A DNA stretch of 39,113 nucleotides from a virus. The position numbers and the translations under genes are program-made. The notes beneath the pieces are model-generated. The model was not told where the DNA came from. It did not search any database and saw only the letters and a program-made list of their open reading frames with translations. The stretch is taken from the IMG/VR virus record IMGVR_UViG_3300010046_000002, positions 1 through 39,113 of that record, one strand, 5' to 3'. Positions 1 to 39,113 of the stretch are shown piece after piece. Position 1 is the first letter of the stretch, and each line of letters starts with the position of its first letter.

Positions 1-123
1 CGATTGCCGCTTACTCGCAGACTTCCGGCCACCGCCCGCCCGTTGCTGCCGTCCCGGGCCGGGCAAGATCCGCCGCAGATCCGCCGCCTCGCTCGGCCCC
101 CGCCCCGCAAACGTCCGCTCCAG
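1..123. repeat. Terminal redundancy copy A (circular-assembly overlap)
   Basis: Identical base for base to 38991..39113. It lies inside the integrase C-terminal coding sequence, so it is a circularisation overlap rather than a biological terminal repeat. Confidence 0.9.
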
Positions 124-1221
124 TGCCGCCGCCACCGTCGCATCGTCCACGATGTGGTAGCGCTCGAGCATGCTGCGCGTCTTGTGCCCCGTAATGGCCA
201 TGCATGTCGAGTCGTCCGTGCCCTCGCGCTTGAGGTTGCGCACCGCCGTCCGACGCAGGTCGTAGGGAATTGCGCCGTCGCACCCGACGGCGCGACACGC
301 GCTGCGCCACGCCTTGCGATAGTCAACCACGCGCACCGGGTCGCCCGCGACCAGGCCCGGACGGGGCTGGCCGACGTAGCGGCGCCAGAAGACCCATGGC
401 ACAAGCCGCCCGGTCTCCTGGGCGTACGCGACGCGGCGGGCCCACGCCCGCTCGATGATGGCAGCGAGCGGCCCCGCCAACGGGATCCACCGTGGCTTCC
501 CCTTATTCGCCCGCTGGCCCCGCACGAGGCGCAGCGCACTGGTCTCGCGATCCACCGCCGGCCACTCGAGGTCGCGAATCGCGCCCGGCCGCATGCCAAG
601 CCAGGAAAACCACTCGAGAAAATCCGCCAACACGGGGTCACCCGCGCGGATATGATCCAGCAACGCCACCACGGTCGTGTCGGAGAAAAATCCCTCGCGG
701 ACGTTGTCCTCTCGGAGCTTCGGGGGAAAGGCCGGGACGTGCAGCACGGTCGGCGGTGTCACCCGGGCCCCGAGGCGATACGCCCGGCGCAGTGCCTCGA
801 GGCGGCGGTTGATGGTCGCCGGCTTGACGTGCCCGCGCCACGCGTCAACGCAGCGCTCGAGCGTGGCGGTCGAGACGTCCACCGCGAGCCGTCCCGGGCC
901 GAGCGCCGTGTGCCACGCCGCCCGGTGGCCCGGCAGGTTCTTTCGCGTCGGCCGTTCCTCGAACGCATAGCGCGCGTCCAAGTCGTGAAACAGCCGCTCG
1001 ACGGTCACCTGCCGGGTCTGGGGGGCGGGTGGGCGGCCTGCGGCCAGCTCGCCCAACCGAGCTTTCAGAATGCGCAACGCCACCTGGGCGGCACGCGTGC
1101 CGCTGTTTTCGCGATGCTGCACGCCGCGGACGAAGAATTCGACCACGTAATTGCCGTACGGCACGCCGTGGCGACTGTGCCGGAAGATCCGGCCGAGTCC
1201 GTAGCGCTGTCGTCGGCTCAT
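1..1221 (-). CDS. int: Tyrosine recombinase / phage integrase (407 codons; stop codon lies across the circular junction at 38990-38988)
   Basis: Own translation from ATG 1221-1219: MSRRQRYGLGRIF... Motifs: box I GMRPGAIRDLEW, IPYDLRRTAVRNLKREG, AITGHKT, catalytic Tyr in SMLERYHIV. There is no stop before base 1; the frame continues ...KRQS then TAG at 38990-38988. It is absent from the ORF track because the stop is off the left edge. Track ORF 4..1242(+) is its antisense shadow. Confidence 0.9.
   Translation of the reverse strand, partial: MSRRQRYGLGRIFRHSRHGVPYGNYVVEFFVRGVQHRENSGTRAAQVALRILKARLGELAAGRPPAPQTRQVTVERLFHDLDARYAFEERPTRKNLPGHRAAWHTALGPGRLAVDVSTATLERCVDAWRGHVKPATINRRLEALRRAYRLGARVTPPTVLHVPAFPPKLREDNVREGFFSDTTVVALLDHIRAGDPVLADFLEWFSWLGMRPGAIRDLEWPAVDRETSALRLVRGQRANKGKPRWIPLAGPLAAIIERAWARRVAYAQETGRLVPWVFWRRYVGQPRPGLVAGDPVRVVDYRKAWRSACRAVGCDGAIPYDLRRTAVRNLKREGTDDSTCMAITGHKTRSMLERYHIVDDATVAAALERTFAGRGPSEAADLRRILPGPGRQQRAGGGRKSASKRQS
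65..86 (+). repeat. 22-bp direct repeat AAGATCCGCCGCAGATCCGCCG, candidate integrase arm-type site (P' side)
   Basis: A perfect second copy lies at 38816..38837. Each copy is internally GATCCGCC-gca-GATCCGCC. In the circle this copy sits ~98 bp from the tRNA-derived core. Confidence 0.5.
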
Positions 1222-1550
1222 GTGACCGGCTCACCACGGTGAAAGGCGGCAATCTTCCGACGGGAGTACATCCATTCCCCACCGATGCGATGCGCGCACC
1301 GGAGCTGCTTCCCTTTCGGGCTGCGCAGCCAGCGGTCGCTCTTGAGTTTCAAGAGCTCCACGGCCTCCGCCTTTGACACGGCGTCGGTCGCATCAGGTGC
1401 CGTTGACTGCCCATCCGTTTTGAGGCGTGCGCCGACGGCCATCGTCAACGCCGCGAGCTGCATGACCGTGCCGGCGAGGACGTGGTGTGGTAAGCGCGAC
1501 ACGGCCTCGACCGTGGGAAGCGGGAAATCATCGTGCCGCGCCACTCGCAC
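1218..1550 (-). CDS. xis: Excisionase-like DNA-binding protein (MerR/AlpA-type HTH)
   Basis: The C-terminal half ...VSKAEAVELLKLKSDRWLRSPKGKQLRCAHRIGGEWMYSRRKIAAFHRGE resembles phage Xis/AlpA HTH. Its TGA overlaps the int ATG (ATGA at 1221-1218). The start is uncertain: GTG 1550, ATG 1463 or ATG 1442. Confidence 0.6.
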   Translation of the reverse strand: MRVARHDDFPLPTVEAVSRLPHHVLAGTVMQLAALTMAVGARLKTDGQSTAPDATDAVSKAEAVELLKLKSDRWLRSPKGKQLRCAHRIGGEWMYSRRKIAAFHRGEPVT

Positions 1551-1774
1551 GAATTGCTGGCCCCCTTTGCGCGCCGGTCCCTCGTCCGTCTCCTCCCCAC
1601 CGCCCCTGCGCTGAGTCTACTGGCAGACCTGCCATCTCTTACCGCGTCGGTGCGTCGGCGCTTGTACGGTGCTTGTCAAAAGCTGTCAACCCGGATTACG
1701 CATGATACATGCCCAAAAGGGTTTCTAACGGCCAGATTGAACGCCGAAAACGGCTCCGCTACGCGCAGAAAACC
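1551..1774. promoter_or_regulatory. Divergent intergenic control region between xis and the RHH gene
   Basis: AT-richer than its surroundings. Contains a perfect palindrome TGGCAG-ac-CTGCCA at 1621-1634 and tandem TTGTCA/CTGTCA (1673-1688) followed by GATTAC/TGATAC -10-like hexamers. Confidence 0.4.
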
Positions 1775-2011
1775 ATGGGACGGCCACCACAGCCACCACG
1801 GAGCTACGTCACCCGGCACATGCGCTTCCGTCGCCCGCTCGATAACGCGCTTCGCAAGGCCGCGCTCGAGGAACGCCGGTCGTTTAACGATCTGGTCCAA
1901 CTAATCTGCGAAGATTGGGTTGCGGTTCGCACCGGCGGTGAGCGATTAGCCCCGATCCTGAGCCGCTGGGCGCCTCGTCCCCGCGGGCAGCCCAGCAAGC
2001 CGCCGCGCTAA
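1775..2011 (+). CDS. Ribbon-helix-helix (CopG/Arc-like) regulator
   Basis: ...SYVTRHMRFRRPLDNALRKAALEERRSFNDLVQLICEDWV fits a beta-strand plus two helices. ATG 1775 is preferred over ATG 1709, but the start is uncertain. Confidence 0.5.
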   Translation: MGRPPQPPRSYVTRHMRFRRPLDNALRKAALEERRSFNDLVQLICEDWVAVRTGGERLAPILSRWAPRPRGQPSKPPR

Positions 2012-2221
2012 CCGGAGCTGCGCCTCGGGCGCGCCCGGGTGCACGAGGGCCGCCCATTCGAGGACGATTCGCGCATCCGGCACGCGGCCCTCCCGCCGCC
2101 AGCGGGCCAGGGATTGGAGCGAAATCCCGAGCGCCTGCGCGAGCGCCCCGGGCCCGCCAGCGGCATGGATGCTGCGATAGACAATGTTACTCGGGAGCTG
2201 GCGGCGGCCGTCGCGTGGCAT
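1946..2221 (-). CDS. Cro/YdaS-like HTH regulator
   Basis: ...HAAGGPGALAQALGISLQSLARWRREGRVPDARIVLEWAALV is an HTH. ATG at 2221-2219. The 3' end overlaps the RHH gene convergently (1946-2011). Confidence 0.55.
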   Translation of the reverse strand: MPRDGRRQLPSNIVYRSIHAAGGPGALAQALGISLQSLARWRREGRVPDARIVLEWAALVHPGAPEAQLRLARRLAGLPAGTRRPAAQDRG

Positions 2222-2257
2222 GCCGGAGGCTGTACCAGAGGCCGACGCGATACGCAA

Positions 2258-2305
2258 CTATCCGATAGTAACCTTCTTGACACTATCGGCGCGCGGCAGT
2301 AGTCT
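2258..2305. promoter_or_regulatory. Operator/promoter patch: palindrome CTATCCGATAG plus TTGACA-N17-TAGTCT
   Basis: CTATCCGATAG lies at 2258-2268 and a third half-site CTATCGG at 2283-2289, inside the spacer of a sigma70-like promoter (TTGACA 2277-2282, TAGTCT 2300-2305). The reverse strand reads TTAGAC-N16-TAGTGT across the same bases. Confidence 0.45.
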
Positions 2306-2318
2306 AAGAGAGTATGAG

Positions 2319-2759
2319 CTACGCCACGGAGAGCGCCGGCGCCGTCCGCCCGCGGTACACATGCCCGCGGCTCTTGAGCGTCCCGAGCCACGGGGCCCCC
2401 ACCGCGAGGGCGTCGCACACCCGCTGGCGCACGGCCCCGGCGTCGAGGTCCAGCACCGCGCACGCCGGCCGGAACGCGAGCGGCCAGTCTTCCCGGTCAT
2501 CCATGATCCATTGCCACGCCAGGGCGTACGGTCTGGTCCCGCGTGGGTAGCGGTGGAGGTCGAGTAACACGCCCATGAAGACCGCCAGCACTAAGCGTCG
2601 CTCTCCCGACAGCTCTCGTCGTCGTGCGCGAAACTCCTCGAAGAGCGCCTCGGCGTCGGTCGCATCGGGGCCGGGATCGGGTAATGCAAAGGTGCGCTTG
2701 CCCCCCGAGCGCAACGCGGCCGCTTGCACGCGTAAACCCGGGATAGCAAAGAGTGCCAC
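2319..2759 (-). CDS. Hypothetical protein (146 aa, GTG start)
   Basis: Balanced composition (…EALFEEFRARRRELSGERRLVLAVFMGVLLDLHRY…DDREDWPLAFRPACAVLDLDAG…). It shares wobble positions with the + ORF 2314..2550, which has shadow-like S/R/A/T composition. Confidence 0.5.
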   Translation of the reverse strand: MALFAIPGLRVQAAALRSGGKRTFALPDPGPDATDAEALFEEFRARRRELSGERRLVLAVFMGVLLDLHRYPRGTRPYALAWQWIMDDREDWPLAFRPACAVLDLDAGAVRQRVCDALAVGAPWLGTLKSRGHVYRGRTAPALSVA

Positions 2760-2778
2760 TTAGAAGCCGCTAAGTATC

Positions 2779-3417
2779 ATGAATCCTGCGCCTTGTACAC
2801 GCTGTCAGCAACCGGTGGAACCGGTCCAGCGGCGCGGTCGGCCACGCGCTTACGCCGATTTGTGTCGGCCGTGTGTGCGGGTCGCATACCGCCAATCGGA
2901 TAGAGGGCGCGCAAAAGCGCGTGCACGGGATCGACGCTGGCGCCAAACGGATGCGGGCCGCGTGTCGACGACAGCCTCGCTTAAGCGCTACCGGCAATCG
3001 GACAGAGGTCGTGCCGTGATCGCTGCTTACCAAGGGGCCCCCCAAGCACGCTACCGTCAGACGGAAAAGGGGCGGGTTAGTGCGACAAAGGCCGATGTCC
3101 TACGCCGGACCCGCAAAGCGAAGGCGATTGTTCTTGAGTCCATCGACCGCCGGATCATTTTTGTCCTCGACGGCGGGATTTGCCACCTCTGCAACCTCCC
3201 GGTTGATCCGGAGACGTTTCACGTTGACCACGTGATCCCACTCGCGGTCGAACCAATCCATGCAGCATTTAACTGCGCGGTTGCGCATCCCACATGCAAT
3301 GTCCGGAAGTGGAGGCGGCTTATGGTGCTATCCCCGACCGCACGGCTCCGCTGGCAGGCGCGCCGTCCCGAGCACTTGGCGTTACTCGACCAACACCTCA
3401 CGCGGCTCGCCGCATAG
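2779..3417 (+). CDS. HNH endonuclease
   Basis: CHLCNLPVDPETFHVDHVIPLA...NCAVAHPTCNVRK is an H-N-H motif. The N-terminal half carries repeated (Y/W)RQ(S/T)(D/E).GR units. Confidence 0.8.
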   Translation: MNPAPCTRCQQPVEPVQRRGRPRAYADLCRPCVRVAYRQSDRGRAKARARDRRWRQTDAGRVSTTASLKRYRQSDRGRAVIAAYQGAPQARYRQTEKGRVSATKADVLRRTRKAKAIVLESIDRRIIFVLDGGICHLCNLPVDPETFHVDHVIPLAVEPIHAAFNCAVAHPTCNVRKWRRLMVLSPTARLRWQARRPEHLALLDQHLTRLAA

Positions 3418-3424
3418 GAAAGTG

Positions 3425-4624
3425 ATGAGCACAACAACCGCAACACGTCGGAAGCGCAGTGCGGCGCGTGATACAGTGCCGCAAGAGAGGTCCGTTATGG
3501 AACCCGAAACCATTCCCGCCGAGGCCACCGCCGCCGCGCCCGTCACTGCGCCCGCCCTCGTGCCCGACGTCGTCGCCGAGGGGCTTGTGCTCGGCAATCC
3601 CGAGGCGCTCGCCGCGCAGCTCGAGAGTTTTAGCCGCGCGCGGGGCCTCTTCGTCGATTGGCTCTTTAACCGGCTCGTCGCCGGCATCGACTACATGGTG
3701 ATCCATCGCAAGGTCGGGCCGCGCAATGCGAAGACCCCGTGCCCGAATGCGACGACCGCGACGGGGGCGACGTGCCCGACGTGCGGCGGCAAAGCCACCT
3801 TGTGCAAGCCGGGCTCGGAGAAAATCTGCGGCCTCTTGCAGTTGCGTCCCCGCTTCCGGCGCGATGTCGAAACGTGGGAGATGCTCGGCGGCGAGGCCGG
3901 GCTCATGACGCTCGTGTGCGAGCTCGTCACGACCGCCGGCGTCGTCGTCGCCGAGGGCCGCGGCGCACGCCACCGTGACCAGGATTTCGGGGACACAAAC
4001 AAAGCGATCAAAATGTGCCAAAAGAGCGCGCAAACGGACGCCGTGCTGCGCTGCGCCGGGCTCTCGGAGATCTTCACGCAAGACTTAGAGGACATGCCCA
4101 CTTTCATGCGGGAGACCGACCCCGATAACGCGCAACCCTTCGAGGCGCCGCGCCGGCAAGCTGAAGCCACGCCGGCACCCGCCACGGGCGCGCAAGGCGA
4201 GCTCGACCTAGCCGACCAGCTCCGCCGCTCGGTCGCCGAGGCCGCCGCCCGCAAGGCCGCTGCGCCCGTGCGCCCGGCCCCGGCAACGCCGACGCCTCCA
4301 GCAGGCGACGAGCCGCCGCCGAGCGACGCGCTCTCGAAACCCCGCATCGGCCGCTTGATGGCGCTCCTGCATGAGGCCGTCGAGAAGCAAGGCGTGCCCG
4401 ACGATTCCCACGAGCAGATTTTCGACCGCTCGCTGGATTGGCTCGCGGGCTGGGTCGCCACGACGCAGGGCCGCAGCAAGGTCACGCACTGCAGTTACAA
4501 GCAATACGACGCGCTGTGCGCGCAAATCCCGGTCGCCGTCGAGGCCGCGCTCGCCGGCGAGCGGCGGCCCGCCCCGCGGCTCGTGCGCCGCACGTACGCC
4601 GCCCCGCGCCGACCGCTGCGGTAA
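3425..4624 (+). CDS. Single-strand annealing protein, Rad52/Sak/Erf-superfamily-like, with a Cys4 insertion and a long Pro/Ala-rich C-terminal region
   Basis: ATG 3425 follows AGGAAAG. The core ...EGRGARHRDQDFGDTNKAIKMCQKSAQTDAVLRCAGLSEIF resembles the K.A.TDA..R..G motif of Rad52-like annealases. Insertion: CPNATTATGATCPTCGGKATLC. It sits next to an exonuclease. Confidence 0.55.
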   Translation: MSTTTATRRKRSAARDTVPQERSVMEPETIPAEATAAAPVTAPALVPDVVAEGLVLGNPEALAAQLESFSRARGLFVDWLFNRLVAGIDYMVIHRKVGPRNAKTPCPNATTATGATCPTCGGKATLCKPGSEKICGLLQLRPRFRRDVETWEMLGGEAGLMTLVCELVTTAGVVVAEGRGARHRDQDFGDTNKAIKMCQKSAQTDAVLRCAGLSEIFTQDLEDMPTFMRETDPDNAQPFEAPRRQAEATPAPATGAQGELDLADQLRRSVAEAAARKAAAPVRPAPATPTPPAGDEPPPSDALSKPRIGRLMALLHEAVEKQGVPDDSHEQIFDRSLDWLAGWVATTQGRSKVTHCSYKQYDALCAQIPVAVEAALAGERRPAPRLVRRTYAAPRRPLR

Positions 4625-4795
4625 ATGGAACGCTGCAAAGCATGCGGCCATGCGCGTGAATTGCATGGCCGCCGTGGGGCCGGCGCATGCCGCCACGGGC
4701 GTCGCTCCGATGTCGGCGACCTCCTCGCGGCGGTACGCGGTGTCAAACCGGAGCCGCCATGCCCGTGCAAGCGATTCCGCCGAGGTCGGGCGTGA
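4625..4795 (+). CDS. Small Cys-rich protein (56 aa), not in the ORF track
   Basis: Own translation: MERCKACGHARELHGRRGAGACRHGRRSDVGDLLAAVRGVKPEPPCPCKRFRRGRA. The ATG abuts the TAA of the annealase, and its TGA (4793-4795) overlaps GTG 4792 of the exonuclease frame. Confidence 0.35.
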   Translation: MERCKACGHARELHGRRGAGACRHGRRSDVGDLLAAVRGVKPEPPCPCKRFRRGRA

Positions 4796-5466
4796 GCGCT
4801 CCCGCGGCCTCGCCGAGCGTGCTCGCGTTCAATCCGGTGGCCCATGAATACCGAGTCGACGGGGCGCTGGTGCCGAGCGTGACCCAGCTCCTCGAGGACG
4901 CGGGGTTAACTCCGGACTACTCCGTCGTGCAGCCCGCCGTGCTCCAGCACGCCCGCGAGCGGGGCCTACACGTTGACGCGTGCTGCGATCTCCTCGACGC
5001 CGATGATCTCGACTGGCGGAGCGTGCATCCTGAGGCGCTCCCATTCGTTGAGGCGTGGTTGCGCTTCAAAGAATATGAGGCCTTTACGCCGCTCGCCGCG
5101 CAGATTCCCCTGTACCACCCGACATATGGGTACGCGGGCACGCTCGATAGCGTCGGCCTTTTGCCAAGTGGCCGCCCCGTGATCGTGGAGCGCAAGAGTA
5201 CGGCCAAGATGGCGGCAACGTATGCGCTGCAGACCGCCGGCTATGCGCTCGACGGCATGTGGTTTGCGCCCCCGGGCGGCGGCGTCTTGACCCCCGTGCC
5301 GTGGGGGCCGCCGGCGCGGCTCGGTGTGCAGCTCCGCCGCGACGGCAGCTACCAGCTCGTTCCCTACGACGACCCCGAGGACCTCTCGGCATTCCTTGGC
5401 GTCGTCGCGCTCGGGCGCTGGCGTGGCGCGCGGCGTGCCTTGCAACCGATCCGGCGGGCGCGCTAG
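4759..5466 (+). CDS. PD-(D/E)XK (RecB/Cas4-like) exonuclease
   Basis: HEYRVDGALVPSVTQLL, RGLHVDA, and GYAGTLDSVGLLPSGRPVIVERKS (a D...E.K motif). Start is ATG 4759 (GGAG upstream) or GTG 4792. Confidence 0.65.
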   Translation: MPVQAIPPRSGVSAPAASPSVLAFNPVAHEYRVDGALVPSVTQLLEDAGLTPDYSVVQPAVLQHARERGLHVDACCDLLDADDLDWRSVHPEALPFVEAWLRFKEYEAFTPLAAQIPLYHPTYGYAGTLDSVGLLPSGRPVIVERKSTAKMAATYALQTAGYALDGMWFAPPGGGVLTPVPWGPPARLGVQLRRDGSYQLVPYDDPEDLSAFLGVVALGRWRGARRALQPIRRAR

Positions 5467-5475
5467 CGTAACACC

Positions 5476-5706
5476 GTGGCGAGCGAAACCCTCAAGCGCT
5501 TGGTCGCAATCGAGCAGCGGCTCGCCGCCCTCGACGAGGGCCAAACGGCCACCAACGCCGCGCTCGAGGGCACCAACGCGCGCCTCGACGTCGTCGTGAT
5601 CCGGCTGGACCAGATGGTTGAGCTCTTGCGGCAAATGATCGTTGGCCGGGCGGAGTTTGACGCGCTCGAGCGGCGCGTCGAACGGCTCGAGGGCCCGCGG
5701 TCGTGA
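5476..5706 (+). CDS. Small coiled-coil protein (76 aa)
   Basis: Heptad-like sequence LKRLVAIEQRLAALDEG...RLDQMVELLRQMIVGRAEFDALERRVERLEG; GTG start. Confidence 0.5.
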   Translation: MASETLKRLVAIEQRLAALDEGQTATNAALEGTNARLDVVVIRLDQMVELLRQMIVGRAEFDALERRVERLEGPRS

Positions 5707-5855
5707 TGGTCGCGCTCCTGCTCCTCTTGCTCTTGGTGCCGGTGTACGCCGGGCTCGGCTATCTCATCTTCATCGACTACCAGGCCCGCAACACCTTCAC
5801 GCCCGGCGAGGCAGCCATCTTCAAGGAGATGCGCCGCGTGCTTGAGGAGCGCTAG
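5706..5855 (+). CDS. Small membrane protein (49 aa), not in the ORF track
   Basis: Own translation: MVALLLLLLLVPVYAGLGYLIFIDYQARNTFTPGEAAIFKEMRRVLEER. The ATG overlaps the preceding TGA (TGATG). One N-terminal TM segment plus a charged tail. Confidence 0.5.
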   Translation: MVALLLLLLLVPVYAGLGYLIFIDYQARNTFTPGEAAIFKEMRRVLEER

Positions 5856-6190
5856 GGCTCAGCGGCCGCGCGCCGCAGCCGCTCAAGCGCGTCGTCCTCG
5901 AGGTTGGCGAGCACCTCGGGGGGTAAGAAGCCCGTCACGTCGCACGCCCCCAAGTGCACCGACACGTACACAGAGTCGGGCTCAGGCGGCGTCTCCCGCG
6001 TCGCCGGCGCCCCGCGGGCGGCGTCAAGGACGCTGACCGTGAGCGGGAGCTCCACCTCGACCGTGTAGCGCATGCGGCGGGCGACGCCGCGTGGCCGTCG
6101 CGGCCGGCCCGTATAGCAGAGTGCCTGGGCACTGGCGACGAGCCGCCGCAGCTCGCGCAGCTGGCCGTCCAAGGCGTCAATCGCCGACAT
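5852..6190 (-). CDS. Hypothetical protein (112 aa)
   Basis: MSAIDALDGQLRELRRLVASAQAL...; internal ATG of track ORF 5852..6382. Its stop overlaps the + strand stop in CTAG (5852-5855). Confidence 0.45.
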   Translation of the reverse strand: MSAIDALDGQLRELRRLVASAQALCYTGRPRRPRGVARRMRYTVEVELPLTVSVLDAARGAPATRETPPEPDSVYVSVHLGACDVTGFLPPEVLANLEDDALERLRRAAAEP

Positions 6191-6374
6191 ACCGGGCGCG
6201 CCCGAGATCGCGCACGAGGCGCCCGAGATATTCCTGCAGGATCGCACGCCGGGCCTGGTTCGGCCGCTGGTCGTCGAGGCGACGCAGATAGGCTTGCAAG
6301 TGCGTGATGGCGAAGTCCAAGTGCTCGGCCTCCTGCCGTCGTTCCTCGTACCACTCGCCCGGATCGGTGGCCAT
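6177..6374 (-). CDS. Hypothetical protein (65 aa)
   Basis: MATDPGEWYEERRQEAEHLDFAITHLQAYLRRLDDQRPNQARRAILQEYLGRLVRDLG...; helical composition. Confidence 0.45.
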   Translation of the reverse strand: MATDPGEWYEERRQEAEHLDFAITHLQAYLRRLDDQRPNQARRAILQEYLGRLVRDLGRARYVGD

Positions 6375-6378
6375 GGCG

Positions 6379-6573
6379 TCACGTCCAGTACACGAGCTGC
6401 CCGGCCTTGAGTTTGCGCACGATGATGCGCGCCATGACGAGGTCCATCGGGCGGCGGAGCGGGTCGGCATCCGGAGCCGCTTGCCGGGCGCGATCCGCCT
6501 CGACCAAGAGCGTGGCGGCCTCCTCGTCGGGGGCCGCAAGAATCCGGTCAAGCAAATTAGCCGAGCTGGTCAT
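6379..6573 (-). CDS. Hypothetical protein (64 aa)
   Basis: MTSSANLLDRILAAPDEEAATLLVEADRARQ...; the start overlaps the last 17 nt of the terminase ATPase ORF. Confidence 0.45.
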   Translation of the reverse strand: MTSSANLLDRILAAPDEEAATLLVEADRARQAAPDADPLRRPMDLVMARIIVRKLKAGQLVYWT

Positions 6574-7276
6574 GCACGAGGTCCTTAAAAAACCCCGGGC
6601 CGGCGCTCGACACCGCCGTCAACCGCCCGCCGCCCTCGATGGTCGGCCGCAACGCCACCCACGTCTCGAACGCATGATCCCAGAACGCCACCTCGTCGGC
6701 CAAGACCGACGTGAACGTGTGCTGCCGCGCTTGCTCCTCGCCCTCGCCGAGCGCCACGATCTCCGACCCGTTCGGGAAGCGGAGAAAGCCAATCGAGTAC
6801 TCGACCTCGCAGACCGGAAACGTCGCCGGCAAGTGCTCGTGAATGAACTTCGCGCGCCGCACGAGCTCCGCCGACCCCTCCGTCTCCGTTTTCCCTAGTT
6901 TCCGGGCCATGAACGCGACCTTGCTATTCCCGCAAAACCGCGCAAGCCAGTAATTCACCGCCACGAAGAGCCAGGTGACGACCATGCGCCGGGACTTCGC
7001 AACCGCGAGTAACGGTTGCTCCTGCCAGCGCCGCACCAGGAGCTCCGCATAGGCTTGACTCGGGTAGCGCCGCACGCGCCCCGTCACCTCGTCCCGCGTC
7101 CACACGCAATCCCGCACAAACGCCCACGGATCCCCGTCCCGGCCGTAGGTCGCGAGCGTTTTCCGTTGCTCGAGCAGGAGCCGCGCCGCGGCGCGCATGG
7201 CGAGGGGATGGTCGGGCCCCAAGACCCGGCCCGCGCCGGCCCCCGGCTCAGGCATCGGGCCCGTCGGCGGCGTCAC
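6557..7276 (-). CDS. terL-N: Terminase large subunit, ATPase domain only
   Basis: YPSQAYAELLVRRWQEQPLLAVAKSRRMVVTW (deviant Walker A), FTSVLADEVAFW (Walker B), RLTAVSSAGPGFF (C-motif), then ...KDLVHDQLG stop. GTG 7276 overlaps the upstream TGA (GTGA); the alternative start is ATG 7255. Confidence 0.8.
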   Translation of the reverse strand: MTPPTGPMPEPGAGAGRVLGPDHPLAMRAAARLLLEQRKTLATYGRDGDPWAFVRDCVWTRDEVTGRVRRYPSQAYAELLVRRWQEQPLLAVAKSRRMVVTWLFVAVNYWLARFCGNSKVAFMARKLGKTETEGSAELVRRAKFIHEHLPATFPVCEVEYSIGFLRFPNGSEIVALGEGEEQARQHTFTSVLADEVAFWDHAFETWVALRPTIEGGGRLTAVSSAGPGFFKDLVHDQLG

Positions 7277-7689
7277 CACGCATACTCGAGCACGTAGGCA
7301 AACCGCTCGAGGCAGCCCGCCACCGCCGCCCAATCGGCCTCGGAGAGCCGCAGCCCGACCGGCCGCTGGAAGTCGTCGCTATAGCCCGGCCGGAAGAGGA
7401 TCCGCTCGCGCGGGAGCGTCGTTAAGACCGGCAACGCGTCGTCCGGCATGCGCGAGACCGCCTCCAGGCCGACCCGCATGGTGCGCGGCCGCGCGGCGGC
7501 CGTGCTCCGCAGCATCGAGGCCGGATCCTCCGTCACCATGACCGCCGCAGGATAGTCCCCGCCCGCATGGTGCTGCGCAAAGACCGCCAGCCACACCCCG
7601 CCGTCACGGATCGGCCCGCCGCCGCGTGCCCGCCGCGGCCCGGGTGCCCGGCGCCGGGCCGGCCGATCGGCGCCGCGCCGCCGCGTCAT
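7273..7689 (-). CDS. Hypothetical protein (138 aa) between terS and the terL ATPase half
   Basis: MTRRRGADRP...VWLAVFAQHHAGGDYPAAVMVTEDPASML...RLSEADWAAVAGCLERFAYVLEYAW; ATGA overlap with terS and GTGA overlap with terL-N. Confidence 0.5.
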   Translation of the reverse strand: MTRRRGADRPARRRAPGPRRARGGGPIRDGGVWLAVFAQHHAGGDYPAAVMVTEDPASMLRSTAAARPRTMRVGLEAVSRMPDDALPVLTTLPRERILFRPGYSDDFQRPVGLRLSEADWAAVAGCLERFAYVLEYAW

Positions 7690-8366
7690 CGCCCCTCCTC
7701 CGGCCCCGGCAACAGCCCGACCACGCCCGCCAAGCGCTCGGGCCACGCCCCCGTCGCACTGAACGCTTCGAGCTCCTGGTCCGACAACTGCTCGAGCACG
7801 TGCAAGTGGAGATGCGCCTTGCGCTCCACCTTGTCCCCGCTCGTGGTCAACAACAGATCCGCCGCCCGGATCGCATCCGCGTCCCGCTTCGCCCGCCCCC
7901 GGCGCTCCCCGCTCGCCCGATCCTTCACGCCCCCCGCCAGCTCCGCCACATGCTCCATCACCGCCGGCGCCGCCGCCTTCGCCGTCGCCAGCACGCCGTA
8001 CTCGCCCCGCAACACCCGCTCGAGCTGCGCCTCGCGCACCAGCGCCACAATGCGCACCACCGCGGGATGCTTGAGCGCCTTCATCGCCGCGTGCTGCGTC
8101 GTGTACCCGAGCGCCCGCGCAATCGCCGCCGTGTCGTAGCCGCCCAAATGCAGCATTCCGACCGACCAGAGCCGCGCCGGCGTCGAGCGCCGCAACGCCT
8201 CGAGCGTCATGCTTGAACAGCCCTCCAGCCACGCCCGCGCGGCGGCCTTGCGCTCGGCATGCGACCGCTTGGCCGCGGCCTGCAGCACCGCGACCCGCTC
8301 GGCCAACACCTCCGGCGACGGGCCCGGATGCGCCCGCACGCCCGGCCCCGTCCGTCCCGATGGCAT
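7686..8366 (-). CDS. terS: Terminase small subunit-like HTH protein
   Basis: Lies directly upstream of the ATPase half. HTH: MLHLGGYDTAAIARALGYTTQHAAMKALKHPAV; helical C-terminal region. Start is ATG 8366 or 8384. The N-terminal extension in track ORF 7686..8606 looks non-coding. Confidence 0.5.
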   Translation of the reverse strand: MPSGRTGPGVRAHPGPSPEVLAERVAVLQAAAKRSHAERKAAARAWLEGCSSMTLEALRRSTPARLWSVGMLHLGGYDTAAIARALGYTTQHAAMKALKHPAVVRIVALVREAQLERVLRGEYGVLATAKAAAPAVMEHVAELAGGVKDRASGERRGRAKRDADAIRAADLLLTTSGDKVERKAHLHLHVLEQLSDQELEAFSATGAWPERLAGVVGLLPGPEEGR

Positions 8367-8384
8367 CGCGCTCCGGCCTAGCAT

Positions 8385-8738
8385 AGGCCCGGCGGTGCAA
8401 GCCAGCGGCCCCCGGCCGTCGGGATCCCACTTGCCCGCGGCCCCGTCCCCGGCCCGGGCGGTCCGTCCCGCCTCGGCCCGGTCCGGGCTCGCTGCCCCCC
8501 ACGCCACCGCGCTCCGCGCGCTGGCTCCACGCTGCGCGTGGCGGCCCCCATGGGCTCCCATGGGCCAGCCAGCTGGCTTGCTAGCATGCCAGCCTGGCCT
8601 GGCCAACCAGCAGGCTAGGCTGCTAGCAGGCTAGGCTGACAGTGGCGCGCCCTGGGGGCTGCCGGGGGGTGCGAGCGCGCGGGAGCGAGCGGCCCTCCCC
8701 TGCGGCTGGACCCATCCCGGCGGGGATTGGCTACCAAC
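8385..8738. repeat. Non-coding, CTAG-rich cluster of palindromes and direct repeats upstream of terS (candidate pac/cos or late-leader region)
   Basis: Tandem AGCAGGCTAGGCTG at 8609-8622 and 8625-8638. CCCATGGG twice (8547-8554, 8557-8564). Palindromes GCCAGCTGGC (8568-8577) and CCACGC-tgc-GCGTGG (8527-8541). Seven CTAG within 8378-8812. No convincing ORF. Confidence 0.55.
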
Positions 8739-9146
8739 CTAGCGGACGAGCCCCTTCTGGATTCCGGATCTGGGATCCCGTCTGGGGTCTGAGGCTTGTT
8801 CGTTCGGGCTAGTGGGGGGTGTGGTCTTATCACGGACTGAACGGTCGGGTGTCAAGGGGGATCTGGGCGATGTCGGGCGACGCGCTTCGGAGCGCTGGTC
8901 GAGGGCGGCAAAGGCGGCGCGGCAGATGGCGTCGCGGGGGGTGCGCGCGGCGGCGAGGGAGGTGGTGGCGCGGTAGACGCTCCAGTAGGGGCGCTGGGGG
9001 GCCGGGGGCACGAGCCGGGCGCCGAGGTCGCGGAGCATCGGGGTCCAGGCGGTTTCGGGGAGCTCGAGCATGCCGCGGGCGTAGGGGGCGGAGCATGCCG
9101 AGCGGCCCCGGTCGCGGGCGCGCAGCGCCTCGTGGCTGCGTTTCAC
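8739..9146 (-). CDS. Hypothetical protein (135 aa, GTG start); C-terminal third is low-complexity
   Basis: GTGA overlap with the upstream ORF; ...LELPETAWTPMLRDLGARLVPPAPQRPYWSVYRATTSLAAART... Confidence 0.4.
   Translation of the reverse strand: MKRSHEALRARDRGRSACSAPYARGMLELPETAWTPMLRDLGARLVPPAPQRPYWSVYRATTSLAAARTPRDAICRAAFAALDQRSEARRPTSPRSPLTPDRSVRDKTTPPTSPNEQASDPRRDPRSGIQKGLVR
8826..8855 (-). promoter_or_regulatory. Sigma70-like promoter candidate pointing toward terS
   Basis: The minus strand reads TTGACA (8855-8850), N18, GATAAG (8831-8826). It lies inside the 3' part of ORF c(8739..9146). Confidence 0.3.
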
Positions 9147-9382
9147 GGGGGCGGGGCTTGGGCGGCCTTCAAGGCGTCGACGAGTTCTTCGGTGCCATCG
9201 ACGACTTCCTTGTAGCCGCAGGTGCAGGGGCCGGCGGTTTCGGCGGGGCAGCCGTAGCCGTGGGCGAGGCGGGGCTGCATGAGCTGGAGGCCGGAGAGGA
9301 GCAGCGCGGAGGCTTCCTCGAGGGTATGGTGGGGGGCGGCCTCGGGGGCGTCGGTGGTCTCGGTGGCGTGTGCGCGTGCCAT
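9143..9382 (-). CDS. Hypothetical protein (79 aa) with a Cys cluster
   Basis: MARAHATETTD...AHGYGCPAETAGPCTCGYKEVVDGTEELVDALKAAQ; first gene of the leftward block. Confidence 0.5.
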   Translation of the reverse strand: MARAHATETTDAPEAAPHHTLEEASALLLSGLQLMQPRLAHGYGCPAETAGPCTCGYKEVVDGTEELVDALKAAQAPPP

Positions 9383-9427
9383 GGGACGGCGGTGTAGCAG
9401 AGATCGGGCCGGACCGCAGCGGCCCTC

Positions 9428-9468
9428 TTGACGGCGGCGGGGGTCGGGTGCGAGACGGCCCGTCCCGG
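9428..9468 (+). promoter_or_regulatory. Conserved promoter-like element, copy 1 of 4
   Basis: TTGACGgcggcgggggtcgggtgcgaGACGGCCCGTCCCGG; it ends at the fibre GTG start (9468). Confidence 0.5.
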
Positions 9469-11447
9469 TGGCATGGTACTATACCGAGCCGCGGCGGCGG
9501 CGGCTGCCGCTCGAGCCGGTGCCGGGGACGGCGGCGGGGGGTGGTGGCGGGCCCCCGACGGGGCCGGCGGGGGGGGATCTCCAGGGGAGCTACCCGAATC
9601 CCACCCTCGCGCCGGGGGCGGTGCAGCGGTCGGAGACGGCGCCCGATCTCTGGCTCTCCCCCATCCCGAGCGATCCGGGGAATGTGGGGCAGGTGCTGAC
9701 GGTCGTCTCCGGGCCGAGTCTCGTCTGGCAGACGCCGGCGGTGACGGAGGGGCTCTCAGGGGTCTGGAACTACAAGGCGACGGGGGGCATGACCGACCCG
9801 GGCAGCGGGAATATCGCGCCCGATGTCGTCGGGGCCCCGACGCTCGACCGCTTCTCGACCTACACCGTCGGGGGGACCGATGCCCGCAACATCTTTCTGA
9901 CGACCCAGGTCGGGGATGTCTTGGTGCTCCAGCAGAAGACCGATTCGACCAAGTGGGCGAAACAGCAGGTGAACGCGCCGGTGGTCGACCACGGGACGTG
10001 GTTTGAGGTGCCGATCACGACGCTGGCGGGCGGCACCGGCGGCGCGCTCGCGAACAACGCCGACGTCGCCGTGCAGTTCCAGCGCGGCACGGGGTCGGCG
10101 GGCCCAAGCGGGCCGGCAGGGGGGGACCTCACCGGCACGTATCCTAATCCGACGATCGGGGCCTTGAAGGTGACTGATGCCAAGGTGAACGACGTCGGGG
10201 CGGGGAAACTGACGGGGACGATTGCGCAGGCCCGTTTCCCGACCGCCCCCAGCGGGCTTCTCACGGCCAATCTGAATGATGCGCAGGTGACCGACGCCAA
10301 GATCGTGGGCATGGCGTATGGGAAGCTGACGGGGGCACCAACGAGTCTGCCCCCGAGCGGGAGTGCCGGGGGGGACTTGGCGGGCAGCTACCCGAGTCCG
10401 ACGATTGGGCTCTTGAAGGTGGTGACGGGCTACCTCGCCGATCTGTCGGTGACCAATGCGAAGATTAATGATGTGGCGTGGGGCAAGGTGACCGGGGCGC
10501 CCTCGAGCTTCCCGCCGTCGGGGGCCGCGGGGGGCGATCTCACCGGGACGTATCCCAACCCGACGATTGGGCTCCTCAAGGTGACGACCGGGGCCTTGGC
10601 GGCGCTCGCGGTGACCGATGCCAAGGTGAACGACGTCGCGTATACGAAGGTGACGGGGCATCCCACGAGCTACCCCCCGAGCGGGGCGGCGTCTGGCGAC
10701 TTGAGTGGCAGCTATCCGGGTCCCACGGTCGCCAGGCTGAATGGGTTGGCGCTCACCGTGGGTGATACCTATTACGTCAATGCCACTCCGGCCTTGGCAC
10801 GGCTCCCAGCGAACGCGAGTGCCACCAACCAGTACCTCCGCAGCGTCTCCGGGGGCGTGCCCGCGTGGCAGCAAGTCGCCTACGGGGATCTCTCCGGCAC
10901 GCCAGCCGCGTTGCCCCCGAGTGGCACGGCGGGTGGGGACCTGACGGGGACCTATCCCAACCCGACCATCGGCGCGAATGCGGTCGGAAACGCAGAGATT
11001 TCCGACGTGGCATGGACGAAGGTGACGGGTGCGCCGGGGAGTTTCCCGCCGAGCGGGGCGGCGAGCGGCGACTTGAGCGGCACGTATCCTGCGCCGACGG
11101 TGGCAAAGCTGAACGGCGCCGCGGTCGGCACGACGACCCCGCTGGCCCGCGGCGACATCCTGGTTGCCGACGGCACGCCGGCCTTGAAGCGACTGGCGCT
11201 CGGGGCGGCGAGCCAGGTGCTGCAGTCGAACGGGACCGATGTCGTCTGGGGGGCGTCGCTTGGTGGGCCGCCGTCGGGCAGCGCGGGGGGGTCGTTAGCG
11301 GGGACGTATCCCAACCCGACGCTTGCCACGACCGGGGTGACGGCGGGGACCTACGGCGATGCGCGGACCATTCCGACCGTTACCGTCACGGCCGAGGGGC
11401 GGATTTCCGGTGTGACGACGGTGACCTTGATTGCGCAGTGGAAGTGA
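9468..11447 (+). CDS. Repeat-rich tail-fibre-like protein (659 aa), stand-alone copy outside the tail module
   Basis: Eight copies of (P)PSG.(A/S)GG(D/S)L.G(T/S)YP.PT(I/V/L), interleaved with TDAK(V/I)NDVA..KVTGAP units. The same motif is present in the fibres at 25899 and 26826. Confidence 0.75.
9560..11330 (+). repeat. Coding repeat array ([12 protein letters not shown] modules, 8 irregularly spaced copies)
   Basis: The motif DNA starts near 9569, 10119, 10368, 10529, 10690, 10930, 11062 and 11285. It carries G7-G8 runs at 9569-9576, 10119-10125, 10368-10374 and 11285-11291. Confidence 0.8.
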
Positions 11448-11486
11448 GCCGGCGCCCGCGCTGTCAACCGGGCGTGGCAGGGGCAC

Positions 11487-11527
11487 TTGACGAGCCGGGG
11501 GTCTGAATGGCACACGGCCCGTCCCGG
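11487..11527 (+). promoter_or_regulatory. Conserved promoter-like element, copy 2 of 4
   Basis: TTGACGagccgggggtctgaatggCACACGGCCCGTCCCGG. It is followed by a 29-codon uORF (11536..11625) whose TGA overlaps the OMP ATG at 11625. Confidence 0.5.
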
Positions 11528-11621
11528 CGAGGCCAATGGCGAGGCCCCCTGAGCCGGTCGGCCACGATCATCGCACCGCCCCCGGTGTGTCCCTTGAGGC
11601 CGGCCGGCTCCTCCCCCCGGG

Positions 11622-12842
11622 GTGATGGGGCATGGGCGCTGGGCCCTGGTGCTGCTGGTGCTTGCCGGGCCGGCGGCCGCGCGCACGCTTGAGGGTGTCC
11701 TTGGGGATGCGCAGGAACGCGTCGGGCTGCGGCCGGCGGCGGCGTTTTCCCACTTTGCGTCCCATCTGGCCGTGGTGACGACCATGCCGAGCCTCACGTC
11801 GGCCTCGAGCGCGGCGCTCTCGGGCGGGGCGGCCATCGACGCGACGATGTCCATGCTCGGGCCGATCTTCTTGGATCATCCGGAGACCCTTGGGGCCGGG
11901 GTGACGAATCTGAATGTCGTGTCGCAACGGGCATTTAGCGATGCGACGCTTTTCGGGCAGCCCTTCAATCAGCTCGGCTCCTTCTTTCCCGTCTTGGCCG
12001 AGCGCACCCCGACCGGCGACCCGAATGCGCCCGCCTTTTTGGGGGTGCGGCTGCGCTACAGCCTGGATCTTCATGCCTGGGCGACGGCGATTGCGTTCAG
12101 CCACGGCCTCACCGACGACCTTGACCTGAGCGTCGTTCTCCCGATTGTCTCGACCCGGCTCGACCTGGCGGTCCGGGCCCGGATCGTCAAGCAGACCGGG
12201 CCGAATGGCGGGGCGTTTGTGGCCACCAATGGCCCGACGCTCGGGGGCACGCTCGAGCCGGTCAGCTCGACCGGCATCGGGGACGTGGCGCTGCGGGCCA
12301 AGTACCGGCTCCCGCTCCCAAAACCGTGGGGGCTCTCCCTCTCGCTCGAGGGCCAGTTTCCGACCGGCGACCCCTTTGAGCTCCATGGGACCGGGGCCTA
12401 CTGGATCACGCCCGGGCTGACCGTCTCGCGGATTCTCTGGAATGGGAAGGCCGAGGTCGAGGCGCACGCAGACCTCCACTTTAACATCAGCCGGGCGCTC
12501 CAATCCCAAGCCCTCTATGGGCTGTCGGGGTCCGTGGTGCTCTGGCCGAAGCGCCTCGCCGCCATCGTCGAGTTTCTCGGGACGAGCCAGCTGGACAGCG
12601 CCTTTGCGCCCCATGGGACGGACGTGTTGGTCGTGACGCCGGGGGGTGGCGTCGTGGCCGACCCGCTGCTTGGGATCGGCTGGTCGGGCCGGCTCGACCA
12701 GTGGAATCTCTCCTTTGGGCTCCGGGCGCGGCTCTGGAAGCGGGTGATGCTGTTTGCGAATGGGGTCTATGCGCTCAATCCCGACGTCGGCGTGCGGCCG
12801 GTCGGGGTGATCCCGACCTTCGGGCTCGGAGCAACCTTCTAA
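11622..12842 (+). CDS. Secreted outer-membrane beta-barrel protein (MetA-pathway/transporter-like family guess)
   Basis: Signal peptide MMGHGRWALVLLVLAGPAAA/RT; alternating beta-strand pattern; STGIGDVALRAKYRL motif; C-terminal ...TFGLGATF ending in Phe, as in OMPs. Confidence 0.6.
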   Translation: MMGHGRWALVLLVLAGPAAARTLEGVLGDAQERVGLRPAAAFSHFASHLAVVTTMPSLTSASSAALSGGAAIDATMSMLGPIFLDHPETLGAGVTNLNVVSQRAFSDATLFGQPFNQLGSFFPVLAERTPTGDPNAPAFLGVRLRYSLDLHAWATAIAFSHGLTDDLDLSVVLPIVSTRLDLAVRARIVKQTGPNGGAFVATNGPTLGGTLEPVSSTGIGDVALRAKYRLPLPKPWGLSLSLEGQFPTGDPFELHGTGAYWITPGLTVSRILWNGKAEVEAHADLHFNISRALQSQALYGLSGSVVLWPKRLAAIVEFLGTSQLDSAFAPHGTDVLVVTPGGGVVADPLLGIGWSGRLDQWNLSFGLRARLWKRVMLFANGVYALNPDVGVRPVGVIPTFGLGATF

Positions 12843-14047
<1,205 letters not shown>

Positions 14048-14060
14048 GGAGTATACGCCC

Positions 14061-14192
14061 ATGACGACCGAGCGCCGCCCCGAGGACGAGACGCCGCCAC
14101 CCGCGCCCCCCGAGGACGAGGAGGAGACGAAGAAGCTCGAGGATCCGGAGCCCGAGGGACCCCCCGAGGACGAGAAAGCGACGGCGGACTAG
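14061..14192 (+). CDS. Small acidic protein (43 aa)
   Basis: AAGGAG lies 9 nt upstream of ATG 14061; MTTERRPEDETPPPAPPEDEEETKKLEDPEPEGPPEDEKATAD. Confidence 0.4.
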   Translation: MTTERRPEDETPPPAPPEDEEETKKLEDPEPEGPPEDEKATAD

Positions 14193-15062
14193 ATGCCGTT
14201 TCTCGGCGCTCGCGGGGCCGCGCCCGACCCGCGGGGTACCGCCGCACAGCCGATGCCGGGCGTGACGGAGTGGCGCTGCCCGCGCAACGGCGTCCACGTC
14301 GTCGAGGTCCACTACACTGCCGACCCGGCCAAGCGCGACCCGGCGTGGAAGCGCGAAGCCATGCGCGGCATGCCGCCGCGTGGCTGGCAACGCGAGATGG
14401 AAATCGCGTTCGACCTGGCCGGCGGTGAGCCCGTCTTGCCGGAATACGTCCCCGCCGAAATGCGCCGCCCCTTTCCGGTCAATGCCTCCGCACGCCTCTT
14501 GCGGGGCTGGGATTTTGGTCAGGTGTGTCCGGTGACCGTCTTTGCGCAACTCGATGTCCATGGGCGGCTCGGCTTTGTCGCCGAGCTGGTCTTGGAGCAC
14601 GCCAACCTGACCGCGCAAATCGAGGCGACGAAAGCCATGACGATTGAGCTGGTTGGCCCGGGCGCCAACTGCTTTGACGCGGGCGACCCCGAGGCGCTGC
14701 ACGAGATGGAGCTCGGGTCGATTCGTGCGGTCCTCTTGAAGCATGGGATCATCTTGCAGACCTTCGCCCGCTCGAGCGACACGTCCTACAACAACCTCCG
14801 CGACCGCCTCTTGCGCCGCGTGCGCATCCCGGGCGAGGACGTCCCATCGCCGGCGCTCTTGGTCGACCCCCGGTGCCCGATTCTCCACTCGGCGTTCTCG
14901 GGTGGCTTCGCGCGGCATCAGAAGACCGGGAAACCCATGCCGACGCATCCCTACAAGGACGTCGTCGACGCCGCCCGCTACTTGCATGACAACCTGCAGG
15001 GCTCAAGTTCAGACTGGATGCAGAAGCTCCAGCGCATCGCACGGGCGGATTGCGCATGGTGA
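14193..15062 (+). CDS. terL-C: Terminase large subunit, nuclease (RNase H-like) domain only
   Basis: Begins at the inter-domain linker ...GVHVVEVHYTADPAKRDPAWKREAMRGMPPRGWQREMEIAF. Catalytic Asp motifs: LLRGWDFGQ, NCFDAGDPEA, HPYKDVVDAARYLHDN. Confidence 0.85.
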   Translation: MPFLGARGAAPDPRGTAAQPMPGVTEWRCPRNGVHVVEVHYTADPAKRDPAWKREAMRGMPPRGWQREMEIAFDLAGGEPVLPEYVPAEMRRPFPVNASARLLRGWDFGQVCPVTVFAQLDVHGRLGFVAELVLEHANLTAQIEATKAMTIELVGPGANCFDAGDPEALHEMELGSIRAVLLKHGIILQTFARSSDTSYNNLRDRLLRRVRIPGEDVPSPALLVDPRCPILHSAFSGGFARHQKTGKPMPTHPYKDVVDAARYLHDNLQGSSSDWMQKLQRIARADCAW

Positions 15063-15769
15063 GACAGATCGTCGCGTTTAGCGGCGGCAAAGATTCCACC
15101 GCCATGGCGCTCCGGCTCCACGAGCTTGGGGAATCCTTCGCGTTGCTCTTCACCCCGACCGGCGACGAGCTGCCCGAGCTCCGCGAGCATATCGCGCGCA
15201 TGGTGGCGCGCATCGGATGCGAGCTGATTGTGCCTCCAAACCGCTCGCTCTACGAGTGGATCGCCACCTATCGGGCGCTGCCCAACTTCCGCATGCGGTG
15301 GTGTACGCGGCAAATCAAGATTGAGCCGTGCATCGCGTATCTGCTTGCGCATCCCGGGAGCACGTTGCTTGTCGGGCTTCGCGCGGATGAGGAGGCGCGA
15401 CTCGGTCTCTACGGCGCGTACGCGACGTATCGCTATCCGCTGCGGGAATGGGGCTGGCGGATGCGCGACGTCCGCCGCTATCTCGCGGCCCACGGCGTCG
15501 AGGTGCCGCGTCGCACCGATTGTGCGCTCTGTTACGACCAGCGCTTGAGCGAGTGGTATCGCCTCTGGAAAGCGCATCCGGAGGCCTACGCACGCGGTGA
15601 GGCCCTTGAGGCGGAGACGGGCCACACGTTCCGCAGCGGGCAGCGCGATCAGTGGCCGACCGATCTTGCGGGGTTGCGCGCGGCGTTCGAGGCCGGTCGC
15701 CGGCCGCTGGGCGTCGGGGACGACGAGACGTTACCGCTGCCGCTCCGCTGCCGCGTCTGCTCACTCTAG
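15056..15769 (+). CDS. PAPS reductase / ATP-pyrophosphatase family protein
   Basis: IVAFSGGKDSTAMAL P-loop (SGGKDS), ...MRWCTRQIKIEP..., C-terminal CALC...CRVC cysteines. Start ATG 15056 or GTG 15059, overlapping the terL-C TGA. Confidence 0.75.
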   Translation: MVRQIVAFSGGKDSTAMALRLHELGESFALLFTPTGDELPELREHIARMVARIGCELIVPPNRSLYEWIATYRALPNFRMRWCTRQIKIEPCIAYLLAHPGSTLLVGLRADEEARLGLYGAYATYRYPLREWGWRMRDVRRYLAAHGVEVPRRTDCALCYDQRLSEWYRLWKAHPEAYARGEALEAETGHTFRSGQRDQWPTDLAGLRAAFEAGRRPLGVGDDETLPLPLRCRVCSL

Positions 15770-15779
15770 CGACGCGGCA

Positions 15780-15820
15780 TTGACGACCCCGGGGGCCGGC
15801 GGGTACACGGGCCGCCCCGG
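15780..15820 (+). promoter_or_regulatory. Conserved promoter-like element, copy 3 of 4
   Basis: TTGACGaccccgggggccggcgggTACACGGGCCGCCCCGG, immediately followed by the portal ATG at 15821. Confidence 0.5.
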
Positions 15821-18316
15821 ATGCCACGACGCGCCGCGGGCGGGGCTGCCGCCGAAACCCTCTCGCCGGCACGCGGCGAGGCGCCGAAGAATCTTGCGCT
15901 TGACCCGCTGATTATCGAGCGGGTCAAGAACGAGTTGGTGCCGCTCGTCCGTCGCACCCGGCAGGAGCGTAACGGGGTCCTCCGCGAGCGCTGGCTCCGC
16001 TACTACCGCATCTGGAGCGTGCGCCACGACCGCCAAGGCTACGTCGGCCGGTCAAACACCTACTTTCCCGTTGGCCGGCGCTGGATTGAGCAGTGGGTCA
16101 CGCGGCTCAAGCGCGACCTCTTCCCCGACCAGGACTGGTTTGCGTGCCGGGCACTGCGGGAAGATTTTGAGGCCCGCGTGCCCGCCAAGCAGGCATTGGC
16201 GGCCTACTGGATGCGCCGCCACATGCGGCTCCGCAAGCACGCGCTACCGTGGCTCCGCCAGCTCGTCATGTACGGCACGTCGCCGGTGCGGAATGTCTGG
16301 CGCGCGGTGGAGCACGAGCAGACGGTCCTCCGCGATGTCCTTGACGACGACGGCCAGCCATCGGGAAAAACGATTGAGCAAGTGGAAAAGGTGGCGGACT
16401 TCCTCGGCCCGACATTTGAGCCCGTCGACCTTTTTGCGTTCTACGTCTGGCCGCCGACCGCCGCCGGGCTCGAGGACTGCACACTCGTCTTCGAGGACCG
16501 CTGCGTGCCGCGGAGCCGGGTCTATGCCTTGGCCACGAAGCCGCTCGACCCCTCCAACCCGAAAGGCGGCAATGTCTACGAGGGGGTGGACCAGCTGGTC
16601 GCGCTCTACGACCAGGCGATGCAAAACCGCACGGGCGGCCAAGCGGGTCGCAACCCCGAGAAGTTTGACGCGCTCGCCATTCGCTTGGCCGATAAGGGGT
16701 TTACTGCCCCGCTCGACTTCAACGTGCCCGCGGCGCTCCGCCCGCTCGATCTCACCGAATGCATGTGGACGGTCGACTTGGAGGACGACGAGCCGGCGCG
16801 GTACTTGGTCACGCTTGGCGCCGACGAGGTCCCCTTGCGCGTGCAGCGTCGGCCCTTCTGGCACGGCGGCACGCAATGGCTCGTCGGCCGCTTTCAGCAG
16901 ATTCCCGAGGAATTCTACGGCCGTGGCTTGTGCGAGTTGTTTGACTATCTCCAATACTTCGTCAACGACCTCGGCAACCAGTCGGGTGACGCGTTTGTCT
17001 GGTCGACGAACCCGATTGCCGTTGTTGACATTGGTGCCGTTCAGGACCCGACCAGTCTGCGCATGGCGCCGGGGGCCAAGTGGCTTGCCAATCCCGCCGG
17101 CGTGCAGTTCACGACCCCGCCGCAAGGGGCCGCGACGGCCGGCTTTACCGCCGTCCAAGGCTACGTCGGGTTGGCCGACACCTTGGTCGCGCCGACCCCC
17201 GCACGGCCGATGGCGCCCAATCAGCAGACCGGCGCGCAGGATTCCGCGGGCTTGGCGGCGCAGCTCGCCGATAGCGCCGTCGACATCCGGGCCGTGATCG
17301 AGAGCCTCGAGGATGAGGTGATGGTGCCGCTCCTCGAGCGCTCCGACATCCTGACGCAGCAGTGCCTCGACCGGGACATCATCTTAAAGGTGGCGGGCAA
17401 GGACGGGATGGAGCTCGTCGAGCACCCGATCACGGTCGCGGACTTGGTCGGCGAGTACGAGTGGGAATGGCTCGGCACGACCACGGCGCAGAATCAACAA
17501 GTCAGAGCCTCGCAAATGATCCAAGGCGTGGCCCTCATGAGCCAGATTCCCCCCGACCAGCTGGCCGCGCAGGGCGTCACCATCGACTGGCCCTACATCC
17601 TCCGGACCTTCTGGTCGATCGGCTTGGGGCTCCCCGATGCCGACCGCGTCGTTAAGACCGGAAAGGACGTTCAGCCGAATGACTGGCGCTGGGAGAACGC
17701 GCTCGCCCGCGTGAACCGTGCTGACGAGCTCCGCGTGTCCCCGCAAGACGACCACACGGCGCACATCCAGGGCCACCAGCACGCGCTCGAGTCAGGCTCG
17801 CTCAGCGAGGATGCCGTCGTCAGTCTGACCACGCACATCCATCATCATATTGGTTTACTGGTTGCCGCCGAGGCGCAAGCACTCGCGCAATCCATGGCGA
17901 CACTTGCCGGGCCTCCCGGCATGCCCGGCCCGCCGCCGGGAGCACCTCCGCCCGGTATCGGCCCCGGCCTCCCCCCCGGTGGGCCACCGATGCCGCCTCC
18001 CCCGGGGATGCTCCCGCCGGCCGGGCCACCACCTCCCATGGGCCCACCGCCCATGCCGCCGCCGCTCCCGGTCGGCCCGGGAGGGCCACCGCCCCCTCCG
18101 TATATCGCGGGTGTGCCGAACGCGGGAATCAATGAGCTCGCGTCTCGGCTCCGCGGCCCCGACTTCGGCGCCCCGCGGCCGCATAGCGGCTCCCGCGACC
18201 GGGCCAAGGCGTTGATGGGCATTCGACCCCCGGCCCCGCTCGGCCAAGGCCGGATCGGCACGACGAGGAACCTCAGCGATCTCTTCAGGCGGCTACCCCG
18301 TTTCCCGCGAGGATAA
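15821..18316 (+). CDS. Portal protein with a long Pro/Gly-rich C-terminal extension
   Basis: Size and position after terminase. N-terminus ...LDPLIIERVKNELVPLVRRTRQERN...WLRYYRIW. Core ...FWHGGTQWLVGRFQQIPEEFYGRGLCELFDYLQYFVNDLGNQSGDAF... Tail GPPGMPGPPPGAPPPGIGPGLPPGGPPMPPPPGMLPPAGPPPPMGPPPMPPPLPVGPGGPPPPP. Confidence 0.75.
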   Translation: MPRRAAGGAAAETLSPARGEAPKNLALDPLIIERVKNELVPLVRRTRQERNGVLRERWLRYYRIWSVRHDRQGYVGRSNTYFPVGRRWIEQWVTRLKRDLFPDQDWFACRALREDFEARVPAKQALAAYWMRRHMRLRKHALPWLRQLVMYGTSPVRNVWRAVEHEQTVLRDVLDDDGQPSGKTIEQVEKVADFLGPTFEPVDLFAFYVWPPTAAGLEDCTLVFEDRCVPRSRVYALATKPLDPSNPKGGNVYEGVDQLVALYDQAMQNRTGGQAGRNPEKFDALAIRLADKGFTAPLDFNVPAALRPLDLTECMWTVDLEDDEPARYLVTLGADEVPLRVQRRPFWHGGTQWLVGRFQQIPEEFYGRGLCELFDYLQYFVNDLGNQSGDAFVWSTNPIAVVDIGAVQDPTSLRMAPGAKWLANPAGVQFTTPPQGAATAGFTAVQGYVGLADTLVAPTPARPMAPNQQTGAQDSAGLAAQLADSAVDIRAVIESLEDEVMVPLLERSDILTQQCLDRDIILKVAGKDGMELVEHPITVADLVGEYEWEWLGTTTAQNQQVRASQMIQGVALMSQIPPDQLAAQGVTIDWPYILRTFWSIGLGLPDADRVVKTGKDVQPNDWRWENALARVNRADELRVSPQDDHTAHIQGHQHALESGSLSEDAVVSLTTHIHHHIGLLVAAEAQALAQSMATLAGPPGMPGPPPGAPPPGIGPGLPPGGPPMPPPPGMLPPAGPPPPMGPPPMPPPLPVGPGGPPPPPYIAGVPNAGINELASRLRGPDFGAPRPHSGSRDRAKALMGIRPPAPLGQGRIGTTRNLSDLFRRLPRFPRG

Positions 18317-18370
18317 GTATCGGAAATGATGGGCGCCTCGATTTTACCGACAGCCGGAAAGGGATGTGAG

Positions 18371-18574
18371 ATGGCGGGAAAAGAAAAGTGGATAGCTGGC
18401 GCGATATCCCGGCCCGGGGCTTTCAAAAAGAAGGCGCAGGCGGCGGGTAAGTCGACGGGCGCGTTTGCGCGCTCGGTCTTGAAGGAAGGGTCGAAAGCCT
18501 CGACGCGCACGAAGAAGCAGGCGGCATTGGCACAAACCCTCTCGAAACTGCGCTCGGGAAAAGCTCGCTTTTGA
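18371..18574 (+). CDS. Small basic protein (67 aa)
   Basis: MAGKEKWIAGAISRPGAFKKKAQAAGKSTGAFARSVLKEGSKASTRTKKQAALAQTLSKLRSGKARF; internal ATG of track ORF 18326..18574. Confidence 0.5.
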   Translation: MAGKEKWIAGAISRPGAFKKKAQAAGKSTGAFARSVLKEGSKASTRTKKQAALAQTLSKLRSGKARF

Positions 18575-18580
18575 TGCGCG

Positions 18581-19138
18581 ATGATTGTCAAACGCGGCAA
18601 GCGCTACGTCTTGAAGAGCAAGGAGTCGGGTCGCACACTCGGCGTGCATCCGAGCCGGGGGGCCGCCGAGCGGCAGGAGACGGCAATCAACATGTCGAAA
18701 GCACGGGCCGCGGGGCACAAGCTCCCGCCGCCGCCGGATGAGAGGGGCGAAACCATGCGGAAGATTCGCAGCGGCAAGGCCAAGTTCTTGGTGCCGCTCG
18801 TGCTCCTTGCCGCCACCGCGGCCCACGCGGCGACCAAGACGTGCCCGAGCGGCACGCTCGCGCCCGCGCCGATCACGGCGACGGGCCCGACGACTGACAT
18901 CATCATCGCACGCGCGGCGCCCGCGCTGGTCATGCAAGCCTCGGGCACGGGCACCGCCACGGTGGTGATGGAAATGTCGTGCGACGGCACCAATTGGGCG
19001 CAGGTGACTAACTCGAGCATGAGCGTGCCGCCGAGCCAGGTCGTGTCCGTCTTGCAGCCGACGTGCAGCTATCGGGCCAATGTGACGGCGTGCACGACGT
19101 GCTCGATTACGGTGGTCTATGCGTGCTCCGGTGCGTAG
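18581..19138 (+). CDS. Bipartite protein: basic N-terminal module, an internal signal-peptide/TM segment, and a Cys-containing extracytoplasmic domain
   Basis: MIVKRGKRYVLKSKESGRTLGVHPSRGAAERQETAINMSKARAAGH... followed in frame by MRKIRSGKAKFLVPLVLLAATAAHA/ATKTCPSG... (possible internal start at ATG 18755, preceded by GAGAGGGG). Confidence 0.5.
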   Translation: MIVKRGKRYVLKSKESGRTLGVHPSRGAAERQETAINMSKARAAGHKLPPPPDERGETMRKIRSGKAKFLVPLVLLAATAAHAATKTCPSGTLAPAPITATGPTTDIIIARAAPALVMQASGTGTATVVMEMSCDGTNWAQVTNSSMSVPPSQVVSVLQPTCSYRANVTACTTCSITVVYACSGA

Positions 19139-19490
19139 CCTCGTCGTGGTCGCGCTCCTCCTCGTCGCGCGCGTGGCATGCGGGCAGGCGGGGAGTGGCT
19201 GCGGGCCGACAAGTCATGGATGCGGTCCGGGGGGCCGCGGCTCGTGCGGGGTCGGAAAACACGGGTGCGGCCCGGGCGGTGCGGCCACCCCGGTCAAGCG
19301 CTCGGGAGGGGGATACCATGCCCTTGCTGCAGCTGATTGTGATCCTCATCGTCATCGGCCTGATTCTCTACTTGGTGGAGACGCTCTTGCCGCTCGACCC
19401 CGCGATCAAGCAGGTGATCCGGGTCGTGATCGTGATTGCCGTGATTCTCTGGTTGCTCTCCCTTGTCGGCTTGATCCCGAATCGCATTAG
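19119..19490 (+). CDS. Possible small secreted Gly/Cys-rich protein; 3' end uncertain
   Basis: MRAPVRSLVVVALLLVARVAC/GQAGSGCGPTSHGCGPGGRGSCGVGKHGCGPGG... GC3 is high only up to ~19317. After that the frame overlaps the better-supported membrane ORF and looks non-coding. Confidence 0.25.
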   Translation: MRAPVRSLVVVALLLVARVACGQAGSGCGPTSHGCGPGGRGSCGVGKHGCGPGGAATPVKRSGGGYHALAAADCDPHRHRPDSLLGGDALAARPRDQAGDPGRDRDCRDSLVALPCRLDPESH

Positions 19491-19521
19491 CTTTCTCGGG
19501 CCGCGGCGATTCCTCACCTGA
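19318..19521 (+). CDS. Small two-TM membrane protein (67 aa)
   Basis: GGGAGGGGGA lies 6 nt upstream of the ATG; MPLLQLIVILIVIGLILYLVETLLPLDPAIKQVIRVVIVIAVILWLLSLVGLIPNR... Confidence 0.6.
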   Translation: MPLLQLIVILIVIGLILYLVETLLPLDPAIKQVIRVVIVIAVILWLLSLVGLIPNRISFLGPRRFLT

Positions 19522-19531
19522 GCGCTGGGGC

Positions 19532-19574
19532 TTGACAACCCCGGGGGGTTAACCGCTACACGGCCCGCCCCGAC
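19532..19574 (+). promoter_or_regulatory. Conserved promoter-like element, copy 4 of 4
   Basis: TTGACAaccccggggggttaaccgcTACACGGCCCGCCCCGAC, immediately followed by ATG 19575. Confidence 0.5.
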
Positions 19575-19952
19575 ATGGCACGCAAACGCGGCGCCGTCGG
19601 GAACGGCAAGGCAAAAGCCCTCGTGCCGCCGATGAAGGGCGCCAAGACGCCGCCCCCGGGACCGCCGCCGCGTCCCGTGCGTGGCCGCGTCGCGATTGCA
19701 CTTCCCGTGCTCCGCGTCGCACCCACCCGGGGCCGCGGCACCGCACCCCCGCCGGGGCCGGGGCGTCTCCCACCTCCGCCCACGGCCGGCCCACCAGCGC
19801 CGCCACGCGCGGTCGGGCCACCTCCACCGGCGCGGCGGGTGCCCGTTCCCCCTCCGCCACCCCCGCCACCCTCCAGCACGTCGCCCGTCATGCGGCAGCG
19901 CGGCGCCCGCCAAACGATGGCGGCCATGCGCCGCGGGCAGGTCGCCTTCTAA
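19575..19952 (+). CDS. Basic, extremely proline-rich protein (125 aa)
   Basis: Sits right after element copy 4. TAATG coupling to the next gene. Contains PPPGPPPRP, PPPGPGRLPPPPTAGPPAPP, VPVPPPPPPPPSS. Confidence 0.5.
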   Translation: MARKRGAVGNGKAKALVPPMKGAKTPPPGPPPRPVRGRVAIALPVLRVAPTRGRGTAPPPGPGRLPPPPTAGPPAPPRAVGPPPPARRVPVPPPPPPPPSSTSPVMRQRGARQTMAAMRRGQVAF

Positions 19953-20293
19953 TGTTCGGCCCACCCGCCGGGGTCGACCCCGACGAGCTCGCGAGCCTCA
20001 TCCGCGACCTCGAGGCGAGCGGCTATCACGCCGCACTGCGCACCTACGTTGAGGCTCGCATCGCGCAGCTCTTGGTCGACGACGTGACGACAGCGGACGT
20101 CGCCATGAAGCGTCGGGGGCAGGTCGAGGAGCTGCAGCGGTTGATTATGCCGCTCTTTGTCAAGTCACTGGCGCTCTCGGCGCTTGCCAAGCGCGCCGAG
20201 GCGCGCGCCGGGCTCGAGGACATCCGCCGCGCCCGTGAGATGCCGACCCGGGAATGGTGGACCGATCCCGTCGGTGAGGAGCCCGTGCCCTGA
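19952..20293 (+). CDS. Hypothetical protein (113 aa)
   Basis: Balanced helical composition; start and stop both overlap neighbouring genes (TAATG, TGATG). Confidence 0.55.
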   Translation: MFGPPAGVDPDELASLIRDLEASGYHAALRTYVEARIAQLLVDDVTTADVAMKRRGQVEELQRLIMPLFVKSLALSALAKRAEARAGLEDIRRAREMPTREWWTDPVGEEPVP

Positions 20294-21042
20294 TGGCCGA
20301 CGAAGAGCGAACCGCCCCTGCCCCCGAGAGCCCCGCCCCCGACGCGCCGGCCCCCGAGGCCGGCGCCCCGCCGGCGGAGGATTGGGGCGCACGCTTCTCG
20401 CGGCTCGAGGGGCAGCTCGCCGAGGAGCGCGCCCAGCGGGCCGCCTTGGAGGGCACGCTCCGCCTCTTGGCCCCGCAGCAGCCGCCGCGGCAGCAAGGCG
20501 CCATGCCGCTGGTGCGCCTCCCGCGGGAGGATGCGCTCCGCATCGCGGCGACCCTCGGCGGCCAGTGGACGGAAGAGGCGGTGCAGTCCCATGCGCCGAT
20601 CTTCGCGGCGTTCATGGAAACGCTCGCGGCACCGCTCTTGGCCGGCCTCGAGGGGATGGCCGATACGGTCGACTTGATCCAGGTCCGGCAAGACGTGCCG
20701 CAGTACGAAACGCAGGCCGAGGAAGCCGACCGCGTTCGCATGGAATACCGGCAACGCGGCCAGGTGATTACCCGCAAACAGGCGATCACGCTCGTGAAGG
20801 CGAGGAGAATGGACGACCCGAAATACGTCGACACGCTGGTTGAGGAACGCGCCAAGCAGCGCGGCGTCGAGCAGGCGCAGCGGGCCAGTGCTGCCGCCGG
20901 CGCGGTCACCGAGGGCGGGGCCACGGCGCAGAAAGCGGGCCCGGAACCGACCAAGGGGCCGCGCACGCCGCCGACGCCGGAGCAATTCCGGCAGATGTCG
21001 CTCGAGGAAAAACGCAAGGCGCTCGAGGGCGCCGCGCTCTAA
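20293..21042 (+). CDS. Scaffolding protein (by position and composition)
   Basis: Lies immediately upstream of the capsid gene. Acidic/Pro N-terminus; coiled-coil-like FSRLEGQLAEERAQRAALEGTLRLL; charged helical C-terminus. Confidence 0.55.
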   Translation: MADEERTAPAPESPAPDAPAPEAGAPPAEDWGARFSRLEGQLAEERAQRAALEGTLRLLAPQQPPRQQGAMPLVRLPREDALRIAATLGGQWTEEAVQSHAPIFAAFMETLAAPLLAGLEGMADTVDLIQVRQDVPQYETQAEEADRVRMEYRQRGQVITRKQAITLVKARRMDDPKYVDTLVEERAKQRGVEQAQRASAAAGAVTEGGATAQKAGPEPTKGPRTPPTPEQFRQMSLEEKRKALEGAAL

Positions 21043-21054
21043 CAGGAGGACGCC

Positions 21055-22380
21055 ATGCCCGGCAGTACCTATAACTACAGTGATCCGGGGCTCTCGACCT
21101 CGACGACACTCGTCAACGACCTTGCGCCACTCTGGCTGCAGGACGAGCTCCTAGCCATCGCGCAAAAGTTGACGGTGTTTCAGGACATTGGCGACACGCC
21201 GAATATGCCTGACGGCGAGGGTAAGACGTATTCGGCGCAGCGCTACGAGCGGCTGCCGCTCCCGGGTGCGCCGCTCACTGAGGGGATCACGCCGGATAGC
21301 ACCGCGTTGGTGGTCAACAAGGTGACGGCGATCCTCGAGCAATGGGGCATGGTCGTCTCCTTGACCGACGTCGCGCTGATGACGACCAAGCACCCGGCGC
21401 TGACGGCGGCAACTGACCGGCTCGGTAACGCGTCGGCGGAGCTCCAAGACCGCGAGATCCAAAAGGTGTTGATGGGCTCGGGGGTCGTGGTCTTCCCAGG
21501 CGGCAAGACGTCGCGGACGACGCTCGCCGCCGGTGACGTGCCGACCACGGATTTCGTCTCGGGCATCGTCGCGACGCTCCGCCAACTCGGCGCGCCGTCC
21601 TTCCCAGGCGCGATGTACGCGGGGGTACTGGACCCCTACACCGAGCAAGATCTCGCCAAAGACTCGACCTTCGTCTCGTCGCACCAGTACGCCGAGACCA
21701 CGGCGCTGATGAATGCGGAGGTTGGCCGCTGGCGCGGCGTGCGCTGGAAGCGCTCGAACCTGCTCCCGATCATTTCGTTGCTCGCGACCGGCGCCGGCGG
21801 CGTGAGCGCTGCGGCCATCACGTCGCTGCCGACGGGGGATACGGGATTCACGGCCGGCTCGACGGTCAAGGCCACGGCGGCACTCGCCGATACGATAACC
21901 GGGCTCGATAGCAAGCAGATTGCAACCGCTACCGTGACCAACGCCTCGGCCTATGATGTACAGTTCACGATTTCCGCGACCGCGCCTGAGGGCCGCTATA
22001 ACCTCTACGTGTCGGCCGAGGGTGGCACCATTCCGTTCTATCAGGGCATCGTGTCAAAGCCCGTCGGGGCGCAGCTCTTGGTGAACGTCGCCAAGGTGAG
22101 CGGTGGTGTCTCCATTGGCTTCTCGTCAACCGGCGCGCCCGCCGGCGCCGATCCGCCCTCGTCCGCGTTCAACGTGCATGTCGGCTACATCTTCGGGAAA
22201 AGCGCCTTTGCGGTCCCGGCACTCGGCGCCCGCACCGTCACGACCTTGACACCCGCCACCGCGAGCGATTCCGACCCCTTGAAGCAGCGCCGCAAGGCCG
22301 GATTCAAGTTTATGACCAAGACGTGCATTCTGAATACGGACTTCTTCCGGCGTTTCGAGTGCTCGAGCGCCTTCGGGTGA
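21055..22380 (+). CDS. Major capsid protein (HK97 fold, N4-gp56-like) with an inserted domain
   Basis: AGGAGGA SD. ...GEGKTYSAQRYERLPLPGAPLTEGITPDSTALVVNKVTAILEQWGMVVSLTDVALMT...GNASAELQDREIQKVLM... ~120-aa insertion SLLATGAGGVS...VSGGVSIGF. Confidence 0.85.
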   Translation: MPGSTYNYSDPGLSTSTTLVNDLAPLWLQDELLAIAQKLTVFQDIGDTPNMPDGEGKTYSAQRYERLPLPGAPLTEGITPDSTALVVNKVTAILEQWGMVVSLTDVALMTTKHPALTAATDRLGNASAELQDREIQKVLMGSGVVVFPGGKTSRTTLAAGDVPTTDFVSGIVATLRQLGAPSFPGAMYAGVLDPYTEQDLAKDSTFVSSHQYAETTALMNAEVGRWRGVRWKRSNLLPIISLLATGAGGVSAAAITSLPTGDTGFTAGSTVKATAALADTITGLDSKQIATATVTNASAYDVQFTISATAPEGRYNLYVSAEGGTIPFYQGIVSKPVGAQLLVNVAKVSGGVSIGFSSTGAPAGADPPSSAFNVHVGYIFGKSAFAVPALGARTVTTLTPATASDSDPLKQRRKAGFKFMTKTCILNTDFFRRFECSSAFG

Positions 22381-22385
22381 TTCTG

Positions 22386-22883
22386 ATGGCGCGCCCGCCC
22401 CTCAATCGCAGCGCAGCCCCGGAGCCGGCCGAGGAGCTCCCCGAGCCTGCGGGAGCCCTCGAGCCCGAGGAGGTCGCTGCCGCCGCGCTCGAGGACCGCG
22501 CCCATTTGACCCCGGAGGTCGTGCGGGCGCTCAACGACACATGGCGCGACGTCGTGCAGTACGACGACGAGGGGAGCAAGCAGCTCGCACGGCGCATCGT
22601 TGGCCGACTCCGCCGGGCCACGCATCTTGAGCTCCATCCCGGGTGCGAGCGGGTCACCATCGAGGTACCCATGCTCGCCAACAAGACCTATGCGCGCATC
22701 AACGAGCGTGTCTACTTCGGGCGGGTCGAGGTCTGGGACTGCGAGGCGCGCACCTTGGCGAGCCTCGTCTACGAGGCCCGCAAGGTCGAGGCGCAGCGCA
22801 TGGACGACAAGCAGACCGAGCATCCCACCATGGATCTCGACTCGCCGTTTGCCGAGCGGGCCCGGGCGATTCAACGGGCATGA
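22386..22883 (+). CDS. Hypothetical head-associated protein (165 aa)
   Basis: Follows the capsid gene; internal ATG of track ORF 22323..22883. Confidence 0.5.
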   Translation: MARPPLNRSAAPEPAEELPEPAGALEPEEVAAAALEDRAHLTPEVVRALNDTWRDVVQYDDEGSKQLARRIVGRLRRATHLELHPGCERVTIEVPMLANKTYARINERVYFGRVEVWDCEARTLASLVYEARKVEAQRMDDKQTEHPTMDLDSPFAERARAIQRA

Positions 22884-23227
22884 TGGCGAAGGGCCCCGCC
22901 ACCCGCGGCACGCCGCCGTTCTCCGGGCAGCTCGTCAAGGCGACGGGCGAGAACGAGCACGTGACTATCGCCTTCACGGCCCGCACGCCCGAGGAACTTG
23001 AGGCCGCCCTCGCCGCGGCGGGCGCTGCGGCCGGCAAACGCTTGCAGGCCAATAACGCCGCCGTCTTGAGCGTCGGCGAGCACTTCGAGCAACGTCAACG
23101 CCAAGTGTACCACCACGCGGTTGGGCAGCTGCGCCACGAGCTCGGACTGCCCGACCCGCCCGCGGAGGAGGACGCGACTCGTGCCGACAATCCCGCCGGG
23201 GCGGTACACGCGGCAGAAAATCCGTGA
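22880..23227 (+). CDS. Hypothetical protein (115 aa)
   Basis: ATGA overlap with the preceding gene; MMAKGPATRGTPPFSGQLVKATGENEHVTIAFTARTPEELEAAL... Confidence 0.45.
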   Translation: MMAKGPATRGTPPFSGQLVKATGENEHVTIAFTARTPEELEAALAAAGAAAGKRLQANNAAVLSVGEHFEQRQRQVYHHAVGQLRHELGLPDPPAEEDATRADNPAGAVHAAENP

Positions 23228-23873
23228 CCTCGCGTTAAACCGCGCGGGGAACCGCGCCCTCGACGCCGACGCCGCCGACTTTCTCGCGCAGCACCTCTTC
23301 GAGCTCTACACGCTCGCCGACTGGCCGTTTCTCTACGTGTCGGCCCCGCTCACGCTCGCGGGCCCGACGGTCACCTTGCCCGCCGACTTCGTCACCGCGG
23401 CCGACGACCACGCGTTCCAGATCATCGCGATTGACGGCAGCCCGCAAGCGAACCTGTTTGCACTCGAGCTGTCGCCTGAGGAGCTCGCCAAGATCGCCCC
23501 GCCAGCGGGCTCGAGCGCCGGGGGCGTACCGCTCTACTGGGCGGTGTCGCGGAGCGATACGACGGCGACCGTGGCCCCCGACCCGACGGGCCGGCGGATT
23601 GACGTTGTACTGCGCTATAAGCGGCTACCGCCCGAGCCGCTCCCGGCCGACGAGCCCGCCGATATTCCGGTGTTCCCGTATCACAATTACCTCGTGCAGG
23701 CGGTCTATGTGTTCGCGCTCGAGCACGAGCGCGATGCCCGGGCGCAAAGTGAGGCCGCCAGTCGCGACAATCTCTTGGCACTCATCCGTCGCGGCGCGGC
23801 ACCGCTGCGCTCGCAACGCGCGGATATCCCACTCGACCCGGCCGTGTTTCGCCGGCCGTACCGAGGCGACTAG
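23181..23873 (+). CDS. Virion protein, adaptor/tail-tubular-A-like by position
   Basis: ...YTRQKIRDLALNRAGNRALDADAADFLAQHLFELYTLADWPFLY...; lies directly upstream of the nozzle-like gene. The start (GTG 23181 vs 23121) is uncertain. Confidence 0.4.
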   Translation: MPTIPPGRYTRQKIRDLALNRAGNRALDADAADFLAQHLFELYTLADWPFLYVSAPLTLAGPTVTLPADFVTAADDHAFQIIAIDGSPQANLFALELSPEELAKIAPPAGSSAGGVPLYWAVSRSDTTATVAPDPTGRRIDVVLRYKRLPPEPLPADEPADIPVFPYHNYLVQAVYVFALEHERDARAQSEAASRDNLLALIRRGAAPLRSQRADIPLDPAVFRRPYRGD

Positions 23874-25898
23874 ATGCCGGGCGCTCCTGACCGCGAGACG
23901 CCGCTCCCCGTCCGGCGCTTCCAGGGCACCATGCTCGCCATGGACCCCGCGTTCACGCCGCCCGGCTTTCTCGTGCACGCGGAAAACTGGGTACCCGATC
24001 TCACCTATGTCTTGAGCAAGCGCCGCGGGAGTCTCTCGTGGCTCCGGCTCCCGCAACCAGGCCGCTGTGATCCGCTCGTCTACTACACGGCGACCGATGG
24101 CCACCGCTATCTCTACGCGGTGGCTGCAGATCAACTCTACGTGTCGAAGGATGATAGCCCGTTCACTGTCGTCTCAAACGGGGTCTTCCCCTTGACCCGT
24201 GACGCACGCGCCACGGGCACCGACAACCACTACGGGGCCGCCGTCGTCGCCGATACGCTCTACATCGGGAGCGATGTCGATCCGATCAAGGCGGTGCCGC
24301 TCGGGGGCGCTGCGACCGATCTGGTGCCCCTCGCGAATCTCGACGATACCGGGCAGGCAACGACGCTCACCGCCGATGATGCCACGCGCGTGCTCGCCGG
24401 GACGTACAGTTATCGGTGGGGCCTCTTCGACCATGCAACAAGCGTCTGGACGAAGATCGGGCCCGTGCACACGGTGACGACGGGTGGCACGGGCCGACAG
24501 CGCATCGCCTTCACGGCACCGAGCGGGGCACTCTCAGGGCAATTGCTCTATCACCTCTTCTTGGCGGGGGTTGACCAAGAGATTGAAGGCGCACATGACC
24601 AGACGCCCGCCGGCCTCCCCGCCGGCGGGCAATTCGCCTTGTGGGATGACCCGGCCGTCGAATCGGTCGGTGTGCCGACGCCGTCGAGTGTGGTCCGGCG
24701 CGGCTCGCATCTGGTCGCACATCGGGGCCGGCTCTGGGGTGCCGGCGGCCTCGATGCCGCACGCCGGCGGGCGTGGGCGACGAGTGTGCTCGTGCCCGGC
24801 CTTGAGCAAACGCTCTATGAGCAAGGGCTCTTTTTCCCCGCTGCAGCGGTGAGCCCGGACCTCGGCGCCCCGATCACTGGTTTTGCGGTGGCGAGTTTGA
24901 GCTCGACCAATCGGAGCCCGACGTCGCCGCTCGGGATCTTCACCACGACGAGTACGTGGCTGTATTTCGGCGACCCGCTCGACGACCCGCAAAGTGAGCT
25001 CGTGCAGGTCTCGGGCGAGATTGGCTGCCCCGGGGACCGGACCATCGTGGCGACGCCGGTCGGCGTCCTCTTCTGTGGCAAGCGGAGCGTGTATCTCTTG
25101 ACCCCGCAACAAGCTGAGCCGCGCGATGTCGGCTGGCCAATCGAGCCAGCGGTGCGGGCACAACCCGTGCCGTTCCGCACGCGCGCGTGGGCCATCTTTC
25201 ACCGCGGGTTTTACAAGCTCGCGCTTGTACCCGCTGGCGGAAGCGACCCGAGCGAAGAATGGTGGCTCGACCTCCGCCACGGGTTGACCGATCCCCCGCA
25301 ATGGTGGGGGCCCCATACGACGCCGGCGTATACGGCGGCCGCCCGCGCGACCGACCATCCGGACGAGGAAGACCGGGCCTGGGCCGCGCAGGATGGCTCG
25401 AGCACGTTTTTCGTGCTCCTCGATCAGCCCGACGAGTACATGGATCCGATCGGGCCGCGGAGCGGGGGGCAGTGGAACGTCGCGCAATGGGACACCGCCC
25501 AGTGGGCTACCGAAGTCTCCGCGGCGATTGTCTCGCGGCTGCGCACCGCACTCCTCGATGCGCAGCAACCGTTGACCCCGAAGCTTGCCAAGCGGGCCCG
25601 GATCATCGCGCAGACGGTCGATACGACCTCGCTCGGCATCGTCGTGCATTCGGACTATGGCTACGCCGCCTCAGGCACGCTCGTCTTTCCCACCCCACCG
25701 GGGGATGCGTGGGACACCAGCGATTGGAACGTGAGCGACTTTGCCATGCGCTGGACCGTGTTGAGCGAGTTTGAATGCCCCGTGCCAGAGCCCCGCGGCC
25801 GGGCCTTCACGGCGACGTTGACACACGTGGATGCGCTCGCCTGCGATCTCCGCGACTTTGAATTACGCGTGCAGCCGTCGGCGCGGGAGACGCGATAG
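23874..25898 (+). CDS. Large tail/nozzle-like protein (674 aa; tail-tubular-B-like by size, position and beta-rich repeats)
   Basis: Convincing ORF with high GC3 and W/Y/D-rich beta-type composition, located between the adaptor-like gene and the fibres. Confidence 0.5.
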   Translation: MPGAPDRETPLPVRRFQGTMLAMDPAFTPPGFLVHAENWVPDLTYVLSKRRGSLSWLRLPQPGRCDPLVYYTATDGHRYLYAVAADQLYVSKDDSPFTVVSNGVFPLTRDARATGTDNHYGAAVVADTLYIGSDVDPIKAVPLGGAATDLVPLANLDDTGQATTLTADDATRVLAGTYSYRWGLFDHATSVWTKIGPVHTVTTGGTGRQRIAFTAPSGALSGQLLYHLFLAGVDQEIEGAHDQTPAGLPAGGQFALWDDPAVESVGVPTPSSVVRRGSHLVAHRGRLWGAGGLDAARRRAWATSVLVPGLEQTLYEQGLFFPAAAVSPDLGAPITGFAVASLSSTNRSPTSPLGIFTTTSTWLYFGDPLDDPQSELVQVSGEIGCPGDRTIVATPVGVLFCGKRSVYLLTPQQAEPRDVGWPIEPAVRAQPVPFRTRAWAIFHRGFYKLALVPAGGSDPSEEWWLDLRHGLTDPPQWWGPHTTPAYTAAARATDHPDEEDRAWAAQDGSSTFFVLLDQPDEYMDPIGPRSGGQWNVAQWDTAQWATEVSAAIVSRLRTALLDAQQPLTPKLAKRARIIAQTVDTTSLGIVVHSDYGYAASGTLVFPTPPGDAWDTSDWNVSDFAMRWTVLSEFECPVPEPRGRAFTATLTHVDALACDLRDFELRVQPSARETR

Positions 25899-26825
25899 AT
25901 GGCCAAAATCCCCCGCCCGCCGAAGCAGGGCAATACGACGAGCTACGTTGCCAAGGTCGCGGCGGGATATACGAAGATTCTCGCCGGCGAGGTTGATGCC
26001 GATTTTGACACGATTTACAACGCCTGGAATACCGGCACCGATACCGCGAATCTAAAAGACGGTTCGGTCACGAGCGCAAAACTCGCCGCCGACGCGGTCG
26101 GCCCGCGCGAGCTCGCCGACGGCGCGGTGTTTACGGCCCACTTGCAAGACCTTGCGGTGACGACCGCGAAACTCGCAGACGGTGCCGTGACAGACGCCAA
26201 AGTGAGCAACGTGGCGTGGGGGAAGGTGACAGGCGCGCCCACGACATATCCTCCGTCGGGACCGGCGGGTGGGAGTTTAAGCGGGACTTATCCGAATCCC
26301 GGGATCGCGGCGGGCGCCATCACAGCGGCGGCGCTGGCAGCGGATACCATCACGGCCGCGCAGATTGCTCCGAATGCCATTGGGACCTCAGAGCTCGCCG
26401 ACCTAGCGGTGACGCGCGCAAAGCTCGCCCCGAATGCCCCGTGCAGCGCTTCCGTCTCCGTCGCCGTCCCGACCGGCGCGACGATTCCCGCCAATACGGC
26501 CTGGACGACGCTCGCGTCGCTCTCGATCACTACGCGGGGCGGCTCAGTCTTCCTCTTCGCCTCGGCCAACATCTCGGCTACCTGCGCCGGCGCGGGAGCC
26601 AACGTGGGCGTCCGATTGCTCCGCGACGGCACGACCGGGATCGTCGCCGCGGCGCATCTCATCACCGGCGCTGCCTACACTGCGGTCCCCACTCTCGCCT
26701 ACGTCGACCCAGCCGTCGCGCCAGGCGCGCACACCTACGCGCTGCAGTGGACTGCCGAGGCGACCGTTACCGCACAGACCTCGAACGCGGGTGGGGGCGG
26801 GTTTATCGCCATGGAGATTGGATAA
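25899..26825 (+). CDS. Tail fibre protein
   Basis: The N-terminus ...TTSYVAKVAAGYTKILAGEVDADFDTIYNAWN is shared with the next gene. Contains [39 protein letters not shown] and repeated LA.(D/N)A(V/I) heptads. Confidence 0.75.
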   Translation: MAKIPRPPKQGNTTSYVAKVAAGYTKILAGEVDADFDTIYNAWNTGTDTANLKDGSVTSAKLAADAVGPRELADGAVFTAHLQDLAVTTAKLADGAVTDAKVSNVAWGKVTGAPTTYPPSGPAGGSLSGTYPNPGIAAGAITAAALAADTITAAQIAPNAIGTSELADLAVTRAKLAPNAPCSASVSVAVPTGATIPANTAWTTLASLSITTRGGSVFLFASANISATCAGAGANVGVRLLRDGTTGIVAAAHLITGAAYTAVPTLAYVDPAVAPGAHTYALQWTAEATVTAQTSNAGGGGFIAMEIG

Positions 26826-28016
26826 ATGGCGCTCACACGGCCACTCAAAGAGGGCAGCGTCACCACCTACCAAGCAAAGGTGGGGCTCGGATTCAAGGAT
26901 ATTCTCGCGAGCGAGGCAGATGGCGACCACGACACGATGTATGCCGCATGGAATGGCGCGCTCGGCGGGGACCTGAGCGGGAACCTGCCGAATCCGACGG
27001 TGGTCGCGGCGGCGAAATCCAAGTGGACGGTGTCGGGCGCGACGCTGACACCGACCGATGCGACGAAGACAGTGAGCGTGCCAGGCGGGGCAGCGGCGGC
27101 AGGGACCGCGTACATCATCCTCGGCAGTAACACCGCGAAGGCCCGCCTTCAAAGCAGCAATACGACGACGCCCGCGTGGCTCGCCCTCACGACCAATCGT
27201 GACAACGTGGCGAGCACGCAGGACGACGCGACCAAACCATCATGGCAGCTCACGTTAAACTCCAGCACAGACCTGGCCGCGATTGCGCGCCAGCCGGCCG
27301 GCGGCGCGCTCGCGACGCTGTTCACGCTCGACAACACGGGCGGCCTGACGCTCCAAGCGGTTGATGGGAGCGCCGGTCAGGTCTTCGTGCGCGGTGGGGG
27401 CGCTGGCAATCCGACAGCGCTCCGGGGATATAGCTATCGCGGAACCACGGCAGCGCCGACGCCGACGCTCGCGAACGACGTCCTTAGTCAGTGGAGTGGC
27501 CTCGGATGCTACTCTGCAGGGAACAATTTCACAGAGCAGGCGATCATCCGGACGATTGCGATTGAGAACTGGTCTGGGACCGGACGCGGTGCGCAGTGGA
27601 CCTTGTACACGACGCCCGCCGGGACCACGTCCGCCTCGTCCTATATGACGCTTGATGGGAACGGGAATCTCACCATCAGCGGCCCGACGGGCGTGAAGCA
27701 GACCGGCACGACTTGGGTGAATCCCTCCGACCCGAGATTGAAGCAGGACGTGGCCCCCTACGCCGCCGGGCTCGCAGAGATTATCGAGCTTGAACCGATC
27801 ACCTACCGGCTGAAAGCACAGCCGGATGGCCCACTGTGTTACGGGTTCGATGCCGCGAAAGTCCGCGACGTGTTCCCCGAATGCGTCAGCGAGACGCGCA
27901 TGAAGCTCGACCCGGCGGACGAAGAGGACACGGACGGCGTGCTCACCTTCGATATGCACCCGATCCTCGTCGCGCTCATCAACGCCGTGAAGGAACTGGC
28001 GCAGAAGGTCCCCTGA
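26826..28016 (+). CDS. Tail fibre/spike with a C-terminal intramolecular-chaperone (peptidase S74) domain
   Basis: N-terminus ...VTTYQAKVGLGFKDILASEADGDHDTMYAAWN, then GGDLSGNLPNPTV. C-terminus NPSDPRLKQDVAPYAAGLAEIIELEPITYRLK...DMHPILVALINAVKELAQKV. Confidence 0.8.
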   Translation: MALTRPLKEGSVTTYQAKVGLGFKDILASEADGDHDTMYAAWNGALGGDLSGNLPNPTVVAAAKSKWTVSGATLTPTDATKTVSVPGGAAAAGTAYIILGSNTAKARLQSSNTTTPAWLALTTNRDNVASTQDDATKPSWQLTLNSSTDLAAIARQPAGGALATLFTLDNTGGLTLQAVDGSAGQVFVRGGGAGNPTALRGYSYRGTTAAPTPTLANDVLSQWSGLGCYSAGNNFTEQAIIRTIAIENWSGTGRGAQWTLYTTPAGTTSASSYMTLDGNGNLTISGPTGVKQTGTTWVNPSDPRLKQDVAPYAAGLAEIIELEPITYRLKAQPDGPLCYGFDAAKVRDVFPECVSETRMKLDPADEEDTDGVLTFDMHPILVALINAVKELAQKVP

Positions 28017-28219
28017 TGTCGCACGTGATTGAGGCCAAGATCCAGCAGCATCGCGCCGAGCTTACGCGGCAACGCGGCCGCTTGGCCGAGCTCCGCCGCG
28101 GCGTCGCCGAGGCGCGCGCCATGTGCGCCCGGCTCGAGGGTGCCGTGCTCGCGCTCGAGGAGCTCAGCGCCGCCCCGGCCACCGACACGGATGGGGCCGG
28201 TGAGGACGCCACGCCATGA
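28016..28219 (+). CDS. Small helical protein with an acidic tail (67 aa)
   Basis: MSHVIEAKIQQHRAELTRQRGRLAELRRGVAEARAMCARLEGAVLALEELSAAP...; the ATG overlaps the fibre TGA, and its own TGA overlaps the GNAT-1 ATG. Confidence 0.5.
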   Translation: MSHVIEAKIQQHRAELTRQRGRLAELRRGVAEARAMCARLEGAVLALEELSAAPATDTDGAGEDATP

Positions 28220-28833
28220 CGGTCCGCCCCGCCGTCTTTGCCGACGTGCCCGGCCTCCGCCGCCTCTATGCGGCGCTCCAGGCCGAACTCGCGACGGCGT
28301 ACCCCGTGCCCTATCCCGGGCACGCGTCTGAGGATCTGGACAGCTTTACCCTCTTGGCCGCCCGCCGCCTCGAGCAGGATCCGACGTTGCTTTTCTACGT
28401 CGCCGTGGATGACGACACGGGCGAGCTCGTCGGCTTTCTCGGGGGCGAGATCTCGGAACGCGCAATCGGCGAGCCGCGTGTCTTTGGGGCCGCGCATTGG
28501 CTCTACATCGTGCCCGATGCGCGGGGCCGCGGCCTCGCCCGCGCGCTCGCCGCGCGTGGGGTTGCCGACTTGGAGGCGCTCGGCGTGACGCACGTCGAGA
28601 TCGGCGCCATTGCCGGCGATACGCAGTGGGCGACCCGCGGCTGGCTCCCCTATCTCGTCCACCATGTGCTGCCGCTCGAGGCCGTTCGGGCCGGTGTCGC
28701 CGAGCGCCCCGCCGTCGCTCAACCCACCTCGGCGGCCCCGACGGCACCGGCCCCAGTGCCACCACCACCGCGGAAGCGGCGGCGGCGGCGCACGGCCCCG
28801 CGGCCGAAGCTGGTTGCCGGGGGCCGCGCATGA
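28216..28833 (+). CDS. GNAT N-acetyltransferase 1 with a Pro-rich/polybasic C-terminal tail
   Basis: ...LLFYVAVDDDTGELVGFLGGEIS...HWLYIVPDARGRGLARALAARGVADLEALGVTHVEI...; tail PAPVPPPPRKRRRRRTAPRPK. Confidence 0.75.
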   Translation: MTVRPAVFADVPGLRRLYAALQAELATAYPVPYPGHASEDLDSFTLLAARRLEQDPTLLFYVAVDDDTGELVGFLGGEISERAIGEPRVFGAAHWLYIVPDARGRGLARALAARGVADLEALGVTHVEIGAIAGDTQWATRGWLPYLVHHVLPLEAVRAGVAERPAVAQPTSAAPTAPAPVPPPPRKRRRRRTAPRPKLVAGGRA

Positions 28834-29345
28834 CGCTCGTGGTGCGCACCGCCGAGCCGGGCGACCGCCACGGGCTCGAGCTCCTCTTGGCCGCCCTCAT
28901 GCGGGAGCATCAACGCAGCTATCCCGCTGCCTATCCGGTCATGCCGCCCGAGGAAGCGGCGGCGCTTTATGCCGCCTCCTACGCGGCGCGCCTAGGAGAA
29001 GATCCACGCCTCGTCGCCGTGCTGGCCGCCGACCGCGCGCCCGTGGGGTGTCTGGTGGGGGAAGTGAGCACGCGCACCGTCGGCCGGCCGGCGACGGTTT
29101 GTTTCGTTGAATGGTTCTATGTCGAGCCCGAATCGCGAGGGCTCGGAATCGGGCGCGCCCTCGTCCGGGCGGGGCTGACGATTCTTGAGGCCCACGGCGT
29201 GACGCACGTCGAGTGCCGCAGCGTGCCCGGCGATCGGCAATGGCAGCGGCGGGGCTGGCAGGAAACGGCGCGGTATTATGTCGCACCCATGATGCAGGTG
29301 ACGGCATGGGCCGGCCTCGAGGAGAGCGGTAATGGTTCCGCATGA
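28830..29345 (+). CDS. GNAT N-acetyltransferase 2 (paralogue of the preceding gene)
   Basis: ...VAVLAADRAPVGCLVGEVS...EWFYVEPESRGLGIGRALVRAGLTILEAHGVTHVEC...GDRQWQRRGW; ATGA overlap. Confidence 0.8.
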   Translation: MTLVVRTAEPGDRHGLELLLAALMREHQRSYPAAYPVMPPEEAAALYAASYAARLGEDPRLVAVLAADRAPVGCLVGEVSTRTVGRPATVCFVEWFYVEPESRGLGIGRALVRAGLTILEAHGVTHVECRSVPGDRQWQRRGWQETARYYVAPMMQVTAWAGLEESGNGSA

Positions 29346-30660
29346 TAGCCGCCGCTACCATCGCGTGCGGCCGCCGACCTTTACGCGGGCGTATGGCAGT
29401 CAGTCCTCCACGCCGCAGGTGGTGTCGCCGTATGGCGGCTTTCCGATGCAAATGGCCGGGCGCATCAGTCGCCAACAGCTCTCGCCGCTCCTCCTCGGGC
29501 TCGGGACGGGTCAGGGCCGGCCGTATCAAAAGCTGATGGCCGACATTCAAAGCGGCCGCGCCCCGGGGCCGCTCGGCGCAGCGATCCAGCAAGTGCAGCA
29601 ATTTGCGCCCGGCGTGATCGGCGGCGCGCAGGGCATCGGGCAGCAGCTCTCGCAGCAGGGGCAGCAAGCCGTGCAAGGCTTGCAGCAAGCGATTGCGGCG
29701 GCGCAGGCGGGCATGCCGCAGTATCAGCAAGGGGTCAACCAAGCGTTCCAGGCCGATGTCGGCGCGCTTGGGCAAGCGCAGAACCTCTATGGCCAAGCCG
29801 CCGGCATGCTCCCCGGGCTGCAGAATATCGCCGGGCAAGGCACGCAAGGGGCGCAGCAAGCCTTGGCCGCAGCGCAGGGCTACATGACCGGGCCCCAGAT
29901 GCAGGCCGCGCAGGCGCAGCTCGCCCGGGCGCAGGGGCTCTTGCAGGGCGGGGCCGCCGAGACCGGGGCCGGGCAAGCGTTAAACCTCGCGCAACGCTAC
30001 GCGCAGCAAGCCGCCTCCCCGATTGCGCAGGAGGACCTCTACCAGATGGCTGCCCGCCGGGCGTTGGCGCAGGTCCGCCCGGGGCTCGCCGCCCGGGGCC
30101 TTGAGGCCGGCGGCGCCGGCGCGCAAGCCGAGGCCGAGGTGTCCCGCGATCTTGCGTACCAGTTTGCTCAAAATCAAGCGGCGCAGCGGCAAGCGACGTT
30201 GCAGGGATTGACCGGGGCCGCTGGCGGGCTCGGCAACATCCAATCGCAAGCCCAGCAGAACGTCGGGGCCGCGGCGTCGGGGCTCGGCAATCTGCAAGCA
30301 CAAGGCTTGCAAGGTCTCCAAGCAGCAAGTCAGGGCGTCCAGCAAGCGGCCACCGGGCAAGCTGCCCTCGGACAGTCTATGATCCCGTATTTGCAGGCGA
30401 TTCAGCAAGGGGCGCAGAACGTCGGGGGGGCCGCGCAGCAAGGCGCCGGCATGCTGATGACGGGTCCCGAGCTCGCCGGCCAGCAAGCCGCTGCGGTCAA
30501 CCAGCTCGGGCAAGCTCTCATGCAGCAATACAATCTTCCGATGCAATCAGCGGGCAACCTGATGAATTTGCTTACGGCCGGCATGACACCGGGCTTGCAG
30601 ATGCTCCAGGCGACTGCGCCGACGACGGCGCAGTCCAGCAAACAATCAAACATCCTATGA
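29332..30660 (+). CDS. Gln/Ala/Gly-rich internal virion (ejection) protein
   Basis: 442 aa of low-complexity QQA/GQA repeats, placed with the other internal proteins. N-terminal leader MVPHDSRRYHRVRPPTFTRAYG. Confidence 0.55.
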   Translation: MVPHDSRRYHRVRPPTFTRAYGSQSSTPQVVSPYGGFPMQMAGRISRQQLSPLLLGLGTGQGRPYQKLMADIQSGRAPGPLGAAIQQVQQFAPGVIGGAQGIGQQLSQQGQQAVQGLQQAIAAAQAGMPQYQQGVNQAFQADVGALGQAQNLYGQAAGMLPGLQNIAGQGTQGAQQALAAAQGYMTGPQMQAAQAQLARAQGLLQGGAAETGAGQALNLAQRYAQQAASPIAQEDLYQMAARRALAQVRPGLAARGLEAGGAGAQAEAEVSRDLAYQFAQNQAAQRQATLQGLTGAAGGLGNIQSQAQQNVGAAASGLGNLQAQGLQGLQAASQGVQQAATGQAALGQSMIPYLQAIQQGAQNVGGAAQQGAGMLMTGPELAGQQAAAVNQLGQALMQQYNLPMQSAGNLMNLLTAGMTPGLQMLQATAPTTAQSSKQSNIL

Positions 30661-31262
30661 CACACGATAGCCGTCGCTACCATCGTCGTCGTGGTCCCAC
30701 TGTCGCGCGCGCGTACGGCATGCTCGGCGCGCTTGGCGGGGCCGCCGAGACCGCGGGCTCGGCACTTGGGAGCGCTGCGAGCGCCGTTGGCAGCGGGCTC
30801 GAGAGTGCCGCCGGCTCGGCGCTCGGGGGCGCTGGCAAGACCGCGCTCTCGGGGCTCGAGAGTGTCGGCACGGGCATCAAGTCACTGTTTACCGCGCCGA
30901 CGAGCGAAGCCGGCTATCTGCAAAGCCTCGGGCAAACAGTGCCCCAAGGGGTGGAGCTCGCGGGCCCGAGCTCGACGTTTACCGGCCCCGGGTTTCTCTC
31001 GAGCGTGGCGCAGGGCTTTGCGCATGGCCCACAGCAATTCGCCAACGCGAGCGCGGGAACGAGTCTCGGGCAAGGGGTTGGCGGCCTGCTCAATTTTCTC
31101 GACCAGCTGAACGCACAACGGCAAGGCGGCATGTCGCTGCAGCCGATCATCGGCGGCCTCACCGGCCCGGTCCAGCGCCCGAAGTATCTCCCTGACCAGA
31201 CGCCGCCGATGGGGCCGGGGCCGATCATGGGCATGATTGGGCAGCTCTTTAAGGGCTTCTAG
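30657..31262 (+). CDS. Gly/Ala/Ser-rich internal virion protein
   Basis: ATGA overlap. N-terminal leader MTHDSRRYHRRRGPTVARAYG, then GALGGAAETAGSALGSAASAVGSGLESAAGSALGGAG... Confidence 0.5.
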   Translation: MTHDSRRYHRRRGPTVARAYGMLGALGGAAETAGSALGSAASAVGSGLESAAGSALGGAGKTALSGLESVGTGIKSLFTAPTSEAGYLQSLGQTVPQGVELAGPSSTFTGPGFLSSVAQGFAHGPQQFANASAGTSLGQGVGGLLNFLDQLNAQRQGGMSLQPIIGGLTGPVQRPKYLPDQTPPMGPGPIMGMIGQLFKGF

Positions 31263-31263
31263 G

Positions 31264-33750
31264 ATGGATTCCCCCGTCGGCAACACGCTGAAGAACGTTG
31301 CCGGCTACGGCGTCGGCACGCTCGCGGCGCTCGATACGATCAAGTCGGGCGGCCTTGGGTCGTACCTGATGAACCGGCAACGGCTCATGGGCGACCCCGG
31401 ATTCCGTGCGTCGCTCGCCGGCTCGCCCTTCATGGCGGGTGTCTTTGGCGTGTCGGGCGAGACGGGGCCGGCCCCTGCCGCGCCGGGCGCATTGCCCGCC
31501 ACCGGGGCGGGCGGGGGCGTCGTGCAACCGGCGGAGTTTGTCGGGCCGCCAGCGCCCGGCGTGCAGGTCGCTGCGCCCGGCGAGCTGCCGGCCCCGACGG
31601 CCCAAACCGTGCCCGGCTACATGCCGGGTCAGGCACGGGCTTGGATGCCGAAGCTGCCGCCGTATGAGCCCAAGACGGCGCTTGAGCAACAAGGGCTTGC
31701 GACCACGGAACTTGGCCTGACGTCGCCCGACGCGGGGCAACGGGCGCAATTCAAGATGGCGGGCGGGATTCCGTTGAACGATCAAGAGATTGCCGCCGCG
31801 GCGCAGCGCGCGCGGGTCGTGCAAGCGCTCGGTGGCCCGGGCACGGTCGTGCAACTCGACATCCCGGGCATGAAGACGAACGTCGGGAGCCCGTATAATT
31901 TCTCCGCCGTCACGTCGGAGGAGTATCCGACCTATCAAGCCGCGGCTGCTGCCGCCGCCGCCCGCAACGCGGGGCTACCCCCGGGCAGTGCGGGCTATAC
32001 GGTCGTGCCGTCGGGGCGCGGTACGTTCTTGCTGGGAGCGCCCCCGACCGCGCAGCAGCAGTTGCCAGCGGGCCCGCCGACACCGGAACTTCGCGGCCCG
32101 GCCGGCCCCGCGCAACCGGCCGCGCCGCGGCCACTCCCGGCACCGGGGCCGCAAGCCAACCGCGTCGATCCCTACCACGCCGCATTTACTAATACCGCCG
32201 ACGTCTACGGGCTCCCGCATGGCTTGCTGAACGCGATGGCGGAGCGGGAATCCAGCTTCAACCCGACAGCGAAGGGCCCCATGCTTCCAGAGGGGGATCA
32301 GGCACTCGGGCTCATGCAATTCCGCCCCGGGACGGCGCAGCGATACGGAGTCGACCCGATGGACCCGACGTCAGCGATTGGGGGCGCCGGGCGTTACATG
32401 CGGGAGTTAATCGACCGAAACAACGGTAACGTCGCGGCGGCCCTCCAACAGTACGGCGGCGGGCCGCACTATCCGGTCGCCGAGATCCTTGCGCGTGCCG
32501 ATCAATATCGGAGCGCGATTGACCAAGCGCCGGCTCCGCAAGCGCCGCCCGCAGAAGCCGCGGTGCCCGTCCAGGTCGCACAAGCGGCGCCCACACCCGC
32601 ACAACCACCACCCGCGCCAGCACGTCCAGTGACCCGCCCCGCAGCTCCACCACCCGCTGCGCCAGCACCGTCGTGGGATCCAAACGAGACGGTGCCGCAT
32701 GTGATCGTCCCTGCACCTGCAGCCCGCGTGGGGTACCCGTCGGCCGCCTTTGGCGGCGAAACGCCGCCGACCGTGCCGGTGACGACGACGACCGTCCCGC
32801 CCGGGGCTGCACTTGAGGCCGCCCGCACGCCGCCGCCCGCGATGCCGCCCGGCGCTGTGTACGTCGACGCCAAGACAGGGCTTCCGCTCTCGGGGACCTC
32901 GGTGCAATGGCAAGGTGGCACGCAGACATACACCGCGCCGAGCCTCGGTGACATCGACACGCAACTCCGCCTGAACAGAGCAGGCATCACCGACCCGAAA
33001 CTGGCGACGCCGCCGCAGATCGCAAACTACTTTGCGCAAGAGCGGGCGTGGGGCGTTCAGCAGAAAATGGACGATGCCGACGTGGCGCGGCTCCGACGCA
33101 GCATGAGCGAGGGCGACGCGGAAGGCCTGCGGCAGCTGATGGACCTCCGGAATCAGGTCAACCGCTTTGAGGAGAAGTACGACACGCCGGAGAAGCGGGC
33201 GCAATTTGTCGGCCCCGCCACGTGGCTCTGGCAGACCGGGCTGCGCGATATCCACTGGCAAGGCTCGCGAGATATTGCGAATTTCCGTACCGCGCTCGCG
33301 CCGTTCTCGTTTGACACGCTCGGTGCGAAAGACTCACCGCTCAAGGGCGACTTGACCGGGCTGGCTGCGTCAGCACCGAGCGGGAGCGATACCCCGGAGC
33401 AATTCGAGAGCAACCTGCAATCCTTCAAGGACCGGATTGACGACAAGATCACCCAGCGCACGGCGTTTGCCGGCGTACCTGAAAGCGAGATCACCCGCGA
33501 CCGCGTCAACGGCGTGCTCGAGGCCGCGCAGGCTGACCGCTTCGCGCGTCGCCTGCAAGTGTTCGAGCCGCCTGTGGCCGGGGCACCCCCGGTCGCGCCG
33601 GGGCCGCCGCCGGCACCCTCAAGCGCACCACTCCCGCCGACACCCGCAAGTCCGCCCCCGGCCCCGGGCACCGCCTTTGCCGGCCCGACGGCCGCAGCCC
33701 CGCCACCCCCACCCGCCACGCCGCCGTGGCAACCGACGTGGATCCGCTAG
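31264..33750 (+). CDS. Internal virion protein with a lytic transglycosylase (SLT) domain
   Basis: ...YGLPHGLLNAMAERESSFNPTAKGP...ALGLMQFRPGTAQRYGVDP...GAGRYMRELIDRNNGNVAAALQQYGGG; flanked by Pro-rich linkers; 828 aa. Confidence 0.8.
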   Translation: MDSPVGNTLKNVAGYGVGTLAALDTIKSGGLGSYLMNRQRLMGDPGFRASLAGSPFMAGVFGVSGETGPAPAAPGALPATGAGGGVVQPAEFVGPPAPGVQVAAPGELPAPTAQTVPGYMPGQARAWMPKLPPYEPKTALEQQGLATTELGLTSPDAGQRAQFKMAGGIPLNDQEIAAAAQRARVVQALGGPGTVVQLDIPGMKTNVGSPYNFSAVTSEEYPTYQAAAAAAAARNAGLPPGSAGYTVVPSGRGTFLLGAPPTAQQQLPAGPPTPELRGPAGPAQPAAPRPLPAPGPQANRVDPYHAAFTNTADVYGLPHGLLNAMAERESSFNPTAKGPMLPEGDQALGLMQFRPGTAQRYGVDPMDPTSAIGGAGRYMRELIDRNNGNVAAALQQYGGGPHYPVAEILARADQYRSAIDQAPAPQAPPAEAAVPVQVAQAAPTPAQPPPAPARPVTRPAAPPPAAPAPSWDPNETVPHVIVPAPAARVGYPSAAFGGETPPTVPVTTTTVPPGAALEAARTPPPAMPPGAVYVDAKTGLPLSGTSVQWQGGTQTYTAPSLGDIDTQLRLNRAGITDPKLATPPQIANYFAQERAWGVQQKMDDADVARLRRSMSEGDAEGLRQLMDLRNQVNRFEEKYDTPEKRAQFVGPATWLWQTGLRDIHWQGSRDIANFRTALAPFSFDTLGAKDSPLKGDLTGLAASAPSGSDTPEQFESNLQSFKDRIDDKITQRTAFAGVPESEITRDRVNGVLEAAQADRFARRLQVFEPPVAGAPPVAPGPPPAPSSAPLPPTPASPPPAPGTAFAGPTAAAPPPPPATPPWQPTWIR

Positions 33751-33752
33751 CG

Positions 33753-34943
33753 ATGGCCGACCAAGCGCTCTTTGCCTACCAAGTCGCGTTGCCAGACGGG
33801 AGCACGGCCGTGCGCACGGGCGGCGCCGACCGCGCGCCGACGCACAGCGAGCTCGCCGACTACGCCGCCAACCAGGGCGAGCGCTACTTGGGGCCGGTCG
33901 CGATGTCGCCTGCCATGCCGACCGCGAGGCCAGCCGCCGAGGAGTCCCCGGCCCCACCACCGGCCACCCCCGTCGTACCGCCGGCCCCCGCTGAGGCGAG
34001 TGCCGTCCCGTCGCCGGACTCGTTTGGACAGCAGCTCTCGCGCACGTTTCTCCCCGAGCGCTCGCTCCCGAGCCAGGTGCCGAGCCTAGTCGGGGGTTTT
34101 GGGCTTGGCACGCTCGGAGCCGCGGCGGGCATGGCAACTGGCCCCTTTGCGCCGATCGCCGTGCCGCTCCTTGCCACGGCGGGTGCTGCGCTTGGCTCAG
34201 GCGGCCTCGAGTACCTCCAAGCGAAAGCGGAGCAGGAGGGCGGCGTCACGCCCTCGGAGGCAGGCACGCCGGGTGAACGGGCCTACCGGGCGGCCATTCG
34301 CGGGGGGGTTGGGGAGGCGGGGGGCCAAGCGTTGACGATGGGCGCGCAGGCCGTCAAGGCGGCGGCCGGCCCGACGCTCCGCGCCGCGGAAGCACTCGCC
34401 CCGACGCTCACCCGCGACCTGCCACCCGAGGCGCTGGCGACGACGACGCGGGTCGGCCAGTTGATCCGCGACCCGGCGGCGCTGGCGAGTGCCCAGCTAA
34501 CGCCGCAAGGCCAGCAAACCGTGCTCTCGGCGTGGTGGCAGCATCACGCCCCACAAGGGGCCCAAGCGGTCAGCGATGCATGGGATGCACTCGGCCCTGC
34601 CGGGCAAGCCGTGCTTGCCGGACCACAGCGCGACGCCATGAGCACGCTGGTCAGTTCGGTCCGTCCCGGGTCGCCGTTGCTTAGCATGCGGATGGGCGAC
34701 ATCCTGTCAGCTGGCGGGGTTCCGACAGCCCTCTGGCACTATGGCGTGATCCCCAAGGAAGCGGCCGTCGGGCTCACGCTCGCGACCAAGGGTGCGCAGG
34801 AGTATCTGCCCCGCTTGCTGACGAAGACGCCCGTCCTCGATTGGGTCTCACAGCTCCCGCAGATCTCACGGGTTGCGAGCCCGTGGGCGAGTGTCGCCAC
34901 CCGGGCGGGCGGGCAAGTGGCCGCGCGCGAGGCGCTTCCCTAG
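33753..34943 (+). CDS. Internal virion/ejection protein with hydrophobic Gly/Ala segments
   Basis: ...LVGGFGLGTLGAAAGMATGPFAPIAVPLLATAGAALGSGGL...; last gene of the rightward late block. Confidence 0.5.
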   Translation: MADQALFAYQVALPDGSTAVRTGGADRAPTHSELADYAANQGERYLGPVAMSPAMPTARPAAEESPAPPPATPVVPPAPAEASAVPSPDSFGQQLSRTFLPERSLPSQVPSLVGGFGLGTLGAAAGMATGPFAPIAVPLLATAGAALGSGGLEYLQAKAEQEGGVTPSEAGTPGERAYRAAIRGGVGEAGGQALTMGAQAVKAAAGPTLRAAEALAPTLTRDLPPEALATTTRVGQLIRDPAALASAQLTPQGQQTVLSAWWQHHAPQGAQAVSDAWDALGPAGQAVLAGPQRDAMSTLVSSVRPGSPLLSMRMGDILSAGGVPTALWHYGVIPKEAAVGLTLATKGAQEYLPRLLTKTPVLDWVSQLPQISRVASPWASVATRAGGQVAAREALP

Positions 34944-35119
34944 CGCCCGTACTTGATGCGCCACCGTGCGCGGGCCGCGCGGTAATACCTGCGCTCCCCG
35001 TCGCGGTTGGGGAAGACCACGCGGAATCCCCGCACGATGGGCGTTCCAATGGCCCCAAGCAGGCGGGCGCCAATGCAGCCGACGGCCCCGATCGTCAGCG
35101 CGTCCAAAAGGAACATCAT
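34940..35119 (-). CDS. Small membrane protein (59 aa), not in the ORF track
   Basis: Own translation: MMFLLDALTIGAVGCIGARLLGAIGTPIVRGFRVVFPNRDGERRYYRAARARWRIKYGR. Its stop overlaps the + strand stop in CTAG. Confidence 0.4.
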   Translation of the reverse strand: MMFLLDALTIGAVGCIGARLLGAIGTPIVRGFRVVFPNRDGERRYYRAARARWRIKYGR

Positions 35120-35143
35120 ACCCTCTAGACGCTACCTGTAACG

Positions 35144-35317
35144 CTAACGGGTCGGCAAGCGCCGGGCCCGCTCACGGCACCAGGCCCGGAGCCCGGCGAC
35201 GACCATGGCGACCAAGGTTCCGAGCACGGTGGCGACGGTGATGGCGGCATAGAGCACGACGAGGACCCCGACGCCAATCACGGCGGCCGCGAGGACCCAC
35301 CAGACCAGCGCGGCCAT
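35144..35317 (-). CDS. Small membrane protein (57 aa)
   Basis: MAALVWWVLAAAVIGVGVLVVLYAAITVATVLGTLVAMVVAGLRAWCRERARRLPTR; TAATG overlap with the upstream gene. Confidence 0.5.
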   Translation of the reverse strand: MAALVWWVLAAAVIGVGVLVVLYAAITVATVLGTLVAMVVAGLRAWCRERARRLPTR

Positions 35318-35541
35318 TACTGGCCCGTGAGCCCCTGCCGGATGCGCCACGCCATGACGCGGCACTTGGTGCTACAGTAGCGGGCCGTCCGGCGCTGGGG
35401 CGTAAAGCGCCGCCGACAGTAGGCACAGCGGCGGGTACTTGGGCCCCCCAGTGTCCCCCACAGGCCCCCCTCGCTATTGTCAGTTTGCGTGCCTCTACGG
35501 GGCGCGCGGGGGCCAAATCCGGGTATCTTCGGGGCGCTCAT
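35317..35541 (-). CDS. Small zinc-ribbon protein (74 aa)
   Basis: ...RRCAYCRRRFTPQRRTARYCSTKCRVMAWRIRQG; ATGA overlap with the upstream gene. Confidence 0.5.
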   Translation of the reverse strand: MSAPKIPGFGPRAPRRGTQTDNSEGGLWGTLGGPSTRRCAYCRRRFTPQRRTARYCSTKCRVMAWRIRQGLTGQ

Positions 35542-35933
35542 AGTTTGTCCGTGACTTTCCCGACGCGTCCGCGCGCGCGGCAGCTCTCGGCGGCGTACTT
35601 GCGACCGCCGAAGACCGGACTGCCGCACCCGCACCCGCAGCGGCGCAGGGGCACGGGATGGGCTTTCGGGAGGCGGGTGGCCTCCACATAGAGCGTGATG
35701 AGGCAGCGGTACGGGGTGACAACGTCCTCGTCGACGGTGTGGCCGCGCCGGAGCACCCGGACGAGGTAATCGCGGGGGGATTCGTACCAGCGGCTTGAGG
35801 CGGGGCCGCCGAAGGCGTTGGGACCGACGCGTTCGAGAATCGACTCGACCGTCCAGCTCTCGCGATCGGCCATGAGACGGAAGTCTCTGAACGAGACGCC
35901 TTCGCCAAATTCGCGTATGGACTCCTCGGCCAT
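35538..35933 (-). CDS. Hypothetical protein with a C-terminal Cys cluster (131 aa)
   Basis: MAEESIREFGEGVSFRDFRLMADRESWTVESILERV...RRCGCGCGSPVFGGRKYAAESCRARGRV; the Cys tail resembles that of the next gene. Confidence 0.5.
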   Translation of the reverse strand: MAEESIREFGEGVSFRDFRLMADRESWTVESILERVGPNAFGGPASSRWYESPRDYLVRVLRRGHTVDEDVVTPYRCLITLYVEATRLPKAHPVPLRRCGCGCGSPVFGGRKYAAESCRARGRVGKVTDKL

Positions 35934-36124
35934 CACGCCGACTCGCTTGGGGGCTCACCCGCGCGCGGGCGACGGCACCGCTCCAAGTGCCGCGCGAGGG
36001 CGTCGGCAATCCAGTCCTGCACCGTGACCTCGGCGGCAAACGCCGCGAGCTTGACGGCATGGTGCAAGCGGGCGGGGATCCGGGCGGCGAGTTGGGCGTA
36101 CGTCGGGTCACTCGGGCGTCGCAT
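35933..36124 (-). CDS. Ribbon-helix-helix protein (63 aa)
   Basis: ...TYAQLAARIPARLHHAVKLAAFAAEVTVQDWIADALARHLE. Confidence 0.55.
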   Translation of the reverse strand: MRRPSDPTYAQLAARIPARLHHAVKLAAFAAEVTVQDWIADALARHLERCRRPRAGEPPSESA

Positions 36125-36635
36125 GGGGGGCTCCTTGGGTGCGGGTCGCCGCGACGTACGCGGCGATTAGAAGGCCCTCTGCCGGGCCCTCGTTGGCGGC
36201 CGCGATGGGGCCAAGACGTGGGAACCGTTCCTGCGCCCGGAGCCGGGACGCGGCCTTGCTGGCCCCGATCAAGCCGGCGTGCTGCTTCCAGACCAGCGGG
36301 GCGACAATCCGGTAGGGGACACGGGCCGAGACGACGAGCCCGAGCCAGAGGCCGAACCCAAGGCCCGTGCGGAACGTCGAGGCGACCCCTTGCCCGGGCC
36401 GAGCGCCTTGGGCCTCGAGGGCGACCTCCACCGTGGCCGCATCGCGGTCGAGGAGGCGGGCCAAGAGCTGGCGCATGCCGAGTGGGTCGTACTCGTTCCG
36501 GGTCTTGCGATTGCGCACGACGGGCATGGACGGCGTGCGGTGGAGCTCGACGTGGAGCGGGCTCCCGTCATCGTTGACGTCGAGGACGCCGAGGCCGCCG
36601 GCCAGCCCGGGGTCGATGCCGACAATGCGCCTCAC
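36108..36635 (-). CDS. RuvC-like Holliday junction resolvase
   Basis: VRRIVGIDPGLAGGLGVLDVNDDG...EAQGARPGQGVASTF...GLVVSARVPYRIVAPLVWK...AEGLLIAAY; GTGA overlap with the methyltransferase gene. Confidence 0.7.
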   Translation of the reverse strand: MRRIVGIDPGLAGGLGVLDVNDDGSPLHVELHRTPSMPVVRNRKTRNEYDPLGMRQLLARLLDRDAATVEVALEAQGARPGQGVASTFRTGLGFGLWLGLVVSARVPYRIVAPLVWKQHAGLIGASKAASRLRAQERFPRLGPIAAANEGPAEGLLIAAYVAATRTQGAPHATPE

Positions 36636-37162
36636 GGGTTGGCCTCGAAGAACGCCCGGGCAAACCCCGTCGGCGTGACGCTGCGCCGCGCGGCCCGCTC
36701 GGGACCCGGCGCCATGTGGTGGATCGGATTTTTCCCTACCACCGCGATGCGGCGTTTGAAGGGCGGCGTGAAACGCCCCCACAGCGCGGTCCGCTTCGTG
36801 TGCCGGTCGCCGTAGTCGCAGGGGTCGAAGTACATGACGGGCGGGCCGAGCCAGCGGGTCAGCTTCCCAACGGGATTCTCGAGCGCCCACCAGCACGGGC
36901 GGTGGAGCGCGACGAGGCGGAGGCACGCATCGACGACCGAGAGTGCGGCCAAGATCTCCGCCTTCGCCCGGACCCACCGGGCGCCCGAATTGGCAAAGAC
37001 GGTGCACGGGGGCGCCGCGAGGATCCCGTGGACAGGGTAGGACTCGAAAGCACGCAGGCGGACATCCGAGGGTAGGTCGATGATCTCGACCTGGTAGCCG
37101 GCCTCTCGATAGGGCGCCGACCACGCACCCGAGCCGCCGCAGAGGTCGAGAATGAGTCTCAT
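36632..37162 (-). CDS. Minimal DNA cytosine-C5 methyltransferase-like protein (176 aa)
   Basis: MRLILDLCGGSGAWS (motif I), ILAAPPCTVFANSG (motif IV, PC), WALENPVGKL (motif VI, ENV-like), HTKRTALWG (motif VIII-like). No room for a normal target-recognition domain. Confidence 0.6.
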   Translation of the reverse strand: MRLILDLCGGSGAWSAPYREAGYQVEIIDLPSDVRLRAFESYPVHGILAAPPCTVFANSGARWVRAKAEILAALSVVDACLRLVALHRPCWWALENPVGKLTRWLGPPVMYFDPCDYGDRHTKRTALWGRFTPPFKRRIAVVGKNPIHHMAPGPERAARRSVTPTGFARAFFEANP

Positions 37163-37311
37163 GGGCGGCCGTAGCGCGGGCAGATGAGCGCATGGCGCCA
37201 CCACCGCCCGCACCGCCAGCAATAGAGCCCGAGGAGCACGGCGACCCGCCGCCACCGCGGCGGGCGGCGGAGCTCGGCGAGGACCATCGGCCGGGAGCCG
37301 TTCACCAGCAT
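37159..37311 (-). CDS. Small Cys/Trp/Arg-rich protein (50 aa), not in the ORF track
   Basis: Own translation: MLVNGSRPMVLAELRRPPRWRRVAVLLGLYCWRCGRWWRHALICPRYGRP. The ATG abuts the upstream TGA, and its TGA overlaps the methyltransferase ATG (ATGA). Confidence 0.4.
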   Translation of the reverse strand: MLVNGSRPMVLAELRRPPRWRRVAVLLGLYCWRCGRWWRHALICPRYGRP

Positions 37312-38052
37312 TCAGCCCTCCTCGCCCGGGTCGCGGTCGGGGGGGACCTTCACGCCATGACGCGCGGCGATCTCCTCGAAGACCTTCCAGACCGTGTCGC
37401 CAAGGCGCGTGAAGCCCGCCGTCCCTGAGCCCGCCGGCGCGGCATGCTTCCAGCGGCCGGTGCGCGCATCCTCCGCAGCCCAGTGCGCCTTCCAGCGCTC
37501 CAGCTCAGGGCCCTGTGGCGCGTACTCGCCCCGTGCATGACGGGCAAGCACGTCGCGCAGGATGGCGGCCTTCTGTTCGCTCGTGACTAACGGCCCGGGG
37601 GCGGGCGCAATGGCCCCATGTGATAGCCAGCGCTGCCAGCAGTCCTGGCGGTTGCGGGGCCGCGCGACGTGCTGCAGGCCGGCGTCGACTAGGGCATTGT
37701 GCCACGCGAGCTCGAACGACGGCCATGCGGAGCCGCCCTTGCCCTCGCGCTCCCAGCGGTCCATGGCGCGGGCGACCGCGAGCCACATCGTGGTCGCCTC
37801 GTCGTCCGTCAGGCCACGGGCGTGCTCGCCGGTGCTGATCCACTCGCGCAGTTCTTTCGGGCTCGGGAAGCGCCGACCCGTCTCCGCCGAACGGGCAAAC
37901 TTGTCCATGGCCCGCAAGAGCCGCTCGGCAGGCAGATCGCAGAGGAACTTGAAGTAGACCTCGGCGACGTCGTCGCTGAGACTTTGGCGACCGCAGACCA
38001 CGGCAATCCGAAAGAGTGCCTGACGGAAATCCTTGACGTCCTCGCGCGTCAT
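37312..38052 (-). CDS. Replication-associated protein, helicase-loader-like N-terminal region (weak)
   Basis: MTREDVKDFRQALFRIAVVCGRQSLSDDVAEVYFKFLCDLPAERLLRAMDKFARSAETGRRFPSPKELREWI...; ATGA overlap with the upstream gene. Confidence 0.4.
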   Translation of the reverse strand: MTREDVKDFRQALFRIAVVCGRQSLSDDVAEVYFKFLCDLPAERLLRAMDKFARSAETGRRFPSPKELREWISTGEHARGLTDDEATTMWLAVARAMDRWEREGKGGSAWPSFELAWHNALVDAGLQHVARPRNRQDCWQRWLSHGAIAPAPGPLVTSEQKAAILRDVLARHARGEYAPQGPELERWKAHWAAEDARTGRWKHAAPAGSGTAGFTRLGDTVWKVFEEIAARHGVKVPPDRDPGEEG

Positions 38053-38792
38053 ACGAGCCCTTTCGCCTCTAGGCGGGCGACGAATGCCGCGCCCGGTTCG
38101 AGCGGCCGCTCGTCTTCCCAGCGTCGCCCGTTCAAGTAGCTGGCCGGGTAGGGGACAAAGGCACCGTTCTCCTTGCCCCAGTCGGGCAGCTCGCGTTGCC
38201 ACGCGAGCGCATCAAGGATCGCTTTGAGCGGCGGTGGGCGTAGTTTCGCCCACGCTTTGCGTGCGCGCTGCTTGTCGCATTTACGCGGATACGCCTTCCA
38301 GAATTCGTCAAACTCATGCGTCGGTGCGCACGGCGGTGCGCAAATAAATAACTCTGGCGTAGGCGTAGGCGCAGGCGTAGGCGCAGGCGTAGGAGGGACC
38401 GCCATAGGGCGTTTTTGGTGCGCCATGGTGGCACCGGGCTGCGCACCCGCCGCCGGGACCGGGCTGGCAAAGTCGATAAGCCGCCGTTCCAGCGTGCGTT
38501 TCCAGCTCCACGGTGCATGCGCAGCGAGCTCGTGCACGACGAGCCGTGCGCATGCGCACGGGTCGAGCCAGTGCGCATCGATGAGTGCGCAAATCATGCG
38601 CGCAGGGTCGCCCGGGTAGCCGATGCCATGCGCAATTTGCGCATCACTGAAGCGACCGACGTCGCCGCGGGCGGCGAAGTCGTACGTCCAGTCAAGCAAG
38701 GCCTCGAGGAGCCCGAGCGCCTCATAGGGCCGCATGTCGAGGGCCGCGGCCAGGGCGAGGAGTTTCGGGTGCCGGATCGTCCCGTGTTTCAT
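38049..38792 (-). CDS. Replication initiator / replisome-organiser-like protein
   Basis: GGAGG lies 5 nt upstream of ATG 38792. N-terminus MKHGTIRHPKLLALAAALDMRPYEALGLLEALLDWTYDFAARGDVG. C-terminus FDEFWKAYPRKCDKQRARKAWAKL...PYPASYLNGRRWEDE. A (T/A)P linker joins the two parts. Confidence 0.5.
   Translation of the reverse strand: MKHGTIRHPKLLALAAALDMRPYEALGLLEALLDWTYDFAARGDVGRFSDAQIAHGIGYPGDPARMICALIDAHWLDPCACARLVVHELAAHAPWSWKRTLERRLIDFASPVPAAGAQPGATMAHQKRPMAVPPTPAPTPAPTPTPELFICAPPCAPTHEFDEFWKAYPRKCDKQRARKAWAKLRPPPLKAILDALAWQRELPDWGKENGAFVPYPASYLNGRRWEDERPLEPGAAFVARLEAKGLV
38356..38391. repeat. Six tandem hexamers GGCG(T/C)A encoding a PTPAPTPAPTPTP linker
   Basis: ggcgta ggcgta ggcgca ggcgta ggcgca ggcgta; in frame within c(38049..38792). 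Confidence 0.85.
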
Positions 38793-38815
38793 CACCACCT
38801 CCCCACGCGGCCAGA

Positions 38816-38837
38816 AAGATCCGCCGCAGATCCGCCG
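38816..38837 (+). repeat. 22-bp direct repeat AAGATCCGCCGCAGATCCGCCG, candidate integrase arm-type site (P side)
   Basis: Perfect copy of 65..86. It lies 24 nt upstream of the replication-gene start codon and ~74 bp from the tRNA-derived core. Confidence 0.5.
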
Positions 38838-38910
38838 GACGGACCGCCCGCCGGCCCATAGCTCGACCCGGGGTCGGCGCTAACGGAGCGAAATCGCTCG
38901 ACGTCGGGGG

Positions 38911-38957
38911 CGCGCCCGGAGGGAGTCGAACCCCCGACCCTCAGGTTCGAAGCCTGA
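38911..38957 (-). other. attP core: 3' portion of a tRNA-Arg (anticodon UCG), not a complete tRNA gene
   Basis: The minus strand reads TCAGG-CTTCGAA-CCTGA (anticodon arm), GGGTC, GGGGG-TTCGACT-CCCTC (T arm), CGGGCGC-G (3' acceptor strand plus discriminator). Upstream sequence cannot form the 5' acceptor strand or a D arm. It lies 30 nt beyond the int stop. Confidence 0.7.
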
Positions 38958-38987
38958 TACAGGCCGTCAGTAGCCGGCAGTGGGTGG

Positions 38988-39113
38988 CTACGATTGCCGC
39001 TTACTCGCAGACTTCCGGCCACCGCCCGCCCGTTGCTGCCGTCCCGGGCCGGGCAAGATCCGCCGCAGATCCGCCGCCTCGCTCGGCCCCCGCCCCGCAA
39101 ACGTCCGCTCCAG
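38988..39113 (-). CDS. int: Duplicate copy of the integrase 3' end, including the true TAG stop (same gene as c(1..1221))
   Basis: 38991-39113 repeats 1-123. The in-frame codon 38990-38988 is TAG. Confidence 0.85.
   Translation of the reverse strand: MERTFAGRGPSEAADLRRILPGPGRQQRAGGGRKSASKRQS
38991..39113. repeat. Terminal redundancy copy B (circular-assembly overlap)
   Basis: Identical to 1..123. Confidence 0.9.

Follow-up and report, generated by a model that had tools for sequence, protein, structure and literature searches.

The window analysed here, a stretch of 39,113 nucleotides, constitutes the complete circular genome (~39 kb) of an uncultured, temperate, podovirus-like phage from soil. 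Its relatives are soil viral contigs. An integrase together with a Cro/CI-like HTH protein belongs to its temperate gene set, and its largest open reading frames (ORFs) are those of the portal and of a virion protein with an SLT domain. Four sites on the + strand share a conserved motif, each directly upstream of a gene. The first gene after copy 1 is a fibre-like gene with a DUF5907 repeat (9468..11447, +), whose N-terminus, VAWYYTE, is conserved in contigs L017, L062 and L019. Copy 2 is followed by a 29-codon small ORF (11536..11625, +), which exists as the first-pass annotation had described it, its TGA overlapping the ATG at 11625 by one base; in relatives, small ORFs of varied sequence begin at the same place. 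The protein encoded next (406 aa; 11625-12842, +) had been labelled 'OMP', a name to be read as putative: it had no Pfam or PHROG match and displayed only a signal-peptide-like N-terminus. Copy 3 precedes the SU10-like portal gene (15821..18316, +), and copy 4 a basic Pro-rich ORF of 125 aa (MARKRG...; 19575..19952, +), which leads a gene run including the capsid gene (21055-22380) and tail genes and whose start, ATGGCACGCAA, is conserved clade-wide. No further copies occur between copy 4 and position ~35000, and the motif is restricted to the virion and packaging half of the genome, at operon heads; integrase and early-region contigs (L073-L076) contain none.

All four copies, previously placed at 9428-9468, 11487-11527, 15780-15820 and 19532-19574, were recovered with the sequences quoted. 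Their consensus consists of TTGACR, an 18-19-bp spacer with a tract of five to eight G, the block G[CG][TC]A[CG]ACGG, and a C-rich stretch of nine nucleotides terminating in CCCG; the distance from TTGAC to ACGG is constant, and spacer and flanks are variable. Copy 1 (9428..9467, +; weight-matrix score 29.6 bits) begins with the -35 hexamer TTGACG (9428-9433), carries GGGGG in its spacer and ends in a -10-like and GC block, GCGAGACGGCCCGTCCCG (9450-9467), directly followed by GTG 9468, the start of the 659-aa fibre-like protein; orthologous copies are found in L017, L062 and L019. Copy 2 (11487..11526, +; 34.2 bits) combines TTGACG (11487-11492) with the block GGCACACGGCCCGTCCCG (11509-11526) and a 9-nt leader, GCGAGGCCA, which contains GAGG and reaches ATG 11536; its orthologues are in L017, L027 and L062. 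In copy 3 (15780..15819, +; 37.2 bits), TTGACG (15780-15785) and GGTACACGGGCCGCCCCG (15802-15819) are separated by a single G from the portal ATG at 15821, while copy 4 (19532..19572, +; 37.7 bits) has TTGACA (19532-19537), one additional nucleotide in the spacer, the block GCTACACGGCCCGCCCCG (19555-19572) and AC before ATG 19575.

The motif had been described as a sigma70-like -35 box combined with ACACGG at the -10 position. The -35 part of this description was borne out, all four hexamers being close to TTGACA (TTGACG in three copies, TTGACA in one), but ACACGG does not occur in copy 1, which reads AGACGG. No TAnnnT lies 16-18 bp downstream of the -35; the -10 hexamers of copies 1-4 are GAGACG, CACACG, TACACG and TACACG, at spacings of 18, 18, 18 and 19 bp, with A-11 kept and G in place of T-7, and a simple sigma70 scan of the window reported none of the four copies. 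Similarly, the CCGGGGG box proposed as part of the consensus holds in the lineage of the window but is absent from more divergent relatives, in which the rest of the motif is kept.

The recurrence of the motif exceeded chance expectations in shuffled sequences: TTGAC-N14-22-ACACGG, a pattern that omits copy 1 because of its AGACGG, matched three times in the window against 0.14 expected, and at least three matches were obtained in none of 100 shuffles. When 56 copies drawn from relatives only were used to build a weight matrix of two blocks, this matrix identified exactly the four copies (29.6-37.7 bits); the next-best site reached 2.1 bits, and 30 first-order Markov sequences gave at most 9.7 bits. 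All four high-scoring sites are on the coding strand, within 10-40-nt gaps after the preceding stop codon. The truncated mirror copy reported in the opposite orientation is present in the form of a degenerate half-copy, GCTACACCGCCGTCCC (9383..9398, -), directly before ATG 9382 of a leftward operon (a 79-aa ORF, then the terminase region). It is weak, however, since it lacks TTGAC at the right distance and its 6.6 bits, from the -10 block only, are level with several sites inside coding sequences and not above background. Contigs L020 and L044 harbour a complete leftward copy before a similarly placed leftward gene.

Conservation in relatives, on which the earlier proposal had been made to depend, was confirmed by ~60 distinct copies of the motif on related soil viral contigs. 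TTGAC occurred at an offset of 24-26 from ACGG in 75 of the 77 occurrences found, and at the fixed offset in 46 of the 48 copies retrieved with the downstream core alone. The motif blocks are nearly invariant among relatives, while the spacer and flanks vary, and each copy is oriented toward its downstream gene; the A.ACGG-SCCSYCCCG block is conserved also at portal identities down to 50-70%. L017 carries the motif at the same four gene positions as the window; of these positions, that of copy 4, before the MARKRG gene, is kept most widely in relatives. Divergent relatives retain the promoter-like parts in the form TTGACT-N16-GCTA(A/G)GAC-...-CCCCG-ATG. Within IMG/VR the motif is almost restricted to this clade; two further matches of the viral pattern scan (L083 and L101) lie on unrelated 47-kb contigs with no proteins in common with the window, that in L083 without a qualifying ORF downstream, and were treated as chance.

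Start codons running straight into the motif without a Shine-Dalgarno (SD) sequence had also been claimed. This is the case for GTG 9468, ATG 15821 and ATG 19575 (0, 1 and 2 nt after CCCG), all of which are conserved starts in relatives, but abutment is not intrinsic to the motif, as many relatives have SD-containing leaders of 5-19 nt on the same promoter. At copy 2 a GAGG precedes the ATG by four nt, and the SD is thus missing at three of the four copies only (1, 3 and 4); SD sequences such as GGAGG are present at other genes of the window. Among 72 copies, 39 have a start codon 0-3 nt past the block without an SD and the remainder have leaders, 31 of them of 5-19 nt and mostly with GGAG or GAGG, so that the distance from block to start is bimodal and falls within 0-19 nt in all but two copies, a distribution that fits very short or leaderless mRNAs. 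Conservation of the motif ends exactly at CCCG; together with the distribution of leader lengths, this places the predicted transcription start near the C-run. Moreover, in single-sequence folds of the long leaders before the portal genes of relatives, the final 6-7 nt of the block take part in a hairpin. One variant has C-G as the outer pair of this hairpin and another has G-C, a swap implying that transcription includes the end of the block.

The early region contains a conserved canonical promoter, TTGACA-N17-TAGTCT, kept in relatives, suggesting a host enzyme that recognises canonical -10 boxes. Pfam and PHROGs searches identified no phage sigma factor, RNA polymerase, WhiB, MerR or other activator among ~55 ORFs, and sequence searches against PDB with three ORFs lacking an assignment (3260-4624, 7686-8606 and 37312-38202) gave no RNA polymerase, sigma factor or WhiB. 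An operator of MerR type in the spacer, to which the spacer length and the palindrome CCCCGGGG pointed, gained no support, many copies lacking the palindrome and no MerR-like protein being found. By inspection, the motif does not correspond to a sigma54 promoter (GG-N10-GC; TGGCAC-N5-TTGC, with no -35): in copy 2, TGGCAC is present but the -12 position reads GT, copy 4 and other copies of the GCTACAC type lack the -24 GG, and the start site would lie inside ORFs. With regard to the host, no cultured close relative was detected by megablast among phage records, the portal homologues are metagenomic without exception, no host genes lie within reach on the two largest contigs, and no host flanks are obvious on contigs retrieved through the integrase. 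Against annotated tRNA-Arg genes, a tRNA-Arg-like attP fragment gives matches of only 79-87%. The sole hint is a Gaiellales genome bin containing one related contig, which points to Actinomycetota.

Taken together, these data make the element almost certainly a promoter class and, in our judgement, make it reasonably probable that this class heads the late operons, those for virion morphogenesis, in a clade of temperate phages, the best reading being sigma70-family-type promoters that would yield very short leaders. From the architecture, conservation, orientation and placement of the motif and its contrast with the early promoter, all directly observed, we infer promoter activity, the position of the start site, late timing (by gene content) and a factor requirement. 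The earlier suggestion of a phage-specific middle or late promoter class with near-leaderless mRNAs was retained in part. It agrees with the bipartite architecture, the invariant TTGAC, the single orientation, the intergenic position restricted to virion and packaging operon heads, the distinct early promoter and the bimodal start distances; the qualifier 'phage-specific' is putative: a phage sigma factor, RNA polymerase or activator was not found, and the -35/-10 pair resembles the consensus of Caulobacter sigma73.

In the mechanism we propose, a bacterial RNA polymerase holoenzyme would bind the canonical -35 hexamer TTGACR, followed by the 18-19-bp spacer with, in this lineage, its tract of five to eight G, and would then meet an atypical -10 region, (G/C)(T/C)A(C/G)ACG, in which A at -11 is kept and G or C occupies the T-7 position. 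Beyond it would lie a conserved GC-rich discriminator or start block, GSCCSYCCCG, with transcription probably starting within the terminal C-run or where it ends. The fibre, portal and MARKRG mRNAs would accordingly have 5' leaders of ~1-7 nt with no SD, and the mRNA from copy 2 a 9-14-nt leader with GAGG. Given the sub-optimal -10 and spacing and the canonical early promoter, the late class probably gives no transcription before a factor, made by the phage or induced by infection, acts on the conserved -10/discriminator block. The late operons are probably regulated apart from the early promoters. The lack of T-7 and the 18-19-bp spacer are poor for a housekeeping sigma factor, which counts against our own best reading. 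In addition, promoters located just 10 nt past stop codons imply read-through from upstream operons, so that they may be boosters rather than the sole promoters of their operons. A more specific version, in which an unrecognised small phage protein, or a sigma factor diverged too far to be matched by Pfam, re-targets host RNA polymerase to a -10 without T-7 (YA[C/G]ACGG and the C-rich discriminator) across the 18-19-bp G-tract spacer, with near-leaderless translation, is offered tentatively, as a possibility of rather low probability.

Different scenarios might otherwise explain the motif. Ordinary constitutive promoters, read by a host housekeeping sigma factor with a similar natural consensus and involving neither a phage factor nor a temporal class, would owe the extra conservation to common descent and selection for strength. 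In Caulobacter crescentus, the sigma73 housekeeping consensus is TTGaCgS-N10-14-GCtANAWC (PMC13004042, PMC8144410). The motif shares with it the perfect TTGAC(G/A) -35, GC before the TA of the -10, A-11, a last base other than T, and two blocks at fixed spacing oriented to the gene. Copy 4 (TTGACAA...GCTACACG) fits six of the eight -10 positions of this consensus, which may not be that of the host, and the divergent lineage (GCTAAGAC or GCTAGGAC) fits seven, with a 13-nt gap and 16-bp hexamer spacing; the scanned ORFs, moreover, yielded no regulator. In contrast, the gaps in the window (15-16 nt) and its 18-19-bp G-tract spacing fall outside the 10-14-nt range of Caulobacter, a further C-rich block of 9-10 nt is conserved up to the start region, far past what sigma70 recognition needs, and the early promoter of the same phages preserves a 17-bp spacer and a canonical -10, TAGTCT. 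Furthermore, the motif is not seen on unrelated viral contigs, strong always-on virion-gene promoters would harm a lysogen, and the only host hint is to Actinomycetota rather than Alphaproteobacteria; we consider this constitutive reading unlikely. The conserved 9-mer after the -10, unusual for ordinary promoters, could instead be an operator, TTGAC...TA being a plain promoter and A.ACGG-SCCSYCCCG a site at which a phage repressor, as at stoperators or start-site operators, silences the virion operons in lysogens. The block is asymmetric, has one orientation and covers -10 to +1 at each operon head, and the phage, temperate by its integrase and Cro/CI-like protein, encodes two RHH-like small proteins, one at 1775-1948 and one, weakly matching HicB, at 35933-36124. 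Immunity specificities normally diverge fast, however, whereas this block persists across the clade; the early switch region carries a different, palindromic operator-like repeat; and L5-type stoperators, also mentioned in PMC3203893, are 13-bp asymmetric repressor sites present in dozens throughout the genome, unlike the four sites found here, each of which heads an operon outside the early region. We give this repressor-site explanation little credence.

A recombination or module-boundary sequence, comparable to the promoter-stem-loop cassettes of T4, would promote mosaic exchange at cassette borders, promoter activity being secondary. In agreement with this, homology blocks with relatives at copy 3 set in precisely with TTGAC (15780) in five loci and at 15777-15779 in four further loci, those at copy 4 begin no more than 10 nt upstream of TTGAC (19522-19531), and just before copy 3 there is an inserted PAPS-reductase gene. 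Nevertheless, mosaic phages are expected to break at intergenic promoters anyway, and fixed bipartite spacing, strict orientation and proximity to the start are promoter traits not needed for recombination, which makes such a role very unlikely. Finally, we regard as scarcely credible an element acting at the RNA level, whether through a signal in the 5'-UTR, for processing or for translation, in the manner of start-associated sequences (SAS), or through pairing of the G-tract with the C-run in a hairpin, although the motif adjoins SD-less start codons and the two tracts are complementary. The hairpin was rejected because folding does not surpass that of shuffles (z-scores -1.5 to +0.7), no RNAalifold consensus structure emerged from 60 copies, the G-tract:C-run helix showed no compensatory changes and was equalled by shuffles, and the divergent lineage loses the G-tract yet keeps the C-run. 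There was no Rfam match at E<=1, no covarying helix and no T-run after the element as in a terminator; the distance to the start codon is variable, and an invariant TTGAC at fixed distance has no RNA rationale.

The promoter class favoured here is familiar in kind, and a literature search found no account of the motif or of the phage clade. Like the late promoters of Mu, it comprises four similar promoters at the heads of late operons in a temperate phage genome, proposed here to be read by host RNA polymerase with one defective element and hence a need for an activator; Mu late promoters, however, have a recognisable -10 and no -35, the reverse of the perfect -35 and atypical -10 observed here, and neither a C/Mor-like activator nor a dyad binding site was found. 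The promoters of T7-like single-subunit RNA polymerases are ~18-nt contiguous blocks conserved to the start site before late operons. They resemble our motif in the contiguous block extending to the start region and in its repetition, but Pfam and PHROGs scans of the ORFs gave no RNA polymerase domain, and the motif includes a bacterial -35 hexamer at fixed distance. Leaderless mRNAs are known from lambda cI, transcribed from PRM, and from many actinobacterial genes. Although more than half of the copies have a start codon 0-3 nt past the block with no SD, the geometry suggests a leader of a few nucleotides rather than a 5' AUG, and orthologous promoters in relatives have SD-containing leaders. 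In Cluster K mycobacteriophages, the 13-bp SAS, with the SD core AGGAG, occurs in 11-19 copies in the non-structural half of the genome, 3-7 bp before start codons (PMC3203893). Both SAS/ESAS and our element are short, asymmetric motifs in one orientation, a few nucleotides from start codons, kept across a phage cluster even before different genes and putative in function; unlike SAS, the element described here is 41 bp long and promoter-shaped, lacks an SD core, lies in four copies before structural operons and varies among relatives in its distance to the start codon.

Our results provide a clade-wide marker of operon structure, delimiting four or five virion-gene transcription units, and predict SD-less mRNAs with very short leaders for the portal, fibre and capsid-operon genes. 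As a compact, high-GC promoter of 41 bp, the element would offer, in its atypical -10/discriminator block, a handle for finding the late regulator. If the host housekeeping sigma factor reads the motif, it would report the promoter consensus of the host lineage and could help host assignment; if a new factor is involved, a mechanism would be added to those of late-gene control, and a re-targeting protein, if it exists, would represent a new mechanism of late transcription or sigma appropriation in an uncultured clade of soil phages.

All four copies of the 41-bp promoter-like element listed by the first-pass annotation were confirmed in the window precisely where it had placed them, the element itself covering 9428-9467, 11487-11526, 15780-15819 and 19532-19572 on the + strand. 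The pattern TTGAC-N14-22-ACACGG occurs three times in the window against 0.14 expected, copy 1 carrying AGACGG and so being found only with one mismatch allowed, and of 100 dinucleotide shuffles, the annotation having recommended shuffled controls, 0 reached three matches. A two-block weight matrix (TTGACR plus an 18-nt block from GC to CCCG), built on 56 copies from related contigs only, with the window excluded, was scanned over both strands. It scored the four sites at 37.7, 37.2, 34.2 and 29.6 bits, compared with -0.3 for the next window site (one-base offsets of the four left out) and a maximum of 9.7 over thirty first-order Markov sequences. The number of full copies in the window is thus exactly four, each of them on the + strand, and the shuffles together with the weight-matrix controls exclude their chance origin. 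Gene calls from frame-specific GC3 and codon usage show the rightward genes of the 9.4-19.6 kb interval to be interrupted by gaps only where these four sites lie. Copy 1 occupies the divergent region between a leftward operon and the fibre-like gene (GTG 9468), while copies 2, 3 and 4 start 39, 10 and 10 nt past the preceding stop codons, ahead of a small ORF (ATG 11536), the portal gene (ATG 15821) and the MARKRG gene (ATG 19575), respectively.

The motif recurs across related IMG/VR loci, the outcome of a further check named in that annotation. A portal-based search identified 69 such loci, with portal identities of 63-99%. The downstream core A[CG]ACGG[CG]CCG[CT]CC alone gave 48 matches in these loci, with TTGAC at the expected distance in 46; upstream of the weaker anchor A.ACGGSSC (45 nt considered), TTGAC was found at offsets 24, 25 and 26 in 3, 57 and 15 cases and at any other offset only twice. 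In a 60-copy alignment, conservation at the TTGAC and A.ACGG..CC..CCC positions is complete or exceeds 90%, both flanks and the spacer being free to vary except for a G5-8 run in the spacer. The 22-kb relative L017 has four copies before the same four genes as the window, contigs spanning the integrase and early region (L073-L076) have zero, and scanning every IMG/VR contig for the pattern returned 38 stretches, nearly all of this clade. The leftward mirror copy proposed before ATG 9382 (- strand) exists in full in two relatives, L020 and L044, as a complete opposite-strand copy before a similarly placed leftward gene, but the window keeps just a degenerate GCTACACCGCCGTCCC-ATG. At portal identities of ~63-76%, the MARKRG-gene copy reads TTGACT-N16-(GC)TA(A/G)GAC-G(G/C)-N4-CCCCG-(AG)-ATG, with an AT-richer spacer of 16 bp and without the G-tract. 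The constant parts are therefore the -35 hexamer, a GC-preceded, TA-initiated -10-like element, a short C-rich run and a start codon close by. Only the window's lineage has the G-tract and a spacer of 18-19 bp.

Several features of the surrounding sequence were also noted. The PAPS-reductase-domain gene at 15056-15769 is an insertion relative to most relatives (L001, L002, L004, L008, L013, L017 and L027), in which the 14193-15062 homologue ends immediately ahead of copy 3. Blocks of homology with relatives resume at copy 3 precisely with its TTGAC, and at copy 4 no more than 10 nt upstream of that sequence. Directly 5' of the -35 (window 19520-19531 and its equivalents in relatives), GGGG(G)C or CCC(C)TC is nearly always present and could pair with the C-run or the spacer G-run, leaving TTGACA in the loop; no U-tract follows, and these sequences may halt transcription of the upstream operon in the manner of a terminator, or represent a structure in the DNA.

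The genome carrying the motif has a G+C content of 69%, and the identity of positions 1-123 to 38991-39113 indicates that the genome is complete, ~38,990 bp long and either circular or terminally redundant. The ORF of a tyrosine integrase (1-1230, - strand) runs over the junction and ends in a TAG at 38988-38990. Among the other products are a Cro/CI-like HTH protein, an HNH endonuclease, an exonuclease, a RuvC-like resolvase and a replication initiator, with a terminase-like protein encoded on the leftward strand (6557-7333). The long rightward block encodes a fibre-like protein, an SU10-like portal, a capsid protein, a fibre with a Peptidase_S74 chaperone domain and an SLT-domain virion protein. 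A DNA-level search of phage records found none similar to the window, and the homologues of its portal are exclusively metagenomic. Two adjacent pairs of genes appear paralogous: the fibre-like pair 25899-26825 and 26826-28016, with a common N-terminal region of ~45-70 aa, and a GNAT acetyltransferase and its neighbour (28216-28833 and 28830-29345), which cross-match the same regions in the related contigs L070 and L071. The portal C-terminal peptide IRPPAPLGQGRIGTTRNLSDLFRRLPRFP (residues 801-829; 18221-18307) retains 70-76% identity in the distant L070, L071 and L072, the ~140 residues preceding it giving no match in searches of these three, and may be a conserved interaction tail.

Hints to the host are few. 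The contig L070 (1-17302, DATIOK010000169.1) was assigned to the bin of a Gaiellales (Actinomycetota) MAG and is, by tblastn, a genuine relative (portal 70%, tail-tube-like protein 72%, capsid 57%). Variants of the motif lie at 7448 and near 4493 of L070, which carries the variant TTGACG-N18-CAGACGG-CCCCCCCC-AACA-ATG. The contig is possibly purely viral, and its bin, the only taxonomic hint, is weak evidence. Directly past the integrase stop, the 3' two-thirds of a tRNA-Arg(UCG)-like sequence (38909-38957, - strand) comprises an anticodon stem-loop (TCAGG-CTTCGAA-CCTGA), T arm and acceptor 3' strand; ARAGORN found no complete tRNA there, and the fragment is a likely attP core. Since its identity to annotated tRNA-Arg genes is only 79-87%, it names no host.

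The main argument for a separate promoter class comes from a contrasting early promoter, TTGACA (2277-2282)-N17-TAGTCT (2300-2305), with canonical hexamers on the + strand at 2277-2305. Its -35 sits within the inverted repeat CCGATAGT (2262-2269)-N12-ACTATCGG (2282-2289), and an ATG lies 8 nt past its -10. Hexamers, spacing and ATG are kept in four relatives (L073, L074, L076 and L090) and the spacer is variable, so that the early-transcribing enzyme is probably one that recognises a canonical -10 box at a 17-bp spacing. The virion-operon copies differ from it systematically, with YA(C/G)ACG at 18-19 bp followed by the conserved C-rich block, and from this contrast we infer that they may represent a distinct, separately regulated class of promoters. 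The early promoter is directed antisense into the - strand ORF 2319-2759, an orientation that suggests a face-to-face lysis/lysogeny switch.

Conservation of the motif stops exactly at CCCG, the point at which orthologue indels start. Among 72 distinct copies having a downstream ORF, the start codon lies 0-3 nt from CCCG in 39, none of which has a Shine-Dalgarno (SD) sequence, 5-19 nt away in 31 and ~40 nt away in two; most leaders of at least 5 nt after CCCG contain GGAG, GAGG or AAGG. Placement directly against start codons, as originally described, holds for three window copies; for the motif at large it is frequent but not obligatory. SDs such as GGAGG precede most of the window's internal genes, from which it follows that the host uses SD-led initiation. 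The bimodal leader lengths would be as expected if transcription started at the block's end or slightly ahead of it, and very short SD-less leaders and short SD-containing leaders would both yield translatable mRNAs. Portal-gene leaders of 11-19 nt in relatives (L003, L013, L017, L020, L022, L027, L055, L060 and L062) fold into a hairpin that pairs the motif end CCCGAG with CTCGGG and has an SD-like AAGG/AGGA in its loop. The final 6-7 nt of the block, together with AG, make up its 5' arm, and its 3' arm stops 0-2 nt short of the ATG. The outer pair of the hairpin covaries between C-G (CCCCGAG/CTCGGGG) and G-C (GCCCGAG/CTCGGGC), which argues that the block end is probably present in the RNA; the window has lost this hairpin leader. 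A comparison of first codons (window starts 9468, 11536, 15821, 19575 and, on the - strand, 9382, plus relatives) revealed that unrelated gene families after the motif mostly begin ATGGCNCG (Met-Ala-Arg), as in MARKRG, MARRAAG, MARAHA and MARPP, which may reflect a high-GC proteome composition bias or a preference in SD-less initiation.

Other readings of the motif were tested as well. An RNA structure was rejected, single copies folding no better than shuffles (z -1.5 to +0.7), as was a G-tract:C-run helix, with 0 compensatory changes and shuffles doing equally well; RNAalifold returned zero consensus structure for the motif copies and Rfam zero matches. A sigma54 promoter was also discarded, TGGCAC occurring in copy 2 only and without GC at -12. 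Conserved promoter motifs are common in phages. L5-type stoperators occur in far greater numbers than these copies and much more widely scattered, and T7-like promoters, which need a phage polymerase, show contiguous conservation to the start site. The motif resembles the latter in its conservation to the start-site region, but a phage polymerase is absent from the window: neither a polymerase nor a sigma factor appeared in Pfam/PHROGs results for ~55 ORFs, or in PDB sequence searches with three unknown ORFs.

On sequence grounds, the motif has the general form of a bacterial promoter of the sigma70 family in which the -35 fits the consensus and the -10 departs from it. The nearest phage analogue is the set of four activator-dependent late promoters of phage Mu (PMC2582627), whose defect is the opposite, a good -10 with the -35 absent. 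The start-associated sequences of Cluster K mycobacteriophages likewise adjoin start codons in a single orientation, but they include the SD core and belong to the non-structural half of the genome (PMC3203893). A less probable explanation is that the virion-operon sites are simply read by the host's housekeeping sigma factor. It is kept in play by the nearest cellular consensus, that of Caulobacter sigma73 (TTGaCgS / GCtANAWC; PMC13004042, PMC8144410), which is matched by copy 4 at 6/8 -10 positions, although with too long a gap, and by the divergent lineage at 7/8 with the right gap. That host RNA polymerase is re-targeted in a new way to a T-7-less -10 element seems unlikely.

Taken as sequence, the motif is confirmed as a clade-wide, strongly constrained, bipartite and promoter-shaped element heading the virion operons. 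Its shape, placement and conservation support the original proposal of a class of late promoters giving near-leaderless mRNAs, or of an activator site, which is the best-supported reading and stands as a prediction of how these operons may be expressed.
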